From a virus (lineage: Duplodnaviria; Caudoviricetes), in the IMG/VR virus record IMGVR_UViG_3300020123_000077, positions 1-62,711 of that record: a stretch of 62,711 nucleotides of DNA; one strand, 5' to 3'. Every line of letters starts with the position of its first letter. Positions within the stretch are counted from its first letter, which is position 1. The notes below the pieces were generated by a model. That model worked only from the letters and a program-made list of their open reading frames with translations, had not been told where the DNA came from and searched no databases. Positions 1 to 62,711 of the stretch are shown one piece after another. The position numbers were made by a program, and so were the translations under genes.

Positions 1-127
1 ATCGCGGTCATAGACAGCTACGCCCCCGACCCAACCACAGCCGCAGGAAAGGCTCTGTTAGTGTAATGATTTGTTCTGTTGAAAATTGTGGCGTTAAAGC
101 GCATGGACATGGTTTATGTAGGAAGCA
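1..127. repeat. Terminal direct repeat, identical to 62585-62711 (circular assembly overlap)
   Basis: ATCGCGGTCA...GGAAGCA occurs exactly at both ends; the capsid gene ends inside the repeat and the HNH gene starts inside it. Confidence 0.97.
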
Positions 128-581
128 CTACAACATTGAATATGCGTGGAAACGTATTGCATGGAAAGAAGCAAACCCTGAAAAGGTTAAGGCGCATAAG
201 CGCAATGATCATATAAGGCATGCGGAAGCCATCAAGGCACGAGTCAAAGAGTGGGTACGCAATAATCCAGAGAAACGCAAAGTCAATGTCTCAAAGTGGG
301 ATAGGGCTAATGCAGGATCTGTTAATGCGAGAACTGCTCAGCGCCGCGCAACCAAACTTAATGCTACTCCATCATGGGGTAACAAGTTTTTTATCAAAGA
401 GGCATACCACTTAGCAAAGTTAAGGACTGACATGCTTGGCTTCAAATGGGAAGTCGACCATATCGTTCCGCTACAAAGCAAATTGGTGTGCGGATTGCAC
501 GTTGAGAAAAATCTAAGAGTTATTCCAATGATGGACAACAGAACGAAATCGAATACTAACTGGCCCAACATGCCAAATTAA
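66..581 (+). CDS. HNH homing endonuclease
   Basis: N-terminal C-x4-C...CRKHY zinc motif; C-terminal VDHIVPLQSKLVCGLHVEKNL...N HNH motif; lies directly after the capsid gene. Confidence 0.85.
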   Translation: MICSVENCGVKAHGHGLCRKHYNIEYAWKRIAWKEANPEKVKAHKRNDHIRHAEAIKARVKEWVRNNPEKRKVNVSKWDRANAGSVNARTAQRRATKLNATPSWGNKFFIKEAYHLAKLRTDMLGFKWEVDHIVPLQSKLVCGLHVEKNLRVIPMMDNRTKSNTNWPNMPN

Positions 582-599
582 TTTAAGGAGCAATAAATC

Positions 600-1046
600 A
601 TGGCTGCTAATACTGCAAACAACTTCCTGCAAATCCCGCACAACGGGGTTTATGGAAACAAGTCAGTTGTTACTGATGGTTATGCGGATCTTTCAACCGC
701 TTCTGCTGCGGCAGGCGACACCTTCGATTTTGTGAAGGTGCCAGGCGGTTCAAAAGTTATCTCAGGCTTCCTGTACTCAACCCAGTTCACCGGCACGAGC
801 ACTTGGGTCTTGGGCGTCCGTTACGCTGACGGTACTTCCACAGGTGGTACAACCGGTACTGCTGTGCTGGTTGCTGGTACGGCTTCGGCCATTACCGGCG
901 CTGCCTCGACGTACGCATTGCGCTTCAAACCTTTCACCAATGACGTTGACACGATTGTGTATGCAACCCACGTAACCGGGCCAGCACACACAGCAAATGA
1001 CGACATCACATTGGTGTTGGAATACATCGCAACAGGTACGAAGTAA
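600..1046 (+). CDS. Putative capsid decoration/cement protein
   Basis: Strong AAGGAG RBS; first structural gene after the capsid gene; Thr/Ala/Gly-rich beta-type sequence. Confidence 0.6.
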   Translation: MAANTANNFLQIPHNGVYGNKSVVTDGYADLSTASAAAGDTFDFVKVPGGSKVISGFLYSTQFTGTSTWVLGVRYADGTSTGGTTGTAVLVAGTASAITGAASTYALRFKPFTNDVDTIVYATHVTGPAHTANDDITLVLEYIATGTK

Positions 1047-1053
1047 TACAAAC

Positions 1054-1076
1054 GGCGGGTTGCGGCCCGCCATTTT
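1054..1076 (+). terminator. Probable rho-independent terminator
   Basis: GGCGGGT-TGCG-GCCCGCC stem-loop followed by ATTTT, after the capsid/decoration genes. Confidence 0.5.
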
Positions 1077-1087
1077 AGGAGACTCGC

Positions 1088-1534
1088 ATGAGTGCAGGAC
1101 TGGAACAAAAACAAGCTGGCAAGCGTATCGTGTACATCGGACGCAAGGGAATGAAGGCGGATAATGTTGCCCAAACAGGATTGACATGGACGCCCGGTGA
1201 AATTCACGAAGTTCCTGACGCGAAGAAAGCCGACAAGCTACTCGAATACTCGAACGTGTGGGCCGATGCCGACAAGGATTATGAGTTCGTCAAAGAACCG
1301 ATGCCGCCAGAATCTCCTGAACCCGAGCCGCGTGTGCAGTTAATGCCGCAAGGCGGTGGTGAAGCCTCTCCATTTTGGGAGCCGGTCATCATTGTTGTAC
1401 CGAATGAAGTATTTGCGAAGCTGCAAGCGCATGAAATGGAAGCTGTTTTCATGACGCCGGAAGACGCGGATGCATTCGCGCAATGGAAACAAACTAAATC
1501 AAGCAAGACATTAAAACTGCCTAAGGCGCATTAA
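1088..1534 (+). CDS. Conserved phage protein (933W-like post-capsid gene)
   Basis: AGGAG RBS; IVYIG.K..K.D.V..TG..W motif and position match 933W-like morphogenesis genes. Confidence 0.55.
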   Translation: MSAGLEQKQAGKRIVYIGRKGMKADNVAQTGLTWTPGEIHEVPDAKKADKLLEYSNVWADADKDYEFVKEPMPPESPEPEPRVQLMPQGGGEASPFWEPVIIVVPNEVFAKLQAHEMEAVFMTPEDADAFAQWKQTKSSKTLKLPKAH

Positions 1535-1875
1535 TGTCAACAATACAGGACATCGTCAATCTGGCGCGATTAGATTTGAATGATACATCGACCAGCACGT
1601 CGCTATATCGCTATCCGGATTCCGATCTCGTGCAGTTCGTCAACGATGGACTGGCCTTGGCCTATGTGCTTCGCCCCGATCTTAAGTTCGGAAACTATAC
1701 ACAGGTTTATGCAGATTTGGCGCTGACCGATAGTTTCCCGCTGCCTTCCGAGTATCGACCGGCCATAGCATCGTATGTCGTGGCGAGAAATCAGAGTGGT
1801 GACGATTCCTTTGTTCTCAATCAACGAGCCGAGATGGAAATGGCTATGTATCTTAAAGAATTGGGAGCTACATAG
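1534..1875 (+). CDS. Head-tail adaptor-like protein (DUF6682-like)
   Basis: IVNLARLDLND...RYPDSDLVQFVNDG...RPD pattern typical of podovirus adaptor proteins. Confidence 0.6.
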   Translation: MSTIQDIVNLARLDLNDTSTSTSLYRYPDSDLVQFVNDGLALAYVLRPDLKFGNYTQVYADLALTDSFPLPSEYRPAIASYVVARNQSGDDSFVLNQRAEMEMAMYLKELGAT

Positions 1876-2690
1876 TGCAAAAGTATCAGGATGTTATTTT
1901 AAACACACTGCTGGCCCCGGTTGCAGGGGCGTCCGTGCTAGTCAGACCGACAGGAAGCGTATCAACCTCCACAATTTACGCGGCCAGCACCGGGACAGCG
2001 GTAGCGGCAAACCCGATCACCGCAGATAGTAACGGGAGATTCTCATTCTATGGTGCCAATGGTCGCTATGATCTGGTGGTCAGTGGAAGCTTTATCGCTA
2101 CCACGACCTATACCGACATCATGCTGGAAGACGTTCCTCTGTCTAATCTGAGTGAATTATCTACCGCATCATCAGCTCGGAACAATCTCGGCCTTGGGTC
2201 TGCTGCGGTTATCTCAACTTCATCTTTTCTTCAAACCGCAAATAATCTATCCGATATCCCGGTTGCCGCCACGGCGCGGGCGAGTTTGGGATTGATCATC
2301 GGAACCAATGTTCAGGCATTTGATTCTGCCAATGTCGTTTCAACCAGTACAAATACCTTCACAAAGGCGCAGCGCGGTGCGGTCGTCGCATTGGCAAGTA
2401 CGGGTCAGATTGCGCCAGACATGAACGCCGGTAACAACTTTTCGTTATCGATGACGGTTAACACGACAATGGCGGCAGGAACCAATGTGGTCGCCGGGCA
2501 GCTTGGTCGTATCGTAATTACGCAGAATTCAACCGCTAAAACGCTTGCTTTCAACACGTTCTGGAAGTTCCCAGGCGGGACAACCGGGACGTTATCGACC
2601 GCCACGGCAGCGGGAACGACAGACGTACTGGAGTATTATGTCATGACAACCACGTCGGCTGAGTGCGTGATGAGGAATGGTCTAGCATGA
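1875..2690 (+). CDS. Tail fibre/spike-like virion protein
   Basis: N-terminal ANPITADSNGRFSFYGANGRYD attachment-type domain; NLSD..ARNNLGLGSAA fibre repeats; Ser/Thr-rich. Confidence 0.65.
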   Translation: MQKYQDVILNTLLAPVAGASVLVRPTGSVSTSTIYAASTGTAVAANPITADSNGRFSFYGANGRYDLVVSGSFIATTTYTDIMLEDVPLSNLSELSTASSARNNLGLGSAAVISTSSFLQTANNLSDIPVAATARASLGLIIGTNVQAFDSANVVSTSTNTFTKAQRGAVVALASTGQIAPDMNAGNNFSLSMTVNTTMAAGTNVVAGQLGRIVITQNSTAKTLAFNTFWKFPGGTTGTLSTATAAGTTDVLEYYVMTTTSAECVMRNGLA

Positions 2691-3601
2691 CACTCATCGT
2701 ACAAGTCTCGTCAACAGCAACTTCGCATTTATACAACAGCGATATTCTCAATTGGGTCATGCCTGATTTGCCAATGGCGCCGATTCAGATGGTGAATAAC
2801 GCGATTCGTGATTCCGTCATTGAGCTGTGTGAACGGGCACTGATCTGGCGACAGGAATTGCAAGAGATTCTGGTGTTGCCACCTACCGCCACGACAACCA
2901 CGGCGACATCGGCATCAGGCTCAAATTCGATCACTGTGTCAGATACAACAAATTTCACAGATGGTTCTACCATCACGGTAGGATTAACGGATGGAACATT
3001 GTGGCGCGGTCATCAAGTAGGTGCTCCGGTCGCTGGTGTGATCACGTTAGACGGCGCTTTGAATCAGGATGTCGAGATATCAGCAGCAGTCACAAAGTTG
3101 GTTGATCAGTATCCATTAACGTTACCAAGCGGTACGGCGATGGCAAAGATACTGAAAGCGTGGCTAAACGATAACGTGATCGATCCGATCTCGCAGGATG
3201 ATCTCGATAACGAATTTAATAATACGCAGTTCGGTTGGGTTGGCGTGAATTGGCGCACGGACGTAAGGCTACCAACGCGTTTTTACGGGCCGGATGACGG
3301 AACTGTTGGTCTCGCTCTGGCCCCCGCAGCAAGCGGAAACCTTCGCATACTCGCAGCATTGAAGCCGACACGCGCCTCTACCACATTCCCTCAATGGATT
3401 TACGAGCGCTATATCGAAACGATAGCGCACGGAGCTAAAGCGCGGATCATGATGATCCCGAAGAAACCATACAGCAATCCACAAGCAGGGGCTTATCACC
3501 TGATGGAATTCAATGCACTGGTTGGCGATGCAAGAATCAGGATGGCAAGAAGTAACAGTCGTTCTCCACTGCGTACTCATACTGTTTTTGGACTTAGGTA
3601 A
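2687..3601 (+). CDS. Tail adaptor/tubular protein A-like, with an inserted Thr-rich domain
   Basis: Likely ATG at 2687 (ATGA overlap); AIRDSVIELCER and ALKPTR...IAHGAKARIMMIP.KPYSNP motifs of 933W-like adaptors. Confidence 0.65.
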   Translation: MTLIVQVSSTATSHLYNSDILNWVMPDLPMAPIQMVNNAIRDSVIELCERALIWRQELQEILVLPPTATTTTATSASGSNSITVSDTTNFTDGSTITVGLTDGTLWRGHQVGAPVAGVITLDGALNQDVEISAAVTKLVDQYPLTLPSGTAMAKILKAWLNDNVIDPISQDDLDNEFNNTQFGWVGVNWRTDVRLPTRFYGPDDGTVGLALAPAASGNLRILAALKPTRASTTFPQWIYERYIETIAHGAKARIMMIPKKPYSNPQAGAYHLMEFNALVGDARIRMARSNSRSPLRTHTVFGLR

Positions 3602-3603
3602 TC

Positions 3604-3936
3604 ATGGAGCGACGCTCAGAAGATAGGGAAAAAACCATGTTACTTCAACGATTCGAGGATTTGCAGGAGAAAGTTGATCGTGACTTGAGGGGCATGCATG
3701 ACAAGATACTAGAAATACACGGCGAAACAGTTAGTTCAAGGGAAAGTGTCAATACCACTTCCAGGTTGGTCGTGGATATGCAAAAACAAGTAGGCACATT
3801 AATTAATGTACTTACAGCAGTGAATGGGACTAAGACACTATTTGGATGGTTGTGGGATGTATCCAAGGGATTGGCTGTAATAGCTGGTGGATGTGCCGTG
3901 TTTTGGCATTGGCTTCTAAAGGACTTGGCGAGATGA
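3604..3936 (+). CDS. Putative holin or lysis-associated membrane protein
   Basis: Coiled-coil N-terminus with a C-terminal hydrophobic helix; upstream of the endolysin. Confidence 0.45.
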   Translation: MERRSEDREKTMLLQRFEDLQEKVDRDLRGMHDKILEIHGETVSSRESVNTTSRLVVDMQKQVGTLINVLTAVNGTKTLFGWLWDVSKGLAVIAGGCAVFWHWLLKDLAR

Positions 3937-3943
3937 GCATGAT

Positions 3944-4558
3944 CTATTCTAAAGACGGGCTACACCTAACGGAATTATGTCTTTCACCATTTTTTATCTT
4001 GTAAATAAGTGCAGTGCTTACTTTAAATTTTAATGCAATATTAATTATTCTTTCTTTTTCAAGGATGAGTTTTCTAATTGAAACAACATCGATATTTGTT
4101 AATTTTGCAGAAGGATGGTTTTCCCCATATAAATTTACAAGACCAGTTTTCCATTGATGTTGAGTGTTTTGAGACAGCGTAATCCATTCTAAATTTGATG
4201 GTGTGTTGTTAAGTTTATTTCCATCAATATGATTAACACTTAAAGAAGCGTCAAAATTTTCGCAAAAAGAAGATGCTATTAAACGATGCAATAAGTATTT
4301 TTTTCTTTCTCCTAAAAGTTGAACGGATATATACAAATAGCCGTTATTTCCAATCCACGGAGATAAGATTTTAGGAGATTTTTTTTGAGTATTAATTTTT
4401 CCCAATCTAATTGATGTTGTAGTGCGGGCAGCGGTGCGAGCTCTACCAAGATTAGATACTTCTATAAAGTCGTGGCAAAGCGGTGTTTTTTTCCATATTT
4501 CCATAATTAACTCCTTTGTATGTCCGTACATTGTACGTATATTGAAATGTTTTATCAA
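3944..4558 (-). CDS. NUMOD4-HNH homing endonuclease
   Basis: EIWKK...EVSNLGR (NUMOD4) and HRLIA...VNHIDGNKLNN..SNLEW (HNH_3); AT-rich and antisense to the lysis cassette; true start probably near 4504. Confidence 0.88.
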   Translation of the reverse strand: MIKHFNIRTMYGHTKELIMEIWKKTPLCHDFIEVSNLGRARTAARTTTSIRLGKINTQKKSPKILSPWIGNNGYLYISVQLLGERKKYLLHRLIASSFCENFDASLSVNHIDGNKLNNTPSNLEWITLSQNTQHQWKTGLVNLYGENHPSAKLTNIDVVSIRKLILEKERIINIALKFKVSTALIYKIKNGERHNSVRCSPSLE

Positions 4559-4566
4559 GGCAAAAA

Positions 4567-5049
4567 ATGAATAGTTTCGATGATGCTTTTACTGCTTTGA
4601 TTGGAAATGAAGGCGGCTATAGTAACAATCCAGCCGATCCTGGTGGGGAGACAATGTGGGGCATCACAAAACGTGTTGCGCAAGCCAATGGCTATGTGGG
4701 AGAAATGCGAGACTTGCCGCTATCGACCGCAAAGAATATCGCAAAGTCCCAGTATTGGGACAAGTTCATGTGCGATCAGTTTGATCCTCGTATCGGGTTT
4801 CAAGTTTTCGATGCCGCATATAACGGTGGCCATCCAGCTCAATGGCTGCAACAGGCAGCAGGGATAAACGCAGATGGTGTGATAGGTGCGCAGACGGTTG
4901 CAGCAGTAAGATCAACTGATCCTTTAAAAATCGTCATGCGCTTCGTTTCGTATCGATTGAAGTACCTTGGCAATCTTTCATCATGGGCAAACTTTGGGCA
5001 CGGATGGGCAAATCGCATCGCAGATAACTTATTGAAGGGTGCTGAGTAA
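4567..5049 (+). CDS. Endolysin, glycoside hydrolase family 108 with peptidoglycan-binding domain
   Basis: EGGYSNNPADPGGET.WGIT catalytic motif; ADGVIGAQT and FG.GWANR C-terminus. Confidence 0.92.
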   Translation: MNSFDDAFTALIGNEGGYSNNPADPGGETMWGITKRVAQANGYVGEMRDLPLSTAKNIAKSQYWDKFMCDQFDPRIGFQVFDAAYNGGHPAQWLQQAAGINADGVIGAQTVAAVRSTDPLKIVMRFVSYRLKYLGNLSSWANFGHGWANRIADNLLKGAE

Positions 5050-5288
5050 TGGATAAAATCATTCGAGATATTCTTACTGGCATTGATGGAGAGTCCTTTG
5101 CAATAGTCAAGGTACTTGGCTTCTCTTTGGTTGCTGTCTTTATCGCGCTTGAAATAGCTGCATTCTTGACAGGAAAGCCATTTGATGCGAATGGATACGG
5201 CATTGGTTCAGGGCTAGTCGTTGCAGCGATGGGGGCTGCTATGAAGCTAACAGAAAAATCTGAGCCGCCAGCAACGGAGAAATCATGA
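5049..5288 (+). CDS. Putative holin (two TM segments)
   Basis: 79 aa with two hydrophobic helices, between the endolysin and the spanins. Confidence 0.6.
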   Translation: MDKIIRDILTGIDGESFAIVKVLGFSLVAVFIALEIAAFLTGKPFDANGYGIGSGLVVAAMGAAMKLTEKSEPPATEKS

Positions 5289-5788
5289 TGAACCCATACC
5301 TAATTATCGGTGGATTGCTCCTATTAATCGCTGTTGCATTTGGCGGCGCGCAAGTCGGACGAAAACTTGAGCGTACTGCATGGCAGCAAAAGGAAATTGC
5401 GACAGCCGCACAAAACCAGAAAGAATTGAACGATGCAATCCAGGCGGCACAACGTCAAGAGTTATTCAACCAGGCAAAAGCACGAAAGGCAACAGAAGAC
5501 CATGTTCAAGCAATCAATGATCTCAATCAAAAATATGCTGCTGCTCTTATTGCTGTCAAGTCTGCTGGCGGGTTGCGCGTCAACCGAGCCGCAGTCTGTG
5601 ATAGCACTACCGCAAGCAACCAAGGCACAAGCACCAGCGGATCTCATGAAACCAGCGCCGGAACCGTCGAGCTTCCTCAATCAACTCAGGCAAGCCTTTT
5701 CGAATTAGTGAAAAGAGCTGATGAACTTGCGGAACAACTGCGTGCATTGCAGGGGTGGATTAAGGACAATGGGTTTGACGGGCCATGA
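5285..5788 (+). CDS. Rz: i-spanin (Rz-like)
   Basis: N-terminal TM helix, coiled coil, GGLRV...C and ADELAEQLRALQ.W motifs. Confidence 0.85.
   Translation: MMNPYLIIGGLLLLIAVAFGGAQVGRKLERTAWQQKEIATAAQNQKELNDAIQAAQRQELFNQAKARKATEDHVQAINDLNQKYAAALIAVKSAGGLRVNRAAVCDSTTASNQGTSTSGSHETSAGTVELPQSTQASLFELVKRADELAEQLRALQGWIKDNGFDGP
5502..5708 (+). CDS. Rz1: o-spanin lipoprotein (Rz1-like), embedded in Rz in the +1 frame
   Basis: LLLLLSSLLAGC lipobox and Pro-rich mature part; lies fully inside Rz. Confidence 0.8.
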   Translation: MFKQSMISIKNMLLLLLLSSLLAGCASTEPQSVIALPQATKAQAPADLMKPAPEPSSFLNQLRQAFSN

Positions 5789-5901
5789 ATATTTATAGTC
5801 TGTGGTTAAAGATTTGGCTCGATGCTTTGATGTTGTTCGCGCCACCAAAGAAAACGAATGCAACCATACTAAAATTTGAACGAAAAAGAGGTTTGAGATG
5901 A
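5785..5901 (+). CDS. Small hypothetical protein (38 aa, below the ORF-track cutoff)
   Basis: MNIYSLWLKIWLDALMLF...; ATGA overlaps with both neighbouring genes. Confidence 0.5.
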   Translation: MNIYSLWLKIWLDALMLFAPPKKTNATILKFERKRGLR

Positions 5902-8195
5902 CAACAGTTGTACTTGCCGATAACGCGTATGGAACATTAAGTGTCGGCATCACTGCCACTGATTCATCGATCTCACTGACTGCTGGACAAGGCGTTCGCT
6001 TCCCTGCTATCGCAGGCAGTCAGGTTTTATATGCATGCCTTGTTAATTCCTCCAATGTGATTGAGGAAGTACAGATTACCGTACATGGAACATCATCCGA
6101 TACTGCAACGATTGTACGCGGTGTAGGTAGTACGACACCTAAGGCATGGAGCGCTGGCGACAGGGTTGAAGCTCGTGTTTCAAAGGCTGTCTTGACCGAT
6201 CTAAATACTTATACGCCAGCTGGAACCGGTGGCGTTGCAATGACGCTGCAAAGCAAAGCAACGGACATATTAAATCTGAAAAACTATGGCGCGGTAGGTG
6301 ATGGCGTTGCCGATGATACGGCGGCATGGGTAAATTTTCTGGCGCAGTGCGTAGCGCAAAATAAACGCGGTTACATTCCATCAGGTGTGTATCTGATGGA
6401 TAAGTTTTCATTCACATCTGCACATGCTGGACTTGTGTTATTTGGCGATACATATGGCAGGACTGGAACGCGTCAAGGCGTGCCTCCACAAGCTGGTGTA
6501 TTCGGGTTATCTCCAACTTTATTTCGTTTGCGCACGGCTCAGTCAACTTTCGTTTCAATCGATGGATGCTATGATTTAACGATTGATAATGTAAGTTTGG
6601 ATGGAAATGGGTTTGCTGATACCGTTCTTTATGAGCCAGGCACAAACAATAATACACACACAAACTGGAACAACAGTTTCTTCATGCGTCCGACACCAAC
6701 CACTGGACGCGTGCATTGGTATGATGGCACCAATGGTGGAGAAGGGTGCAAGTTCTATAACTGTTATTTGAATGGGGATAATTTTCCAACGAATGGCAGT
6801 GTTGCAAAGAATTGTGTCTATATTGGAAATTCCAACGCATTCCTTGGTCGATATGATCATTGTGTTTTTAATGCTGCTACCGACTTGGTTGAGTTTTCAA
6901 CCGGGTCAGCAGATTTGGATACCTGCGAGTTTTATGGCGCGGTAAGTTCATGTATTAAGGTAACGAATACCTGCCAAGCATGCACGATCACCAATCCATA
7001 CTCAGAAGGTACGAATAACGTTAATTTCTTCCTTCAATCCGGCACGGCTGGTGTGACAGGTAATCGCACTATTCTTCTCATCAATCCGCAAGTCAATGCA
7101 ACAGGCATGACGATTCAACTGAACTGCCAACAACCTGTACACATTATTGACGGATTTTTAGGTTCTACTAATATTGATGTTACACCATTTGCGACTTATG
7201 GCGTGATGCACAATATCATTGTGGGTGTTGAGTTCAATACAGGGTTTGGCATTACCGGATCTGGTGCAACCACACAAACATTGTCATTCGGTTGTGGTGT
7301 TCTCGCCGCAGGAGTCTTTACCGAGACGATTAGTAATTGGCCAACCGGCCTTGTTGTGCAAGGCATGACTGTGGGGAATGGCGCGTCTGCGGTCGCAACC
7401 AACACCGCCTATGGTCAAAACGCATTGAGTGCGATCACGACGGGTGCAAGCAATACAGGTGTTGGTGGCGGGGCCGGATCTGCCATTACAACAGGAAATC
7501 ATAACACGGTGTTCGGCTCGTTTTCGCTAGACCAAGGCACGGTAACAGGCAGTGAAAACTTTGCTGCCGGACGTCTTGTCATGCGCCCCCTTACATCTGG
7601 CGCGAACAATTGCGTGTCAGGCAATCTCGCCGGCACTGCAATGACGACCGGGTCAAATAACACGCTGTATGGGTATAACGCTGGAGCGAATTTAACAACT
7701 GGCGGCGACAATACCATCATCGGAAAAGATTCGGCGGCATCGGCAAATAATGTGACATTTGAGATTGTTCTTGGTGATGGCTTAACTGGAAAAGGCACGC
7801 AAACTGCATTTATCGGCGGCACGAACGGTGTATATAACGCATTAAATGCATCTACCTGGACAACCAGTTCTGACGCGAGAGTCAAATCAATTATCGGCGA
7901 TTCAGAAAAAGGTCTTGCTCATATCTTGAGAGTGAATGTCAAAAATTTTACCTATCTTCCGCAAAATGAAATACCGGTCAATGAACATGGTGAGCCAATT
8001 GCAACCGATCTGGATTCGAGTAAAGTCATGACTGGTGCCATCGCTCAGGAAATTAGAGACCCATTTCCTGAGTGCGTAAACGAAAGTCCGACTTCGCTTC
8101 TGACTGTTAATGTCGATCCTATTATTTGGGCGCTTGTAAAAAGTGTGCAGCAATTATCTGCGCAGTTTGAAGAATACAAGTCGACACATCCATGA
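5898..8195 (+). CDS. Tailspike/receptor-binding protein with beta-helix and C-terminal intramolecular chaperone (S74-like)
   Basis: NLKNYGAVGDGVADDTAA pectate-lyase-like start; NTAYGQNAL-type repeats; SDARVK...LVKSVQQLSAQ chaperone domain. Confidence 0.85.
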   Translation: MTTVVLADNAYGTLSVGITATDSSISLTAGQGVRFPAIAGSQVLYACLVNSSNVIEEVQITVHGTSSDTATIVRGVGSTTPKAWSAGDRVEARVSKAVLTDLNTYTPAGTGGVAMTLQSKATDILNLKNYGAVGDGVADDTAAWVNFLAQCVAQNKRGYIPSGVYLMDKFSFTSAHAGLVLFGDTYGRTGTRQGVPPQAGVFGLSPTLFRLRTAQSTFVSIDGCYDLTIDNVSLDGNGFADTVLYEPGTNNNTHTNWNNSFFMRPTPTTGRVHWYDGTNGGEGCKFYNCYLNGDNFPTNGSVAKNCVYIGNSNAFLGRYDHCVFNAATDLVEFSTGSADLDTCEFYGAVSSCIKVTNTCQACTITNPYSEGTNNVNFFLQSGTAGVTGNRTILLINPQVNATGMTIQLNCQQPVHIIDGFLGSTNIDVTPFATYGVMHNIIVGVEFNTGFGITGSGATTQTLSFGCGVLAAGVFTETISNWPTGLVVQGMTVGNGASAVATNTAYGQNALSAITTGASNTGVGGGAGSAITTGNHNTVFGSFSLDQGTVTGSENFAAGRLVMRPLTSGANNCVSGNLAGTAMTTGSNNTLYGYNAGANLTTGGDNTIIGKDSAASANNVTFEIVLGDGLTGKGTQTAFIGGTNGVYNALNASTWTTSSDARVKSIIGDSEKGLAHILRVNVKNFTYLPQNEIPVNEHGEPIATDLDSSKVMTGAIAQEIRDPFPECVNESPTSLLTVNVDPIIWALVKSVQQLSAQFEEYKSTHP

Positions 8196-10315
8196 CAGGA
8201 TTTAAAGTATCCAATTTCGGCGGGGTCGTCCCGCGTTTGGGTGCACGATTATTGCCGAATGAAAGTGCGCAGACCGCACAAAACGTTAAGTTATTCTCCG
8301 GTGAGTTGCGTTCATGGTTTCGCCCGTTATTGATTAATACGCCCACTAAAGGCGGTGCATTACAGTCGATGTATCGAATCTATTCAACTAGTAGCGATTA
8401 TTGGTTGACGTGGACGGATGATGTGGACGTAGTAAAAGGGCCGATTGCCGGTGACACGGCTTTCAAGATTTACTATACAGGCGATACAACCACTTCTTCG
8501 AATAGCGTGGCTGGGCCGAGAAAAACAAACTTGGCTCTTGCGACTTCCGGCGGAACGGATTACCCGCACGATTATCTTGAGTTAGGTGTTCCAGCCCCTG
8601 GGTCTGCCCCGAGTGTCATTGGAACCGGTGGAACGTCAACCAATAGCGTGACGCGTGTCTATACCTATACGTATGTGACCTCTACCGCGAGTTGGGCAGA
8701 GGAAGGGCCGCCAAGCGCTACAGGAACCGGGACGGGCAAGGCAGACGCGACATGGGTGATCTCCAATTTATCGACAGGAACCACTGGTAAATATGCATTC
8801 AGCGGTGCGATCAAACGCATCTATAGAACGTTGACAGACAATTCCGGAAACACGAATTATCAGTTGGCATTAGACGGCGTACCGATTGCAACTACGAGTA
8901 CAAATGACACGGTAGCGGATGGTGCGCTCGGCGTTATCTGTCCGACATTCATTAATGGGGTTCTCAATTCGGAATGGGTTGGGCCACCATCTGATTTAAC
9001 CGGGATTATTGCGTTACCTAACGGTATTTTTGCAGGATTCTCCAAGAATCTGATTTGTTTCAGTGAGCCGTTTTACCCGCATGCATGGCCGATCCGATAC
9101 AGATTGGCAACGAACTTTAATATCGTCAGTCTTGGTGTATATGGGCAGACGTTAATCGTGACGACGAAAGGTTATCCGTACGCTGTGACGGGTGTGCGTC
9201 CTGACTCGATGGCGATGGCAAGGATTGAAGAATCTCATCCCTGTGTCTCAAAGCGTAGCACGGTGAGTTTCCCGTTTGGGGTTGCATGGGCGACACCAGA
9301 TGGTCTTGCATTGGCTGGGGTGGGGGGGGCCATTAACGCCATTGAACCATTCATGAAACGAGACGAATGGCGTAGTCAGTGTTTTCCTGACACGATCATC
9401 GCTCATCAGTTTCAGAATACGTATTTCGGATTTTTCTACAACGGCGTATCGGGTAATAATTTCATCTTCGATAAATCGAATTCGGAAGGCCCGCTGACAT
9501 TCGGCAATAATAATGTGCAGGGCGCATGGAATGATCCAGAGACATCAAAACTGTACCTGTTGCAGAATGGTCGAATTTATCAGTGGGATAGCGACACCAT
9601 TAACAACACTCCGTTTGAGTGGAAAAGCAAAGTATTTGTCACGCCAAACCCAATTAATTTTGGTGCTGCTTTAATCGATGCGGATTACGATGCACTGTCG
9701 CAAACGAATGCAATCGATACGCAAATAGCGTCAGATAAAACAACAAATAATCTGATATTAGGAACGGGTGCCGCTGATACACAGCACTTGACTGCATGGG
9801 CATCTACTACTGTTTATAGCACCAGCGATGTGCGAGTAAGTACGGATGGCGTGAAGATGATTATCTGTACAGTAGCCGGTACTTCTTCATCGTCAGAGCC
9901 GACTTATCCGAATCTGCTTGGCGGAACTACTACAGACGGCGCGGTACGTTGGAAGCAAATATGGGAAGAGCAAGGCGTCACGAAAGGTGCATTAAGAGAC
10001 GCTGCGTTACGTGGTCATACAACTGATCCTAACGACCCTATTATTGACGGTGCATACGGTAACGTACAGGGTTTTCCGCTTCGCAGCAGTTTGCTTGTCG
10101 GCGGCACATATCCAAATTATGATCAACGCATTTTGACGTTCGAGGCCTATGCGGATGGTGTATTGAAAACGTCTCAGGTATTGACGAGTCGCGATCCTAT
10201 TAGACTGCCAAAAGGCTTCAAATCCGATACGTGGGAATTCAAGTTAATCGGCAATATCAACGTCAGATATTTCAAGGTCAGTGAAACGTCGCAGGAACTT
10301 GGAGTGATTCAATGA
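8192..10315 (+). CDS. Tail nozzle/tubular protein B-like
   Basis: RVYTYTYVT...EEGPPS, LPNGIFAGF, FSEPFYPHAWP..Y and WKSKVF motifs of 933W-like tail proteins. Confidence 0.75.
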   Translation: MTGFKVSNFGGVVPRLGARLLPNESAQTAQNVKLFSGELRSWFRPLLINTPTKGGALQSMYRIYSTSSDYWLTWTDDVDVVKGPIAGDTAFKIYYTGDTTTSSNSVAGPRKTNLALATSGGTDYPHDYLELGVPAPGSAPSVIGTGGTSTNSVTRVYTYTYVTSTASWAEEGPPSATGTGTGKADATWVISNLSTGTTGKYAFSGAIKRIYRTLTDNSGNTNYQLALDGVPIATTSTNDTVADGALGVICPTFINGVLNSEWVGPPSDLTGIIALPNGIFAGFSKNLICFSEPFYPHAWPIRYRLATNFNIVSLGVYGQTLIVTTKGYPYAVTGVRPDSMAMARIEESHPCVSKRSTVSFPFGVAWATPDGLALAGVGGAINAIEPFMKRDEWRSQCFPDTIIAHQFQNTYFGFFYNGVSGNNFIFDKSNSEGPLTFGNNNVQGAWNDPETSKLYLLQNGRIYQWDSDTINNTPFEWKSKVFVTPNPINFGAALIDADYDALSQTNAIDTQIASDKTTNNLILGTGAADTQHLTAWASTTVYSTSDVRVSTDGVKMIICTVAGTSSSSEPTYPNLLGGTTTDGAVRWKQIWEEQGVTKGALRDAALRGHTTDPNDPIIDGAYGNVQGFPLRSSLLVGGTYPNYDQRILTFEAYADGVLKTSQVLTSRDPIRLPKGFKSDTWEFKLIGNINVRYFKVSETSQELGVIQ

Positions 10316-11340
10316 CAATCCGGCCTGAGATACCTGATGTTCAAGGTGTAACTGATCCAGCGGCAACAAAGATTTTGAAGGCAATGAAAAATGCCTTCGA
10401 CAGTATTACCGGAAGATCGCAACAACCGATCAAGACACTTGGTCAGGATGCCAATTTTTTCGGCGTCGTCAGCAAGGTCAATGAAATAATTAACCGGCTG
10501 CAGTCGAATATTGGCGTGGGTGGGGTCTCTGGTGTCGCACATCCCAATCCGACTGCGGTGAGTACGAGTACGGGAACATTCAATAATGTGACGGTTGGAT
10601 CAGGCGGTTTGGTGACGAGCGGTACAAACGTCGCTTACCTGACGCAGAATCAGACCATTACGTTGTCAGGCGATGTGTTAGGGACGGGTACGTCGTCAAT
10701 GCCCAATACATTGGCGCAGATCACGACCGCCTCAAGCGCCGGGTCGTCCAGCCAAGCTGCGACTATTACATGGGATGCAAAGGGACGAATCACTTCGGTG
10801 ACGACGGCGGCAATTACGCCCGCTTCGATTGGTGCCATCTCGACAAGTTCGACGGTTACACCTGGAACCAATACGAAGATAGCCTACAACCAAGAGGGGC
10901 TGGTAACGGCAGGGTCAACTGCATCGGCGGGAGATTTGTCGAATGGCACTACGGGTTCCGGCGCGGTTGTCTTGGCATCGGCACCGTCCATTGCGAACGC
11001 GGCTTTGACTGGCGTAACGACTGCATCGGATGTCGCTATATCAGGTCAATTGACGGCTACGCGTGGCGGCCTGTCTATTTTAGCTAATACAACCTCAACC
11101 GGGTCAGTTAATGGTGCCGTAGCCATTCAACTCAATGGCGTGACAAAGGGGTACGTGGGACTCGATGGCGCTGGTGTTTTTTCTTTACTCGATGTGAATG
11201 GTAATGTGAAGGCGCAAATTTTGCCAAGCGGGTTTAGTATGGTCAATACAGTAACAACATCTTCGGCGGCGCCATCGACTCATAAGATAGCGATGGTGAT
11301 CGGAACATCAACGTATTTTCTTTTGGCGTCGAATGTTTAA
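10312..11340 (+). CDS. Ser/Thr-rich tail/fibre protein
   Basis: ITWDAKGRITS and GLVTAG fibre-type repeats; follows the nozzle gene. Confidence 0.6.
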   Translation: MTIRPEIPDVQGVTDPAATKILKAMKNAFDSITGRSQQPIKTLGQDANFFGVVSKVNEIINRLQSNIGVGGVSGVAHPNPTAVSTSTGTFNNVTVGSGGLVTSGTNVAYLTQNQTITLSGDVLGTGTSSMPNTLAQITTASSAGSSSQAATITWDAKGRITSVTTAAITPASIGAISTSSTVTPGTNTKIAYNQEGLVTAGSTASAGDLSNGTTGSGAVVLASAPSIANAALTGVTTASDVAISGQLTATRGGLSILANTTSTGSVNGAVAIQLNGVTKGYVGLDGAGVFSLLDVNGNVKAQILPSGFSMVNTVTTSSAAPSTHKIAMVIGTSTYFLLASNV

Positions 11341-11342
11341 TT

Positions 11343-11870
11343 ATGGAATATAAAAGTATTTCTTACAGTGTTTCATACAGAGATATTGTTCATAAGAATA
11401 ATATTGAAGCACAAGATATTATTAACGCAAAAGATTGCGATGCACTTGCTGTGCGCGAAAAAATATTGCGTCTTCAGGATGTTATGTTATCAATGCCAGA
11501 TAAGGTTGAGTGCACTAATAAACATTGGTTCGCACCAGGCGTTTATGGTAGAGAGATGCTTATACCAAAAGGCACTGTCATCATTGGTAAAATTCATAAG
11601 CATGCGCATTTAAATATAGTTTCTCGTGGCAAGTGTTCTGTTATGACGGAGTTCGGCCCGATGGTGATTGATGCAACCTCAACACCTCACACTTTTACAT
11701 CTGAACCTGGCACCAAGCGTGTCGTAGTGGCACTTGAAGATGTGGTATGGACTACCATCCATTTGAACCCAACCAATACACAAGATTTGGAAGTATTGGA
11801 AAATGAAATTATCGCAAAGAATTATACTGAGTTATCATTTGCAGAAGAGATTAAGGAGTGCTTACCATGA
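11343..11870 (+). CDS. Cupin-fold protein
   Basis: HWFAPGVYGREM.IPKG..IIGKIHKHAH...SEPGTKR...WTTIH; common before podovirus ejection genes. Confidence 0.7.
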   Translation: MEYKSISYSVSYRDIVHKNNIEAQDIINAKDCDALAVREKILRLQDVMLSMPDKVECTNKHWFAPGVYGREMLIPKGTVIIGKIHKHAHLNIVSRGKCSVMTEFGPMVIDATSTPHTFTSEPGTKRVVVALEDVVWTTIHLNPTNTQDLEVLENEIIAKNYTELSFAEEIKECLP

Positions 11871-13213
11871 CATGGGGATACGTAGCTGTAGCAGCGGCCA
11901 CCGTAGTAGCGGCGGCTGTATCGTCCGATTCTTCTCGCAAGGCATCGAATACAGCTGCAGACGCAGCCAAGTACTCTGCCAAGACCGCCGCAGATATCCC
12001 GACACAGCAATGGAATTATTATAAAGATAATTACATGCCTGTTGAGACGAGTCTTATTGACAATGCGCAAAATGCAGGGTCTCAAGATGAATACAAACGT
12101 GCAGAAGGTGCTGCTAATGCAGACGTCACGAACTCATTCGATCAGGCTCAGAAACAAACTCAGTCACGTCTGCAGAGTTATGGCATTAATCCAGCTTCCC
12201 CAGCATACCAAAGCGCTACCGGTAGTGTTGATCTTGCAGAGGGTGCATCTAAAGCAGGGGCAATGACGGCAGCGGATAACTCTACGAGACAACTTGCTTA
12301 TTCAAAACAATTGGACGTAGCCGGATTGGGACGCAATATCCCGGCGCAATCATCGGCAAGCTTGGCAAATGCGTCCGCCCTACAGCTTGCTCAAAATAAG
12401 AATTCATTCTACCAAAATCAGCAAAATCAAGTGGCAAATGGTCGCGGTATTCAGGCGATTGGTCAGCTTGGATCTCAGGCATATAACTGGTACAACAATT
12501 CCAATAGCAATCCAACACCAGGAGGTGCTGGAAGTTCCATGCCAGCAGGGTATTATGGCTCAGGTGGTCAAGGAAATATTGGCACAACTGGATATTATGG
12601 AACAGCTGAGACAGATGCTTTAGCAGGTGCTGGTGCTTTGGCTGATGGCGGCAAGGTATCTCGCTACGCAAGTGGAGGACTGGTTGCTGATGAGCCATCG
12701 AAAGAAGTCTTGGACGGCCTTAAACAACGTCTCATGGATCGCGGTATCGGTGAAGACGATGCGGAACAAGCACATCAAAGCGCGAAGAAAAAATACAAAA
12801 ACGGTGGCCCAATCACCCCACATATGAAGATGAAACCATTGGGTTACGCAAAAGGTGGCGCGATCAGCGATCAAGGTTTGGACGCGCAAGAACCGCAGGA
12901 ACAACAAGACGCTTCAGAGATGGGGAAGCTTGATGGCCCAGGCACGGAAACATCTGATTCCATTCCTGCGCAGATCGATGGTAAGCAACCAGCAGCCTTA
13001 TCGACTGGTGAAGTTGTGATGAATGCTAGCGCTGTTAAATTGAGCGGTGAGGACATTCTAAATGCCATCAATAAGGCTGGTCTACAGGCACGCAAGAAAC
13101 AACCTCAACCACAAGAGGCAGACCAAGAAGAACCAATGCCGCAGCAACAAACTGCCTTTAAAAAAGGCGGCAAGGTAAAAAATCGTTACGCAACATCTGG
13201 ACTAGGGGCATAA
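11858..13213 (+). CDS. Internal virion/DNA ejection protein
   Basis: Hydrophobic Ala-rich N-terminus; A.ADV..SF...YGINP.S motif; C-terminal GPGTETSDSIPA...LSTGEVV motif. Confidence 0.7.
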   Translation: MLTMTWGYVAVAAATVVAAAVSSDSSRKASNTAADAAKYSAKTAADIPTQQWNYYKDNYMPVETSLIDNAQNAGSQDEYKRAEGAANADVTNSFDQAQKQTQSRLQSYGINPASPAYQSATGSVDLAEGASKAGAMTAADNSTRQLAYSKQLDVAGLGRNIPAQSSASLANASALQLAQNKNSFYQNQQNQVANGRGIQAIGQLGSQAYNWYNNSNSNPTPGGAGSSMPAGYYGSGGQGNIGTTGYYGTAETDALAGAGALADGGKVSRYASGGLVADEPSKEVLDGLKQRLMDRGIGEDDAEQAHQSAKKKYKNGGPITPHMKMKPLGYAKGGAISDQGLDAQEPQEQQDASEMGKLDGPGTETSDSIPAQIDGKQPAALSTGEVVMNASAVKLSGEDILNAINKAGLQARKKQPQPQEADQEEPMPQQQTAFKKGGKVKNRYATSGLGA

Positions 13214-13214
13214 C

Positions 13215-14699
13215 ATGAATTTTGCAGATGTCGGATTGATGTCACAAGGCTATAACCAAGGACAAGAGGAAGCCAATCAAGCGCAGACTAGTAATATCGG
13301 TTTGGCCGAACTACAGAGAACGACGAATAATGCAGCACAGATGCGTTCAGCTGTAGCAAATGCTGATCCTAATTCTGGACGTATGGGTATCTATAATGCC
13401 ATGCAGGGAGTCGCTAAAAATCAGGGTGATCTCAACACTTATACCCAAGCACAAACTGCTTCACAAAATACGCCGCAACAAGCATTAGCACAACTTGCCA
13501 GTGACGCGATTCGCGGCGTGCCGCCTAGCGTAGCAGAGCAGAATTTCAACATGTTAATGCCTGGTCAGATGCAACCGGGAAGTCTAGAGTATGGACGCGA
13601 TCCAAAAAGCGGCGACATTATGGTTAAGGCACTTAAACCAGACGGCACTGATACACCAATGATTAATGCCACGCAATTCGTGCGCATGAATGAGAAAAAA
13701 GTACAAGTTGCACCAGGTGCCAAGTTGGTAGGTGAAACAACTGGTAATACCACTTCTGAAAATGCGGATAATTGGATTATTTCAAGAGATGGAAATACCG
13801 CAATCAACAAAGCTACTGGAGAAGTCAAGGCCACCGGTTCAGGTAGTAAAAATAATATTGTCACGACCACACGCAAAGACTCGGAAGGAAACGAACGTCA
13901 ATACATGTGGGATACGTCACAAAATAATTGGGTTGGTGGAGCGCCACCAGAAGGTAACGATGCGCCTCCTCCTAACGTCCGCAAGAATTTACCAGTGCTT
14001 GAGGCTGCAACCAAGGTGCTGTATGATGCGCCCGGCATGGCGACAATCGACCCGGTAACTGGTCATCCTGTTCCAACGCCAGATGGACAGAAACGCGCCG
14101 TCGTTGTCAATCAATTGGCACTCGCAAACCCTTCGATTGATCCGCATACATTGGCAGACATCGCCATGAATGGCAAGCCCGTACGCTATCCTGATGGCTC
14201 GACGGCGATGCGTTACAACGGGAAGGATATCAAGTTTGGTAGTGGTGCACCGCCCGCACAACCGGCACCACAATCTTCTGATACACAGTCACCAGCACCA
14301 TCCGCACAAGCGGCACAAGTCACACCGCAGGCGCAACCTGCTACACAGACTAAAAGCAATCCAGTACCAAAGCCAGTGCCAGTAGTTAGCCAAGACCAAA
14401 TGGACACACGTGCCCAGCAAATGGCACAGATGAATTCATTGAGCGGAAGAGATACTAGTCGGCGAGATAAGATGATTGCAGACAGACAATCTGATTTGCA
14501 GAATAATTTCAATACGCAGTTAAATATATTGAAAAATTCTACAGACCGTAAAACGCTTAGTAGCGTCTCAGAATGGATGGACGATCATAGAGGGGATATG
14601 ACAAATGCGCAAATTAAGCAGCTTAGAGACGTGAGTAGCACCAAGCGATTCTCAAAAGGTGGCATGGTTTCACGTCAACAAAAATATGGCCTGGAATAA
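13215..14699 (+). CDS. Putative ejection protein
   Basis: Gln/Asn/Pro-rich; lies between ejection genes. Confidence 0.55.
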   Translation: MNFADVGLMSQGYNQGQEEANQAQTSNIGLAELQRTTNNAAQMRSAVANADPNSGRMGIYNAMQGVAKNQGDLNTYTQAQTASQNTPQQALAQLASDAIRGVPPSVAEQNFNMLMPGQMQPGSLEYGRDPKSGDIMVKALKPDGTDTPMINATQFVRMNEKKVQVAPGAKLVGETTGNTTSENADNWIISRDGNTAINKATGEVKATGSGSKNNIVTTTRKDSEGNERQYMWDTSQNNWVGGAPPEGNDAPPPNVRKNLPVLEAATKVLYDAPGMATIDPVTGHPVPTPDGQKRAVVVNQLALANPSIDPHTLADIAMNGKPVRYPDGSTAMRYNGKDIKFGSGAPPAQPAPQSSDTQSPAPSAQAAQVTPQAQPATQTKSNPVPKPVPVVSQDQMDTRAQQMAQMNSLSGRDTSRRDKMIADRQSDLQNNFNTQLNILKNSTDRKTLSSVSEWMDDHRGDMTNAQIKQLRDVSSTKRFSKGGMVSRQQKYGLE

Positions 14700-14702
14700 A
14701 TA

Positions 14703-17123
14703 ATGGATGCTGTGCCAATCAGTCTTGATGAGCTTCTTTCATCCGCGCCACCGAAACAACCAGACAATAGCGTATCGCCAGCAGACTTTCCAACAATATC
14801 ACCAGATGTGCAAATGGAGCGCGATAAAACGCGGCTGGCGATGTTGCAGAACGAGATGCAAAGCGTATCTCCTGATGCGAAATCCAGTCTGCAAAATGAA
14901 ATCGATAATACCTCTTCCAATCTGCAAAAAGGTACGCCATTCGGTGCGCCAGTTTCACGCGGAACGAAAATCGCCAGCGAGTTAAAGAAAACGTCGTATC
15001 AACAAAGCGATGCCGTATCGATTTCGTTTGACGATCTTTTCCCTGATTCACCGAAAGTCGCTCTACCTCCTGCAGCCCAGCCACAACAACCGGGAATGCT
15101 CAGCAATATCGGCAATGCAGCAAAGAGCGGTTTGGTAGATTCATTGAAAGACTTGGGTTCGGCTAGTGATGCGTTATTGAAAAACAATAGTGAATACAAA
15201 CCGTCTTCAGAAGAATTTGCAAAGCCATTAGAGTGGGGCGACTTACTTCATCCCACCAAGGCAATCCCGAAAGCCGTCTATCAACTGAGTAAAGGTGCAC
15301 CGGTCTTGGCTGGTGGCGTGGCTGGTGCCGCAGTTGGTGAGGCGGTCGCGCCGGAAGGTTTGGTTGCTGGCCCGTTAATTGGCGGCGGTCTTGGTGCGGC
15401 AGCGGTCGATACCGCACAGTCTATCGGCCCACTCTATGCCGATGAATTGAAGGCAACGCCGGATGATAAAGATGGCGCTTTTGACAGAGCATTATCAAAG
15501 GCCGGTACATCCGGTGCATTTACTGCTGCAGGTTGGGCAGCATTCGGTTTCGCGCCATTCAAGAATGCGGTCAAGGATTTATTACTTCAGGCGTTTGCCG
15601 TCCAGCCAGCGATTGGTGAAACTCAGAATGCGGTACAAAATGTACAAGCCGGAAAACCAGCGACTGAAGGTATGGGTGCATCGATTCCTGGGGCCGTTGT
15701 AGGAACGATCTTGCCAGCTGCAGGGCTACATGCTGCCCATGCTTTGGTCGGTGGACGCGAAGCACCAGTTGATACGAGTCGCCCAACAGACGCCACCCGG
15801 CCAGTAGATCAAGTACAACCGCAATCAGCTGAGCAACCGCAACAACCGTTAGCCCTACCGGCCCCTGAACAAAAACCAATCACCGTCGATCAATCCGGTA
15901 AAGCGATCACAGCAGACCAAGCGCAGAATAATGCACAAGTCGGATTAACGCCTGATGTCGTCGCCGCGCAAACCGCGCATCCCGGTTTCTCCCAATTGTC
16001 ACCTATCGAACAAGCGCGGATTGACGCACAAACCGTGCAGTCTGGTGGTGACATTTCCAATCTAAACGATGTGCGCCGCAACAATGCGCAGTTAGTCGCG
16101 ACATACGGCGAGAATGCCGCAGTGCGTCATGTGATCGAATCCGGTGACATGGGTGGTCTGGCACAAGCCATGCTGGATATTGCGCCGAAAGTCGAGCAAG
16201 TACGCTCCACATTGAAACAAGGTCAGCAAACCCGCGATATCACCAGTGATGTGATGACGGCGATTGATGAACTTGGCAGGATCAAGGCTGATGGAAAGAC
16301 CGTGCAGGAAGTGATGGCGCATGGATTTCCAAATGAGGTGAGTTATGAAGGACAGCAACTGATCGATTTTTTGGATAAGAACCAGAATAATCCGCAGAAA
16401 ATTGCGCAGTTCATGGAGAATTACCTTCAGAACGTGCAAGATATGGGCGGCATTCCGTCGAACGTCCGAGGAAAAGCATTTGATATCTTGGCTGAACGCC
16501 AATTTGCTAAGTCTGATGCAGAAAAAGCGAATGCCTTTTCACAAAAAGAAGGTCAGGAAGCGCAGCAGAAAAAGTCGGAAACGCAGTTAATGGCAGAACA
16601 GGCGCGTGCCGAAAGTGCATTAACCGAAATCGCCAAGGCAAAAGCATCCGGATCAGGCATCAATCCAGAACATCAGACAGCGATGGAAATCGCATTTGAG
16701 AATGCGCGAAAATTAAAGGAGAGTAAAAATGCAAAGCCTAGTGCCGAAAGCGCAGAGCCTTTACCAACAACAAAGGCAACAGTTAGCGAGCCAGTCCGCA
16801 CTGAAAGTACAAAGCCTGCAGCGCAACGCACAGAGCGCGTACCCATCAGTGCTGAAGCTGGTAACGCAGGCAACCCACGATCCATACGTGAGAATGGCAG
16901 TGCATCGCGCCCTGAAGTCAACACTGCCGTAAAAGGAAATGCAGCTAAAATAGTTGCGGAACGTGAATCGCAAAAACAATTATCGCAGATCATGGTCAAG
17001 ACCAAGGCGATTGACAAGGTATCCGGTCGGCGCGTCACGATGACAAAACCAGCCGATCAGGCCATGAAAGAAGTGAATTACCATATCCAAACCATGGAGG
17101 CATTACTAGAATGTCTGGGCTAA
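14703..17123 (+). CDS. Large ejection/polyvalent protein with Gly/Ala hydrophobic segments and a DdrB-like ParB-associated region
   Basis: Gly/Ala-rich membrane-like helices; AMLDIAPK...DITSDVMTAIDEL..IK..G..V region. Confidence 0.55.
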   Translation: MDAVPISLDELLSSAPPKQPDNSVSPADFPTISPDVQMERDKTRLAMLQNEMQSVSPDAKSSLQNEIDNTSSNLQKGTPFGAPVSRGTKIASELKKTSYQQSDAVSISFDDLFPDSPKVALPPAAQPQQPGMLSNIGNAAKSGLVDSLKDLGSASDALLKNNSEYKPSSEEFAKPLEWGDLLHPTKAIPKAVYQLSKGAPVLAGGVAGAAVGEAVAPEGLVAGPLIGGGLGAAAVDTAQSIGPLYADELKATPDDKDGAFDRALSKAGTSGAFTAAGWAAFGFAPFKNAVKDLLLQAFAVQPAIGETQNAVQNVQAGKPATEGMGASIPGAVVGTILPAAGLHAAHALVGGREAPVDTSRPTDATRPVDQVQPQSAEQPQQPLALPAPEQKPITVDQSGKAITADQAQNNAQVGLTPDVVAAQTAHPGFSQLSPIEQARIDAQTVQSGGDISNLNDVRRNNAQLVATYGENAAVRHVIESGDMGGLAQAMLDIAPKVEQVRSTLKQGQQTRDITSDVMTAIDELGRIKADGKTVQEVMAHGFPNEVSYEGQQLIDFLDKNQNNPQKIAQFMENYLQNVQDMGGIPSNVRGKAFDILAERQFAKSDAEKANAFSQKEGQEAQQKKSETQLMAEQARAESALTEIAKAKASGSGINPEHQTAMEIAFENARKLKESKNAKPSAESAEPLPTTKATVSEPVRTESTKPAAQRTERVPISAEAGNAGNPRSIRENGSASRPEVNTAVKGNAAKIVAERESQKQLSQIMVKTKAIDKVSGRRVTMTKPADQAMKEVNYHIQTMEALLECLG

Positions 17124-17425
17124 TTACAAACGATGATGATCCTCTGCCATTGGGAGCCGCTGCCGCTGCCGGTGAAGTGCTGGATGCGATCAATGAACTA
17201 TCCGATAATGTCGCGACTTTATTTTCAAAGTTAAACGCATCGGTTGAAAAGGGCGCGGATAAGCAAACATTGAAAGACATTATGTCGGCTATGGCAAAAA
17301 GCAATCAGGCGATGATTGATCACTTGCGTGTGATGTCGGCACCGAAGAAACCAAGGCAATGGACGTTTACCGTCAAGTATGATTCGTATGGTGATCTTGC
17401 CTCGATTGACGCGAAAGAATTATAA
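17111..17425 (+). CDS. Hypothetical protein
   Basis: GGAGG RBS; WTFTVKYD..G C-terminus; operonic spacing. Confidence 0.55.
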   Translation: MSGLITNDDDPLPLGAAAAAGEVLDAINELSDNVATLFSKLNASVEKGADKQTLKDIMSAMAKSNQAMIDHLRVMSAPKKPRQWTFTVKYDSYGDLASIDAKEL

Positions 17426-17427
17426 AA

Positions 17428-17868
17428 ATGGCCTCATTTGAAGACTATCATCCGAATCAAGATCCAACATTTTACGCCGTCATGATGGACTTGGGGCGCA
17501 TGGCTGATAATGTCGCAAAACTGATTGCGAATTGGCGCGCAATGGCGCAAGCCAGTATTGACCCACGTCCCAATATGGGCGCGGTTGCCGATAGCTTGTT
17601 GGGTCGTTTGTTCAGGGTTTATACGTTTTTCCAAAACAACCCAACAGAATTAACGCGTATCGCGGCAAAAATCGGCATGACTGAGCAAGCGATTACGGAT
17701 GCGCTGATTGCGCGGCGAGACTCCATTAGAACATTCAAAAATGCGCCGAAAGACACGATAGCTAACGCAAAGGCAGCGGTGGATGCGCTTGCACTGGCAT
17801 TCCCAGCTCCTAATACGCCATCAGTCACACCCGTATTATTGGACGCGACACTTCCGGCGACTTGGTAA
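17428..17868 (+). CDS. Hypothetical protein
   Basis: Operonic ORF with helical composition. Confidence 0.6.
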   Translation: MASFEDYHPNQDPTFYAVMMDLGRMADNVAKLIANWRAMAQASIDPRPNMGAVADSLLGRLFRVYTFFQNNPTELTRIAAKIGMTEQAITDALIARRDSIRTFKNAPKDTIANAKAAVDALALAFPAPNTPSVTPVLLDATLPATW

Positions 17869-18492
17869 ATGGCTACCTATGGCTTTCTGTTTTGGGCAAC
17901 AACGAACCACGGAACGCCTGGCCAGAATGATTCTCCGGTACTGCATACAGATGCCTACCCAACCACATACGGAAACGGCGCGACGGCTGGCTATGTGGCA
18001 GATCAGCCGAATCAGATTGATGAAACAAACGATATTGACTACCGGCTGATTGGTACGCATTACATCGTCAACAACACAGTTGTTTATGATTTCAGGATTG
18101 ATATTACTGGAACGTTGACCATCAATTCATCGAACGGTGATCATGGCAATGCAGGTGGTTATACCTATAGTGAGTTTTTCGACAATACTACTTCCTTGGT
18201 TGTAGTAGTTGATTCAGCAACCGGGCAATTATCCAACCAGTTTTGGGATGCATCTGGTGTGAAACGCACCAGTGCTTCTGATTGGGTCACAAATCAAACC
18301 TCAATATCAAAATCTGTTTCAACATTTTTCAAATGGAGAAATGGCAAAATAAGCGCTGGCGGCTCAACCTATTGGAACTACATACAGGTTGCCTCGTCTG
18401 GTGGTGCTGGTGCGATACAGTCTCCATTCTTCAAAAGTAATTTGGATGGTCTTGGTGCTGGTGGCCGATTCTTTAATAATAGGTTAGGATAA
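17869..18492 (+). CDS. Putative virion beta-sandwich/lectin-like protein
   Basis: Rich in aromatic, Thr and Asn residues; directly adjacent to both neighbours. Confidence 0.5.
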   Translation: MATYGFLFWATTNHGTPGQNDSPVLHTDAYPTTYGNGATAGYVADQPNQIDETNDIDYRLIGTHYIVNNTVVYDFRIDITGTLTINSSNGDHGNAGGYTYSEFFDNTTSLVVVVDSATGQLSNQFWDASGVKRTSASDWVTNQTSISKSVSTFFKWRNGKISAGGSTYWNYIQVASSGGAGAIQSPFFKSNLDGLGAGGRFFNNRLG

Positions 18493-19817
18493 TGGCAAAA
18501 ATTAGCGTGTTGGCTGGCTCGACTGGCGTATCTGTAAATCTATTTATCAATAGCTCTACGAGCACCACAGGCGCGGGACAATCGGGCATCGTGTTTAACG
18601 CAGCCAGTTTTACTGCTTATTCCATCCGTCAAAGAACAACTGCTACGCCTATCACCTTGGCGACAAGCACCGTTGGAAATGGATGGACATCTGGTGGCTT
18701 CATCGAGATCGACTCAACCCATTGTCCAGGATGGTATAACTTTGACATACCGAACGCGGTTATCGGCACAGGATCGCCTTTTGCCAGCGTCCATTTTCAG
18801 GGCGCGGCAGGCATGGCTCCCTTACCGCTAGAGATAGAACTCACTGCATGGAATAATCAAGACGGTGTACGCGGTGGATTGACTTCTCTTTCGACCGCCG
18901 TGCCGGGGGCTGTTAACGGATTAATGATTGCCGGGACTAACTCGGCCTGTACTGTGAATATCGTCGGTACACACACAGGGAATCTAACTGGTTCAGTTGG
19001 TTCCGTTGTAGGCTCCGTTGGTTCCGTGACAACTGGCGTCACGAGCACATCCGTCACCGACAAGTCCGGCTATATTCTCTCCACCGGCACTCATACCAAT
19101 GCAGTTATTCCAACGGTCAATGTCGTTCAAACCGCGACTGTCAACAATCTTACATCGAATGCCTTGTCGCGTTATTTCGATACCGACGCAGGTACATACG
19201 CCACGTCTTCCGCGAACTCGGTGGTAAAACAGATCGCAGACAATGCCATTGGTGCTGGCGGCGCGCCTACTGTTGCGCAGATCGCTACTGCAGTATGGGC
19301 CAAGTTCGGCACCGGCACAGTCATGCTATCGACTGGTACGCACGTCGGGGCTGTTATCCCTACCGTGAATTCGATTCAAACATCCGCCGATGGCCGTATG
19401 GCCAATCTGGACGCCACGGTGAGCAGCAGAGCGGCGGCGGTGATTTTGGGAACGTCAACCAGCGCCGATATTGCCACCGGATTGGACGCGATCCGCGCCA
19501 AGACTGGTAATCTACCTTCTGCACCCGCAGCCACAGGTGATGCAATGGCCTTGACTTCCGGTGAGCGTACGACATTAGCAACGGTCATCACCACTTCATC
19601 GCTGACAGAATCGTATCGTGGCACAGGTGCTGGTGGATCAGTCGCACAAATGCTATATGAGATTCAGGCGCATGTCGGAAACTTTGTCTTGGTCGGCACG
19701 GCAACGTCTACCGGGGACGGCACCAAGTCACTATTGAAAGTCGATGGTACTACGACGGCAGCGACATTCCTCATCACCAGTACTGCAGCACCTAGCGGCA
19801 TCAAGCGGAACGCATAA
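18492..19817 (+). CDS. Ser/Thr-rich putative virion fibre protein
   Basis: GGFIEID...PGWYNFDIPNA domain; GSVGSV repeats; duplicated LSTGTHxxAVIPTVN; NLDATVSSR. Confidence 0.6.
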   Translation: MAKISVLAGSTGVSVNLFINSSTSTTGAGQSGIVFNAASFTAYSIRQRTTATPITLATSTVGNGWTSGGFIEIDSTHCPGWYNFDIPNAVIGTGSPFASVHFQGAAGMAPLPLEIELTAWNNQDGVRGGLTSLSTAVPGAVNGLMIAGTNSACTVNIVGTHTGNLTGSVGSVVGSVGSVTTGVTSTSVTDKSGYILSTGTHTNAVIPTVNVVQTATVNNLTSNALSRYFDTDAGTYATSSANSVVKQIADNAIGAGGAPTVAQIATAVWAKFGTGTVMLSTGTHVGAVIPTVNSIQTSADGRMANLDATVSSRAAAVILGTSTSADIATGLDAIRAKTGNLPSAPAATGDAMALTSGERTTLATVITTSSLTESYRGTGAGGSVAQMLYEIQAHVGNFVLVGTATSTGDGTKSLLKVDGTTTAATFLITSTAAPSGIKRNA

Positions 19818-20038
19818 TGTTTGGCAATATCGTCACGCTCGGTTTCAGCGCATTTGCAGGAACACCGCACATACCGACAATCGGCTATTCGTTTGGCGCA
19901 CCTCCACCTCCCGTTGTGGTCTCACATCACGGTGGCGATGACCCGCATGAATATGTGGATAGAAACTTGCTACGCAGGAAGAAACAGCAGAATATTGCAA
20001 TATCAATGGTTAAACAATTTCTGAAAGTCTATCAATGA
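19817..20038 (+). CDS. Small hypothetical protein
   Basis: TAATG and ATGA overlaps with neighbours. Confidence 0.5.
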   Translation: MFGNIVTLGFSAFAGTPHIPTIGYSFGAPPPPVVVSHHGGDDPHEYVDRNLLRRKKQQNIAISMVKQFLKVYQ

Positions 20039-23000
20039 GTTTGCGCGATTGCCTGAAAAAAGTAGGCCTATCCAAGCAGGATAGCGCCGTCGTGCGTGCT
20101 CTGGTGATGAATGAGAAAACGCCAAACAGGACAGCTGCCGAGTCAGCCAAGAGCGCGATTAGCAAAAGACTTGCCGAGTTGCATTCCGAGCGAGACTCGA
20201 TTAACAAGCAAGTCAATGACCATCTCTCTGGTAATAGTCAAGAAGAAAAAATTGCGGAACCTGCATCACAAAAAAATGAAGCAGAGATTGCTGCCGCCAA
20301 AGTAGAAGAAGCCAGCAAAGAAGCGGCACATAGTCCACTCAACGACAAGCCCCTCCCAACACCGGCTCAACATGAGGCCGGAAACTACGCCAAAGGCCAT
20401 GTCAATGTTTTAGGTATGGATATCACCATTGAGAATCCACGCGGCTCTGTGCGGTCTGGAATCGATCCCAATGGCAAAGAATGGCATGTCAAGATGACGG
20501 AACCCTATGGATACATTAAAAGAACTGTGGGCGGAGACAAAGAACATATCGATGTTTATTTGGGAAAGCACCTCACTGAAGATAATCCAGTCTTTGTGAT
20601 TGACCAGATCGACCCATCCACAAAGAAATTTGATGAACACAAGGTAGTTTTCGGTGCAAAAGGTTACGGCGAAGCAAAAGATATTTACGACAATCACTTT
20701 TCTGATGACAGCGGTGAGGTGCGTCGCGGTGCTGTGACCAAGATGGACTTGCAGTCATTCCAGAAATGGTTAAAGGGTGACACCACGACCGCACTGAAAT
20801 ATCAGGAACCGAAGACCACATCAAAGGCTGCGCCGGAGCGCCGCGCCGATACGACTACTCGCAAGTCAGTGTCCGATATGTCTGCCGATGAACTACGCCA
20901 GGCATTATTGACCGATCATTTGACAGGAATTAACAATCGCCGGGCTTACGAAGAGGCTGAAAAGTTACCAATTCAAGTCTCTTCTGATGCCGATTCATTG
21001 AAGTGGATCAACGATAATATGGGGCATGAATCCGGCGATAAAATGCTCAAGGCAATCGGTGAAGCATTCCGCTCGGAAACAGATCAAGCTTACCATATTT
21101 CTGGTGATGAATTTGTCGTACAGGCACATACACCAGAAGAAGCGCAACAGATCATGGATCGGGTTGCAGATCGCCTTTCTTCCGCTATACTACAAGCAGA
21201 CTCGCCAAGTGGTGATCGCATAACAGTTAAAGGAATAGGGGTAAGTCATGGAAAAGGAACCAGTCTCCAAGAAGCCGAATACGGACTCCAGCGAAATAAG
21301 CAAGAGCGACAAGATGCAGGGTTACGCAGTGCCCGTGGAACAGAGCCTCCAGGCACGACTCGAAGCGGAGGGAATCGGGAAGGGGTGGAAGATATCAAAA
21401 ATCACCCTGCCGCCGAAAGTAACGCATTAGAACAACCGGAAACAAAGCCGCCTCGCGCATTAACCAGGGAGGCGGCTAATCGCCTCGCCAAGCAATTCAC
21501 CGATCAAGGCAGTCCAACGCAAGTTATTCCTCATCCGACCGAACAGGGCAAGTATGCTTTGTTTAGTCGCGAAAAAACAATTGATGAAATACGCTCAAAT
21601 TATCCAGATGCAAAATTAGATATCCAAGAAAGAAAAGATTCTATCAATGTATCGCGTATTGTAATTGCGCCAGATGACAGGAATAAAGGTATCGGCACAA
21701 GGATAATGACTGATTTAATTGATCACGCTGATAAAACTGGAAAAACTATAACGCTATCTCCATCAAATGATTTTGGTGGATCAATTGTGCGCTTAAAGGC
21801 TTTCTATAAATCTTTTGGATTTGTAGAAAACGCAGGAAGAAATAAGGACTTCACTATTAGTGAATCTATGTATAGATTGCCACGTGATATTGATACAAAA
21901 TTCAAACGCGGGGAAGAGGGTAATGGCCTCAAATCATCGATGTTATCTGTCATGGCGAAGAACATCAAAGAGTCCTTCCCGCATGCCGCCGATATCGAAG
22001 TCCTTAAATCAACCCATGATGCACCAGAAGATTTACTATCGCAGATTCATGATGTAGATGGGCACGACACGATCAAGGGCGCTTGGTATGACGGCAAGGT
22101 CTATCTTTTTGCAGATAACATGCACTCACTCAAAGATGCCGAGACAACCATTCTGCACGAACTTGGGCACGATGGCATGCGCAAGTTGTTCGGTAAAGAC
22201 CTTGACCCTGTCCTGAAGAGTGTTTATGACGGTAGTGTCAAAGTCCAACTGGAAGTCGCCAAACTGCGTAAACAATTTCCTGATTTATCGATTACACAAG
22301 CAGTCGAAGAACACCTTGCCGACCTTGCTGCTTCTAAAGAACGTCCTACCTATCTCGGTAAAGTCGTCAGTTACATTCGTGACTTCTTGCGTCAGCACGG
22401 ATTTTTGACGAAGTTTTCTGATAACGATATTCTGAATATTGTTGAGTCGAGTCGTGGCGCATTGACTGGTACGCAAGGGGATTTTTCTGCCGCATTTAGC
22501 CGATCAATTAAAAACGAACTAGATGCCGCAAAAGAAGCATATGGCAAAGCACCGACCGCAAAGAATCTAAAAATATTAGAAGACTTGAAAAGTAAATATG
22601 CAGAGATTCCAAAATCTGAAGAAAGTGATTATCGTATTAGCCATCGCGCTCCCCAATCTGAATTTGGGGCACCATTACATGATTTAACAAAATTATATCC
22701 TGATGATATATATAGCTCTAAAGCGGCTCATTACTATGGGCATTTTGGACATGGTGACAAAATGGATGAGGCGTCTATAAAAATGGCGCAAAGTTTTCGA
22801 GATAAGCCAAATGCAAATGTGAAAATATATCGTGCCGTACCAGAGGGTGTTACTGGAATAAATTCTGGTGATTGGGTAACAATAAATAAAGAGTATGCAA
22901 AATATCATGGCGAATCTCAGTTTGATGGAAAATATAACATTGTAGAAAAAACCATTAAGGCAAAAGATATTTTCACAAATGGAGACTCTATTCATGAATG

Positions 23001-25581
23001 GGGATACGATCCAAATCATACGGCAATGTTTAGTCGCCCAACAAAGGCGCTAGATACGAGCCTTGATGAAATGAAAAAAATCAGCGATATAGCCTACGGC
23101 AAATTCCGTGAGTCACTCGCTACCATTGATCGTGAAACTGGAACTGTCGATGCCTCGTTAAAAACATTGCGTGATTACTTCAAATCCATCCCACAGGAAG
23201 ACCGCTGGAAGTCGATGGCCGAGTTTCAAAAAGGCGGCGTCAATGCCGTGAAAGATGCAAACGCCAGAGAGTTCTATGGTACATGGTCGAAAGCAGCGGA
23301 AGATCGTGCGCAAACCATGAAGGACTTCGATGAAGGATTTCTGAAAGAGACAATTCCAAACTACTTCTCGCAGATGTGGAAAGATCCGAAGTCAGCGATG
23401 GAATGGTATCAACGCATGATGGGAAAAGGCCCGCTTGAAGGCGGCAAGAACTTCATGAAGAAGCGTACCTATGCCAGCTATGAAGAGGGTATGTCGTGGA
23501 AAGTCTTTACAAAAGACGGTGACGCCAAGTTCTTTAAGACAGAAGAACAAGCGCGTGCCGCTGCAGGTAAAGACGATATGGTCAAGCCACCACTGGAGCC
23601 AATTTCCAATAATCCTACCGACATCATGCAATTGTCACTGCAGCAAATGGACAAGTTCATTGCAATGCACCAATTCAGAAACTATCTTGATGAAAACGGA
23701 TGGATTAAAACCGTGCGGCGTGGCGAACAAGCGCCGGATGGCTGGGCAAGAGTGGAAGACCCGTCATTCAGAACGCAACGTGCTGTCGTCATCAATGACA
23801 AGGAAACAGGCGAAGCGAATGCGGCAATCATCGGATTCGATTACATGGCACCGGCCTTGGTAGCGAAAGACCTGAACAATTACCTGTCAAAAGGGTTGGA
23901 GCAGCACGAGTTATGGCGCAACTTCCGCTATGCGCAAAACCTGATGTTGTCCGCCCGTCTCGGTTTATCCGCATTTCACGCAGGTTTCACGACGATGGAC
24001 ACGCTGGTGTCGCACGTCGATGTCGGTGCACGCTATCTATTGGATGGGGACGTTGGCAGCGCCGTCAAGATGTGGGGCAAGGCAATTACCTCCCCATTGA
24101 GCGCTCCGCTGGAAGGGCGTCGATTACTGAAACAGTTCTACGGACAGTCTGCAGCCGATCCGCACACTGCAGCAATCCTTGACATGATCACCAAAGGCGG
24201 TGCTCGTGGCAAGATGAATCCGACGGACTTCAATAATTCCATCAATACGTTTAAACAGGCATGGGACTCCAAGGATTTAAAAGGCACCGCCTTGCATGCG
24301 TTACCAGCGATGATGGAAGCGATTATGTCGCCTATAGCTAGTCACCTGGTTCCTTGGCAAAAGATGACTGCGCGTGTTCTGCTTGCGAAGTTTGAACTCG
24401 ATCACGTGGCCGAACAGTTGGGTAAACAAAAAGGTGATTATGCAGCGATTACCAAGGCCATGGGCGAAGACGCGATGCGTCAGATTGCCTACAAGGTTGT
24501 GCAGCAAGTCGATGACAGGCTGGGTCAGGTAGCGTATGACAATATGCGCTGGAACAAAATGGCGAAGCAGGTTGCCCAGGCATCGATCCAATCGGTCGGC
24601 TGGAACGTCGGTACGGCCAACGTCATCTTCGGTGGGGCGCGTGACGTACAGCGTCTATTCGCACCAGAACAGTTGTTGGCTCCATTGGATAGAGAAGGCA
24701 AGGTACACGGCACGTTAAGCAGAGTGACTGGCCGCTTGTCTTATCTGATTGCTTTGAACACTACGGTCGCCATGATGGGAATGGGTTTGCAGTATGCGAT
24801 GAGTGGCGAAGACCCAAAAGACTTGCGAGACCTATTCTTCCCGCGCACAGGGCGGAAAAATCCAGATGGAACCGATGAGAGGATTTCCCTGCCAAGCTAC
24901 ATCAAGGACGAATGGGCGTTAAGCCAGCATCCGATTCAAACAATCCAGCATAAACTCCATCCAAGTTTCTCGATGGTAGCCGAGTTATTGAACAACAAGG
25001 ATTTCTACGGAAACCAGATTGTCAATCCGGATGATCCATGGACAAAAATAGCCGGTCAGGTAGCTGGATATCTTGGTCAGTCCGTAACGCCTTATGCGAT
25101 TACCGGCATGCAGCAGAGCTTACATAAGGGAACGAGTCCTGAGATGGCAGCATTACCGTTTATCGGCGTGACACCGGCCCCTGCATCGGTATCGCGTACG
25201 CCGTTTGAAAGCTACGTGATCGATAAATACCAGGATGCATTCCATACCTCCAAGACGCCAGAAGGCGCAGAGAAAGCACAGGCACGTAGCGATGCGATCA
25301 ATGCCATCAAGAACGGGAAAGAACCCGATCTCACCATGTTCTCGCCACAGGAACGATCCAATATCTATACGAGCGCACGTACACCAATGCAAACCAGTTT
25401 GTTCAAACGTCTACCTCTGGAACAACAGTTGAGCGCTTACGATAAGGCCACCGTGGATGAGGTGCAAAAGTATAGATTGCTGCCTATCCTGTTACATAGT
25501 TACGCGATTCATGGATCACAAATGGATCAAGATGCAAGAGCACGTGCGCAAGAGATTATTACGGCAAAACAAAAATCATGA
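20035..25581 (+). CDS. Large polyvalent (virion-ejected) protein: inorganic-pyrophosphatase-like, GGDEF, GNAT, zincin and ART-like domains, helical C-terminus
   Basis: AGNYAKGHV...YGYI....GGD.EHIDVY...FDEHKV; TDHLTG..NRR...D.DSLKWINDNMGHESGD...SGDEF; RNKGIGT...FYKSFGF; HELGH; IYRAV...GDWVT...HEWGY. Confidence 0.85.
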   Translation: MSLRDCLKKVGLSKQDSAVVRALVMNEKTPNRTAAESAKSAISKRLAELHSERDSINKQVNDHLSGNSQEEKIAEPASQKNEAEIAAAKVEEASKEAAHSPLNDKPLPTPAQHEAGNYAKGHVNVLGMDITIENPRGSVRSGIDPNGKEWHVKMTEPYGYIKRTVGGDKEHIDVYLGKHLTEDNPVFVIDQIDPSTKKFDEHKVVFGAKGYGEAKDIYDNHFSDDSGEVRRGAVTKMDLQSFQKWLKGDTTTALKYQEPKTTSKAAPERRADTTTRKSVSDMSADELRQALLTDHLTGINNRRAYEEAEKLPIQVSSDADSLKWINDNMGHESGDKMLKAIGEAFRSETDQAYHISGDEFVVQAHTPEEAQQIMDRVADRLSSAILQADSPSGDRITVKGIGVSHGKGTSLQEAEYGLQRNKQERQDAGLRSARGTEPPGTTRSGGNREGVEDIKNHPAAESNALEQPETKPPRALTREAANRLAKQFTDQGSPTQVIPHPTEQGKYALFSREKTIDEIRSNYPDAKLDIQERKDSINVSRIVIAPDDRNKGIGTRIMTDLIDHADKTGKTITLSPSNDFGGSIVRLKAFYKSFGFVENAGRNKDFTISESMYRLPRDIDTKFKRGEEGNGLKSSMLSVMAKNIKESFPHAADIEVLKSTHDAPEDLLSQIHDVDGHDTIKGAWYDGKVYLFADNMHSLKDAETTILHELGHDGMRKLFGKDLDPVLKSVYDGSVKVQLEVAKLRKQFPDLSITQAVEEHLADLAASKERPTYLGKVVSYIRDFLRQHGFLTKFSDNDILNIVESSRGALTGTQGDFSAAFSRSIKNELDAAKEAYGKAPTAKNLKILEDLKSKYAEIPKSEESDYRISHRAPQSEFGAPLHDLTKLYPDDIYSSKAAHYYGHFGHGDKMDEASIKMAQSFRDKPNANVKIYRAVPEGVTGINSGDWVTINKEYAKYHGESQFDGKYNIVEKTIKAKDIFTNGDSIHEWGYDPNHTAMFSRPTKALDTSLDEMKKISDIAYGKFRESLATIDRETGTVDASLKTLRDYFKSIPQEDRWKSMAEFQKGGVNAVKDANAREFYGTWSKAAEDRAQTMKDFDEGFLKETIPNYFSQMWKDPKSAMEWYQRMMGKGPLEGGKNFMKKRTYASYEEGMSWKVFTKDGDAKFFKTEEQARAAAGKDDMVKPPLEPISNNPTDIMQLSLQQMDKFIAMHQFRNYLDENGWIKTVRRGEQAPDGWARVEDPSFRTQRAVVINDKETGEANAAIIGFDYMAPALVAKDLNNYLSKGLEQHELWRNFRYAQNLMLSARLGLSAFHAGFTTMDTLVSHVDVGARYLLDGDVGSAVKMWGKAITSPLSAPLEGRRLLKQFYGQSAADPHTAAILDMITKGGARGKMNPTDFNNSINTFKQAWDSKDLKGTALHALPAMMEAIMSPIASHLVPWQKMTARVLLAKFELDHVAEQLGKQKGDYAAITKAMGEDAMRQIAYKVVQQVDDRLGQVAYDNMRWNKMAKQVAQASIQSVGWNVGTANVIFGGARDVQRLFAPEQLLAPLDREGKVHGTLSRVTGRLSYLIALNTTVAMMGMGLQYAMSGEDPKDLRDLFFPRTGRKNPDGTDERISLPSYIKDEWALSQHPIQTIQHKLHPSFSMVAELLNNKDFYGNQIVNPDDPWTKIAGQVAGYLGQSVTPYAITGMQQSLHKGTSPEMAALPFIGVTPAPASVSRTPFESYVIDKYQDAFHTSKTPEGAEKAQARSDAINAIKNGKEPDLTMFSPQERSNIYTSARTPMQTSLFKRLPLEQQLSAYDKATVDEVQKYRLLPILLHSYAIHGSQMDQDARARAQEIITAKQKS

Positions 25582-26040
25582 ATTCAGGTGAATCAATGAT
25601 TGTGGCTTTTCAATAATCTCGTTCGATTGATAGCATGAAACACCAAGCGATGTAAATGCTTCCACCGTATCTGGGTCGCTTTCGAAGCGCATCAATACTT
25701 CCTCGCCCTTGCCTGCGTAGATATTCTGTGATGACTCTTGCTTGATGATGTGAGGTGGTCGCATATCCAAGTCTTCCCGCATGTGAATTGCACGTGGTTC
25801 CAGCATGCCAATTCCATTACACCATTCAATCATCTTTGAGCGGTCTCTCTCAGGTCGATTCGTCACGATATCGACATAAGGGATTTCATGGTCGCCATCA
25901 TCTTCTCTCAATGCATGGCCAATGATCTGCGCTTGCGTCACCAGCATATTGAACAGAACGACGCCGGATGGAATAGCCTCGCCTTTGGAGTCCATCAAGA
26001 CACCGTCAATTTCAAAAATAATCGCGTAACTTTTTTTCAT
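25576..26040 (-). CDS. HAD-superfamily phosphatase-like protein
   Basis: IIFEIDGVL (motif I, first Asp replaced by Glu), VTNRPE (motif II), MR...D.RP...IK; resembles a PNKP phosphatase domain. Confidence 0.65.
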   Translation of the reverse strand: MKKSYAIIFEIDGVLMDSKGEAIPSGVVLFNMLVTQAQIIGHALREDDGDHEIPYVDIVTNRPERDRSKMIEWCNGIGMLEPRAIHMREDLDMRPPHIIKQESSQNIYAGKGEEVLMRFESDPDTVEAFTSLGVSCYQSNEIIEKPQSLIHLNS

Positions 26041-26945
26041 AATGTTCCAGGTGTGATTCCATTAGCGCTTAAGACTTCACGCGCACCAAGCCACGCTTGC
26101 GCCTGACCAAAGATCATATTGACGAGTGGATCCCATGCATCCATACGAACGCCTTCCGGATGTAGATGGACGGCTTGCAAAGCACAGGTATGATAGAGCC
26201 GGTAGAGTTGTGCGTGATTTAACTCGGCAACACGCATGGATTCAACCGGATCGTTTTCAGCAGCCAGCATCTTCCCTCCAAATCCCATGTTCTCTGCACT
26301 CGCATGCTTGACATGAACGTGGTGCGGTTCTGCGATGACATAAAATCCCTTATCCAGAGCAGCCAGATAGCCCCACAGTACGTCGATTGTGTTGGGGCCA
26401 GCATGCGGCATCTTCTCCAAGAACTCGCGTGAATAACCGGCGATCACCGAACCATAAGCGAGTCTTGCAATTCCCTCACCGGCCGGCACATAGCCCGTCT
26501 CGGTTGGAAAGCCCGATACAGAATGCGCACCTACCGTGATGTCAACATCAGGTTCTGTGAAAAACATTGTCGTTGCAATCGCAGAGCATGGATTTTTCTC
26601 GATGGCTTCCATGCAGACCTTAACCCTATTTTCCAAAGAGTAGTCATCAGCACTGCATTGTAGTATGAAGTCAGCGTCAGTTTGCTTGACACACCAATCC
26701 ATATGTAGGTTCCCTGTTGCCATGCAATACGGGCCATCTATCGGACACGATACAACTCTTATTTCATGCTCGGCACCACGGGGGCATTCTAGAATCGCTT
26801 TGCCAATAACCTCCAAAGAATTATCCGTCGATCCTTGGTCGCTGATCAGGATCTCGCAAGGATATGTCTGTGCCAATGCACCTTGAACGGCTTTGTAGAC
26901 ATGCTGCGCTTTGTTTCTGTTATTGATTAGGAAGCAGATTTTCAT
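26037..26945 (-). CDS. Glycosyltransferase family 2 (GT-A)
   Basis: ALAQTYPCEILISDQGSTDNS and SADDYS (DxD-like) motifs. Confidence 0.85.
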   Translation of the reverse strand: MKICFLINNRNKAQHVYKAVQGALAQTYPCEILISDQGSTDNSLEVIGKAILECPRGAEHEIRVVSCPIDGPYCMATGNLHMDWCVKQTDADFILQCSADDYSLENRVKVCMEAIEKNPCSAIATTMFFTEPDVDITVGAHSVSGFPTETGYVPAGEGIARLAYGSVIAGYSREFLEKMPHAGPNTIDVLWGYLAALDKGFYVIAEPHHVHVKHASAENMGFGGKMLAAENDPVESMRVAELNHAQLYRLYHTCALQAVHLHPEGVRMDAWDPLVNMIFGQAQAWLGAREVLSANGITPGTL

Positions 26946-27415
26946 TTTTTATCCTCAGATGAGTCGCGCCACTCGTTAAGTTTTAAGCCATATAAACTAA
27001 GATTAATTTTTATTATATTAAGTTTTTTCGGCCCTAAATTTGGAACTTTAAGCAACTGATAGGCTGTCTTTGAGATAAGTTCATCAATAGAATTGATGCC
27101 TTCTGCACTCAATATCTGTCTAAGATTTTGGTGAATTTTTTTATCAAAAACTATATCCATAGAAACGGTAGGAGCCTTTAAAAGTATTTCTTTTGATTTT
27201 GTTTCTATATATTCATTTGCAACTATATTTATTTCTGGAATCTCGAACACTAAAAAAACGTTTGGCCCTCCCTGCCTAAGTGAAAATTTATCATTGAAAG
27301 CATTTGCAATTGTGTCTGCTACTGATCTATCCGAAAAAACACCGACTATAGCGGATGTAACACCATGATGAAGGCATCCGATATTCATAACTAACCATTG
27401 TTTTTTAATGTCCAT
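26942..27415 (-). CDS. Protein with a C-terminal RNA polymerase alpha-CTD-like domain
   Basis: LSAEGINSIDEL...LLKVPNLGPKKL..IK..L...GL.L matches the alpha-CTD HhH pattern; AT-rich. Confidence 0.7.
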   Translation of the reverse strand: MDIKKQWLVMNIGCLHHGVTSAIVGVFSDRSVADTIANAFNDKFSLRQGGPNVFLVFEIPEINIVANEYIETKSKEILLKAPTVSMDIVFDKKIHQNLRQILSAEGINSIDELISKTAYQLLKVPNLGPKKLNIIKINLSLYGLKLNEWRDSSEDKK

Positions 27416-27423
27416 GATAATTA

Positions 27424-29712
27424 TTAAATGAAATTTTTATGCAACACGCCATCGCCATTCGTCAGTTTAATTAACTCAATGCCTTTTGCATGCCTATCAA
27501 GCGCAACATTTGCATAATGCTGGATTGATAAAGTACCTTGCATAGTTTGTGCGTCCCATGCTGGTGAAGCCAAGTAATTCATAGCTCGACTGTAGCGATC
27601 TGATTTAAAAATATCGATAAAGCGTTCTTCAGTAAAATTACCTAAATGAAGCTTTGAATAACGAGCATTAAAGAATAGTCCAGCCGGAGCGACCAATCCG
27701 CTACCACTAATTTGCAATAAAAAATTACAACCATATACCCTATTATATGACGTCTTGTCACCATCCTTTATTTTGTCCCACTTAACAATGACCTTGGTTT
27801 GTTCCGTGCTCATTGCTTCAGCCTGAGACAGTAGACTATACATGTCTTCGTACTTTGAATAATCCACACCAAGAGTATGGGCCTCATCATCACTGCAATG
27901 TTTTATGACTGCATAGTCAACACCAAGATCAACGCCAAGTTTAGCAAAGTCAAGAATCTCATCCTTAAATTCTGGCATCAATACCATCTGGATGCCCAGC
28001 GTGACTTTCAACCCAAGCTTACGTTTGAGATCGACTGCGTACTTGATATGCGACATGGCTCGATCAAACACGTGCGTATGCTCTTTCCCCTTGTACATGA
28101 TAGCTGCGTAGCTTTCTGGACGACCTGCTGCGACAGTGAAGCGCACCCATGACAAGTGCGGAAGTACTTGGTCAATCTTTTCCGGTTCCCACTCCCATGC
28201 ATTCGTCGCGTTGCCGACATCGATACCAAGTTCTGCTGCATGCTGGATGAATGGTACATATGCTTTTGAAAGTGTGCTCTCGCCATCAGAGACGAGCGAC
28301 ACAGCGCGCACACCGATCTCAGCGAAGTCATCCAATAGATTCAGTGCGTGGATCGTCTTGATGTTCGGACGTTCCTGCGGCTCTTGCATCATCGCATAGC
28401 AGTTATGAACAATTACTCCAGATGCAATGAAGTTGTGATGTGGAGAACATTCTAAATCGAAAACTGGTGAACATCCGGCATCGTTGATCGACAAGATTGG
28501 ATGCCACTCAACCACATACTCACTTCTTTTTCCACTTGATTGAAATGTTTTTGCAGAAGATGGTTCTCTATCCATAACACAAATATTTTCCATCCAGCCA
28601 TCGAGTAGTCCAGCATCTCGATGGTCGCCTCCGTTTCTTTGTGCCAATATCGTCCGTGTAGTAATAATGCAATCTTGTTCTTGCCTCTCTCCAAAATGTA
28701 ATCCGGATTCCTGGAGATTCCGCTTTGTGTCTTGTTTATCCAAAATTCTGAATCTCCTGTGTACTTGAATCCCATTGGAGAAATCAGGGTGAATAGTTTT
28801 GCCTCCGTTTTGTTCATCCCATTCTTTACTGCCATTCTTCGATGTGCTGACGTTATTTTCCCCTCTGACCAAGTTTGTTTCATTCGATTCGATGAAACAA
28901 TATTTGCCCCGTTCAATTTGCGCGTTTGAATAACCTTGTTGACTGTTTCCAAATTTTTCATTGGGTTGTTCGCCTTCATGAGATTTGAATACATTTCCCT
29001 TCGCTCTGCGGACATTGGGTTCTTTGGACGAAAACTTCCATTGGCTTGACGTTCTCTCGTCTCCTTTGAAAAGCGCTCTCCATGCTTTTCTGAAAAAGTC
29101 TTTCCAGCTTGAGCGGCTATCTCGGCATTTTTCATTGGATTGTTGGTTTTCATGCGAGCGGATGCTTTCATTTTTTCCGCTGCCGATATTGGAGTTTTCC
29201 TCCCCATCTTCCCAGACTTTATTTGCTCTATCATTTTGAGCCGCATTTTCTGTTTTTCCTCTTCTGATCGAGGGCCGTATCGTGCCAATTAAATCTCCAA
29301 TATCAAGTTTTCCAGCCGCAACCCATCCTTTATTAGTAAGCACAGGATGATCTAATGAACAACGTAAAACATCATTCGCTGTTATTAAAGATATTATACT
29401 CTTACTTGGACTTGTTTCCCAATGTGCCAACACTGTACTTTCACATATGTTGCCATCATTGAAAGATACTACACGATCACCTATGGATATAGCTGACATT
29501 GGCTTTTTAGAGCCATTCGCCATAAGGATTAATTCCTCTGGAGGAATGCAGAAGCTACACATCGCTCCGCAACTTCTTGTCAAAGCCATATCAATCGATA
29601 CTGGCGCGATCTTCTCGCCAGCTTCCCATGATTGAACACGGTCATAGTGATAACCAAGTTTATGCGAGTCAAGAATTAATGTGCCTTCTTTTGTTTTGAT
29701 TGCGTCACTCAT
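27424..29712 (-). CDS. Radical SAM enzyme interrupted by an intein (379 aa after splicing)
   Basis: CGAMCSF|intein|CYAMM rebuilds CxxxCxxC; SDGEST motif; paralogous to 36747-37835. Confidence 0.9.
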   Translation of the reverse strand: MSDAIKTKEGTLILDSHKLGYHYDRVQSWEAGEKIAPVSIDMALTRSCGAMCSFCIPPEELILMANGSKKPMSAISIGDRVVSFNDGNICESTVLAHWETSPSKSIISLITANDVLRCSLDHPVLTNKGWVAAGKLDIGDLIGTIRPSIRRGKTENAAQNDRANKVWEDGEENSNIGSGKNESIRSHENQQSNEKCRDSRSSWKDFFRKAWRALFKGDERTSSQWKFSSKEPNVRRAKGNVFKSHEGEQPNEKFGNSQQGYSNAQIERGKYCFIESNETNLVRGENNVSTSKNGSKEWDEQNGGKTIHPDFSNGIQVHRRFRILDKQDTKRNLQESGLHFGERQEQDCIITTRTILAQRNGGDHRDAGLLDGWMENICVMDREPSSAKTFQSSGKRSEYVVEWHPILSINDAGCSPVFDLECSPHHNFIASGVIVHNCYAMMQEPQERPNIKTIHALNLLDDFAEIGVRAVSLVSDGESTLSKAYVPFIQHAAELGIDVGNATNAWEWEPEKIDQVLPHLSWVRFTVAAGRPESYAAIMYKGKEHTHVFDRAMSHIKYAVDLKRKLGLKVTLGIQMVLMPEFKDEILDFAKLGVDLGVDYAVIKHCSDDEAHTLGVDYSKYEDMYSLLSQAEAMSTEQTKVIVKWDKIKDGDKTSYNRVYGCNFLLQISGSGLVAPAGLFFNARYSKLHLGNFTEERFIDIFKSDRYSRAMNYLASPAWDAQTMQGTLSIQHYANVALDRHAKGIELIKLTNGDGVLHKNFI
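28402..29550 (-). mobile_element. Intein (383 aa)
   Basis: Block A CIPPEELILMANG; block B LRCSLDHPVLTNKGW; blocks F/G VFDLECSPHHNFIASGVIVHN followed by Cys+1. Confidence 0.92.
28452..29288 (-). CDS. Vsr/DUF559-like homing endonuclease with NUMOD3-like repeats, nested out of frame in the intein
   Basis: NNPMK repeats; RNPDY...LHGRYWH...GWKIFVLW; GGAG RBS 6 nt before the TTG start. Confidence 0.8.
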   Translation of the reverse strand: MARYGPRSEEEKQKMRLKMIEQIKSGKMGRKTPISAAEKMKASARMKTNNPMKNAEIAAQAGKTFSEKHGERFSKETRERQANGSFRPKNPMSAERREMYSNLMKANNPMKNLETVNKVIQTRKLNGANIVSSNRMKQTWSEGKITSAHRRMAVKNGMNKTEAKLFTLISPMGFKYTGDSEFWINKTQSGISRNPDYILERGKNKIALLLHGRYWHKETEATIEMLDYSMAGWKIFVLWIENHLLQKHFNQVEKEVSMWLSGIQSCRSTMPDVHQFSI

Positions 29713-29897
29713 GCTATTTTTCTTTCAAGTAGCCACTTGGCAAATTGATGTACATCTTCATCAACAGTTATATTTTCAGATGAATTAATGCTCACATTCA
29801 CATGGTAATTGCTTGCTATGTATGGAGCAACAAGTCTAATTGTCTTAACCATTAAATCAAGCGTTTTATTTTCCTCTTCTTTTTGCTTGTTACTCAT
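29709..29897 (-). CDS. Hypothetical protein
   Basis: ATGA overlaps on both sides. Confidence 0.55.
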   Translation of the reverse strand: MSNKQKEEENKTLDLMVKTIRLVAPYIASNYHVNVSINSSENITVDEDVHQFAKWLLERKIA

Positions 29898-30214
29898 AAT
29901 TGCTTCACCTCAATACCTCTTAATTTTCTTAACGGGCTTTTATCTCCCTGTGATTCCAACCACACCGTAAGTGATGGATCGACATTCTTCTTTAGGCATT
30001 CTTCAAGATCAAGCAATAACCCGCCGCGTTGATTTGCTGGTACGTTTTCACTGAACTCAACCAGAACCTGACCATCTATTTTGGATTCTTTCAACGTGAT
30101 GATTTTTGAGAATTTGCAAATTTCATCTCTGATGACAAGCGCTCTTACAAGTTTATTCTGAGCCAACCATTCTTTGCTTGGCGTAGGAGTTTTTTCAAAT
30201 GCATGGTTAATCAT
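29894..30214 (-). CDS. Hypothetical protein of the sugar cluster (possible radical SAM accessory)
   Basis: Translationally coupled; RGGLLLDLEE...LTVWLE..GDKS.LR. Confidence 0.6.
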   Translation of the reverse strand: MINHAFEKTPTPSKEWLAQNKLVRALVIRDEICKFSKIITLKESKIDGQVLVEFSENVPANQRGGLLLDLEECLKKNVDPSLTVWLESQGDKSPLRKLRGIEVKQL

Positions 30215-32568
30215 TCCAAAATCTCCACAGGTTTAACAATCATTTGCTCATTGAATTCATCTCTTGGTAGAAAGGGAAAGAGATCCTCCAAAGGCTTACT
30301 GACAATCGATCCATCAGGGCGCTTCAGGCTGGACAGACGTGGGATCAATGGCTGATCTGGTGCCATCATGATTTCATAGATCGTTGGTGAATAGCGCTCC
30401 TTGAGTCCGTATAATTCATCCAGCAATTGTTTGTGGTTCTCAATTCTTACGGCTGGAATATCATACGCCTTGGCTATTTTCAATGTGTCAGGAAAACTGA
30501 CGCCACTCGATTCTTCGCTTCCCACCATTCTTCCGAAGTGATTTGCTTGCATGTGTTTGATTGTAAGGTATCCGCCGTTATTCAAAACGAAAATAATGAT
30601 AGGAAGATTTAAATGTTTTATCGTCTGTAGTTCTTGAATATTAAACTGTAATGCGCCGTCTCCGACGATACAGACAGTTTTCTTTCTTCCGCTGGCAAGG
30701 CACGCCCCAATTGCACCTGGTAGTCCATACCCCATCGGCGCATGGCCAGACGCCGTGATCCAGCGTTGATACGCCTTCATCTTCGCAGTTTGGAACGTAG
30801 CAGTAAAGGCCGTACCCATATCTGTGACGACAACCGCATCCCAATATAATTTTTCCGAAAGCTTTTCAATAAAATAGAAACTATTTACGTATTCTTTTTG
30901 TTCTGCGTACTCCGGTAAGACAACTGGATATTTTTGCTTCCATTCAAGACACTGAATCAACCATTTTGATGGCTCATTAATTTCGAAAGGAATCGTCTTA
31001 CGAAGACCATTAATGAATTGTTTTGCATCGCAAACGATGCCGAGATCAACATGTAGAGATGGCTTGACAATTTCAGCCTCGTCCACATCGACCATGACGA
31101 TCTTTGCTTCACGTGCAAACGTCGAGAAGTTATAACCAGTTTGCGGGACGGATAGTCTGCAGCCAACGACAATCAATAGATCGGCATTTTGCACGGTGAA
31201 GTTACCAGCCCGATCACCGAAGATTCCGAAGTGACCAATGTGTTTCTGCTCATTGATCAACAGGTCTGATCCTGTCCACGAAGACAAGATAGGGATATCC
31301 AGATGCGCACACAGCGCACGTAATTCGTTCTGTGCACTGGCCAACCGAACACCGTTTCCAATAACAAGAGCAGGGCGCTTTGCCTCTCTCAGCATCATTA
31401 AGCATTTTTGCACGTTCTCATCCAGCGAGATATTGGATATTTTCGGATGTGGTATTGTTTTGATTGGTACGTCGGTATAGCTATCCAATTCTAATGGATT
31501 GATTTGCTTTGCCTGAATGTCCAGTGGGATATCGACCCAAACCGGCCCCTGCCTTCCTGACCTTGCGATATGAGCGGCTTTTTCCAGTTCGTAGCGGATG
31601 TCTTTTTCATTCATCACTGTGACAGCATATTTTGTAATCGACTTTACCATCGTCACAATATCGGATTCTTGCACGCCGAATTGACGAAGTCCAAGTCCGG
31701 TTAAAAGTGTATCGCGTGTTACTTGTCCAGAGAGATATAGAACAGGAATACTATCGACCCAAGCGCAAGCCACGCCTGTGATAGCGTTTGTCCCTCCGGG
31801 GCCAGTAGTGACAAGAGCGCACCCAATACCGTTAATACGAGAATAAGCTTCAGCAGCCATCGCAGCGCTTTGCTCATGATGCGTCGCCACATATTCAAGT
31901 CCTTCATGTTTTCCAACCGAGTCGCACAAATGCATGGCTCCGCCACCCGATACGGAGAACACATGTTTGATGCCAAGCTTTGCAATGAAGTTGGTAACGT
32001 AGTCGGATACTTTCATGGTCGTTTCTTTTTCAATACTGAAAACATATTCAGCAAGATTGCCAATAGCCATAACAAGCCCATTTGGTTTTTCATGCCATCC
32101 ATCAGTACTTTGAATTCTAAACTGATAGCCCATAAAACTGAATGGCACGTCAGATAATTCAAGCAGCTTCCCTTTATATGGAATCTCGTCCGTTTCAATC
32201 GGCTTACCGGCGCGGCCATACGAATCTTCTTTTCGAATGATATCGCCTTTATCATTCGGTTCTTCAATCTCGATTAACCAGACGCCATTTTCAGAAGTTG
32301 GGATTAAAGAAAACGGATTGATTGCATGACTCTGGTGATAAACACCTTTTGGAATATCCGCAATTTCCAATGGGTTCAACAATCGAGTGCCAGACTCATC
32401 CGTAAACATCAATCCTTCTGTTAAAGGAATGAGACGTGTCCGTTTGTTTGGATGGCAGTGAAATGAAGTGGAATGACCTCTGGCGATGTGCAATATCCAA
32501 ATAGCCACACTATCTGTTTCGTATGCACAGTACTCATAACCCCATCCTTTTTTGACGATGCCTGTCAT
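30211..32568 (-). CDS. Cupin fused to a thiamine-pyrophosphate enzyme (ALS/YerE-like)
   Basis: N-terminal K.WG.E...SFHCHP.K cupin; then HHEQSAAMAAEAY, TTGPGGTNA and GDGALQFNIQEL...NNGG TPP motifs. Confidence 0.9.
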   Translation of the reverse strand: MTGIVKKGWGYEYCAYETDSVAIWILHIARGHSTSFHCHPNKRTRLIPLTEGLMFTDESGTRLLNPLEIADIPKGVYHQSHAINPFSLIPTSENGVWLIEIEEPNDKGDIIRKEDSYGRAGKPIETDEIPYKGKLLELSDVPFSFMGYQFRIQSTDGWHEKPNGLVMAIGNLAEYVFSIEKETTMKVSDYVTNFIAKLGIKHVFSVSGGGAMHLCDSVGKHEGLEYVATHHEQSAAMAAEAYSRINGIGCALVTTGPGGTNAITGVACAWVDSIPVLYLSGQVTRDTLLTGLGLRQFGVQESDIVTMVKSITKYAVTVMNEKDIRYELEKAAHIARSGRQGPVWVDIPLDIQAKQINPLELDSYTDVPIKTIPHPKISNISLDENVQKCLMMLREAKRPALVIGNGVRLASAQNELRALCAHLDIPILSSWTGSDLLINEQKHIGHFGIFGDRAGNFTVQNADLLIVVGCRLSVPQTGYNFSTFAREAKIVMVDVDEAEIVKPSLHVDLGIVCDAKQFINGLRKTIPFEINEPSKWLIQCLEWKQKYPVVLPEYAEQKEYVNSFYFIEKLSEKLYWDAVVVTDMGTAFTATFQTAKMKAYQRWITASGHAPMGYGLPGAIGACLASGRKKTVCIVGDGALQFNIQELQTIKHLNLPIIIFVLNNGGYLTIKHMQANHFGRMVGSEESSGVSFPDTLKIAKAYDIPAVRIENHKQLLDELYGLKERYSPTIYEIMMAPDQPLIPRLSSLKRPDGSIVSKPLEDLFPFLPRDEFNEQMIVKPVEILE

Positions 32569-33113
32569 TTGAAATATCCAATAACTTCCCGCATGAAGTC
32601 ACAGTTATTTTTATAGTGGGGCGCGGTGATCATATTGCCGTCAACCACTACCGGCAGATCCCAATAATAAGCACCAGCATTTTGGATATCGTCCTTAAGA
32701 GATGCGTAGCACGTGGCTTTTATACCACCCATAATTCTTGCTGATATTCCGACCCAAGCCGCATGACAGATCATTGCAACTAATTTATTCGATGCGAACA
32801 TTTCATGGACAAAGTCCAATACCTCTTCTCGCATACGAAGAATGTCAGGGCTTTGGAATCCGCCTGGTATCAACACAACATCATAGTCACTAGCATCCAA
32901 TTCTTCCACGAGCTTTGTGATGCTAAGAGGTACGCCAAACTTTCCGCGAATGACATCCGGACGGCCTTTAACTTCCTTACCCTCCTTGCGCCATGTTCCA
33001 GGTGTGGCTACATCGACATGCCAACCAGCTTCCAGCATGCGATGGTAGGCATATAAGCCCTCCTCATCCTGCCAGCCTTCTGCAATCAGCATAACAGCGC
33101 GAATCATAAGCAT
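32565..33113 (-). CDS. DJ-1/PfpI family protein
   Basis: YDVVLIPGG, AMICHA nucleophile elbow, VVVDGNMIT. Confidence 0.88.
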   Translation of the reverse strand: MLMIRAVMLIAEGWQDEEGLYAYHRMLEAGWHVDVATPGTWRKEGKEVKGRPDVIRGKFGVPLSITKLVEELDASDYDVVLIPGGFQSPDILRMREEVLDFVHEMFASNKLVAMICHAAWVGISARIMGGIKATCYASLKDDIQNAGAYYWDLPVVVDGNMITAPHYKNNCDFMREVIGYFK

Positions 33114-33607
33114 CCAATCATAGAATGAAGAATTGCAAGATGAGATATTTCAACCAAGCCATAATCCATTGAGTCAATCCAGAAATTGACATCACCCATC
33201 TGGCGAAGACGATTATCTTTTCCAAAGCCGGATAATGTGATAATTGGCATGTTGCGAGACTTCGCTTCACCAACAGCGTTCAATATATTGGCCGATCTTC
33301 CAGAGCTTGAGATGGCGACTAACACGTCGCCCGGCTTTGCATACCATTCAATTTGCTTGGAGAATACGTGATCAAAACCGTAGTCATTGGCTACACAAGT
33401 TAGAGCCGATGCGTCATTAAATGCAATCGCTTCTTTTTTCCCGTTCTTACTCCAATCCACTGCCATGTGCGAGGCAATCGCAGCAGATCCACCATTACCG
33501 ATAAAAATAATACGGGTAGCATTTTTAAATAGCAAAACCATTCGTGCAATATCTACGCTTGGCACTTGCGATAATGATGCATTTAGTTGTGCAAAAAATG
33601 GCGTCAT
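33104..33607 (-). CDS. gmhA: Phosphoheptose (sedoheptulose-7-phosphate) isomerase, SIS domain
   Basis: GNGGSAAIASH, ANDYGFDHVF, AISSSGRSANI, VEISH. Confidence 0.88.
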   Translation of the reverse strand: MTPFFAQLNASLSQVPSVDIARMVLLFKNATRIIFIGNGGSAAIASHMAVDWSKNGKKEAIAFNDASALTCVANDYGFDHVFSKQIEWYAKPGDVLVAISSSGRSANILNAVGEAKSRNMPIITLSGFGKDNRLRQMGDVNFWIDSMDYGLVEISHLAILHSMIGCL

Positions 33608-34485
33608 GAAAATACCTCTTCTTCTTTAATTACCACCGTTCCAAAACGACCAACAGAAATGCCGGATGCCTTATTCGCATATCTCATCGCATCAACAAAA
33701 CAGTTCCCACGTGTCAGCGCAACAGCGAAGGCAGAGATCGCCACATCACCGGCACCGCACACGTCGTAGACTTCAATCGCTTCTGTCTTGACATGTGTCG
33801 TACCGCCCGGCGTGAATAGCGTCATGCCATCTGATGCGCGAGTCAATAGAATGGATTTGAAATCACCATCAACCATGAGCTTGTGTGCTTTGACGGATAG
33901 TTCTTCTTCCGATCCCCATCCTCCAACAAGTTCGCGCAACTCATCCAAGTTTGGTTTGATCAAGTCGGCACCGCGATACTTCTCGAATGAGTATCCTTTA
34001 GGGTCAACCAGAATAATTTTATCGAGCGCTTTGGCTTGTTTAATCAAGTCTTGAATATTCGACAGCGCACCTTTTCCGTAATCAGAAAAAACGATGATGT
34101 CGTAATCAGTAAATTCTGGCAGCGATTCAATCTTTGCGGATGGGCGCGATTCGAAATCAATGCGGACTATTTGTTGTTGTTTTCCTATGACGCGCAATTT
34201 TTGCGTCGTGTTCATAGATGAATCGACCCTCAATAAACTATCAACGCAGCCAAGCTTTAATTGAGTGGCGAGGGTTTCACCATATATATCATCACCGACA
34301 ATGGAAAGAAGGCGCGTATTTGCGCCCATTGCTTGGCAGTTCATGGCGACATTTGCTGCAGCACCCGGACGTTGCTCTTCGCGCTTCATCATTACGACAG
34401 GTACTGGTGCTTCTTGCGATAGTTTAGTCACGTCGCCGAAGTAATACCTATCCAACATGGAATCTCCAATTACTAGAATGCTCAT
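33604..34485 (-). CDS. hldA: D-glycero-beta-D-manno-heptose-7-phosphate kinase (RfaE domain I, PfkB fold)
   Basis: VIGDSMLDRY, EAPVPV, GAAANVA, SDYGKG, VDPKG, DVCGAGD. Confidence 0.92.
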   Translation of the reverse strand: MSILVIGDSMLDRYYFGDVTKLSQEAPVPVVMMKREEQRPGAAANVAMNCQAMGANTRLLSIVGDDIYGETLATQLKLGCVDSLLRVDSSMNTTQKLRVIGKQQQIVRIDFESRPSAKIESLPEFTDYDIIVFSDYGKGALSNIQDLIKQAKALDKIILVDPKGYSFEKYRGADLIKPNLDELRELVGGWGSEEELSVKAHKLMVDGDFKSILLTRASDGMTLFTPGGTTHVKTEAIEVYDVCGAGDVAISAFAVALTRGNCFVDAMRYANKASGISVGRFGTVVIKEEEVFS

Positions 34486-34884
34486 GCCGCTGTTCCCATT
34501 AACATTTCCCCCGTCATGATTTTTGTGGAGCTATACTTAGGCGTATTGATAAATACAACGCGACCACCAAGCGATTCAACCAAATCCTGCTCTGGCAATT
34601 TATCTTTGTACTCTATGCCTTTCGCATAGATCGCTGGCTTTATATTCAAGATAGCCTGTTCCGCACTATCCGAGATGATGACCCTGTTCACACAACGGAG
34701 TGCCATTAACATGTCACGTCGAATTGATTGGTTAAATAATGGGCGATTCGGCCCTTTATTTACATTACCATCAGAAGTGACTGATACAACCAAAATATCC
34801 CCTAGTTCTTTTGCTGCTTCAAGATAAGATAAATGTCCGAAATGATATAAATCAAAAGCAGCCGTGACATAGAACTACACGCAT
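34482..34884 (-). CDS. hldC: Heptose-1-phosphate nucleotidyltransferase (RfaE domain II); needs a +1 frameshift near 34855
   Basis: AGGAGG RBS and ATG give MRVVLCHGCF then TGA; the +1 frame continues DLYHFGH...LVVSVTSD...KGPNRP...YAKG.EY...YSSTKI. Confidence 0.8.
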
Positions 34885-35537
34885 GTCACACCTCCTTTCG
34901 ATTTTAAACGGCCCATATCCTTGACAGGATCTAGAAGCGCCTTTTCTATAGGCCATCCAGCAGAAAGACGACGTCCAAGTGTGGTACGCTTTATGTTAAA
35001 TTTTTTTGCGAATTCTTTCATACAAAGCGTTTCACCTTGATATGTCAGAAATAAATTACTTGATCTATTCCTTGCTTGCTCTGTATCTGTAGCCCATCTA
35101 CAATTTGATGGCTCGTAATTACCATTGTTATCTTTGCGATCTAGTGTCATACCAGCCGGTCTTTCTCCCATATCTGCCAAGAAATTTTCGAAACTGGCAA
35201 TCCATCTATCACATATAGTAATTCCACGACCGCCATAATTAGAATATTGGCGATGTTTTTTATTTAAGCATCTAGTCTTCATTCCAGAATATGTTCTATA
35301 TGTTTCGGAGTTTGATTTACCATGAGTCTTATTATTTTCACCGGCCAAGCATCCACAAGATCTGGTGCCGCCCCTAGTAAGCATTGCACCTTGAGTTACA
35401 ATCTCTTTTCCGCAATCGCACAAGCATCTCCACATCCTTTTTCCGGATTTGAAGCCGACATCCTCTATGGCGATAAGTCTTCCATAGCGCATGTTTGAAT
35501 GGTCGATTCTTTTTATCAAGACAATGCCTCCATCCAT
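34875..35537 (-). CDS. HNH-type homing endonuclease
   Basis: YGRL...WRCLCDCG...SCGC; YGGRGITICDRW; TLDRKDNNGNYEPSNCRWAT..Q.RN. Confidence 0.85.
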   Translation of the reverse strand: MDGGIVLIKRIDHSNMRYGRLIAIEDVGFKSGKRMWRCLCDCGKEIVTQGAMLTRGGTRSCGCLAGENNKTHGKSNSETYRTYSGMKTRCLNKKHRQYSNYGGRGITICDRWIASFENFLADMGERPAGMTLDRKDNNGNYEPSNCRWATDTEQARNRSSNLFLTYQGETLCMKEFAKKFNIKRTTLGRRLSAGWPIEKALLDPVKDMGRLKSKGGVTCV

Positions 35538-36472
35538 GGCTTTGTTTCTTCCGCAATGGCTTCAGGCGTCCATACAGTTTGATTTTTCCATTCGTCCAGA
35601 TGTTCAAGCATCTCTGCAACGCCATCTTCGAATTTAATTTTTGGTTTCCATCCAAGCGCCATCTTTATTTTTGTGCAATCAGCATAAATTTCTTTTGGTT
35701 CCCCCGGTCTACTAGGAATATAAATACGCTCACCGCCAATTAAGCCAGCCAAATAATTAACGGATACGCCAATTTCAGCGCCGACATTATAGGCATATCC
35801 AGGTATCGCAGATCTTACGGATTCCGCAGCAAGAATAAATGCTGCGCATACATCGCTAACATGAACGAAGTCACGGGTTTGTGTGCCATTTCCGACAATC
35901 GTCAACGGCTTCCCATTTGCGCGTTGTGCCATGAATGTGGAAAACACGGAGCCATAGCAACTTTTATACTGCCCACGCCCGTATACATTAAATAGCCGTA
36001 ATGATACAACTGGAATGTCGTATACTGCGTCCCAATGCATTGCCGTTCTCTCTCCCATTAATTTTGATAACGCATACGGATATTCTGTTTTTAATTGAGA
36101 TGATTCTGAGGTTGGTAGATTTGGGCATTTACCATAACAAGAACTACTAGCCGCATAGACAAATTTTTTCACGCCAGCTTTACGCGCCGCCTCAAGCACA
36201 TTGATTGTTCCCATGACATTTGTGCTCATATATTCAACAGGATTGGCGATAGACGGCACAATATCCGCAAGTCCCGCAAGGTGAAAGCAATACGTGGCAT
36301 CTTTCATTGCAAGATCAAGTGATGCAAGATCGGTACGGATATCTTGGCCGCATTTCAGATCGAAACCACGAACTTCATAACCATTGTCTTCAAGATGTTT
36401 GACCAAGTATTTTCCTATAAATCCACTTGAGCCGGAAATAAATGCGATGGGTTTTGTCACAGCAGCACCCAA
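35516..36472 (-). CDS. NAD-dependent nucleotide-sugar epimerase/dehydratase (extended SDR)
   Basis: GSSGFIG, ASSSCYG, YALSK, NVYG, RDFVHV. Confidence 0.92.
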   Translation of the reverse strand: MGAAVTKPIAFISGSSGFIGKYLVKHLEDNGYEVRGFDLKCGQDIRTDLASLDLAMKDATYCFHLAGLADIVPSIANPVEYMSTNVMGTINVLEAARKAGVKKFVYAASSSCYGKCPNLPTSESSQLKTEYPYALSKLMGERTAMHWDAVYDIPVVSLRLFNVYGRGQYKSCYGSVFSTFMAQRANGKPLTIVGNGTQTRDFVHVSDVCAAFILAAESVRSAIPGYAYNVGAEIGVSVNYLAGLIGGERIYIPSRPGEPKEIYADCTKIKMALGWKPKIKFEDGVAEMLEHLDEWKNQTVWTPEAIAEETKPWMEALS

Positions 36473-36738
36473 TCATTTGCGAGCATGTCGGATTGACTTG
36501 CAAGCCAACCTATTAGGATTTCTCCTGTTGCTGTCTTCATTGTTATGCATGGCAATACGTCTGCTATGCCTCCATTTTCTTCTGCGTATTTGCGATTATG
36601 CTCACACCAAAACTTATCTGCGGCAAGCGATTTAAATCCAGGTGAGTATGCCAGCCACATATTTTTTCCATTCCAACCGGCGCGAGCAACTCTTTGACCA
36701 GATTTAAGCATTTGAAGCGCTTGTGAAAATGTATACAT
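36457..36738 (-). CDS. tad2: DUF2829/Tad2-like anti-defence nucleotide-sponge protein
   Basis: FSQAL..LK.G.RVARAGWNGK.MWL...GWLASQSDMLANDW signature. Confidence 0.8.
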   Translation of the reverse strand: MYTFSQALQMLKSGQRVARAGWNGKNMWLAYSPGFKSLAADKFWCEHNRKYAEENGGIADVLPCITMKTATGEILIGWLASQSDMLANDWVLL

Positions 36739-36746
36739 AACAATCC

Positions 36747-37835
36747 TTAAATAAAATTTCTATGATCAGCACCATTAACCACATCATTCAAATACATATT
36801 CACTGAATTCATGCGGCATGACTTGCGGCACGTGGCGATGTTAAAGTTTTTCATCATTTCAAAACACTCTCGACGTTTTTCACCTTCCCATATTTCCTTA
36901 AACGTATTCTGATTAATATTTCCAATCATGAAACGCTCATCATTCAAGTGTGCCGAGCATGCGGATACGTCGCCGTTCTCGGCGATGTAAGCCCAAAAGA
37001 AACTGGTAGCCATGCATTTTGTATAGGGTATTGATTCGCTGACCGCCTTCATGCTTGACGCTCTGAAAACAACATGGAAATGTTTTGTATTGAGTGCTTC
37101 TAGTTCTTTTTCTAACGCGCCATATTTACTGTAATCAATCACCATTGTGTTGATCGAGAAAAGACCCTGGCTGTATGGCTTAATTACAAGATAGTCAACA
37201 CCATAATCCCTACAACGCTTTGCCAATGCGATCATGTCATTACTATTTTCAGGAAGTAAAACACATTGAACGCCGATAGAGCAAGGTAGATTATTTTCAT
37301 TTCGGAATGCTACCGCCTCCGTAATATTTCCCCAAACTTTATCCCAATCTTTTTCTTTGGTATCGTGAATTTTTGCGTAGCTTTCACGCGTGCCAGCATT
37401 CAATGAAACCTTTATCCATGTCGAATGACGCACAATGTCTTGCTTGAATATTGTCAAATTTGTCGTGAACGCAACGTCAATTCCAACTTTATACGCATGC
37501 TCTGCCATGCTTGGCACTGCCTTATTGAGCAGCGATTCCCCTGCCCCGGCCATCATGATAGACTTGACACCAAGAGATGCCATTTCAGACAATCTTGATT
37601 TCATTATTTCTTCATCAAGCTTAGGAATATTTTTTGCTATTTTGTTTGCCTCAAGGATGGTGTCAACCGCGCAGAACGAGCAACTGTGATTACAACCCCC
37701 TATCGGCGATACCTCAACATAGATTGGATAGATTGATTTAGCAGTCTCCCACTCGTCCTTATTGTCCAGCCATTGAACGACTCGATGTGGATGCAGAGAA
37801 ATTTTCTCGCCATCAATCCTGTACTTATCAGTCAT
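36747..37835 (-). CDS. Radical SAM enzyme with SPASM/twitch domain
   Basis: CNHSCSFC; GAGESL; C...GDVSACS...IGNI...CRKSC. Confidence 0.92.
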   Translation of the reverse strand: MTDKYRIDGEKISLHPHRVVQWLDNKDEWETAKSIYPIYVEVSPIGGCNHSCSFCAVDTILEANKIAKNIPKLDEEIMKSRLSEMASLGVKSIMMAGAGESLLNKAVPSMAEHAYKVGIDVAFTTNLTIFKQDIVRHSTWIKVSLNAGTRESYAKIHDTKEKDWDKVWGNITEAVAFRNENNLPCSIGVQCVLLPENSNDMIALAKRCRDYGVDYLVIKPYSQGLFSINTMVIDYSKYGALEKELEALNTKHFHVVFRASSMKAVSESIPYTKCMATSFFWAYIAENGDVSACSAHLNDERFMIGNINQNTFKEIWEGEKRRECFEMMKNFNIATCRKSCRMNSVNMYLNDVVNGADHRNFI

Positions 37836-37999
37836 AGTCCAACCCTCTTGAGAGCACGGTCTATTGCCTGACGCATGAATTGAACGATGGTGGTATTTTC
37901 TTGTTGCTTGGCTTTTTTCAAGCGAGCCAACATTGACGCTGGAATCCAGTAATTGGTTCTTACCAGCTTGTCTTTTGTTTCTGTGCGTTTATTTTCCAT
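37832..37999 (-). CDS. Ribbon-helix-helix transcriptional regulator
   Basis: VRTNYWIP strand followed by LARLK and FMRQAIDRAL helices; likely start ATG at 37999. Confidence 0.7.
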   Translation of the reverse strand: MENKRTETKDKLVRTNYWIPASMLARLKKAKQQENTTIVQFMRQAIDRALKRVGL

Positions 38000-38005
38000 T
38001 CTGGA

Positions 38006-38033
38006 AATATAGCACATAGGCGGAATTTATCAA
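38006..38033 (-). promoter_or_regulatory. Sigma70-type promoter of the sugar operon
   Basis: TTGATA-N16-TATATT with extended TG; 6 nt before the ATG at 37999. Confidence 0.55.
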
Positions 38034-38056
38034 ACATTTTTATGACGAAAAACAAT

Positions 38057-38446
38057 TTATTTTTCTTGAGTATCTTTCTCGTCTTTTTTCTTGCCAATCA
38101 TGCTGGGCGCACACAAATGCATAGCAACTAAAACCGTCACCGCGCAATTTCCTCCCATGGCAAAAGCGCGGAAGAATAATACTTTAAGCCAATTAAGTAT
38201 AGTCACAAGTTTCTCCCATAACCAATAACCAGCATATCCACAGAGCAGAATAGCTACGCAGATTGCAACACGAAAACAGTCCCATATTGCATTAAGTAAG
38301 ACAAGTGGATTGAGAAATTGTTTCATATCATCACCACTGCCTATCTTCTGCATCATCCAAAGACTCGGGCTCTTTGTTCGTGGTTTTAATCCACTTATTG
38401 CCAAAGCATAGATACTGCATCTGTCGCCAAAACCAGTTAGGTTCAT
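38057..38446 (-). CDS. Hypothetical membrane protein (likely start near 38326)
   Basis: Hydrophobic segments after MKQFLNPL. Confidence 0.4.
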   Translation of the reverse strand: MNLTGFGDRCSIYALAISGLKPRTKSPSLWMMQKIGSGDDMKQFLNPLVLLNAIWDCFRVAICVAILLCGYAGYWLWEKLVTILNWLKVLFFRAFAMGGNCAVTVLVAMHLCAPSMIGKKKDEKDTQEK

Positions 38447-38549
38447 TTCCTTTATTTGGCGTCCAAACTAAATCTCGACCAGAGCCAAACATCTCGCATT
38501 CCCATTCGCCTTGTTCTATCTGCTTAAAAGTACATTGTTCCATATTCAT
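38331..38549 (-). CDS. Hypothetical protein
   Basis: AAGGA RBS; PNWFWR.MQYL.FG..W phage-type motif. Confidence 0.55.
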   Translation of the reverse strand: MNMEQCTFKQIEQGEWECEMFGSGRDLVWTPNKGNEPNWFWRQMQYLCFGNKWIKTTNKEPESLDDAEDRQW

Positions 38550-38599
38550 TCCTTCCTTTGTGCTGCTTCAGTCATCATTTTTCGCATATCATGAAAACT

Positions 38600-39199
38600 T
38601 TACTTGCCATTGCTTGACTCCTTTAATTTCCAGTCCCTAAATTCATTAAAATGCGTATCGCATAATGGAAGAGTGCGAGTTGACTCTGAAAGTGAAACCG
38701 GCGCACCGCATATATTGCATTTACGATCAATTGCTATATCCTGCCCCTGCTCCTTCGCTGGCATCAACTCATCAATTCCAATTTCTTGCGATAGACCGTA
38801 AAATTCTTGCAACTTGTTCGCTGGCTCGGCGGTGTCGCTCTCAAGCCAATTCAGCAAACCATCCTTACCGCAAAAGCATCTATCGAACTCGCCGCCATCA
38901 TTGTGAAGAAAACAGTTATCGTCATGAGGTGTAGAGCGAATGCGTTCAATTGCAGCTTCCAGCTTCGCCACCACTTCCTTATCAGCCTGTGGCGATGGTG
39001 GGGGAGATGCGAGTAATGAAGCTATTTGTAATACAAGTTGTCTTTCACTGCGACCATGCACTTTCTTCCAGCCGTGACGAATGACATCAACCGCATCATC
39101 TAGCGTCAGATCATCGCGTTCGTTTGCATGCCATGACAAAGCTTCAACGATATGCGGCGATCCATGCGCTTGCTCGACAGGGTCTTTGTCGTTATTCAT
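38600..39199 (-). CDS. Hypothetical early protein
   Basis: Operonic; Cys/His clusters (HDDNC...CFCG; CNICG...CDTH). Confidence 0.55.
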   Translation of the reverse strand: MNNDKDPVEQAHGSPHIVEALSWHANERDDLTLDDAVDVIRHGWKKVHGRSERQLVLQIASLLASPPPSPQADKEVVAKLEAAIERIRSTPHDDNCFLHNDGGEFDRCFCGKDGLLNWLESDTAEPANKLQEFYGLSQEIGIDELMPAKEQGQDIAIDRKCNICGAPVSLSESTRTLPLCDTHFNEFRDWKLKESSNGK

Positions 39200-39458
39200 G
39201 ATTATCCTTGGTAGATAGCCAAATCATCATGGCTAAGTTTGCAGTATCAATACAGCTTTTCTTATCACGGTTCACAGTGGCTGACGCAGCATTGCTAAGT
39301 AGTCGCTCTTCAATATTTGGTGAGCAGTTATCCCATCCATGCCAACCAGCCTTGCGTTTAGTTCCCATGCGAGCTTTCATTGCAGATGCAAATTCATCAA
39401 TTGCGGCATCAATTGTTGCCTGCTCTGAAAGTCTCGGTTGTTTAAGTTTGGTTATCAT
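39192..39458 (-). CDS. Conserved phage helical protein (possibly all-alpha NTP-pyrophosphohydrolase-like)
   Basis: FASAMK.RM..KR..GW.GW...IDTANLAMMIW motif; ATG coupled to the upstream stop. Confidence 0.45.
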   Translation of the reverse strand: MITKLKQPRLSEQATIDAAIDEFASAMKARMGTKRKAGWHGWDNCSPNIEERLLSNAASATVNRDKKSCIDTANLAMMIWLSTKDNHE

Positions 39459-39736
39459 TTCGTTTCTTCCTTCGCAGGTTGTGCAGGTATGTCGTAAAAC
39501 AATGGTATTTTTTTGTACTTCACAATTGTGTGCGTTTCCCATTTAATAGGCGTGGCAAACTCTAAGCGTCGTTTTTCAAGATCAATGTATGCGATTGGCC
39601 CATCCAGTTTTCGACGGTGCGCTTGATGGAGAATAGACTTTAAATACTGTTCATTTTTTATTTCTTTTTCCGAAGACAATCTCTCAAGTATTGCATAATC
39701 TATCTCTGATAATAGAAGGGTAACTGCCCTCATCAT
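39455..39736 (-). CDS. Hypothetical protein
   Basis: Coupled ORF in the early leftward operon. Confidence 0.5.
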   Translation of the reverse strand: MMRAVTLLLSEIDYAILERLSSEKEIKNEQYLKSILHQAHRRKLDGPIAYIDLEKRRLEFATPIKWETHTIVKYKKIPLFYDIPAQPAKEETK

Positions 39737-40167
39737 TTACCGCCTTTCTCAGCAGGTATGGATTGCAAAGCACGGATAGATTCCGCGCATTTTCTTAATG
39801 CAGTTCCGCCAAACTCAGGCTCTCTACCCTCACTAGAGCGAAGGCACTCTGTTGCAGCATCTCTTAATCCAGATAATCTACCGGACTTGTAGTCGCTTAT
39901 TTGTGATTGATTTACTAGCTGCTGGTAATATCTACTGCGATCTGCCTGCGCCTTCTCCAATCTATCCTCAAGCTCTGCTATGCGATCACAGGCATCAGCA
40001 AATAACTTGATGCGCATTTCGTTTGCTTTGTCCTTTTCCTGATTGACGAGAGATTCAATAGAGCGAGCAAATCCCATCATGTAGAAATTATTTTTCGTTT
40101 TATCCTCTTCAACATGGCTAATGTGCCTGCACACAACGTCAATAATCTGTTTTTCGGTTAGCATCAC
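39733..40167 (-). CDS. Hypothetical coiled-coil protein
   Basis: Coupled ORF; RIAELE coiled coil. Confidence 0.55.
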   Translation of the reverse strand: MMLTEKQIIDVVCRHISHVEEDKTKNNFYMMGFARSIESLVNQEKDKANEMRIKLFADACDRIAELEDRLEKAQADRSRYYQQLVNQSQISDYKSGRLSGLRDAATECLRSSEGREPEFGGTALRKCAESIRALQSIPAEKGGK

Positions 40168-40472
40168 TTCTCCCCTTGTGCGCTGTCTTTGGATTGTTGG
40201 ATAAGATGATCAAGCATATTTTTGATATATTCATCCGATCTGATATTTCCATATACATCGCTTCTCGCAATTAACTGAATAATTTCATTCTCGTCAAATG
40301 AAGTATTGCAATTTTCAAGAAGAATATTGAATCGAGCTGCATCCCTCTCGCACTTCTCAAGCTTATCGCGCAGTGCTGCTACTTCGGCAAGGTGGTCTTC
40401 GTAAAAAACAACGCTTCCATTTTCAGAAAAGTCTAAGCCGCCATCTCTACATACATATCGATCAATCATCAT
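40164..40472 (-). CDS. Hypothetical protein
   Basis: G.VV.YED...ERDAARF phage-type motif. Confidence 0.55.
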   Translation of the reverse strand: MMIDRYVCRDGGLDFSENGSVVFYEDHLAEVAALRDKLEKCERDAARFNILLENCNTSFDENEIIQLIARSDVYGNIRSDEYIKNMLDHLIQQSKDSAQGEK

Positions 40473-40598
40473 CTTCCTTTATCTCGCCAATCAAAGTAAT
40501 AGGCGCATCACATATCTCGCAAATATCATCTAGCCCGATACCATGAGGACATACAGTCTCATCCAAAGCATCGGTTAGATCGTCTATGTAGTCAGTGG

Positions 40599-40889
40599 TC
40601 ATCTTTTTACTTTGTATATCGCTGGCTTGTTATGAGCCTGCATGCATAAAATAACCTTTTCTTCTCTTGCTAATTCCTGAAGCCTGTCACGGATAGAGTA
40701 TTGGCTTTTGTTGAAATGCTCTGCTACTTGCAAAGCATTTGCACCATCATTCGTTTTGAGAAAGTGCAAAATTTCCTTTTTCAGTTCCTCACGTCTGGCA
40801 TTGACTTTTTCGGAAGCGTCCATTACTACTTCAGGCTTGTACTGTGCTGCTAGAAGTAGTTGATTTAAGGTGAATTGAATCGGTGACAT
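40599..40889 (-). CDS. Winged-helix DNA-binding protein
   Basis: ILHFLK...ALQVAEHF..S..SIRDRL.EL pattern. Confidence 0.6.
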   Translation of the reverse strand: MSPIQFTLNQLLLAAQYKPEVVMDASEKVNARREELKKEILHFLKTNDGANALQVAEHFNKSQYSIRDRLQELAREEKVILCMQAHNKPAIYKVKR

Positions 40890-40897
40890 GGAGGCAC

Positions 40898-41569
40898 CTA
40901 TGCAAAAGTCATGCGCTTATGAAGCTTGCGCGTTAGATCAACATCGTTTTGGCAATAAGTTGCGATATCAGAAATACGACCATCGCGCACATAATCCCAA
41001 ACCATAGAGCCGTCAATATCGCCTTTTCCGTCGAGTCCGCATGCTTTTGTGATCTTGTCCAATGAGCCGCCAGCACGAGCGCCCCACCGTTGCATTGTGT
41101 CGTAGACCGATTCATCCCACGGCTTGCAGTTGAACGGCATGTGATAGGATGGCTTGACGCCAAGAACAACGGAACGCTGAAACATAAAACGCAAATCAAA
41201 ATCAATCAGATTGTGGCCGATGAAAACGGGGCGCTCGTTTGGATGCTCCTTGCAAATAGCATCAATCTCATCATAGAAAACTTTTAACATAGCGGCCTCG
41301 TTCGCATGCCAATCAGCATGATATAAAGATTCTGCATCACCAGAATCAACAGCAAAGCCGATCACACAGATATGACCAAGACCGCCATCAAATGAAGTCT
41401 TGCGCCATGCAATTTCGCCTTCTGTTGCCGCGTTTTCAGCCATCCACGCTGCAATTGTGTCTGCCTTTTTATGCGTTGCTGGCGGTTTTATTCCAGCTAA
41501 AATTTCCGCTTTTACTTCTGGCGATTGGCTTGGGCAAGTCTCGATGTCCAGATAAATATTCATGACCAT
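40898..41569 (-). CDS. DEDD 3'-5' exonuclease (PolB exo-like)
   Basis: LDIET, GHNL..FD, YCQNDV motifs; next to the annealing protein. Confidence 0.85.
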   Translation of the reverse strand: MVMNIYLDIETCPSQSPEVKAEILAGIKPPATHKKADTIAAWMAENAATEGEIAWRKTSFDGGLGHICVIGFAVDSGDAESLYHADWHANEAAMLKVFYDEIDAICKEHPNERPVFIGHNLIDFDLRFMFQRSVVLGVKPSYHMPFNCKPWDESVYDTMQRWGARAGGSLDKITKACGLDGKGDIDGSMVWDYVRDGRISDIATYCQNDVDLTRKLHKRMTFA

Positions 41570-42144
41570 TTCCTTTTTAGTTTAATTCCGTCATAAGTTT
41601 TTTTAAGCGCGGTTTTCTGGCGCTCATCTGCCTTACTGTAAGCTGGCGCGAAAATTGATTTCAATCCGTCGAACTCTGATGTTTCTTCCATTGCCATACA
41701 AACATTGTCCATATCAACTTCAGACAAGCCACCAAGCCGCGTTTCTTTTTTTACTGGCTTGTCTTCTTTTTCAGCGCCAGCATCAAGTGCGTCATGTTCG
41801 ACAATCTCCATTGCCGTCACCCATAAATACCGGCGCTGATACGTTTCTACAGCTCCGATATTTTGGACTTCGTGACATCCTTTTAATGCAGCCGAACCCA
41901 TAGGAGAGTAGAATGTAATAAGTTCATCAGGCTTCTCGACATTCCTGATAACCAAGCTGGCCTTATCGCTATCGAATGAAACAGCGCCAAACAAGCCGAA
42001 TTCATCAAAAAGGTTCTGGATTGTCGGTAAGAAATCGCCCAACTCGAAATACTTGTATCCCGCAAATTTGTTGTGACCAGACTTTTCCAGCTTCGTATTC
42101 TGCAGTTTGATCCGTGCCGCTTGCAATCTTTGGTAAACGTTCAT
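41560..42144 (-). CDS. erf: ERF-family ssDNA annealing protein
   Basis: KSG.NKF..YKYFELGDFLP...QNIGAVETYQRRY...D.LD. Confidence 0.85.
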   Translation of the reverse strand: MNVYQRLQAARIKLQNTKLEKSGHNKFAGYKYFELGDFLPTIQNLFDEFGLFGAVSFDSDKASLVIRNVEKPDELITFYSPMGSAALKGCHEVQNIGAVETYQRRYLWVTAMEIVEHDALDAGAEKEDKPVKKETRLGGLSEVDMDNVCMAMEETSEFDGLKSIFAPAYSKADERQKTALKKTYDGIKLKRKWS

Positions 42145-42204
42145 TTTCTTCTCTCTCCATTTTTTCTTGCTGATCAAAAAACATCTGGCCTGATTTACTC
42201 ATGA

Positions 42205-42429
42205 TTACCTCAATCCAATTCTATGCGACCGAGCCAAAGCCGCTTGTTTACGATAGTAAGACTCATTCCTGTGATGTTCTTTCGCCCTACCTGCCTCAAA
42301 GTCTCCGCACATGTTGTAATGATCTTCAATGTGCTTGTAATATATTTGGCGAAGAGGTTTTACAAAACCATCAACACGCAAAGAAATTAACTGTCGCAAA
42401 GTGATTGTTCTCAAGTTGGCATCCTCCAT
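42205..42429 (-). CDS. Hypothetical protein
   Basis: ORF in the early leftward operon. Confidence 0.4.
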   Translation of the reverse strand: MEDANLRTITLRQLISLRVDGFVKPLRQIYYKHIEDHYNMCGDFEAGRAKEHHRNESYYRKQAALARSHRIGLR

Positions 42430-42801
42430 AAAATAAATGCGGCAAACGCAACCAGGGCGGCAAGATCAAGCCAATTCAGATTGATGTTCATAGCATCACC
42501 CCAGTAAGAAATAAATACAATCCAAGCAATCCAACGCATGCGATGATTAAAGTTATCATGTCGTCTTTGTCTAATTCAGTGTCCATTTACTTCTCCATTA
42601 ATTGAAGTTGACCAGCTACTCGCTACGTCTGGCATTGCTTGCAGATTCGTTCTGCCCGTGTTTCACGTGATTACAGCATCCGCTTTTGCTAGCCAACACT
42701 AGGCGACACTTCCAACCAGCTAACGAGGCCAATTGTTCGGTCGTAATCCAAAATGCCGCCAAGTGTTGGTTCTCCGGCCATACCGGAGATGTGAGAGTCA
42801 A

Positions 42802-43164
42802 TTAATCGGCAACCCGACGCCATCCTTCAGGTGCGCTCTCGCGTCCATTGATGACAGCGTAAATGCCCTCTGTTAAGCCAATAGATTCATGCGTATCGAA
42901 ATTACGCAAATGTTCCAATATCGTCTCTGTGGCTTCTGTTGCTTCAACAACTTGCAAATAAGTGACAAGCGGCTCATCGGACGAATAGAAGCTAACATTA
43001 GGTTTTGCTTCAATCACATGATGATGTCCAGTTTCGCTATGCCCAACGATGTACTTTCCGCTCTCTGGCTCTGATTTCTTCGCATCTTGTGGCAACTTGC
43101 AGATGCGGATAATGTAGACTTCACCTTGACGTGCCGCCTGAATTTCTTTGTTAAATTTCTTCAT
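42802..43164 (-). CDS. Conserved partner of DUF6745 proteins (His-rich beta protein)
   Basis: RQGEV...HSETGHHH...H...H..I.L..G.Y...RRVAD; GGAG RBS. Confidence 0.7.
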   Translation of the reverse strand: MKKFNKEIQAARQGEVYIIRICKLPQDAKKSEPESGKYIVGHSETGHHHVIEAKPNVSFYSSDEPLVTYLQVVEATEATETILEHLRNFDTHESIGLTEGIYAVINGRESAPEGWRRVAD

Positions 43165-43173
43165 TTGTTACTC

Positions 43174-44490
43174 CTATGCTGTTAATTGAGGCTTGATAAA
43201 CTTCCCAAGCGACTTGGGAATTGGGAACATCCATTGCTGTGCTTCCAATGCGGTTTTTGCTTTGCTCTGCGTCACAATAATGGCGAATTCACGACCAGTT
43301 GCGCATCTCACTTTCAGAAAACGCTCTCTACCAGAATCCGGCAAATCAACTTCCAGAAGAGTGCCTATTTCTGGATCGCTGTCTTCATCAATCACACGAG
43401 CGTCAAGCTCTTTCAAAATTTTTGTCCATCCAACGATTTCGCATGCAGCGCGACGTTGTTCAATGTTTGCCCATGTGAGCGCTTCCGATGCGCTTGGCGG
43501 CTTGCCAGTTACCCATTCAGGAGGAATTGCTACGCCATGCCAGTGATAGAGACTCCATCCATCACGATATGCAATCGATGGCCCTTTCTCGGAATGCAAT
43601 CGTCCTTGTTGATCACGATGCAGCTCTGATGGACGGTCAGAAATAGCTAAAACATTTTCATGCCACCAAACCCATCCACATGATTTGCAAAGCGCCTCAT
43701 CAATTTCAAATCGTTCAAGCGTTTCGTTTTCCCATCCCATTTGATCACGGAAGAAGCTGACGTATGCGCACCATCCTGCTAGCCATAATTGACCGCCACG
43801 ATAGTTATTAGCGCCGCTCCCCACTTGGCTCCACACTTGGCTCCTCACTTGGCTCCTCACTTGGCTCCACACTTGGCTCTCCACTTGGCTCCTCACTTGG
43901 CTCCCCACTTGGTTCCCCACTTGGCTCCTCACTTGGCTCCACACTTGGCTCTCCACTTGGCTCCTCACTTGGCTCCCCACTTGGCTCTCCACTTGGCTCC
44001 ACACTTGGCTCCCCACTTGGCTCCTCACTTGGCTCCACACTTGGTTCCCCACTTGGCTCCTCACTTGGCTCCACACTTGGCTCCACACTTGGCTCTCCAC
44101 TTGGCTCCACACTTGGCTCCCCACTTGGCTCCTCACTTGGCTCTCCACTTGGCTCCTCGCTTGGCTCCACACTTGGCTCTCCACTTGGCTCCTCACTTGG
44201 CTCCCCACTTGGCTCTCCACTTGGCTCCACACTTGGCTCCTCACTTGCGCACCAAGTTCTTTCAGCATCATCCATGCGTATGCGCCGCCAAGCGTTGCAG
44301 CCATCGGACTACCCATACGAAGTACAACCATTGGCTTATCGAGATTGCATAGCTTGTATGCTCTCAAAGCCGCCTCAGTTGCCGTATCGAAATCTGCTGG
44401 CTCAGTTGATAAGCCGATCTTGATCCACTCATCCGACCAATCTTTAAACTTGGCAATTTGTTCTTTGCTGATGCTTGTGATTTTTTTCAC
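43174..44490 (-). CDS. DUF6745-like protein with SQV[W/R/E/G] tetrapeptide repeats
   Basis: SCGWVW...SDRP..LHRD.QGRLH...GP.I.YRDGW.LY.WHGV and N.EQRR motifs. Confidence 0.8.
43819..44250 (-). repeat. 12-bp tandem repeat, 36 units (AGCCAAGTG plus TGG/AGG/GAG/GGG)
   Basis: Directly visible CACTTGGCT array; in frame within the DUF6745-like gene. Confidence 0.97.
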
Positions 44491-44504
44491 TTAATTCCCC
44501 CAAT

Positions 44505-44717
44505 TTAAAATCGTTTGATTAACTGACGCATCACTGGATGCACATGATGATTCTTTTCTGCTCGCATCTTTGCCGCTACCGCATCCCACTTCTCCTGATC
44601 TTCAGCGCTCATTGGAGCAGGCTTCCAACCAAGCTCTGATACCCATTGCTTATGTTCTGCAATGACTTCTTCATCTGTACGATCATCCGAAGGATCGCGG
44701 TCTGGATCGATTCTCAT
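44505..44717 (-). CDS. Hypothetical protein
   Basis: Coupled to the upstream ORF by ATGA. Confidence 0.5.
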   Translation of the reverse strand: MRIDPDRDPSDDRTDEEVIAEHKQWVSELGWKPAPMSAEDQEKWDAVAAKMRAEKNHHVHPVMRQLIKRF

Positions 44718-44905
44718 TTTGAAAATACCTTTGCTAAATCAGCGCGGCGGTCGCATTCTTTTTTTGCACGGTCAAGTCCAAGGCTCTTTCCGATTGTTGC
44801 GTAACGTACTGAAGCAGTGATGCCAGTTTTGTAGACCTCATAAGCCTTGTCTGTTTGTGTTACCCAGAAATCGCCGTTCTCGTAAAGTGGCAATGCTGTC
44901 TTCAT
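44714..44905 (-). CDS. First gene of the leftward early operon, hypothetical
   Basis: GGGAG RBS before the ATG at 44905 (MKTALPLYENG...). Confidence 0.55.
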   Translation of the reverse strand: MKTALPLYENGDFWVTQTDKAYEVYKTGITASVRYATIGKSLGLDRAKKECDRRADLAKVFSK

Positions 44906-44947
44906 GCTTACTCCCGTATGTTCTGTGTTTGGTGATGCGATGTAGAG

Positions 44948-45022
44948 ATTATTATCCAAATAAACCGACATTGCAACAACTTTCTGAAATCTGTTGCAAA
45001 ATAGTTTGATCTGTTTTATGAT
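44948..45022. promoter_or_regulatory. Divergent early promoters with an operator-like inverted repeat
   Basis: Rightward TTGCAA(44994)-N17-TATGAT; leftward TTGCAA(44976)-N17-AATAAT; TTGCAACA-N13-TGTTGCAA covers both -35 boxes. Confidence 0.65.
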
Positions 45023-45048
45023 TAAGACTAGCAAAGGAGAATCACAAT

Positions 45049-45240
45049 ATGGATAAACTTAAATTTGTAAGAGAGCGCTTAGGCGCGTTGAAGTCAAAGA
45101 AGCGCTGGCCTGAATTGTCGTTTATATCAGGAGTATCTAATAGGACACTTTACAACGTCTTTTCATCTGACCATACGCCAGACACAGCAACGATTGAAAA
45201 ACTGCATAATGCTATTAAAGAAATGGGAGCGAGGAAATGA
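45049..45240 (+). CDS. Cro-like HTH regulator
   Basis: 63 aa; ELSFISGVSNRTLYNV...P...TIEKL; first gene after the rightward promoter. Confidence 0.75.
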   Translation: MDKLKFVRERLGALKSKKRWPELSFISGVSNRTLYNVFSSDHTPDTATIEKLHNAIKEMGARK

Positions 45241-45467
45241 AATTAGATAAAGAAATGCTGCGCGGCCAAGAGCGCTATCATACATCTATGATCAAAGCCG
45301 AAAAACATTTACGCGCTGCAGCCGAAGCATTGCGTCTGATGTATTACAACGCTGGCGTGGCTGGCTATCCAATTAAAGGAATTGATGACCAGCGCGTAAC
45401 TCTCCAAGAAGAATGTCGTGACTATGCTATTTATTTGGAATCAATTATAAATAAGGTGACAGCATGA
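45237..45467 (+). CDS. Hypothetical protein
   Basis: ATGA-coupled ORF. Confidence 0.55.
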   Translation: MKLDKEMLRGQERYHTSMIKAEKHLRAAAEALRLMYYNAGVAGYPIKGIDDQRVTLQEECRDYAIYLESIINKVTA

Positions 45468-45859
45468 AAATCCCACCAAAACAAAACGCTACATACAAAA
45501 TATGCGAAGCTCTCTATAGACATGGTATGTCGGTAACGCTGGATGAGGGTATTGCGCTTCATGGCTACACTGGCGCTCCAAAATATAGCATCATGCTGAA
45601 CCTATACACGTCCATGTGTGACACAGGTTATATTACAGAAGTAGACGGCGTCTATTCTCTTGCGTCACATATGCAACGATACTTTGATGGTTGCGAAAAA
45701 AAGGAAGTGGTAAGAGTGGCGACTCATAATGTTCTGCCGAAGTATGTTAGACCATTTCGACCTATGCCAGTGCAGCCACGCGATCCGCGATTAAGTTCGA
45801 CTGCCTATCGCACAAGTGGTACGTCAGAGGAAAAGAAAATTAATGGAGTGAAGATATGA
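45464..45859 (+). CDS. Hypothetical protein
   Basis: ATGA-coupled ORF. Confidence 0.55.
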   Translation: MKIPPKQNATYKICEALYRHGMSVTLDEGIALHGYTGAPKYSIMLNLYTSMCDTGYITEVDGVYSLASHMQRYFDGCEKKEVVRVATHNVLPKYVRPFRPMPVQPRDPRLSSTAYRTSGTSEEKKINGVKI

Positions 45860-46140
45860 ACAACCTCGAACAAATACGCAAAGACTATCCAAACACTACA
45901 GGATACATTGAAGACTTGGAAGCGAAGTTATACGCATCGAATCGTCTCAACGAATCACAGGCGCAAGTCGTATTCATGCTTCAGCGTTCCGAGAGGATCG
46001 ACAAAGCCCGCATCCTTGGATTGCAACAGGATTTGGAAAACAGATTGATTGCAATGCATCTGCTTGAAAAAGCAAAGGATGACATCATTGCAAGCCTCAA
46101 GGGACAGATTGAATCATTGCGGGCATTGTACGAAAGATGA
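45856..46140 (+). CDS. Hypothetical coiled-coil protein
   Basis: ATGA-coupled ORF. Confidence 0.55.
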   Translation: MNNLEQIRKDYPNTTGYIEDLEAKLYASNRLNESQAQVVFMLQRSERIDKARILGLQQDLENRLIAMHLLEKAKDDIIASLKGQIESLRALYER

Positions 46141-46559
46141 ATCTATACCGTGAATTTGTCCTGAAGACTGCCTATGATGCAAAGGTACTCTGGACGTTCG
46201 TCAAGGCCAATGCAAGCGCTCTATCTGCTAACGGCACACCCATGCGCGTGATTGTCACTGACGAAGAACTAGACCGCTTGGATGAGCAGATAAAATACTA
46301 CTTTGGCCCATTCATGAAACAGGTTGAGGAATCGGCATGGGTAGAGGGCAAGCGCCACTCAAAGGAAGTCTGGCACGAATACTTTGCCAAACTGTTTTTA
46401 CCTGCACGTGAAATTATTCTGCCCGACGGCGAAGTCGTTGTAAAGCGCGGATCAATCGCAAGAGGTCAGATCGGCATGAAAGCAATGGCGAAATATCAGT
46501 TACAGGTTGAAGCATATTGCGCTTCTGAATTGGGCGTGGTGTTTGAGGAAGCAGCATGA
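46137..46559 (+). CDS. ninB: NinB/Orf-family recombination protein
   Basis: R..EQ.KYY...AWVEGKR.SKEVWHEYF...FL...YCASELGV.F. Confidence 0.75.
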   Translation: MNLYREFVLKTAYDAKVLWTFVKANASALSANGTPMRVIVTDEELDRLDEQIKYYFGPFMKQVEESAWVEGKRHSKEVWHEYFAKLFLPAREIILPDGEVVVKRGSIARGQIGMKAMAKYQLQVEAYCASELGVVFEEAA

Positions 46560-46882
46560 AAGGAAAGCCGCCTAACAAAGCGGAGAAACTTTACCACGAC
46601 CAGCTTTGTTCACTTGTTGGGTGCATTGCCTGCCGGATTGATGGCAATCTCAATTTTTATGTTTCGGTACATCACATCGATGGCAGAACCAAACCAGGCG
46701 CACACCTAAAAGTCCTGCCGCTTTGTGCGCCACATCATCAACAAGACGATGCCGACCCCGCAGGACGCATTGCAGTACATCCAAACAAAGCACGATTTGA
46801 GGAAAAATACGGTCGCCAAATGTACCTCAATGACCTCTGCAATCTCCACATAAAAAGAGTAACAGAAAAATGCACAGATTAG
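46556..46882 (+). CDS. Ref-like HNH recombination nuclease
   Basis: GCIACR...HHIDGR...AH..VLPLC..HHQ...FE.KYG. Confidence 0.8.
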   Translation: MKGKPPNKAEKLYHDQLCSLVGCIACRIDGNLNFYVSVHHIDGRTKPGAHLKVLPLCAPHHQQDDADPAGRIAVHPNKARFEEKYGRQMYLNDLCNLHIKRVTEKCTD

Positions 46883-47238
46883 AACTTCCTCTTGCGCCTA
46901 CCGCCAATCACAGCTACACGACAATTGGCCGCAAGCGCATCGTCAGCAAGGACACAGAGACGTTCAGACAAGAAGTATGGTTCATCGTCAAGCAGCAGAA
47001 AATAAAGCCGCTAACCGGGCGCTTATCGATTGCCATCGGCGTTTTTCCGAAGACGCAAGCGCGCAACGATATCGACAATCGCATCAAGCCGGTACTGGAC
47101 GCCTTAACGCTGGCCGGTGCTTGGCAGGATGACTCGCAGATCGACTACATCTCTGTAGAGCGCTGCGCAGTCGTAAAGGGCGGCAAGATGATTGTTGTAA
47201 TTTCGCAAATAGACTCTCCCATCATTTCCCAATCCTAA
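46870..47238 (+). CDS. rusA: RusA Holliday junction resolvase
   Basis: PTANH...DIDNRIKPVLDAL...DDSQID. Confidence 0.88.
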   Translation: MHRLELPLAPTANHSYTTIGRKRIVSKDTETFRQEVWFIVKQQKIKPLTGRLSIAIGVFPKTQARNDIDNRIKPVLDALTLAGAWQDDSQIDYISVERCAVVKGGKMIVVISQIDSPIISQS

Positions 47239-47308
47239 CCAATTAATCAATATAACCATTTGAGATTTATCAACCGTCGTTTATGTTGCATTGCGGGATA
47301 GAAAGAGA

Positions 47309-47337
47309 TTGACAATTATCAATTGGTGAATGACAAT
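47309..47337 (+). promoter_or_regulatory. Sigma70-type promoter upstream of the replication genes
   Basis: TTGACA-N17-GACAAT in a non-coding gap. Confidence 0.6.
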
Positions 47338-47568
47338 AATTACTCAAGGCTATGACGGCCTATTGAGCTGGGAAAAGATGAATCTTTCGATAAAACCCAT
47401 ATTGTTGACCCTTCAAGACGCCAGTCGCCTTAGCTCGGGAACGTCATCGACTTTATGGGTTTTTTCCAAGGATTTATCTTGAAACAAAAATACATATACA
47501 ACCGAGTAATAAGGCCAAACGAACAGCCTTTAATCGTTCGTGACTCGTGCAAACTAAAGGAAATACAA

Positions 47569-48414
47569 ATGAAAACTCAAGTAATGGTAATCACGCCAGA
47601 AGTGGCAGAACAAATGTTAACAGGCAATAAAGATAATCGAAATATCCGAAAAATGTGGGTTAAGCAGTTGTCAGGGATGATGACTCGCGGAGAATTTATT
47701 CTTACGCACCAAGGAATTGCATTTTCTGCTTCTGGTCGCTTGCTTGATGGGCAACATCGACTTCTCGCTATTATCGATTCTGGCGAAACGATTCAAATGA
47801 TGGTAACGCGTGATGCCGATGAATCATCGTTTGTGGCATTGGATATCGGTGCAAAGCGTAGTTTTTCTGATTTGTATGGCGCTACTCCTGATTGTTCTGG
47901 TGTCGCAGCATGGCTTGGCAAAGTTATGCATTCGCAACCATCACCCGCTCAGAAATACAAAATTTACCAAGTGATTGAGCCGTTTGTTAATGATTTGATG
48001 GATTTTTGCCCATCAAAACGCAAGGGAATCACAAATTCTCAGGTTGTAGCCGCTGCAATCATTCGCATGCTGAACGGCGAAGACCAAGACTATATCAAGC
48101 TTATTTATGCCAATCTTGCGCACGCATCAATCAGTGAGCTTCCTCCTATCGGTCGTTGCTTCGTTGATCAGATTTTTTCTTTAATCAGTTCATCACATTC
48201 AACAAATGTCTATGACACATTTGCACGTGCCATTCAGGTATTCGACCAGACAAAAAGTGAGGCTCGTCGTTTGGTGATTCGTTCTCATCTTGAATCAACT
48301 GATTTTGCTCGTACGATTCTAAGCGGCTATTTGGACGAAAAGAAACCGGCCAGTAAAGCGCCGGTATCGACTCGTGCAAAGTCAACTAAATTATCGCACG
48401 TCAAGGTAGCTTAA
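47569..48414 (+). CDS. ParB/DGQHR-domain protein
   Basis: ITPE.AE.ML..N..NR...THQGIAF...LLDGQHRL.AI; AAGGA RBS before ATG 47569. Confidence 0.75.
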   Translation: MKTQVMVITPEVAEQMLTGNKDNRNIRKMWVKQLSGMMTRGEFILTHQGIAFSASGRLLDGQHRLLAIIDSGETIQMMVTRDADESSFVALDIGAKRSFSDLYGATPDCSGVAAWLGKVMHSQPSPAQKYKIYQVIEPFVNDLMDFCPSKRKGITNSQVVAAAIIRMLNGEDQDYIKLIYANLAHASISELPPIGRCFVDQIFSLISSSHSTNVYDTFARAIQVFDQTKSEARRLVIRSHLESTDFARTILSGYLDEKKPASKAPVSTRAKSTKLSHVKVA

Positions 48415-48436
48415 ACAATATCAGATTGACACAGAC

Positions 48437-49216
48437 GTGCACTACTACAAAAGAAATATCGGAGACTACGCAAAGAAAGCCGGAAGGCTTTCGATGCTGC
48501 AGCACGGTTCGTACACGCTTTTGATTGATGCGTGCTACGACCGTGAGAAGTTCCCAACGCTTGAAGATGCGATTGAATGGACTTGGGCATCTACCACGGA
48601 GGAGATAGAAGCTGTTCAGTTTGTTTTGAAAAAGTTTTTCACGCTTGAAAACGGTGTGTATGTGCAGAATCACATAAAAGAAGACTTGGAAAAATACAGT
48701 GAAAATGCAGAGATAAACAAACGGATCGCTATAGAACGCGAAACGAAGCGTAAAGAAAATAGCACGAAGCGTGCACAGAACGTACACGAAGCGCCACCTA
48801 ACCATAAACCACTAACCAAGAACCAAGAACCATTAACCAAAAAAGACATTACGCCTGAAGGCGATTTATTCCTTGGGGTGCAAGAGCAAATCGTCAAAGA
48901 CTTCAAGGCACTTCGAATAACACATCGGGCAAAGGTAACGAAAACGGCAATCGATGGTATTAAGCGTGAGGCATTGAAAGCAGGGGTTAGTTTTGAGGAC
49001 GCATTGCGAATTTGCTGCGAGCGTGGATGGCGCGGGTTTAAGGCTGAATGGCTATTACCGAAAGAAAATGGAATTAACGCCCCTCCCGCATTCATTGCAA
49101 AACCAATCCTACCAGTAGACCAGCAAGTGCCAGTACTAGCCAATCTACCGCGTAAGACTGAAACAGGAATGGAACTGGCAGCACAAGCACGGCAGGCATT
49201 GAAAAAGGTAGTTTAA
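48437..49216 (+). CDS. DUF1376 (YdaU-like) replication initiator
   Basis: MHYYKRNIGDY...LSMLQHG.Y.LLID.CY..E; C-terminal RGWRGFKAEW. Confidence 0.8.
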   Translation: MHYYKRNIGDYAKKAGRLSMLQHGSYTLLIDACYDREKFPTLEDAIEWTWASTTEEIEAVQFVLKKFFTLENGVYVQNHIKEDLEKYSENAEINKRIAIERETKRKENSTKRAQNVHEAPPNHKPLTKNQEPLTKKDITPEGDLFLGVQEQIVKDFKALRITHRAKVTKTAIDGIKREALKAGVSFEDALRICCERGWRGFKAEWLLPKENGINAPPAFIAKPILPVDQQVPVLANLPRKTETGMELAAQARQALKKVV

Positions 49217-49260
49217 TCTTGGGATTAATTGAAGCGAAGAAACTATTGAGGAAGATGTAA

Positions 49261-49692
49261 ATGCCGATAAAACCAGAAAACCGCGCACGCTATCCGAAAG
49301 ACTGGAAACAGATCGTTTCTAAGGTGCGTGAACGTTCTGGCGATTGCTGTGAGGGAAGTCCGGCATATCCTGATTGTAGGCGTCCAAACGGATCACTGCT
49401 GAACAAGCGAACTGGCGAGATAACAACTGACAGCATGATTGCGGAAGTTTGGCAACTTGTTGATGGTGATCGAGTGGTCAAGATTGTTTTGACTACAGCG
49501 CATTTAAATCATGTTCCTGAAGACTGCGATTTGGATAATTTGCGTCATTGGTGCCAGCGTTGTCATTTGCAATATGATGCGGCGCATCACGCGATAAATG
49601 CAAGAGCAACGCGTCAATCAAAGAAAGCGATTGGCGATTTGTTCGGTATGGAGCAGCAATCCTTAACTGTTGTGACGGGCGGAGAAAATTAG
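49261..49692 (+). CDS. HNH-like nuclease
   Basis: MPIKPENRARYP.DW...VLTTAHLNH.PE.C...NLR.WCQRCHL.YD. Confidence 0.75.
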   Translation: MPIKPENRARYPKDWKQIVSKVRERSGDCCEGSPAYPDCRRPNGSLLNKRTGEITTDSMIAEVWQLVDGDRVVKIVLTTAHLNHVPEDCDLDNLRHWCQRCHLQYDAAHHAINARATRQSKKAIGDLFGMEQQSLTVVTGGEN

Positions 49693-49907
49693 TGCCGCAT
49701 GTTAAATGTATAAATTGTTCTCATTGTGATTTATCAACCTATCCGCGACAAGCAAACATCGGATATGGCCGCTGCAAGCAGGAAAAGCTTTTAGGCGTAT
49801 TTGAAAGTATCACAATAGAACGAGACTGCAGTAAGTACGAATTAGCGTCTGGAGCGGTTTTGATTGATCGCAGGGCGTGGCTGAATAATTTTGAAAGAAG
49901 CGCATGA
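49692..49907 (+). CDS. Small Cys-rich protein
   Basis: CINCSHC...C...C; coupled start. Confidence 0.5.
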   Translation: MPHVKCINCSHCDLSTYPRQANIGYGRCKQEKLLGVFESITIERDCSKYELASGAVLIDRRAWLNNFERSA

Positions 49908-50161
49908 AGACAACGAATTTATACGACAAAAAGGGATGTGAAGGTTTTGTTAAAAGAGCAGATGGCGCGTGGTGGATTCAAGATGGTCAATTAACCTCCA
50001 TGTCACCAAATCAAATGAAGAAATTGGAAAGATATGCAAAAACTGTATTTCTCAATGAAAGAACGCCATATTTTTCTGAGTGCCTCGGATATCTGAAAGC
50101 ATTACTGAAACATCGTTTGGCATGCGCATTTTATGTTATTGCAAAGAAACTAACAGGATAA
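49904..50161 (+). CDS. Hypothetical protein
   Basis: ATGA-coupled ORF. Confidence 0.45.
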   Translation: MKTTNLYDKKGCEGFVKRADGAWWIQDGQLTSMSPNQMKKLERYAKTVFLNERTPYFSECLGYLKALLKHRLACAFYVIAKKLTG

Positions 50162-50243
50162 TTTTGAGAGTGGATGAGATGAAATATTCAAAAGTAATAT
50201 GGCAGTGGATTGAATATATTTTTTTATCAAGGGCAAGCAGAAA

Positions 50244-50675
50244 ATGGAAGGGGATGAGATGAGAGTGACGCAATGGTTTGGTGGAAATATTGCTGGAAGG
50301 GTGAATTCGAAAGGATATAGGATTATTAATTTTAAAGGCGTAAGGCATCGCGCTCATAGAATAATTTGGTATCTTTTTCATGGGTATTGGCCCTCTACAG
50401 ATATAGATCATATTGATGGTAATAGGGATAACAATAGAATTGAAAATTTGCGCGATATTGGCAAGTCTGGTAATAGCCAAAATATAAAGCGTGCAAGAGT
50501 TGATAACACAACAGGATTTTTGGGAGTTAGTCCATATGGCAAGAATGGTAAATTTAAATCTCACATATGCGTTAAAGGGCAGTCTATTCATATTGGAGTA
50601 TTTTCTACTGCTTTAGAGGCTCATCAAGCATATTTACAAGCAAAGCGAAAATTACATATAGGATGCACAATCTAA
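50244..50675 (+). CDS. HNH-AP2 homing endonuclease
   Basis: AHRIIW...IDHIDGNRDNNRIENLR; TGFLGV...IGVF.T..EAH.AY (AP2). Confidence 0.85.
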   Translation: MEGDEMRVTQWFGGNIAGRVNSKGYRIINFKGVRHRAHRIIWYLFHGYWPSTDIDHIDGNRDNNRIENLRDIGKSGNSQNIKRARVDNTTGFLGVSPYGKNGKFKSHICVKGQSIHIGVFSTALEAHQAYLQAKRKLHIGCTI

Positions 50676-50995
50676 TGAAAAATACCGTACAAGTAACAAA
50701 AACCATGGAATTCGTCAGCATGGAAAAGCGCTACACGCCACATATCCTGTTGAATCACGTCAAGAAACTTGTTTTGGAAGATCCGTATCTACTTTCCAAC
50801 TTCGACAAGCACGGTAAGCGACGATTGCATTTGCCTGACACTCATTTAGCCAAACTGCTTGGCATCTCGCCCCCTATCGTCTGCAAGGCCTATCATTGCA
50901 AATACAGGATCGGCGATGACTTCCTGTTGAAAATTCATGATCTTACCGGACTCAGCTTCAAGACCATGCGCAGGATGATAGGAGATACACCATGA
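50663..50995 (+). CDS. HTH domain protein
   Basis: D..LAKLLGISPP.V.K...LLKIHDLTGLS. Confidence 0.6.
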   Translation: MHNLMKNTVQVTKTMEFVSMEKRYTPHILLNHVKKLVLEDPYLLSNFDKHGKRRLHLPDTHLAKLLGISPPIVCKAYHCKYRIGDDFLLKIHDLTGLSFKTMRRMIGDTP

Positions 50996-51090
50996 CCACA
51001 ATAGCCATTGGCATTTCGATAGTTGTGGTTTGCTTTCTGTTTGCGATATTGGTTGGTAAGTTCATTGATGTCGGGACGGGACAAAAATGA
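50992..51090 (+). CDS. Small membrane protein (32 aa, below the ORF-track cutoff)
   Basis: MTTIAIGISIVVVCFLFAILVGKF...; ATGA overlaps on both sides. Confidence 0.5.
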   Translation: MTTIAIGISIVVVCFLFAILVGKFIDVGTGQK

Positions 51091-51536
51091 GCGCTACAAA
51101 AAAGTCGCCGATGCGGATAAAGGCCGGTAATGTTCAACGTGAAACATTCATAGCGCCTGACGGACTTGATGTATGTATTGATTGCTGGGTATTGTGGATG
51201 GGGTCTGATGACAGGGACTTAAGTGCATCCAGGATGAAATTGGCTGGCGGAGATGAGTTACCGGATCGGGATGCAGACGGTAATATTATCAAGACCGCGT
51301 ATGAAAACAATCCATACGACGAGCAGTACAAGGCTGACATCAAGGTTGGAGAAGCGACTGGAACGATGATAAACGGCCTAAGAAAGCATCACAAATGGGC
51401 AATTCATAAGCGGGCCAATATTTCGACGGTATGGGCTTATCCAAATCTGGTGTTTTTTGATGTTTTGTTGGAAGCTGAGAAAGAATTGGAAATATTGTTG
51501 CGAAAAAATATTGACACCGCGCATAAGTTTTTGTAG
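51087..51536 (+). CDS. Putative Q-like late antiterminator
   Basis: Last early gene; directly precedes the late promoter-terminator unit; W..WM N-terminal helix. Confidence 0.5.
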   Translation: MSATKKSPMRIKAGNVQRETFIAPDGLDVCIDCWVLWMGSDDRDLSASRMKLAGGDELPDRDADGNIIKTAYENNPYDEQYKADIKVGEATGTMINGLRKHHKWAIHKRANISTVWAYPNLVFFDVLLEAEKELEILLRKNIDTAHKFL

Positions 51537-51539
51537 GAT
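51511..51539 (+). promoter_or_regulatory. Late promoter (pR'-like)
   Basis: TTGACA-N17-TAGGAT overlapping the stop of the Q-like gene. Confidence 0.7.
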
Positions 51540-51697
51540 TCTGCCTAGTGGGTCATTTTTCTATGGAAAACCACAAAATATAGAGTATTACCGCCTTTAA
51601 TGACTCTTCGTAACGATCACCGAGGAGCGGCTTGCGCGGGCTTCATTAAAGGCGATAGTACTTTACCTCCTCCCTTCCATCTCCCCTGATGGTATTT

Positions 51698-51733
51698 ACC
51701 CACACTCCGCAAGGGCTGTGGGTTTTTCTTTTT
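51698..51733 (+). terminator. Rho-independent terminator before the late genes (tR'-like)
   Basis: ACCCACA...GCAA...TGTGGGT hairpin followed by TTTTCTTTTT. Confidence 0.75.
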
Positions 51734-51744
51734 GAGAGTCCACT

Positions 51745-52032
51745 ATGGCAACTGCTTTTAGCAATTCGATGGAAGACGGCAACCAGTTAAATGACGAATC
51801 GCCAAATGCTGGTGCTAGCGATGATCGTCCGAGCAATATGGGATCACGAGACTTGCCAGTTACAGCGGGTAAAATCCCGGCGGCACCATCAGTAGATTAT
51901 CCACTCCCAATCGATCCACACTGCGCAGCAGAAGCAAGCGAAACCGATAGCGCTGAAGTATCCGACCTAGGACTCAACGAGCGTGTAGAAGTAGGAATCA
52001 GCGGCCCTCAATCCCAATATGGCTTGAAATAA
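51745..52032 (+). CDS. Acidic late protein (paralogue of the next gene)
   Basis: Asp/Glu-rich; shares DDRP and D.GLNE..EV...YG motifs with 52042-52374. Confidence 0.6.
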   Translation: MATAFSNSMEDGNQLNDESPNAGASDDRPSNMGSRDLPVTAGKIPAAPSVDYPLPIDPHCAAEASETDSAEVSDLGLNERVEVGISGPQSQYGLK

Positions 52033-52041
52033 GGAAAAATC

Positions 52042-52374
52042 ATGGCAAATCAAGAAATGAACAATGGCCTTAACGACAAACTCGATGCTTTCGAGCAATG
52101 CAATGTCGAAGCCGAATCCCGTGGTGGAGATGATCGCCCAATCCAGGACAATGGCATTCAAGGAAAATCCTTTAATGTCCAAGGCGCGATGACAACCAAT
52201 AGTTTCCCAACTATTCCGGATCAATTGGCTGGTGACGGTCAGGTAGATGATGACAACATCGCTGACTTTGGCTTAAACGAGAACACCGAAGTCTCGCACG
52301 GTGGCAGCGCGCAGGATTACGGTATTGCCGGGCCAGCCGCTGGCGGCGGAATTCGTAAAAACACGGTGCAATAA
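52042..52374 (+). CDS. Acidic late protein
   Basis: AAGGA RBS; paralogous motifs shared with 51745-52032. Confidence 0.6.
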   Translation: MANQEMNNGLNDKLDAFEQCNVEAESRGGDDRPIQDNGIQGKSFNVQGAMTTNSFPTIPDQLAGDGQVDDDNIADFGLNENTEVSHGGSAQDYGIAGPAAGGGIRKNTVQ

Positions 52375-52742
52375 TGAGTAGCCAGAACACCGTCAAAAGC
52401 GCAACGCTGACTTACGGAACTGCGGGGACTGCAACATCGGTCGCTTCTATCGGGACAAGCACCAGCAACCCGTACGCCATGCCAAGGCAAGACTATACAG
52501 TCCAGGTCACTGCATTTACCACTGGAACCTCCGGAGTCGGTGCCACGGTAATCTTTCAGGGTTCCAACGACAATAACGCATGGATTGCTGTCTCAAGTGC
52601 AACGGCAACCGCGACACAAGCGTCTACTTCGACCACTTATTCGGCAGGAGCAGCACAAACATCTGGTGTCAGATATGCATTGGGCCGTGCGGTCGTCGGT
52701 GTGACCGGAACCGGTGGTGCTTCTGTTGTACTTGGATCATAG
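52374..52742 (+). CDS. Ser/Thr-rich putative head decoration/spike-base protein
   Basis: About one third Ser+Thr; VIFQGSNDNNAW motif. Confidence 0.55.
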   Translation: MSSQNTVKSATLTYGTAGTATSVASIGTSTSNPYAMPRQDYTVQVTAFTTGTSGVGATVIFQGSNDNNAWIAVSSATATATQASTSTTYSAGAAQTSGVRYALGRAVVGVTGTGGASVVLGS

Positions 52743-52750
52743 GGATCATC

Positions 52751-53128
52751 ATGAAACTTACCACACAACAACGAAACGGCTTAGATACAGCTAGTTTCGC
52801 GCTACCGGGCAGAAAATATCCGATTGAAGACAAAAACCACGCCAGAAATGCATTGGCACGCGCAGCCCAACACGCCAGCCCAGCCGAACAAGCCACAATA
52901 CAACGTAAAGTCAAAGCAAAGTACCCATCAATCAGTGTCGGCGGAACGCCTGTCAAAAAATACGCAGATGGTGGCGAAGTCAACCAAGACGAACAAGCAT
53001 CACAAACGCCTCAACCACAAACGCCGGATCCAAAGATTCTCGGTAACGGTGCCGCAGCCAACGCAGCACAAAAGTTGCGCAGCAGAAAGCAACAACTTGA
53101 AGACGCCTTGAAAGAGGCTGGTGCTTAA
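52751..53128 (+). CDS. DUF6582-like protein
   Basis: R..L....FALPGRKYPIEDKNHARNALAR; YADGGEV motif. Confidence 0.6.
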   Translation: MKLTTQQRNGLDTASFALPGRKYPIEDKNHARNALARAAQHASPAEQATIQRKVKAKYPSISVGGTPVKKYADGGEVNQDEQASQTPQPQTPDPKILGNGAAANAAQKLRSRKQQLEDALKEAGA

Positions 53129-53607
53129 TGAGCGTTATTGCGCGTATGCGTGCTGGTGGTGAAATAGCCGCCTCGTGTATTTTTGAATGCATTTTGATTA
53201 CGCGTGATCGCGGATCAAAGCAAATTTTTGAGAAGGTGCGATGGCCCCAAATTGTTAATTGGGAGAAAGAATTCCCTGTCCCGCGTGGCCGCGCTGATTT
53301 CGTTCTTTTTCATTTGGACGGATCAATAACGGTTGTTGAGGTCAAGCGTGGTGATCGACCATTGATGGAACTGATGGCAGGTATTGGGCAAGTAACCAGC
53401 TATGCAACGCAAGTTGGGTATTCGAATATTGTAGGAGCTAGTATCAAACGCGTATTGGCAGTAACTGCTTTACCAAATTTGCTTGATGAACTGCTTCTTG
53501 CTGATGCCTGCAAACTCGCTGGAGTTGAATATTTTGCGCTCGGGCCATTAAAAGTGCATCAGGATATATACGAAAAAGTTGTTGCCGTCAGTGAAAATCA
53601 TGGCTAA
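53128..53607 (+). CDS. PD-(D/E)XK nuclease-like protein
   Basis: E...GRADFV...VVEVK...GIGQV..Y. Confidence 0.65.
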   Translation: MSVIARMRAGGEIAASCIFECILITRDRGSKQIFEKVRWPQIVNWEKEFPVPRGRADFVLFHLDGSITVVEVKRGDRPLMELMAGIGQVTSYATQVGYSNIVGASIKRVLAVTALPNLLDELLLADACKLAGVEYFALGPLKVHQDIYEKVVAVSENHG

Positions 53608-54070
53608 AAAAGAATACCCATTCAGTGACGCAGAGCTAGACTTTTGCGCAGGCGTAATGAGCGTCAACGCTATTGCAATCAAACACGGCATTCCTGAACC
53701 AACTTTGCGCAGAGAAGCAAAGAAGCGCTGTTGGATACGTGGCGCAACTGAGAGTAAGCGCCAACTTGTTAAAGATGCGATGGCAGGTTTGCCAACAACT
53801 TTGACGAAGACGCTAACGAATGACGAAGTTCGTCAAAAGCAAGAGCAAGAAGCGGCGCTTGATGTCAATGACATGCAAACCGGATTGGCTTTGTTCCGTG
53901 CTGTGCTTGCCAAGTGCGTCATTATGATTGATGAAATTGACGCGCCGAGAGATATCAAGATCATCTCTGAAGCTGGCAAGAATGCGATTGATGGAATTCG
54001 TAAGATTCGTGGCTTGGATGATCTTGCAGGAGCGCAGTCTCTAGGCGAATTCCTAGCCTCATCAGAATAA
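53600..54070 (+). CDS. terS: Terminase small subunit
   Basis: N-terminal HTH (AIAIKHGIPEPTLRR.AKK..W.R); directly before terL. Confidence 0.75.
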   Translation: MAKKEYPFSDAELDFCAGVMSVNAIAIKHGIPEPTLRREAKKRCWIRGATESKRQLVKDAMAGLPTTLTKTLTNDEVRQKQEQEAALDVNDMQTGLALFRAVLAKCVIMIDEIDAPRDIKIISEAGKNAIDGIRKIRGLDDLAGAQSLGEFLASSE

Positions 54071-55588
54071 ATGGAAAAACTCACGCCTGAACTGATGGCA
54101 AAGGCTATCGAGTTCAAGACGAATTTCAGGTTCTACGCTCCAAGATGTTTAAAGGTTAAGCCTAAATCTGGTCATGTCGTGCCGTTCGTAATGAACCAGG
54201 CGCAACTTTACCTGCATGATCAGATAGAGCATCAACTCGCGACGACTGGAAAAGTCCGTGTGATTGTCCTCAAAGGGCGTCAACAGGGTATTTCTACATA
54301 CGTTGAGGCAAGGTTCTACTGGAAAACCAGTATGAACCGAGGCAAGAAGGCGTACATTATTACCCACTTGCAAGAAGCGACTGACAATCTGTTCGCAATG
54401 ACACAGCGATATCACGATCATTGCCCGCCTGCGATGAAGCCGCATACGAAGAATCAATCAGCTAAGGCGCTGACGTTTGACAGACTGGATTCTGAGTTCT
54501 CGGTGGCGACGGCTGGCAGTACAGGAACCGGGCGAGGCGGTACAGGACAGTATTTGCACGGGTCGGAAGTTGGATTTTGGGTCAATGCATCCGATCATAT
54601 GGCCGGTATCGGACAGACGATTCCGGAAGAAGACGGTACAGAGATCGTGTTGGAATCGACGGGAAATGGTATCGGTAACGAGTTTCACAGTCGCTGGCAA
54701 GACGCAGTCAGAGGTAAGTCGGACTACTTACCTGTGTTCATTCCATGGTTTTGGGATAGTGGTTATCAAACCCAGCCGCCAGAAGGTTGGTTTCCAGACC
54801 ACGAAGAAGACGAGTACATGGAGTTGTACGGACTGAATGTCGCGCAAGTCTATTGGCGTCACAAGAAAATAGCCAATGACTTCGGCGGCGAAACATCGTA
54901 TTTCGACCAGGAATATCCGGCAACAGCCGAGATGGCGTTTAGAAAACAGTCTGCCAACACGCTGTTTAGCCTCGCCAGGATAGAAAAAGCGATGGCAACA
55001 ACAGGTTTAGAGGCGGTCGGGCCGAAGATTATGGGCATTGACCCGGCTGAAAGCGATCTGGAATCAGGCGATGACACTGTTTTCGTGCTCAGACAAGGCC
55101 GCGTTGTCCATGAAGTCCTGCGTTATCACGGCAGAAACACGATGGAAACCGTCGGATTAGCCGCTCGAGCCATAGAAAGATGGCAACCTGACTACATTAA
55201 TGTCGATGCTGGCGGGCTTGGAAGCGGTGTGGCAGACCGACTAATCGAACTTGGGCACCCGGTAACGCGGATTTTGTTCGGTGAGCGTGCTTATGAGAAA
55301 GATATTTACGGACTCCGCAGGGATGAAATGTGGGGAGAGATGGCGAATTGGTTCAAAGACATCGTGCAACTACCGAACGATGAACCGATGAAAGCTGATC
55401 TCGCGACACCAATCAAGGATGAAGACAGTTCATTCCGTTTCAAATTAGAAAGTAAAAAATCCATGAAAAAACGCGGACTGAGCAGCCCTGACGCTGGTGA
55501 TGCATTGGCTTTGACATTTGCCATCCCGGCAGTGGCAGTCAAGTCACGTGTGACGCGCACAGAGCGTACGAATTGGCGCGTGATTTAA
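54071..55588 (+). CDS. terL: Terminase large subunit
   Basis: LKGRQQGIST (Walker A), LHGSEV (Walker B), ESTGNG, GIDPA, SPDAGDALALTF. Confidence 0.95.
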   Translation: MEKLTPELMAKAIEFKTNFRFYAPRCLKVKPKSGHVVPFVMNQAQLYLHDQIEHQLATTGKVRVIVLKGRQQGISTYVEARFYWKTSMNRGKKAYIITHLQEATDNLFAMTQRYHDHCPPAMKPHTKNQSAKALTFDRLDSEFSVATAGSTGTGRGGTGQYLHGSEVGFWVNASDHMAGIGQTIPEEDGTEIVLESTGNGIGNEFHSRWQDAVRGKSDYLPVFIPWFWDSGYQTQPPEGWFPDHEEDEYMELYGLNVAQVYWRHKKIANDFGGETSYFDQEYPATAEMAFRKQSANTLFSLARIEKAMATTGLEAVGPKIMGIDPAESDLESGDDTVFVLRQGRVVHEVLRYHGRNTMETVGLAARAIERWQPDYINVDAGGLGSGVADRLIELGHPVTRILFGERAYEKDIYGLRRDEMWGEMANWFKDIVQLPNDEPMKADLATPIKDEDSSFRFKLESKKSMKKRGLSSPDAGDALALTFAIPAVAVKSRVTRTERTNWRVI

Positions 55589-55589
55589 G

Positions 55590-57704
55590 ATGAGTATTGC
55601 TCAGTATTCTGATGATCAAGTCCTGAAGCTTGATCCGGAAGCGCTGTCTATCGATAAACTCGATGCGTTTCTGTACGAAATCAGGCTACAACCAAACTGG
55701 CGTCGTGAGTCAGACACGGATGCTGACTATTACGACGGCAATCAGTTGGATCACGAGACGTTAGATGACATGCAGCGTCTAGGTATGGCTCCGTTGATCC
55801 GTAATCTGATCCGGCCAACAATCGACGTTGCGTTGGGAATGGAAGCAAAAACCCGCTCAGATTGGCGCGTACAGGCCGATAACGACAAGGATCAAGACGT
55901 TGCAGAGGCTTTATCCGTCAAATTAAAAGAGGCGGAACGCGAGTCCAGAGCCGATAGAGCGTGTTCTGATGCTTATGCGCAGCAGTTAAAAGCCGGAATT
56001 GGCTGGGTTGAAGTATCGCGAGAGCTTGACCCATTCAAATATCCCTATAGGGTTTCAAGCGTTTCTCGCAGGGAAATATACTGGGATTGGCGTGCTAAGG
56101 AGCCAGACCTATCGGACGCTCGTTACTTGGTTCGACGCAGGTGGTTGGACTTGGACATTCTCGGTTTAATGTTTCCGGATCAGAAGGATTTGGTCGATTC
56201 GTTGGGCTTCTCCCGTGCGAATTGGGACACGCCGCTGACTGATTTTCCGTCCATCGGTGCCAGAACTTGGGTGATTGAGCGCGACGTCACGATTCCCGAG
56301 AGCGATTGGAGAGATTCGACCCGTAAGCGGTTATGTCTGTACGAGGTTTGGTATCGGGTTTGGAAGCGTGGTTATGTTATTCGGACGCCGGATGGCCGCA
56401 CGGTTGAAGTGGATTTGAATAATCCGAAGCATTCAGTCGCGATTGCCGCCGGTGCAGTCGATCCGATTCCGGCGATATTCCCGAAAATGCGGTTGAGCTG
56501 GTGGATTGGGCCGCACCGCATCGCCGATATGCCGACGCCTTACAAGCATAGTAATTTCCCGTATATTCCATTTTGGGGCTATCGCGAAGACCTCACGAAC
56601 ATTCCGTATGGACTGATTCGGTCGATGCGCAGCCCGCAGGACGAGATCAACGCACGTCTTTCGAAGATGATGTGGTTAATGTCGGCCAAGCGCGTGACGA
56701 TGTCAGGTGATGCGGTTGATGATGTAGACGAGGTGCGGCGTGAGATTGGTCGACCTGATGCATTGATTGTCCTTTCCAAGAATTTCAAGGAAGGCAAAGA
56801 CGTATTTAAGGTCGATGACCAGATGCAGCTCAGTCAGCAACAGTTCATGGTGCTGAAGGATGCGATTGATACTTTCCCGAAATCGGCAGGTATTTTCAAT
56901 GCATTGATGGGTGAATCGCAGCCAAGCGGCGCGAATTCCGGTGTGGCGATCAATAGTCTGGTCGAGCAGGGAACAACGACACTGGCTGAGATCAATGATA
57001 ACTACCGCTATGGTCGCCGAGCTGTTGGGCAGGCAATCGTTGAACTGATCCGTGAAGACCTTGGTTCAGAGCCTTCGGTAGTCGATGCTGATGCAAAGTT
57101 CGGCCAAGGCACCGAGAAGCGCCGGATCAATCTAAACTCGCCGAAGGTAGATAACGGTGTGCAGATGCTGGACAACGATGTACAGAGATCGCTCGTCAAA
57201 GTCAGCCTAGAAGATGTACCAAGTACGCCTTCTTACCGTGCGCAGCAGTTGATGATGATGACTGAGATGACCAAGTCATTGCCGCCGAATATACAGGCGT
57301 TTGTCGTGCCGTTCATCCTTGAATCCAGTGAAATGCCGCACCGCAGAGAGGTTGCTGATCAGGTACGAAAAGCACTTGGCATGGGTGAGAACAACGGTCA
57401 GACCTTCACCAAAGAGCAGGTTGACCAGATGGTTCAACAGAAGGTCGAAGAAGCAATGCAGCAGTCTGGACTACAGATTAAACAGCAAGAATTGCAGGTC
57501 AAGGCCAAGCATATCGATAACCAGCATGAGATAGCTACACAGAAATTATCGATAGAAGCATTCAACGCCGAGTCGCAGCGTCTAACGGCAGAAGCAGGAA
57601 GCAAGGGTATTTATGCAGGCATCGATATGAAGACGCTGGATGTCTTGCTGACACATGACCAGGCTTTAATTCAGGATCAATCATCACAACCACAGGAGCA
57701 GTAA
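55590..57704 (+). CDS. Portal protein (933W/P22-like)
   Basis: YYDGNQL, NLIRPTID, FPYIPFWGYRED, QDEINAR.SK, SGVAI..LVEQG motifs. Confidence 0.92.
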   Translation: MSIAQYSDDQVLKLDPEALSIDKLDAFLYEIRLQPNWRRESDTDADYYDGNQLDHETLDDMQRLGMAPLIRNLIRPTIDVALGMEAKTRSDWRVQADNDKDQDVAEALSVKLKEAERESRADRACSDAYAQQLKAGIGWVEVSRELDPFKYPYRVSSVSRREIYWDWRAKEPDLSDARYLVRRRWLDLDILGLMFPDQKDLVDSLGFSRANWDTPLTDFPSIGARTWVIERDVTIPESDWRDSTRKRLCLYEVWYRVWKRGYVIRTPDGRTVEVDLNNPKHSVAIAAGAVDPIPAIFPKMRLSWWIGPHRIADMPTPYKHSNFPYIPFWGYREDLTNIPYGLIRSMRSPQDEINARLSKMMWLMSAKRVTMSGDAVDDVDEVRREIGRPDALIVLSKNFKEGKDVFKVDDQMQLSQQQFMVLKDAIDTFPKSAGIFNALMGESQPSGANSGVAINSLVEQGTTTLAEINDNYRYGRRAVGQAIVELIREDLGSEPSVVDADAKFGQGTEKRRINLNSPKVDNGVQMLDNDVQRSLVKVSLEDVPSTPSYRAQQLMMMTEMTKSLPPNIQAFVVPFILESSEMPHRREVADQVRKALGMGENNGQTFTKEQVDQMVQQKVEEAMQQSGLQIKQQELQVKAKHIDNQHEIATQKLSIEAFNAESQRLTAEAGSKGIYAGIDMKTLDVLLTHDQALIQDQSSQPQEQ

Positions 57705-57920
57705 ATGGCAACCTTACGCGAAGTAATTGAAGGAAACATTGCAACACTCGAAGCAGAAGCAGCAGCAGTGAAGGCTAAGTATGAAGAGGACGCGGCGGCA
57801 TTGACGGCAAAGATCGATGAGGCTCGCACACATTTGACGACATTCGGCACATGGTTAGAGCAGGAAGCAACGATTGCCAAGGATGCAATCACGGAATTGT
57901 TTGCGAAATTTGGTCTGTAA
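57705..57920 (+). CDS. Small coiled-coil protein
   Basis: GGAG RBS; helical Ala/Glu-rich sequence. Confidence 0.6.
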   Translation: MATLREVIEGNIATLEAEAAAVKAKYEEDAAALTAKIDEARTHLTTFGTWLEQEATIAKDAITELFAKFGL

Positions 57921-57946
57921 CACGTCTTTAAACTTGCGGAGGACAG

Positions 57947-59386
57947 ATGAGTAATGAAGCATTAGCAATTAAATGGGATTTGTTGCCGTACGTAAATGGC
58001 GAAGGGCTTGATGTTGGATGTGCAGATGCTCGGCCCCACGATTGGTTCGTCGGCATTGATTTGAATCCAGGCACCGGGCCACGCGGCCCGAACCTTTTAA
58101 TGGACGGCAGGAAGCTTGAGAAGATTGCCGATAACTCGCAAAACTTCGTCTTCTCAAGCTACTTGTTAAATGAGTTAGATGATTGGCCGAGCGTTTTGGC
58201 GAATTGGTGGCGCGTTCTGAAGGACGATGGTTATCTTATTCTGTTCTTGCCAGTGACTGAAACATGCACGCCGAAAGCCGTGGTTGATGCAATGGTTCCG
58301 TTGAAGCCTTGGCAGTTTATCGAGGCCAGAGTCAACGGTGAACAGTTGTTCCAAGTGTATCGAAAGTGCGATAGGCCGAGTACGTTGGGTGATCCAAAGC
58401 CGGAAAAGATCGTGGCCTGCATGAAATTGGGTGCGCATGGCGATGCGTTGTGGGCGTCAAGCGTCTTTCCGCACCTGAAAGAACAGGGTTATCACGTCAT
58501 TCTGTACACGCAGGACACCGGCGAAGAGGTTTTGAGACACGATCCGCATATTGATCAGTTGATTAAGTTCGAGTCTCGTGTGCCGATGGGCGAGTTGGGT
58601 GATTTGTTTGCATGGATGGAAGCAAAGTACAAGGAATGCCGGATTCTGGTTGAGTGTGTCGAAGGGACGTTGTTACCGAGTCCGCAGAAAATTCAATACT
58701 GGTTCCCGCATGAGCTTCGCCATAAGCTGATGAACCATAATTATCTGGATATTCATCATTTACAGGGCAAGGTTCCGCTCTTTCCGAAGCGTTCCAAGTT
58801 CTATCCGAGTGAAGACGAAGCGAAATGGGCCAATGAATTACGGGCAACGCTTCAACCACATGTTGTGGTATTGGTGCCGAACGGTTCCAGTTGTACAAAA
58901 TATTGGCCGTATGCCGCTGAACTGACCAAGAAATTATTGGAACGCGAAGATATTACCGTCGTGATGATCGGTGATGAGCGCGGTACGGTGTTGGAAGAAC
59001 ATCCGAGACTACTGAAAGTCGGCACAAGTTGGCCGGTTCGCAAGGCGATGACGTTCGTTCAACTAGCAAATGTCGTGGTCGGTGAAGAGACTGGCATGTT
59101 GAACGCAGTGTCTTTCAATGAACATGTGGCAAAGATCGTGCTGTTGACCCATTCATCTGTCGAGAATCTGACGCGTGACTGGAATAACACGCAGGTATTG
59201 TATGGTGATGTGCCATGCTACCCTTGTCACCGGCTCCACTACAACTTCGATGGCTGTGTCAAAGCCGATGGAATGGAAGCAGCAAAGTGTCAGGCGGATA
59301 TCAGCGTTGATCGTGTTTTGGAAGCGATCAATCAAAGCTTCGGGGGCGAAAGAACGGAAGACCGCAAGCTTCTGGAGTCGGTATAA
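57947..59386 (+). CDS. Methyltransferase-like domain fused to a GT9 (heptosyltransferase-like) glycosyltransferase
   Basis: GLDVGC...FVFSSYLL...WWRVLK.DGYLILFLP; then LGAHGD, K.WPY, VVGEETG.LN and CYPC...C...C motifs of GT9. Confidence 0.82.
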   Translation: MSNEALAIKWDLLPYVNGEGLDVGCADARPHDWFVGIDLNPGTGPRGPNLLMDGRKLEKIADNSQNFVFSSYLLNELDDWPSVLANWWRVLKDDGYLILFLPVTETCTPKAVVDAMVPLKPWQFIEARVNGEQLFQVYRKCDRPSTLGDPKPEKIVACMKLGAHGDALWASSVFPHLKEQGYHVILYTQDTGEEVLRHDPHIDQLIKFESRVPMGELGDLFAWMEAKYKECRILVECVEGTLLPSPQKIQYWFPHELRHKLMNHNYLDIHHLQGKVPLFPKRSKFYPSEDEAKWANELRATLQPHVVVLVPNGSSCTKYWPYAAELTKKLLEREDITVVMIGDERGTVLEEHPRLLKVGTSWPVRKAMTFVQLANVVVGEETGMLNAVSFNEHVAKIVLLTHSSVENLTRDWNNTQVLYGDVPCYPCHRLHYNFDGCVKADGMEAAKCQADISVDRVLEAINQSFGGERTEDRKLLESV

Positions 59387-59440
59387 GACCGAACGTCCCC
59401 ACCTATTTTCGCAAGTCCAGCGAGACGGACAAAACATGTG

Positions 59441-59462
59441 AGCACCTTCGGGTGCTTTTTTA
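59441..59462 (+). terminator. Rho-independent terminator
   Basis: AGCACC-TTCG-GGTGCT followed by a T tract. Confidence 0.85.
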
Positions 59463-59482
59463 TTGGGCTTTAGGAGAAAATT

Positions 59483-59821
59483 ATGTCATTAGCCCCTAAT
59501 ACAGTGCCAACCGTCTTCGATCTATTCGATGGAAACGGTGCAACAACTGGCACGCGAGCTGGTGCAAGCAAAGTTTTCCCTGCTGGGAAAAAAGCTATCC
59601 AAGTCTCGCTTGTAACATCCGCAACACTGACGATCAAGATCCAGAACTCGGTTGATAACACCAACTGGTTCGACATCAGCTCGTCTACTGTAGCACCTGG
59701 TTATTTGGCAGAGGTTGATTCTACCGTTCCTTATTGGCGCGTGAACGTCACATCTCACACAACGAGCGGAACTGGTACAGCAGCGCCAATCGTGGCCTCA
59801 ATTGCCCAATTGATTCCATAA
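59483..59821 (+). CDS. Ser/Thr-rich putative head decoration protein
   Basis: AGGAG RBS; IKIQNSVDNTNW motif similar to 52374-52742. Confidence 0.55.
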   Translation: MSLAPNTVPTVFDLFDGNGATTGTRAGASKVFPAGKKAIQVSLVTSATLTIKIQNSVDNTNWFDISSSTVAPGYLAEVDSTVPYWRVNVTSHTTSGTGTAAPIVASIAQLIP

Positions 59822-59837
59822 CAAATAGGAGTCAATC

Positions 59838-60233
59838 ATGGCATCTTTTACCAATACAGAAGGCCTACTTCGGACATGTACGATCATTGAACAGAATGCA
59901 AATACTATTCAAGGCGTTTATTACGATACGGCTGTTTATGGGACATCTGGCAGCGGCGCACTCACACTGCGTTTAAACCGCGATGTTTTGGACGGTGGCA
60001 TGTATGTTTCGGCAGGAACTCAAACATCTTCTACATTCCAAGTTGTTCTTGATTTGGTTAATGCACATCATGGCGCATCGATGACGATCAAGCGCACCAA
60101 TGCCTCACCCAGCACGTCCAGTTACACCATTCTGTCCGGCTCCGCAGCTGGTGCAGCAGTTGGTGCAATTACTACCAGCGTGAACGGCAGCGTGACTGTT
60201 GTTTACGACGGCGTCAACCAAGTTTGGCGTTAA
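59838..60233 (+). CDS. Ser/Thr-rich putative virion protein
   Basis: AGGAG RBS; SVTVVYDG...W C-terminal fibre-tip-like motif. Confidence 0.55.
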   Translation: MASFTNTEGLLRTCTIIEQNANTIQGVYYDTAVYGTSGSGALTLRLNRDVLDGGMYVSAGTQTSSTFQVVLDLVNAHHGASMTIKRTNASPSTSSYTILSGSAAGAAVGAITTSVNGSVTVVYDGVNQVWR

Positions 60234-60312
60234 GCAGTACCTCGATTTGTCCCCGATAAGGACTACAGATTTTTAACCTTCCGCATCCTATGCGATAAAT
60301 GGAGAACTTTGT

Positions 60313-61353
60313 ATGAGCAAGAAAAACCTACAGTACTATCTGCAAAATCCCGATGAGATGCCGACAGATCCCAAGGTGCTAGAGCAATTGGCCAATGACC
60401 AAGTGCGCGATGCCATCGAAGGAAATGAAGATCAGCTCACCGTAGACCGCTTTGTTGCATCCGATCCGGTTGCAAAGGACGAGAGAACCGGCGAATCGTC
60501 CGACGCCGAACCAAAGCCAGGTGAAAAAACTGTAGCGGAAGAAACTGCGGCAGAAGTGAAGGCAGACGATAAGCCTGTCGATACTGAAAAGCCAGCGGGA
60601 ATACTCGCAAAAGACGGAAAGAATGTAATCCCTTACTCACAACTGGAATCAGCGCGTCAACGTGCGTTAGCTGCTGAACAGTTGGCTCAATCACAAGCAG
60701 AAGAACTGGAAAGACTGCGTGCTGCAAAAGACACGGATTCAAATGTCAATGCAGATGTGCAGATGCTTTCGGATGATGACTTGAACGCGCTCGCACAAGA
60801 TTCGCCGACACTGGCGAAAGTCATGCGTGCGCAACAGAACATGATCCAAAAGCTGACAGGAACTGTGGAAGAGTTAGCCAGTGAGCAGGGAAGACAGATT
60901 GCTAACGAAACCTCGACTGTCAAAAGCGAGATTCAGTCGGCAATCGATGCAACACCTCTTTTAGCCGAATGGCAGACAGCCGAAGACCAGACCCTCTGGA
61001 ATGAAGCGTCTCGATTCGACAAGTTGCTGCGAGAAAGCCCGCGCTATGCCAATGTGCCTTTCGAAGAACGTTTCGCCAAGGTAGTCGAACTCACGCAAAC
61101 GGCCTTAGGGTTGGAGCGCGAAGAAGAGATACAGGCGAAACCTGAGCTTACACAAAGTCAAATTAGAGCGGCGGCGGAAGCAAAGATGAAGAAAGCGGTT
61201 CCTTTGCCTAAGACGTTATCAGATATACCGGGCGGTGCGCCTCCTGCAGTGGACGAGAAAGATCGACTTGAACAAATGTCATCGGTAGAACTCGGACAAA
61301 AATTCCTGGGAATGACCCCGGATCAGATGCAGGCGTACTTGAACGCTTTGTAA
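60313..61353 (+). CDS. Capsid scaffolding protein
   Basis: Acidic coiled coil; ILAKDGK.VIPY..LE..R and LSDIPGG motifs; precedes the capsid gene. Confidence 0.8.
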   Translation: MSKKNLQYYLQNPDEMPTDPKVLEQLANDQVRDAIEGNEDQLTVDRFVASDPVAKDERTGESSDAEPKPGEKTVAEETAAEVKADDKPVDTEKPAGILAKDGKNVIPYSQLESARQRALAAEQLAQSQAEELERLRAAKDTDSNVNADVQMLSDDDLNALAQDSPTLAKVMRAQQNMIQKLTGTVEELASEQGRQIANETSTVKSEIQSAIDATPLLAEWQTAEDQTLWNEASRFDKLLRESPRYANVPFEERFAKVVELTQTALGLEREEEIQAKPELTQSQIRAAAEAKMKKAVPLPKTLSDIPGGAPPAVDEKDRLEQMSSVELGQKFLGMTPDQMQAYLNAL

Positions 61354-61372
61354 TTAATCAAGGAGAGCCATT

Positions 61373-62650
61373 ATGGCTACAAATATCGCCTACGGGTCAG
61401 CACTAGCCCGTAAAGTGTATGGTGCAGCCTTGTTCGCTGCTGTGCAGATTGAGCCGGGTTTTATGAACCTGCTCACCGGCCCGGCACCAAAACAAGCTGA
61501 AGCAGAATCGAAGCTGAAAGGCCAAACCTCTGCAGAATATCCGATTGTCCGCGTCACCGACCTGTCAAAAGGTGCTGGTGCGTCCGTCTCGGTTGATCTG
61601 TTCAATAACTTGACAGGCAAACCAACGATGGGCGACAAGCGTATCGCCGGTAAGTTGATGAGCCTCACATACAGTTCCATGGATGTGCAGATCAATCAAT
61701 ATCGCGGTGGTGCCGATGCCGGTGGTCGCATGACGCAACAACGTACCGTATGGAATTTACGCGGTATCGCAATGGCCGGTCTCACAAACTGGTCAGGTCG
61801 TCTTGAAGATCAATTGTGTCTGGTTCACATGGCGGGTGCACGCGGCACGCAGAATACGGCTGACTGGGTTATCCCATTGGCTTCTGACGCTGATTTCACC
61901 ACCATCATGGTCAATACCGTCAACTGCCCGACCAAAAATCGCCAGTTCTACGCGAATGACGCAACCGGTGCCAATAACCTCGATACGACTGACATCCTGA
62001 CTTTGACTGACTTTGACCGGGTTGCATCTGTCCTGAAAGACAGCCAAATCCCGTTGCAGTCTATCAAGATCAAGGGTGATGTCTACGCTTGGAACGATCC
62101 GTTGTGGGTGTGCTTCGTGACAGCGCGTCAATGGCTGTACCTGCAAACACGAACCGGTGAAAAATCGTGGCGTTCATTCCTGCAAAACGCGTATGAGCGC
62201 CGTTCTGCAGGCATGCGTCATCCATTGTTCTACGGTGACGTTGGTATGTGGGCCGGTATTTTGATCCGTCCTATGAATCGTCTGGCAATCCGTTTCAATG
62301 CTGGCGATACCGTAGCGGTCGATAGTGGTGGTACGAATGGTAAGACATTCACCTCTACGAACCAGACCGCATCCGTCCCAATTGATCGCGCCCTGGTCGT
62401 TGGTGCTCAAGCATTGCTGAAGTGTTATGGCCAGCATCAAAGCTCTGAGTACTACTACTCGTGGCACGAAGAGTTGGTCGATCATCAGAATGCAGTTGAA
62501 ACATCTGTCGCAATGATGGGCGGCGTTGCCAAGACACGCTTCCAATTTTACGATGGTACTGCTAATGTGGACACAGATTATGGAATCGCGGTCATAGACA
62601 GCTACGCCCCCGACCCAACCACAGCCGCAGGAAAGGCTCTGTTAGTGTAA
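61373..62650 (+). CDS. Major capsid protein (N4-gp56/DUF4043 family)
   Basis: PIVRVTDLSKGAG..V..DL, GRMTQQRT, HPLF.G..GMW.GIL.R, GAQAL, DYG..VID. Confidence 0.92.
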   Translation: MATNIAYGSALARKVYGAALFAAVQIEPGFMNLLTGPAPKQAEAESKLKGQTSAEYPIVRVTDLSKGAGASVSVDLFNNLTGKPTMGDKRIAGKLMSLTYSSMDVQINQYRGGADAGGRMTQQRTVWNLRGIAMAGLTNWSGRLEDQLCLVHMAGARGTQNTADWVIPLASDADFTTIMVNTVNCPTKNRQFYANDATGANNLDTTDILTLTDFDRVASVLKDSQIPLQSIKIKGDVYAWNDPLWVCFVTARQWLYLQTRTGEKSWRSFLQNAYERRSAGMRHPLFYGDVGMWAGILIRPMNRLAIRFNAGDTVAVDSGGTNGKTFTSTNQTASVPIDRALVVGAQALLKCYGQHQSSEYYYSWHEELVDHQNAVETSVAMMGGVAKTRFQFYDGTANVDTDYGIAVIDSYAPDPTTAAGKALLV

Positions 62651-62711
62651 TGATTTGTTCTGTTGAAAATTGTGGCGTTAAAGCGCATGGACATGGTTTA
62701 TGTAGGAAGCA
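62585..62711. repeat. Terminal direct repeat, copy of 1-127
   Basis: Exact 127-nt identity. Confidence 0.97.

Follow-up and report, generated by a model that had tools for sequence, protein, structure and literature searches.

The window analysed here, a 62,711-nt stretch of DNA, is the genome of an F116/933W-type podophage that was rated 100% complete and carries direct terminal repeats in its record; the source is a metagenome-derived virus, i.e. an uncultured phage. Its portal matched 406 phage records, including those of F116-type and Stx2-converting podophages. Once the genome is circularly closed, the head module runs on into the tail genes at the window start, and the plus-strand virion block (terminase, portal, head, tail and internal virion protein) is closed by one giant polyvalent ORF (Table 1). 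This ORF is convergent with a minus-strand gene whose end lies at position 25576. Promoter and terminator counts ahead of the giant gene were equal to those in shuffled sequence, and megablast of the ORF against GenBank phages returned no nucleotide matches.

Table 1. Features of the virion gene block and of the giant polyvalent protein (positions in the window; residues are those of the giant protein).
Feature	Position (nt)	Strand	Evidence
Upstream virion genes	8192..19817	+	PHROGs, Pfam
Internal virion protein	8192-10315	+	PHROGs/Pfam
Short tail fibre-like gene	11343-11870	+	PHROGs/Pfam
Weak DNA-ejection or virion-structural match	11858-13213	+	PHROGs/Pfam
Five ORFs without family match	13215-19817	+	PHROGs, Pfam
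Giant polyvalent protein ORF (P0001, 1848 aa)	20035..25581	+	ORF list, translation; Pfam, PHROGs
InPase (polyvalent-protein type I pyrophosphatase-like), residues 111-247	20365..20775	+	PF18823, E 4.4e-46
GGDEF domain per phage-clade conservation, residues 276-440	20860..21354	+	Pfam, PDB search, conservation, model, Foldseek
SGDEF signature replacing GG[DE]EF, residues 356-360	21100..21114	+	Direct reading (TCT GGT GAT GAA TTT)
GNAT acetyltransferase-like domain, residues 534-599	21634..21831	+	Acetyltransf_7, phrog_10691
Zincin-like metallopeptidase region, residues ~640-800	21952..22434	+	HELGH motif, BLASTP
phrog_2579 domain (PHROGs label 'ParB C-terminal domain'), residues 861-997	22615..23025	+	PHROG E 1.8e-40
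C-terminal 848-residue region, mostly helical	23035..25578	+	phmmer in clade giants
Head module	54071..62650	+	PHROGs
Large terminase	54071-55588	+	PHROGs
Portal	55590-57704	+	PHROGs
Major head protein	61373-62650	+	PHROGs

Translation of the giant ORF revealed a single polypeptide with a set of mutually unrelated enzymatic domains, namely an InPase, a GGDEF domain, a GNAT domain and an HExxH region; judged from its sequence, the product is a polyvalent protein with several enzymatic domains that is encoded among virion genes. The InPase match spans profile positions 2–135 of 135. For the GNAT domain, Acetyltransf_7 scored 27.9 bits (cut-off 27), Acetyltransf_10 and Acetyltransf_1 both fell under their cut-offs, and the phrog_10691 match covers residues 516–627. 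The zincin-like region and the phrog_2579 domain each lacked a Pfam match. In the former, the motif HELGH was read from the translation at residues 708–712 (nt 22156–22170), BLASTP aligned the region with the HExxH region of the CF418P1 giant (E 1e-9), and phmmer recovered it in 39 of the 192 pooled proteins of the GGDEF clade described below.

By position, the giant ORF is syntenic with those of phages 933W (ST933Wp72, 2806 aa) and CF418P1 (2684 aa). The 933W and Sp5 giants likewise close the virion block, accompany a related portal and combine a polyvalent architecture with a zincin-like region, and the 933W giant carries LPD5, LPD1, MuF_C and LPD38, the set found in other giants of the GGDEF clade. 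The assignment of the carrier to the 933W type, already made by an earlier reading of the sequence alone (hereafter the sequence-only reading), is supported by this synteny, by the place at the virion-block end and by the domain set shared with relatives. Unlike the window protein, however, the 933W giant has neither a GGDEF domain nor an InPase, and only its HExxH region aligns with the window giant (E 0.001). Sp5 ORF80 (2793 aa) is required for tail formation (PMC5155283), which points to a structural role and is not proof of delivery. Literature searches found no other experiment on 933W-type giants.

The sequence-only reading had proposed a GGDEF domain at nt 20900–21300, and all of its quoted peptides, including the SGDEF motif, lie in frame within the giant ORF. 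Pfam places the core of the domain (PF00990) at residues 293–424 (nt 20911–21306); the match scores 41.9 bits (cut-off 23.8; E 1.2e-10) and spans positions 3–157 of the 161-position profile, and a six-frame profile search of the genome gave 45.8 bits. With phmmer, 43 distinct PDB chains were retrieved at E ≤0.01, headed by DgcR (6zxm, E 5.3e-9). An AlphaFold2 model of residues 270–446 reached a pLDDT of 95.5 and a pTM of 0.89, and Foldseek with this model yielded 95 PDB matches at E ≤1e-3; the matches listed are GGDEF-domain structures, among them DgcR, PleD, SiaD, TM1788, WspR and DgcZ, of which DgcR, PleD, SiaD, WspR and DgcZ had a probability of 1.00 and TMq values of 0.5–0.62. Residues ~276–440 are thereby confirmed as a genuine GGDEF domain, and a chance match can be dismissed. 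As in the rest of its clade, the domain consists of an N-terminal helix, the catalytic core and an Arg-rich C-terminal loop.

As the sequence-only reading had also held, the metal- and GTP-binding residues are retained (D318, D320, K323, N326, D327, G334, D335, D358, E359, K422 and R425). In the alignment with DgcR, D318 falls within the DID..KxIND stretch, and N326 and D335 correspond to the guanine-contacting Asn and Asp (GHxxGD); their counterparts in PleD are presumably D327 (metal-binding Asp), N335 and D344 (guanine-binding Asn and Asp). Metal-, guanine- and phosphate-binding residues are likewise kept across 198 GGDEF domain copies of the clade, which share 30–60% identity: D318 is present in 198, D320 in 190, K323 in 193, N326 in 198, D327 in 194, G334 in 198, G357 in 197, D358 and E359 in 196 each, K422 in 193 and R425 in 177 copies, and position 335 holds Asp in 178, Asn in 17 and Thr in 3. 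Two departures from canonical enzymes, a Ser at the first signature position and H354 in place of the Arg ahead of GGDEF, speak as a counterpoint to activity; both prevail in the clade, where 154 of the 198 copies have S, 36 have G and 5 have A at the former position, and 158 have H and 38 have R at the latter. Cyclases with SGDEF or AGDEF signatures have been reported to be active. From these sequences, the active site looks intact.

The allosteric I-site is missing from the domain. The Arg of the DgcR RKSD motif aligns to a gap, the window reading ETD, and the I-site columns showed no conservation among 66 clade copies. The RxxD I-site is common in the GGDEF family and is not family-defining. 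The clade conserves a C-terminal loop of the form G429-x-R431-x-x-R434-G435-x-x-P438 (66 and 198 copies). The window domain thus shares with the cellular cyclases PleD, WspR, DgcZ and DgcR the fold and the catalytic, metal- and guanine-binding residues, but differs from them in lacking a sensory or receiver domain as well as the RxxD I-site, in a first helix ~11 residues shorter (DgcR alignment), in its SGDEF and the His for the preceding Arg, in the extra Arg-rich loop and in TM-scores of just 0.5–0.62. Tandem GGDEF pairs occurred in eight of the 192 clade proteins, with both copies intact-looking in seven of the eight, which fits an enzyme needing two half-sites. A complex prediction with two copies of residues 270–446 and two GTP scored 0.34, compared with a mark of 0.42 and 0.39 for one control.

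The pyrophosphatase-like domain that the sequence-only reading saw just upstream corresponds to the InPase, which by Pfam coordinates ends 45 residues before the GGDEF domain and keeps its acidic residues; E133, R140, Y158, D168, D173, D200, E201 and K203 are each conserved in 48–52 of 52 aligned domains. As judged from its distribution, coupling of a pyrophosphatase to the GGDEF domain is optional: InPase is present in 52 and absent from 135 of 187 clade proteins, and it occurs without an adjacent GGDEF domain in hundreds of phage records. Where both are present, they are never more than 407 residues apart (52/52), and 25 of the 52 pairs lie within 70 residues of each other, as compared to 4.8 expected under random placement. 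Both orders are found among these close pairs (13 with the GGDEF domain first, 12 with the InPase first). On a FastTree phylogeny of the 198 domain copies, the 28 adjacent cases required 17 changes (shuffled mean 26.5), so that adjacency is scattered over the tree, itself built from 170 residues and weakly resolved. On this tree, a single origin of the adjacency is not supported.

Searches with the domain identified, on sequence grounds, a distinct, compact and phage-specific clade of polyvalent-protein GGDEF domains without a feedback site. Clade matches amounted to at least 238 clusters at 50% identity in metagenome libraries and to 249 loci in IMG/VR, and stood apart from cellular GGDEF domains, with only 1192 of 32099 library matches reaching E 1e-10. 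Carrier proteins are large: 155 of the 192 pooled proteins measure at least 1000 aa, 72 of 80 independent IMG/VR loci place the domain inside open frames of at least 1000 aa, and 65 further proteins of 1016–3234 aa hold a GGDEF domain of the window type. At 14 of 22 loci, tail, head, connector, internal virion or DNA-ejection genes lie on the same strand within 7 kb upstream. Besides LPD5, LPD1, MuF_C and LPD38, partner domains in these giants include ART-PolyVal, PBECR1, AHH nuclease and InPase. Among cultured phages of the GenBank phage set, no close fused form was found. Plasmids were considered as a further habitat and set aside, as the best 15 of 169 records were cellular cyclases or unannotated stretches, none beyond ~E 1e-13.

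The same compact subtype does occur in cultured phages as a stand-alone gene, namely in Yuavirus (YuA gp44, MP1412, NEU2024) and in Bordetella Vojvodinavirus (CN1, CN2, FP1, MW2, LK3). These proteins of ~152–156 aa are 36–41% identical to the window domain over 92–96% of its length. They have the N-terminal helix of the fused form, its catalytic residues and its C-terminal R-x-x-R-G-x-x-P loop, but not its β-hairpin. Their genes lie in the early/host-interaction, non-structural region and adjoin an Antirestrict (PF03230) or SprT-like gene. Since these relatives are encoded outside the virion genes, a GGDEF domain need not be injected to be useful. Depositors annotated the proteins as diguanylate cyclases. 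Indirect functional data come from LK3, whose lysogens formed more biofilm (PMC8471281). A ‘putative pyrophosphatase’ of these phages was examined as an InPase candidate and rejected for want of a Pfam hit at E ≤0.01, leaving a split InPase/GGDEF gene pair in Yuavirus and Vojvodinavirus unsupported.

GGDEF and InPase domains in polyvalent proteins have been described before. Iyer et al. (2017, J Bacteriol; PMC5512222) reported giants of phages and prophages that likewise combine GGDEF, a zincin-like peptidase and InPase, e.g. Acetonema longum WP_004096050.1, predicted that polyvalent proteins are packaged and injected, and proposed interference with nucleotide signalling together with clearing of PPi by InPase; the signalling-interference and PPi-clearing ideas are thus already published. 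By description, the window giant is set apart from those architectures by its domain order InPase–GGDEF–GNAT–zincin, its short length of 1848 aa and the lack of a Pfam-detectable LPD38. The same paper calls GGDEF domains in polyvalent proteins ‘not very widespread’ (PMC5512222), in contrast to the clusters and loci counted here. Particle-borne enzymes that act in the cell at entry are exemplified by the T4 Alt ADP-ribosyltransferase (PMC5512222) and the N4 virion RNA polymerase, which differ from the window giant in fold and chemistry and whose delivery has been demonstrated, while that of the window giant is predicted. A phage route to c-di-GMP is known from PB1-like phages, where the Yip peptide raises host c-di-GMP through YfiN, and c-di-GMP induces plzR, blocking type IV pili (PMC11461919; PMC8085984). 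Among the papers listed, literature searches found no biochemistry of a phage GGDEF enzyme (an exact-phrase search gave one paper, on the non-enzymatic Yip peptide) and no activity, product, virion-proteomic or infection data for any clade member.

Our preferred reading, to which we assign a probability of about 0.5, is that residues ~276–440 form a competent, feedback-free diguanylate cyclase that is cargo of a 933W-type polyvalent protein. The course of events that we infer runs from packaging and ejection through release by proteolysis to dimerisation, catalysis, the product and the gain for the phage. The giant protein would be assembled into or onto the particle via its C-terminal part and would enter the cell along with the DNA, where cleavage into fragments by its own HExxH peptidase may follow. 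The GGDEF module would pair with a second copy and convert two GTP into c-di-GMP and two PPi, the latter being removed by the adjacent InPase in proteins that have one. A fast, unregulated rise in c-di-GMP would be expected to render the host sessile, without pili or flagella, and could exclude superinfection or alter the envelope; alternatively, the enzyme might disturb nucleotide-based signalling.

A bolder version, which we regard as tentative and rather doubtful, is that the particle carries a ready-made second-messenger synthase, of which a few copies together with InPase might, within minutes and ahead of all phage gene expression, swamp the cell with c-di-GMP, so that pili would retract, flagella stop and the surface change. 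Such a flood might shut out phages that arrive later or keep the cell where it is, and might also jam nucleotide-sensing immune effectors. As a rough estimate, which assumes a turnover of ~1/s for an active cyclase and suggests that the numbers would suffice, a handful of dimers would bring a ~1 fL cell to micromolar c-di-GMP within a few minutes. As a counterpoint to injection, the giant protein is made late, so that its cyclase could instead be at work where it is synthesised.

Taken further, this counterpoint gives the strongest competing explanation, albeit an unlikely one: an active cyclase would work late in the producing cell rather than after injection, raising c-di-GMP before lysis and thereby, for instance, stopping motility or removing pili or receptors, while the C-terminal part alone would serve tail assembly. 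The location of the gene in the late virion block and the role of Sp5 ORF80 in tail assembly (PMC5155283) agree with it, as do the stand-alone relatives, which would be ordinary cytoplasmic products encoded beside antirestriction genes. However, the fusion to virion-module giants at 72 of 80 IMG/VR loci would be an odd route to a cytoplasmic late enzyme, and the partners ART-PolyVal, PBECR1, AHH nuclease and InPase belong to a class of domains whose predicted target is the cell that has just been infected (PMC5512222).

We consider it improbable that the domain works as a nucleotidyl cyclase or transferase whose relevant product is, instead of c-di-GMP, an oligomer, linear pppGpG or a cyclic dinucleotide of mixed bases, made as a decoy, competitor or trigger in immune signalling. 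Such a product could be reconciled with the separation of the clade from cellular GGDEF domains (best PDB match E 5e-9, plasmid cyclases ~E 1e-13) and with its own traits, i.e. Ser at signature position 1, H354, the shortened first helix and the conserved C-terminal loop. Replacement of the guanine-contacting D335 by Asn or Thr in 20 of the 198 copies resembles the specificity switch of Hypr GGDEF domains. Interference with nucleotide-using host responses has, moreover, been raised by Iyer et al. (PMC5512222). On the other hand, N326 and D335 are canonical in the window, as in 178 of 198 copies, the top fold-search matches were diguanylate cyclases only, and no result of the present analysis points to another product.

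A catalytically silent domain, serving within the giant as a GTP- or c-di-GMP-binding or structural module, seems quite improbable. Some degenerate GGDEF domains act as receptors, and SGDEF in place of GGDEF and the His for the preceding Arg would suit one; yet the I-site used by receptor-type GGDEF domains is absent, the reported activity of SGDEF and AGDEF cyclases weakens the argument from the signature, and the catalytic positions are near-invariant over the divergent clade copies, which is what selection for catalysis gives. That the fusion is an artefact (an assembly chimera or read-through of separate genes, with no real GGDEF-bearing giant) is hardly credible: it could appeal to the metagenomic origin of the record and to the lack of the same fusion in cultured phages of the GenBank set, but the frame is open and stop-free for 1848 codons, and the 65 other proteins, the 155 of 192 carriers of at least 1000 aa and the 72 of 80 loci contradict it.

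Bacteria control their motility, pili, biofilm matrix and receptor display through c-di-GMP. If the cyclase were active and delivered, phages would rewrite a signal central to bacterial lifestyle as soon as infection begins. This would be the first virus known to bring a bacterial second-messenger synthase into its host within the particle, and it would bear on superinfection exclusion, phage behaviour in biofilms and phage therapy. The present data extend the 2017 prediction by a distinct, feedback-free clade that is common in uncultured phages and by a clustering with InPase above random placement, and the stand-alone relatives in cultured Pseudomonas phages offer a practical test system.

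The C-terminal 848 residues of the giant protein recurred, by phmmer, in 15 of the 192 clade proteins (14 other giants and the window protein itself). Neither tblastn against phages nor PHROGs and Pfam searches on pieces returned a match to this region, and no 19-residue window exceeded a hydropathy of 1.2, hence no clear membrane helix is present. An AlphaFold2 model from 14 sequences was poor (pLDDT 53.9, pTM 0.36). LPD38 (PF18857) was not detected in the window protein by Pfam search but was detected in the giants of 933W and CF418P1 and in P0002 and P0004. An LPD38-like C-terminus, found in 34 of the 192 clade proteins, never co-occurred with the window-type one, and hhalign of the two groups gave a probability of 48% and E 1.8e-4 over only 30 columns. 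In addition, protein-atlas look-alikes of the giant protein include LPD38- and LPD39-bearing clusters. On this comparison, the C-terminal region may be a divergent counterpart of LPD38.

A single long ORF encodes P0001, the 1848-aa giant polyvalent protein, and every peptide quoted in the sequence-only reading lies in frame within it. The GGDEF domain proposed there was confirmed by Pfam, a PDB sequence search, an AlphaFold2 model and Foldseek, and Pfam likewise placed the suspected pyrophosphatase-like domain, an InPase, upstream of it. Searching PDB sequences with residues 276–435 returned 43 distinct chains at E ≤ 0.01, with the cyclase DgcR as best match. The model of residues 270–446, built from 27 sequences, reached a pLDDT of 95.5 and a pTM of 0.89, and gave 95 Foldseek matches in the PDB at E ≤ 1e-3; among the matches listed, all were GGDEF-domain structures. 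The GGDEF domain in P0001 is real, far above chance expectation.

Location of features in the window, in P0001 and in related loci
Feature	Position	Strand	Evidence
P0001 ORF	20035–25581	+	window ORFs
SGDEF signature	nt 21100–21114	+	in frame in P0001 ORF
InPase (PF18823)	P0001 residues 111–247	+	Pfam, E 4.4e-46
GGDEF (PF00990)	P0001 residues 293–424	+	Pfam, E 1.2e-10, 41.9 bits, cut-off 23.8
GNAT, borderline	P0001 residues 537–598	+	Pfam, 27.9 bits, cut-off 27
Tail spike or fibre genes	5898–8195 and 11343–11870	+	PHROGs
Internal virion protein	8192–10315	+	PHROGs
Large terminase	54071–55588	+	PHROGs
Portal	55590–57704	+	PHROGs
479-aa ORF just 3′ of portal	57947–59386	+	N-terminal Methyltransf_11, E 4.6e-7
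Major head protein	61373–62650	+	PHROGs
Metabolic gene block directly 3′ of the P0001 gene	25576–37835	−	
157-aa protein	26942–27415	−	RNA polymerase alpha subunit C-terminal domain, 27.2 bits, cut-off 23.8
762-aa ORF	27424–29712	−	Intein_splicing, residues 67–437 (E 2e-12); radical SAM, residues 456–592
Reverse transcriptase, IMG/VR locus L009	1542–2894		phrog_1423, E 1.7e-106
Stand-alone GGDEF region, L001	5094–6956		
Stand-alone GGDEF region, L002	5150–7319		

Alignment to DgcR bore out the claim that the metal- and GTP-binding residues are retained: P0001 preserves the D-x-LTG-x-NRR start, the DxD-x-x-K-x-x-ND motif (D318, D320, K323, N326, D327), GHxxGD (G334, D335), the signature acids D358 and E359, and the distal K422 and R425. 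We take these active-site residues to correspond to PleD D327, N335, D344, E370/E371 and K442. Unlike cellular cyclases, P0001 begins its signature with S, carries H354 at the position of an Arg, has a first helix shorter by ~11 residues, and lacks the RxxD feedback-site Arg (a gap in the alignment, with ETD there instead).

These traits recur in a compact clade of related domains. A word-seeded search restricted to proteins of 1016–3234 aa recovered 65 further proteins with this GGDEF type, whose precomputed Pfam labels are of the polyvalent type (InPase, LPD38, ART-PolyVal, LPD1, LPD5, MuF_C, RadC, AHH). HMMER, run in full across 1.84 billion representatives, returned 32099 matches at E ≤ 1e-3, of which 1192 reach 1e-10 and 238 reach 1e-30. 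Most of the 192 pooled clade proteins are giants (155 of at least 1000 aa, 25 of 300–999 aa, 12 below 300 aa). Across 198 domain copies, drawn from these 192 proteins (8 with two copies) and two stand-alone phage proteins, D318, N326 and G334 never vary; D358 and E359 are retained in 196, K323 and K422 in 193, and D335 in 178 (N in 17, T in 3). The first signature position is S in 154/198 and G in 36/198, and a clade-specific C-terminal loop, G429-x-R431-x-x-R434-G435-x-x-P438, is kept in 185–191 copies. No conservation was seen in the I-site columns across a 66-sequence set. Within the collections searched the clade looks phage-specific, since the 15 listed of 169 matching PLSDB plasmid records hold ordinary cellular cyclases or stretches lacking annotation, with E no better than 1e-13.

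Tandem GGDEF pairs occur in eight clade proteins (P0074, P0075, P0078, P0086, P0102, P0114, P0134, P0136), and both copies look intact in seven of them. The signature of the first P0075 copy is a degenerate GGPGF; in P0074 both copies carry T at the guanine-contacting position, a hint of altered base preference.

In the InPase domain, E133, D168, D173, D200, E201 and K203 are retained in 48–52 of 52 domains, which fits the four acidic residues named as the active site by Iyer et al. (PMC5512222). InPase is present in 52 of the 187 clade proteins with a full GGDEF match, always within 407 residues of the GGDEF domain. In 25 of these 52 the distance is at most 70 residues, against 4.8 expected under random placement, counts that are inflated by kinship among the proteins. 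Both orders were seen (GGDEF first in 13, InPase first in 12), and nine scanned non-adjacent cases with both domains Pfam-detected had no Pfam domain in between. Such clustering argues for a functional link, the simplest being PPi removal. The link is not obligatory for either domain, as 135/187 clade proteins lack InPase and most of the 518 phage records matching an InPase+GGDEF query do so via InPase, without an adjacent GGDEF.

The window corresponds to an IMG/VR virus record that is complete and carries direct terminal repeats, and its portal matches 406 phage records, including F116-type Pseudomonas and Stx2-converting phages. The P0001 gene ends a plus-strand virion block, the next genes lying on the opposite strand. 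At the equivalent position, phage 933W has a 2806-aa ORF with LPD5, LPD1, MuF_C and LPD38, and the closer relative Achromobacter phage CF418P1 a 2684-aa ORF with InPase, LPD3 and LPD38. P0001 shares InPase and an HExxH region with the CF418P1 giant but only the HExxH region with that of 933W; enzymatic cassettes therefore vary among related phages, as polyvalent proteins would be expected to show. The 933W domain set is itself fused to GGDEF in other clade members, e.g. P0005 (GGDEF, LPD5, LPD1, LPD38). In the 933W-type phage Sp5, deletion of the 2793-aa ORF80 is reported to yield heads without tails (PMC5155283). The methyltransferase-domain ORF beside the portal could be another head-associated enzyme; in 3/80 related loci, tblastn places matches to it upstream of the giant gene.

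Residues 1001–1848 of P0001 gave no match in Pfam, PHROGs or phage tblastn, and the structure model of this half is of very low quality. A homologous C-terminus is found in 14 other clade giants, never together with the LPD38-type C-terminus of 34 giants. On a possible kinship with LPD38, profile comparison of the two groups gave a probability of 48%, and both have an N-x-D-F-x-G-x-P-I motif located inside the LPD38 region. As a lead only, the nearest look-alikes of P0001 in a protein atlas are LPD38- and LPD39-bearing clusters.

A scan of IMG/VR identified 249 loci encoding a relative, 80 of which were retained; the open frame around the GGDEF spans at least 1000 aa in 72, 300–999 aa in three and <300 aa in five. 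Fifty-nine had a complete giant N-terminus and at least 5 kb upstream, and the first 24 of these, minus the near-duplicates L010 and L027, left 22 loci with 119 ORFs. PHROGs matches to tail, head, connector, internal virion or DNA-ejection proteins lay ≤7 kb upstream in 14/22; the others had lysis genes (one), reverse transcriptase only (one) or no informative match (six), and none of the 22 showed a replication-type neighbourhood among upstream ORFs. This supports a virion-module location of the GGDEF-giant class as a whole. The reverse transcriptase upstream of the L009 giant gene may be part of a diversity-generating retroelement.

The GGDEF domain matches 94 GenBank phage records, every one at <60% identity. 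The close matches are 152–156-aa genes of Pseudomonas Yuavirus (YuA gp44, MP1412, NEU2024 and others) and Bordetella Vojvodinavirus phages (CN1, CN2, FP1, MW2), many annotated as diguanylate cyclase; other matches are weak (E > 1e-8). None of the 518 records matching the InPase+GGDEF query covers ≥80% of it, and the fused form is therefore absent from cultured-phage records at that sensitivity. The stand-alone genes sit in a non-structural region, next to Antirestrict (PF03230) in NEU2024 and a SprT-like gene in CN2. In the Yuavirus and Vojvodinavirus loci L001 and L002 it is flanked on one side by a 'DNA-binding protein' gene and on the other by an antirestriction (PF03230) or SprT-like gene; the products echo polyvalent-protein partner domains but are encoded separately. 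The sole functional hint found in our literature search is the increased biofilm of Bordetella LK3 lysogens, tied to the GGDEF gene by its authors by proposal only (PMC8471281).

We consider the best reading, at a probability of about one half, to be an unregulated diguanylate cyclase carried as cargo of a virion-module giant protein; we infer its activity and product, its oligomeric state, its packaging and ejection, and what the phage gains from it. The cyclase would be set free inside the cell, possibly through HExxH-domain cleavage as proposed for polyvalent proteins (PMC5512222), and would convert host GTP into c-di-GMP. The intact-looking tandem copies fit the requirement for two half-sites, and the absent I-site fits an effector not to be throttled by its own product. 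We also count as support that phages are known to profit from elevated host c-di-GMP through a different agent, the Yip peptide (PMC11461919), and that c-di-GMP switches on a factor blocking type IV pilus assembly (PMC8085984). The main rival, an enzyme working late in the producing cell, seems improbable to us. The stand-alone relatives in the early region show that the domain can be useful without injection.

GGDEF and InPase in polyvalent proteins, along with both functional ideas, were already described by Iyer et al. in 2017 (PMC5512222), so the putative cargo cyclase of P0001 is a further case of a known design, one with clean domain order and a complete surrounding genome. New here are the definition and traits of the clade, its abundance in uncultured phages, the InPase clustering, the virion-module context, and relatives in cultured phages that would allow the prediction to be tested; in the literature searched, we came across no experiment testing a phage GGDEF enzyme.

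The metabolic block after the giant gene encodes a HAD/PNKP-like phosphatase, a GT2 glycosyltransferase, a three-domain TPP enzyme (785 aa), DJ-1/PfpI, a SIS domain protein, a PfkB kinase, an HNH endonuclease, a NAD epimerase/dehydratase and a radical SAM-SPASM enzyme. The combination of SIS, PfkB kinase and HAD phosphatase is reminiscent of a pathway for heptose or sugar nucleotides, and the block may have a role in surface or DNA modification. By its domain matches, the 762-aa ORF appears to be a phage radical SAM enzyme into which an intein has inserted, and the 157-aa protein matches an RNA polymerase alpha C-terminal domain.

Follow-up and report, generated by a model that had tools for sequence, protein, structure and literature searches.

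The organization of a radical-SAM gene in the window (i.e., the whole 62,711-nt stretch of viral DNA analyzed here) is best explained by an intein that carries, inside its own coding region and on the same strand, a homing-endonuclease gene read in the +1 frame. We estimate a probability of roughly 85% for this reading, which is drawn from sequence and includes predicted splicing of the intein, translation of the endonuclease from an internal start and homing.

The host gene (27424..29712; all features described here are on the minus strand) is a 762-aa ORF that encodes a radical SAM/SPASM-type precursor consisting of an N-extein, an intein and a C-extein, and that matched the Pfam entries Radical_SAM and Intein_splicing. 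The N-extein (29551..29712; aa 1-54) ends in CGAMCSF, which contributes the first and second Cys of the Fe-S motif CxxxCxxC. It is followed by an intein of 383 aa (28402..29550; host aa 55-437), extending from CIPPEE to VHN, and by the C-extein (27424..28401; aa 438-762), which begins with CYAMMQ and provides, as Cys+1, the third Cys of the motif; the Fe-S cluster motif is interrupted directly after CGAMCSF. Inteins characteristically carry Cys or Ser at position 1, a T/S-x-x-H motif in block B, a C-terminal His-Asn, and Cys, Ser or Thr at position +1 of the C-extein. The corresponding residues are in place here, i.e., Cys1 in CIPPEE, Cys+1 in CYAMMQ, a block-B-like SLDHPVLT (29335-29358; SLDH is host aa 119-122, within the N-terminal Hint part) and the terminal His-Asn, and the match to Intein_splicing (PF14890) was well above the cutoff (E = 7.3e-13; 49 bits vs a cutoff of 35.8).

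Searches with the radical-SAM precursor yielded 4076 homologues at E <= 1e-20; the best 120 listed span 321 to 382 aa, and most of these are 379 aa long, which equals the length of the precursor without the intein (762-383). The intein-less homologue P0153 is colinear with both exteins, is 89% identical to the C-extein and reads CGAMCSFCYAMMQ straight over the junction. The empty-site sequence proposed in an earlier note on this DNA, TGTAGCTTC joined directly to TGCTATGCG, is the correct extein junction, and the claim of a 383-aa intein with normal splicing blocks is confirmed by the Pfam score, the motifs and the 379-aa intein-less alleles. Overall, these data indicate that the radical-SAM gene of this phage contains a contiguous intein, for which splicing is predicted.

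A profile built from six such inteins matched 68 solved chains, down to E = 1.3e-17, and its best-scoring stretches were all located at its two ends (positions 1-105 and 327-365). In the window, these ends represent the N-terminal Hint part (29275..29550; host aa 55-146) and the C-terminal Hint part (28402..28527; host aa 396-437, ending in VHN; 50-62% identity to relatives), both of which match solved mini-inteins, with the Spl DnaX mini-intein as the best match of the Hint halves among solved structures (7cfv, E = 1.3e-17). Between them, the host frame reads through the endonuclease gene as a stop-free, hydrophilic and unconserved insert of 747 nt (28528..29274; host aa 147-395), with a GRAVY of -1.36 and an ILVFMWY content of 19% (vs 34-36% in the Hint parts and the C-extein). 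The insert showed no Pfam domain, the six-intein profile showed no PDB match over host aa 147-395, and a model of the insert in the ESM Atlas reached a TM of at most 0.26 to anything. The intein centre had been described as hydrophilic and motif-less, which these results bear out; a recognizable in-frame nuclease was not found by the domain and structure searches.

The +1-frame ORF (28452..29288; 278 codons and a stop codon) starts 424 nt into the host ORF (424 mod 3 = 1). Three homologues of its product were found at 48-53% identity, and the family comprises 1183, 122 and 26 representative clusters at E <= 1e-3, 1e-10 and 1e-30, respectively. A profile of 62 family members matched I-Bth0305I (3r3p; E = 3.4e-8) and three Vsr entries (E = 7e-6 to 1.4e-5) in the PDB; the 62-sequence profile was needed, as one of four sequences found nothing meaningful there. 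Among these 62 members, 12 matched the Pfam entry Vsr, six NUMOD3 and five DUF559. As the single +1 protein gave weak matches to Vsr below the curated cutoffs (Pfam E = 0.041; NCBIfam E = 4.8e-4), the family assignment rests on the profiles. PHROGs contained no family for the endonuclease, and the ESM Atlas contained no entry for the +1 protein or its homologue P0001.

The nuclease core (28563..28817; endonuclease aa 158-242) contains the motifs NPD and HGRYWH, which aligned to the PDF...HGCFWH segment of Vsr. Its putative catalytic residues are D196 (28701-28703), H211 (28656-28658) and H216 (28641-28643), which we take to be equivalent to D51, H64 and H69 of Vsr; N194, P195, D196, G212, W215 and H216 are conserved in at least 90% of the 62 sequences and intact in the +1 protein. 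On the N-terminal side, (R)MK.NNPMK repeats are conserved. They comprise a first NUMOD3-like repeat, SARMKTNNPMKN (29127..29162), whose R45, M46, N50, P51 and M52 do not vary among 12 aligned sequences, as well as a second full copy, LMKANNPMKN (28953..28982), and a weaker copy, KNPMS (29004-29030); Pfam NUMOD3, which matched six of the 62 family members, did not match the +1 protein at E <= 0.01. Taken together, the profiles and motifs indicate that the +1 frame encodes a nuclease of the Vsr/DUF559 superfamily with NUMOD3-type DNA-binding repeats and predicted activity, and the family profile and homologues agree with the earlier description of a coherent, Vsr-like 278-aa protein with NNPMK repeats.

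Apart from the window, 9 of 43 non-redundant related loci from metagenomes (all 43 were gathered solely through similarity to the endonuclease) showed the same layout, with every endonuclease at +1. It was also present in all six helicase genes examined in cultured phages of Vibrio and Corynebacterium; the endonuclease was unannotated in all six of these records. Among metagenomic lineages, at least 10 have the layout, in radical-SAM and SNF2-helicase genes. When cultured phages were searched by tblastn, the endonucleases of the window and of L013 had no match, and the host protein had four matches, which were weak and partial.

A candidate ribosome binding site and start for the endonuclease (29286..29298) consist of GGAG (29298-29295), a 6-nt spacer and TTG (29288-29286); from this arrangement, we infer separate translation of the +1 ORF. 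The earlier claim that the ORF has its own GGAG and TTG start agrees with the presence of the motif in the window. The candidate start is not conserved; GGAGA-N5-TTG aligned in L021 and not in L022 or L038 (i.e., in one of three relatives aligned), and the remaining overlapping loci have different or poor candidate starts. A sigma-70-like site inside the intein, approx. 105 nt upstream of the endonuclease start (TTGGGA-18-TATAAT; 29393..29422; 10 of 12 consensus positions), was considered as an internal promoter and set aside as weak, if possibly a promoter, since the region contains six such sites vs 7.2 expected by chance. No RNA structure was found around the endonuclease start (z = 0.43).

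Among the alternatives, one leaves the architecture unchanged and differs in the expression step, i.e., the endonuclease could be produced by programmed +1 ribosomal frameshifting as a fusion of N-extein, N-terminal Hint part and endonuclease. The variable candidate starts among relatives are consistent with this, as are the lack of a prominent promoter or RNA structure near the start and the fact that, in all loci, the +1 frame opens just 3' of the N-terminal Hint part. However, GGAG and TTG are located at the first possible start in the window, gene callers gave Met-initiated versions for most homologues, and inspection of the start regions by eye (not a systematic search) found no common slippery or hungry-codon motif. 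Hungry-codon frameshifting at the tandem AGA of this site was set aside, as AGA is not rare in the phage, where it accounts for 44 of the 278 Arg codons counted over seven long genes. Overall, we consider frameshifting unlikely, and internal initiation of a separate +1 ORF is the preferred reading.

To compare the reading frames, we used the window, L021 and L022. Differences at endonuclease codon positions 1, 2 and 3 were 0.43-0.49, 0.35-0.41 and 0.66-0.68, respectively, and amino-acid identity was 0.41-0.49 for the endonuclease frame, as compared to 0.20-0.21 for the host frame and 0.15-0.22 for the unused one. As synonymous sites are saturated in the lineage of the window, proper dN/dS values come from the helicase-intein lineage only, whose nuclease core is a distant homologue (hhalign against DUF559-type intein endonucleases, 96% probability, E = 4e-9). 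Across three close Vibrio phages in this lineage, the endonuclease frame had a dN/dS of 0.03-0.15, and the host frame, over the same bases, one of 1.3-2.1. These data indicate that purifying selection acts on the +1 frame in the overlap. The one stretch in which the constraint lies on the host frame underlies the C-terminal tail of the endonuclease (28455..28520), which is read across the coding region of the C-terminal Hint part; here, the tail motif MPD(I/V)HQFS, common to P0001-P0003, overlies the conserved host-frame SPVFDLEC.

Both frames are open throughout the overlap, as had been claimed, and beyond what chance would produce. When the +1 protein was held fixed and its codons were resampled, the host frame acquired 15-24 stops on average, and none of 20,000 trials left it open; when the host-frame protein was held fixed, 0.4-1.5% of trials left the +1 frame open. 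The third frame contains 19 stops. Over the ten loci, openness of the host frame was reached in 0 of 5000 permutations for nine loci and in 4 of 5000 for L022. T preceded AA, AG or GA in 329 of 1183 contexts in free-standing homologues, which gives the expected rate, vs 0 of 745 in overlapping ones, where the zero is true by construction. Together with the low host-frame identity, these results indicate that, over 747 nt, the host frame is constrained only to stay stop-free, as the earlier note had proposed in calling it a disposable linker.

An insert that is kept open, that is consistently hydrophilic and whose reading frame is maintained over long evolutionary distances might itself be functional, e.g., as a regulatory or conditional-splicing linker, so that dual coding would serve both proteins. 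We regard this as quite improbable, given an identity among relatives of 20-21% (vs 15-22% for the unused frame), the host-frame dN/dS above 1 in the helicase lineage and the absence of a domain or structural match. Very improbable, in our judgement, is that the +1 ORF is a decaying relic, functionless now, of an in-frame endonuclease displaced by two compensating frameshifts. Radical-SAM inteins with in-frame endonucleases do exist (L004, L014, L017-L019 and L030, at the same or a neighbouring Cys), but a wrong frame of 278 codons would carry approx. 15 stops by chance, and the conserved catalytic columns are intact. Moreover, the relatives at 41-49% identity all share the shifted layout with substitutions dominated by third positions, dN/dS is low in the endonuclease frame of the helicase lineage, and the layout is present in 10 metagenomic and six cultured-phage loci.

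One public sequencing run contained a 0.07 share of the stretch, including a 151-nt contig at 28967-29117 with one mismatch and no indel as well as two short pieces at 29566-29611, a coverage too small to decide on indels. An artefact, in which compensating indel errors flank an in-frame endonuclease, might be suspected in a metagenome-derived record with only 151 nt of the region covered by independent reads, but it has next to no probability because two such errors would not render the wrong frame stop-free (0 of 20,000) and because the same layout and phase recur in nine other metagenomic loci, assembled independently from other samples, and in six isolate phage records.

In every overlapping locus found, the endonuclease lies in the +1 phase. 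In this phase, a stop arises in the host frame only where an endonuclease codon with a final T precedes one that begins with AA, AG or GA, and a synonymous T-to-C change is enough to eliminate any such stop. In the other phase, the NUMOD3 repeats, through their Met-Lys and Met-Asn pairs (ATG AAR, giving TGA), would impose stops that synonymous changes are unable to eliminate; each of the ten endonucleases contains one to eight Met-(K/N/T/I/M) pairs that would have this effect. We therefore attribute the constant +1 phase to the fact that only there can all host-frame stops vanish through synonymous changes, the other phase being forbidden by the stops that the NUMOD3 Met-Lys pairs would force.

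Close homologues of the endonuclease also occur between the split-intein halves of fractured radical-SAM genes (L003, L039 and L056), where a stop follows the N-terminal intein half and the C-terminal half has a separate start; others are free-standing (L016 and L023), and still others are fused in frame. In the endonuclease tree, a single clade of overlapping forms was rejected (AU test, P = 1e-4), with at least two changes of state needed and four on the best tree. The Hint-domain tree, in which only 2 of 17 inner branches are well supported, is compatible with a single origin of the overlapping forms. It seems that the overlapping layout and the free-standing and fractured forms interconvert. 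The C-extein is 78-89% identical to intein-less alleles (three compared, and the best 120 listed) vs 42-64% to other intein-bearing alleles, a pattern that we count as favoring mobility of the intein. The earlier proposal that a free-standing endonuclease gene invaded a mini-intein is supported, as it fits the fractured, free-standing and fused relatives and the result of the AU test.

Inteins whose endonuclease is encoded out of frame or on the opposite strand have been published before (Gorbalenya 1998; Gogarten-lab papers 2025-26). A cyanobacterial dnaX intein with an out-of-frame LAGLIDADG endonuclease has been described by Phillips, DeSimone and Gogarten (bioRxiv 10.64898/2026.09.14.751524), who attribute the first proposal to Gorbalenya 1998. 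As presented in the text of that preprint, the dnaX intein resembles the one described here in being contiguous, with a disordered in-frame middle and the endonuclease in a same-strand overlapping ORF, in its low omega in the endonuclease frame and high omega in the host frame, in a Shine-Dalgarno-like motif upstream and in the proposed secondary invasion of a mini-intein. Conversely, the endonuclease in the window is Vsr/DUF559-like with NUMOD3 repeats, its phase is +1 (the preprint writes "+2ORF"), its host is a phage radical-SAM gene cut at the Fe-S cysteine motif, and the layout is found repeatedly in host genes that are unrelated to each other, interspersed with split-intein forms.

Non-canonical inteins of actinobacteriophages (bioRxiv 10.1101/2025.01.02.630785), for which capture of free-standing endonuclease genes is also argued, share with the window the phage setting, an endonuclease outside the extein frame and an in-frame middle without recognizable structure. 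They include VSR-like endonucleases related to I-Bth0305I (3R3P), which, as described there, are antisense, while the same-strand out-of-frame case is endonuclease VII-like ("frame 3"); a same-strand +1 VSR-like case is absent from the four architectures listed in passages of its main text. Dassa et al. (2009; PMC2677866) described fractured genes, in which the halves of a split intein flank a free-standing gene for a Vsr-like or GIY-YIG endonuclease. The endonuclease family, the strand, the placement between Hint halves and the environmental phage context agree with those in the window, and the 3' end of the endonuclease overlaps the C-terminal intein coding region in both (by 6-69 bp there and by 73 nt here, 28455-28527). 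However, a fractured gene, as described there, has an N-terminal half ending in a stop, a spacer of 27-51 nt and a C-terminal half with its own start, whereas the host frame in the window has no stop between 29712 and 27424; the gene is therefore unbroken, and its product would splice in cis. The hosts named in the text of PMC2677866 do not include radical SAM (0 occurrences of the term).

ShiLan (2025; PMC11855218) likewise combines a host gene that is open in its own frame with an endonuclease concealed in a different one, and how that endonuclease is translated is treated there as an open question. As ShiLan has no splicing domains, according to that account, its insert remains in the host protein; the window, by comparison, has intact Hint halves and splice-junction residues. 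At the profile level, the nuclease core is homologous to I-Bth0305I (3r3p) and Vsr (1vsr, 1cw0, 1odg), and its PD...HG.(F/Y)WH segment can be aligned to Vsr. The gene for I-Bth0305I resides in a group I intron, and Vsr serves cells in very-short-patch repair; for neither enzyme does the gene lie out of frame within an intein, and the protein in the window has the extra NUMOD3-type repeats. This combination of endonuclease family, strand, phase and host gene was not found in the literature.

Under the preferred reading, ribosomes on the radical-SAM mRNA would read through to yield the 762-aa precursor, with a disordered loop of approx. 250 aa between the Hint halves, which would fold and splice to give the 379-aa enzyme with CxxxCxxC restored. 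A minority of ribosomes would initiate internally at GGAG-N6-TTG and produce an endonuclease of approx. 32 kDa. In a mixed infection, this enzyme would cut intein-less alleles near the junction of TGTAGCTTC and TGCTATGCG, and repair would copy the intein in. Ribosome traffic on the host frame might throttle the internal start, which would tie the dose of endonuclease to expression of the host gene.

Annotation misses such endonuclease genes, and the middles of the inteins may easily be mistaken for degenerate endonuclease domains. For biotechnology, the layout offers cis-splicing inteins that, by inference, tolerate approx. 250 disordered loop residues, as well as a pool of Vsr/NUMOD3 endonucleases whose predicted targets are conserved radical-SAM and helicase motifs. 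It also represents a clean natural case of overlap, with selection preserving the protein sequence of one frame and doing no more than keeping stops out of the other; a simple argument from the genetic code accounts for the single phase seen. The locus provides sequence-level support for the long-standing model that inteins gain endonucleases by capturing free-standing genes, and an intermediate absent from the account of Dassa et al. (2009), as far as its text goes, i.e., an endonuclease gene inside an intein, out of frame, with the host gene contiguous (retained or regained). Whether the +1 layout represents a stable and recurrent third intein-endonuclease mode beside in-frame fusion and the fractured form, which interconverts with other forms, is confined to one phase and is widespread but unannotated, we judge to be evenly balanced.

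The intein lies in a 762-aa radical-SAM precursor ORF (27424-29712, minus strand) in which Pfam finds a Radical_SAM domain and, above cutoff, an intein splicing domain. It is 383 aa long, runs from Cys55 (CIPPEE...) to Asn437 (...VHN) (28402-29550, minus strand) and is flanked by CGAMCSF and CYAMMQ, i.e., the third cysteine of the CxxxCxxC iron-sulfur motif marks its insertion point. A search for homologues of the C-extein (E <= 1e-20, 178-569 aa) returned 4076 proteins; the best 120 of these were 321-382 aa in length, mostly 379 aa, which equals the precursor minus the intein (762 minus 383). The closest of the listed homologues, database protein P0153 (89% identity over the C-extein), is continuous across the intein junction, where it reads CGAMCSFCYAMMQ; in the extein sequence of the window, the junction of an intein-less allele reads TGTAGCTTC|TGCTATGCG. 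The 379-aa homologues and the continuity of P0153 thus indicate that the intein boundaries are right. Identity of the window's extein to four intein-less alleles (three of the listed proteins plus locus L069) is 74-89%, but to the other intein-bearing alleles it is just 42-64%, a pattern that would fit either gain by homing or frequent loss. Another member of the same radical-SAM family, P0278 (702 aa), has a different intein inserted elsewhere (APC|F...AHN|CGMLFN), and its Pfam hits include a LAGLIDADG domain.

Inside the intein, an endonuclease ORF of 278 aa (29288-28452, minus strand) starts 424 nt into the host ORF and is therefore in frame +1. The encoded protein has three homologues with 48-53% identity, and a profile search recovered 1183 representative clusters of its family at E <= 1e-3, 122 at E <= 1e-10 and 26 at E <= 1e-30. 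Taken singly, the window protein falls below the curated cutoffs of Pfam and NCBIfam. A 62-sequence family profile matches I-Bth0305I (3r3p), a solved intron-encoded homing endonuclease (E 3.4e-8), as well as three Vsr structures (E 7e-6 to 1.4e-5), and Pfam matches among the 62 members are to Vsr (12), NUMOD3 (6) and DUF559 (5). Columns conserved in at least 90% of the 62 members (N194, P195, D196, G212, W215, H216 and others) are intact in the window protein, which also has NUMOD3-type (R)MK.NNPMK repeats and is charged at +23 net.

The middle of the host frame (aa 147-395) is hydrophilic (GRAVY -1.36), with 19% large hydrophobic residues as compared to 34-36% in the Hint parts and the C-extein. 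It showed no match in Pfam; all 68 hits of a solved-structure profile search scored best in the Hint ends (positions 1-105 and 327-365) and none in the middle, and in the ESM Atlas model of the protein nothing similar to this region was found (TM <= 0.26). Between the window and the two relatives closest to it at the DNA level (L021 and L022), the fraction of differing sites was 0.43-0.49, 0.35-0.41 and 0.66-0.68 at endonuclease codon positions 1, 2 and 3, respectively, and this excess at third positions indicates purifying selection on the endonuclease frame. The endonuclease frame retained 41-49% amino-acid identity among the three, against 20-21% for the host frame and 15-22% for the unused one, so that the host-frame middle is not conserved as a protein. 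We also counted host-frame stops after resampling or permuting codons with the endonuclease protein held fixed; the host frame was open in 0 of 20,000 trials, with 15-24 stops on average. As the middle is unconserved and yet free of stops, these sequence comparisons argue that the host frame across the endonuclease gene is selected only for openness, which is to be expected if ribosomes have to traverse it on the way to the C-terminal Hint part and the C-extein. Overall, the two-frame intein described in the earlier note is confirmed as a whole, including its boundaries: family-profile searches place a Vsr-like nuclease at +1, NNPMK repeats are present in it, and the hydrophilic, motif-less middle of the stop-free 383-aa intein fits the linker it had been taken for.

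Viral, genome and metagenome contigs, searched with endonuclease queries, yielded 67 loci, 43 of them non-redundant. The endonuclease ORF was of stand-alone size in 22 of the 43 and matched in frame within a long ORF in 12, while the remaining 9 had the two-frame layout of the window (L001, L002, L013, L020/21, L022, L038, L048, L054 and L059). Relative to the host frame, the endonuclease frame is +1 in every one of the nine, and in permutation tests the host frame was open in 0 of 5000 trials for eight loci and in 4 of 5000 for L022. Three kinds of radical-SAM genes account for eight of the nine, with the intein at the second or third Cys of CxxxCxxC; L059 is an SNF2-type helicase whose intein sits at its DEC|F motif. 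This helicase is a single 1322-aa ORF (L059:660-4625) with apparently two inteins, the upstream one looking canonical and LAGLIDADG-like and the second holding the +1-frame endonuclease. Two database proteins, P0274 and P0275 (the latter reading like the host ORF of L038 when compared by eye), are further long alleles of the window's enzyme, with a junk middle showing EQP.E "shadows" of NNPM.

With the L059 endonuclease as a tblastn query, 40 cultured-phage records were found (37 Vibrio, 2 Corynebacterium and 1 Pseudomonas). All six of those examined have the match in the +1 frame within a single annotated helicase CDS of 836-993 aa, and none of the six has an endonuclease annotation. These are Vibrio phage CP-T1 (L070, NC_019457; gp10, helicase), Vibrio phages K391, 1.194.O, 1.088.O and 159E43-1a (L071-L073 and L075; annotated helicase genes) and Corynebacterium phage phi673 (L074; gp43, helicase). 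Their helicase inteins are at DEC|F...HN|C and contain +1 DUF559-type endonuclease ORFs of 215-263 aa; the two tested, from CP-T1 and K391, match DUF559 above cutoff. Each of the six host frames was open in 0 of 3000 permutations. Among three close Vibrio phages of this helicase lineage, the same bases gave a dN/dS of 0.03-0.15 when read in the endonuclease frame and of 1.3-2.1 when read in that of the host. At the profile level, the nuclease core of the cultured-phage group is homologous to that of the window's family (hhalign 96%, E 4e-9).

The constancy of the phase can be traced to the genetic code. At +1, a host-frame stop arises only where an endonuclease codon with a final T precedes a codon starting with AA, AG or GA; as each amino acid can be encoded without T in the third position, all of these stops can be eliminated without altering the endonuclease protein. 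T was found in these contexts in 329 of 1183 cases in free-standing homologues, which gives the expectation, and in 0 of 745 in overlapping ones, a zero that holds by construction. In the opposite phase, a Met codon that precedes one for Lys, Asn, Thr, Ile or Met makes a TGA unavoidable, and 1-8 such pairs are present in each of the ten endonucleases (the window and the nine two-frame loci), several of them inside the NUMOD3 consensus. The layout is thus always +1 because stops in this phase are silently removable, while Met pairs force TGA in the other.

Seven of the loci with stand-alone-size endonucleases were inspected for intein halves. Three are "fractured" radical-SAM genes with a split intein at the Fe-S cysteine motif (L003:3469-5303, L039:1829-3868 and L056:2315-4330), in which the N-extein, N-intein half and a stop precede the gene for the endonuclease, after which come the C-intein half and C-extein. 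One has a split radical-SAM intein (L032:2506-5159) with the NUMOD3/nuclease module joined in frame to the N half and a separate ORF beginning with the C half, and the other three (L016, L023 and L031) have no adjoining intein halves. In a nuclease-core tree (18 rows, after removal of three on long branches; three others lacked the motif for anchoring), overlapping forms interleave with free-standing and fractured ones, e.g., L048 has the free-standing L023 as its sister (99/96 support). The overlapping state changes 4 times on the best tree, at least 2 of these changes being forced by well-supported branches, and a single group of all nine overlapping rows, chosen after a quick tree, was rejected (AU p = 1e-4). 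The Hint tree was too poorly resolved to inform the history of the overlapping forms. The interleaving fits the earlier interpretation that a free-standing endonuclease gene invaded a mini-intein.

As the window has GGAG, 6 nt and TTG at the first possible endonuclease start, we infer that the endonuclease is expressed from its own internal start. A +1 ribosomal frameshift as the route to the endonuclease would agree with the varying candidate starts of the other two-frame loci (of three relatives aligned, L021 shares the GGAG/TTG arrangement, whereas L022 and L038 do not); against the start signals of the window, we consider it unlikely. A promoter-like site is located 105 nt upstream of the endonuclease start, although the region has no excess of such sites, and nothing stands out in RNA structure near the start.

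The window is a complete phage record (62.7 kb) that has direct terminal repeats and encodes a terminase and a P22-type portal; ARAGORN found no tRNA or tmRNA genes in positions 1-62711. The radical-SAM gene belongs to a minus-strand cluster (26037-32568) with a glycosyltransferase-like ORF (26037-26945) and a cupin plus thiamine-pyrophosphate (TPP; acetolactate-synthase-like) enzyme (30211-32568). As the databases contain radical-SAM enzymes fused to glycosyltransferase or TPP domains (P0276, P0277 and P0279), these genes may represent one pathway. Directly downstream of the radical-SAM gene is a 157-aa ORF (26942-27415, minus strand) with a C-terminus resembling the RNA polymerase alpha C-terminal domain (NCBIfam E 2e-7, far below the family cutoff). 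Elsewhere, an 1848-aa ORF (20035-25581, plus strand) combines an inorganic-pyrophosphatase-like domain (PF18823, E 4e-46) with GGDEF and GNAT acetyltransferase domains.

Inteins with an endonuclease in another frame are rare but already in print. The accessible text of one report describes an out-of-frame LAGLIDADG endonuclease in a cyanobacterial dnaX intein and attributes the idea to Gorbalenya 1998 (bioRxiv 10.64898/2026.09.14.751524); that of another describes antisense VSR-like and "frame 3" endonuclease VII-like genes in actinobacteriophage inteins (bioRxiv 10.1101/2025.01.02.630785). Split inteins with free-standing Vsr-like endonucleases were reported by Dassa et al. 2009 (PMC2677866), where the term "radical SAM" is absent from the accessible text. 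Full-text literature searches, to which supplements may add cases, found no same-strand +1 Vsr/NUMOD3 endonuclease in a contiguous intein, no radical-SAM host, no helicase cases in cultured Vibrio or Corynebacterium phages, no phase rule and no paper combining "CP-T1" with "intein". The locus adds recurrence, a link to fractured genes and a code-based account of the phase, and the cultured phages that carry the layout provide systems in which it can be tested.
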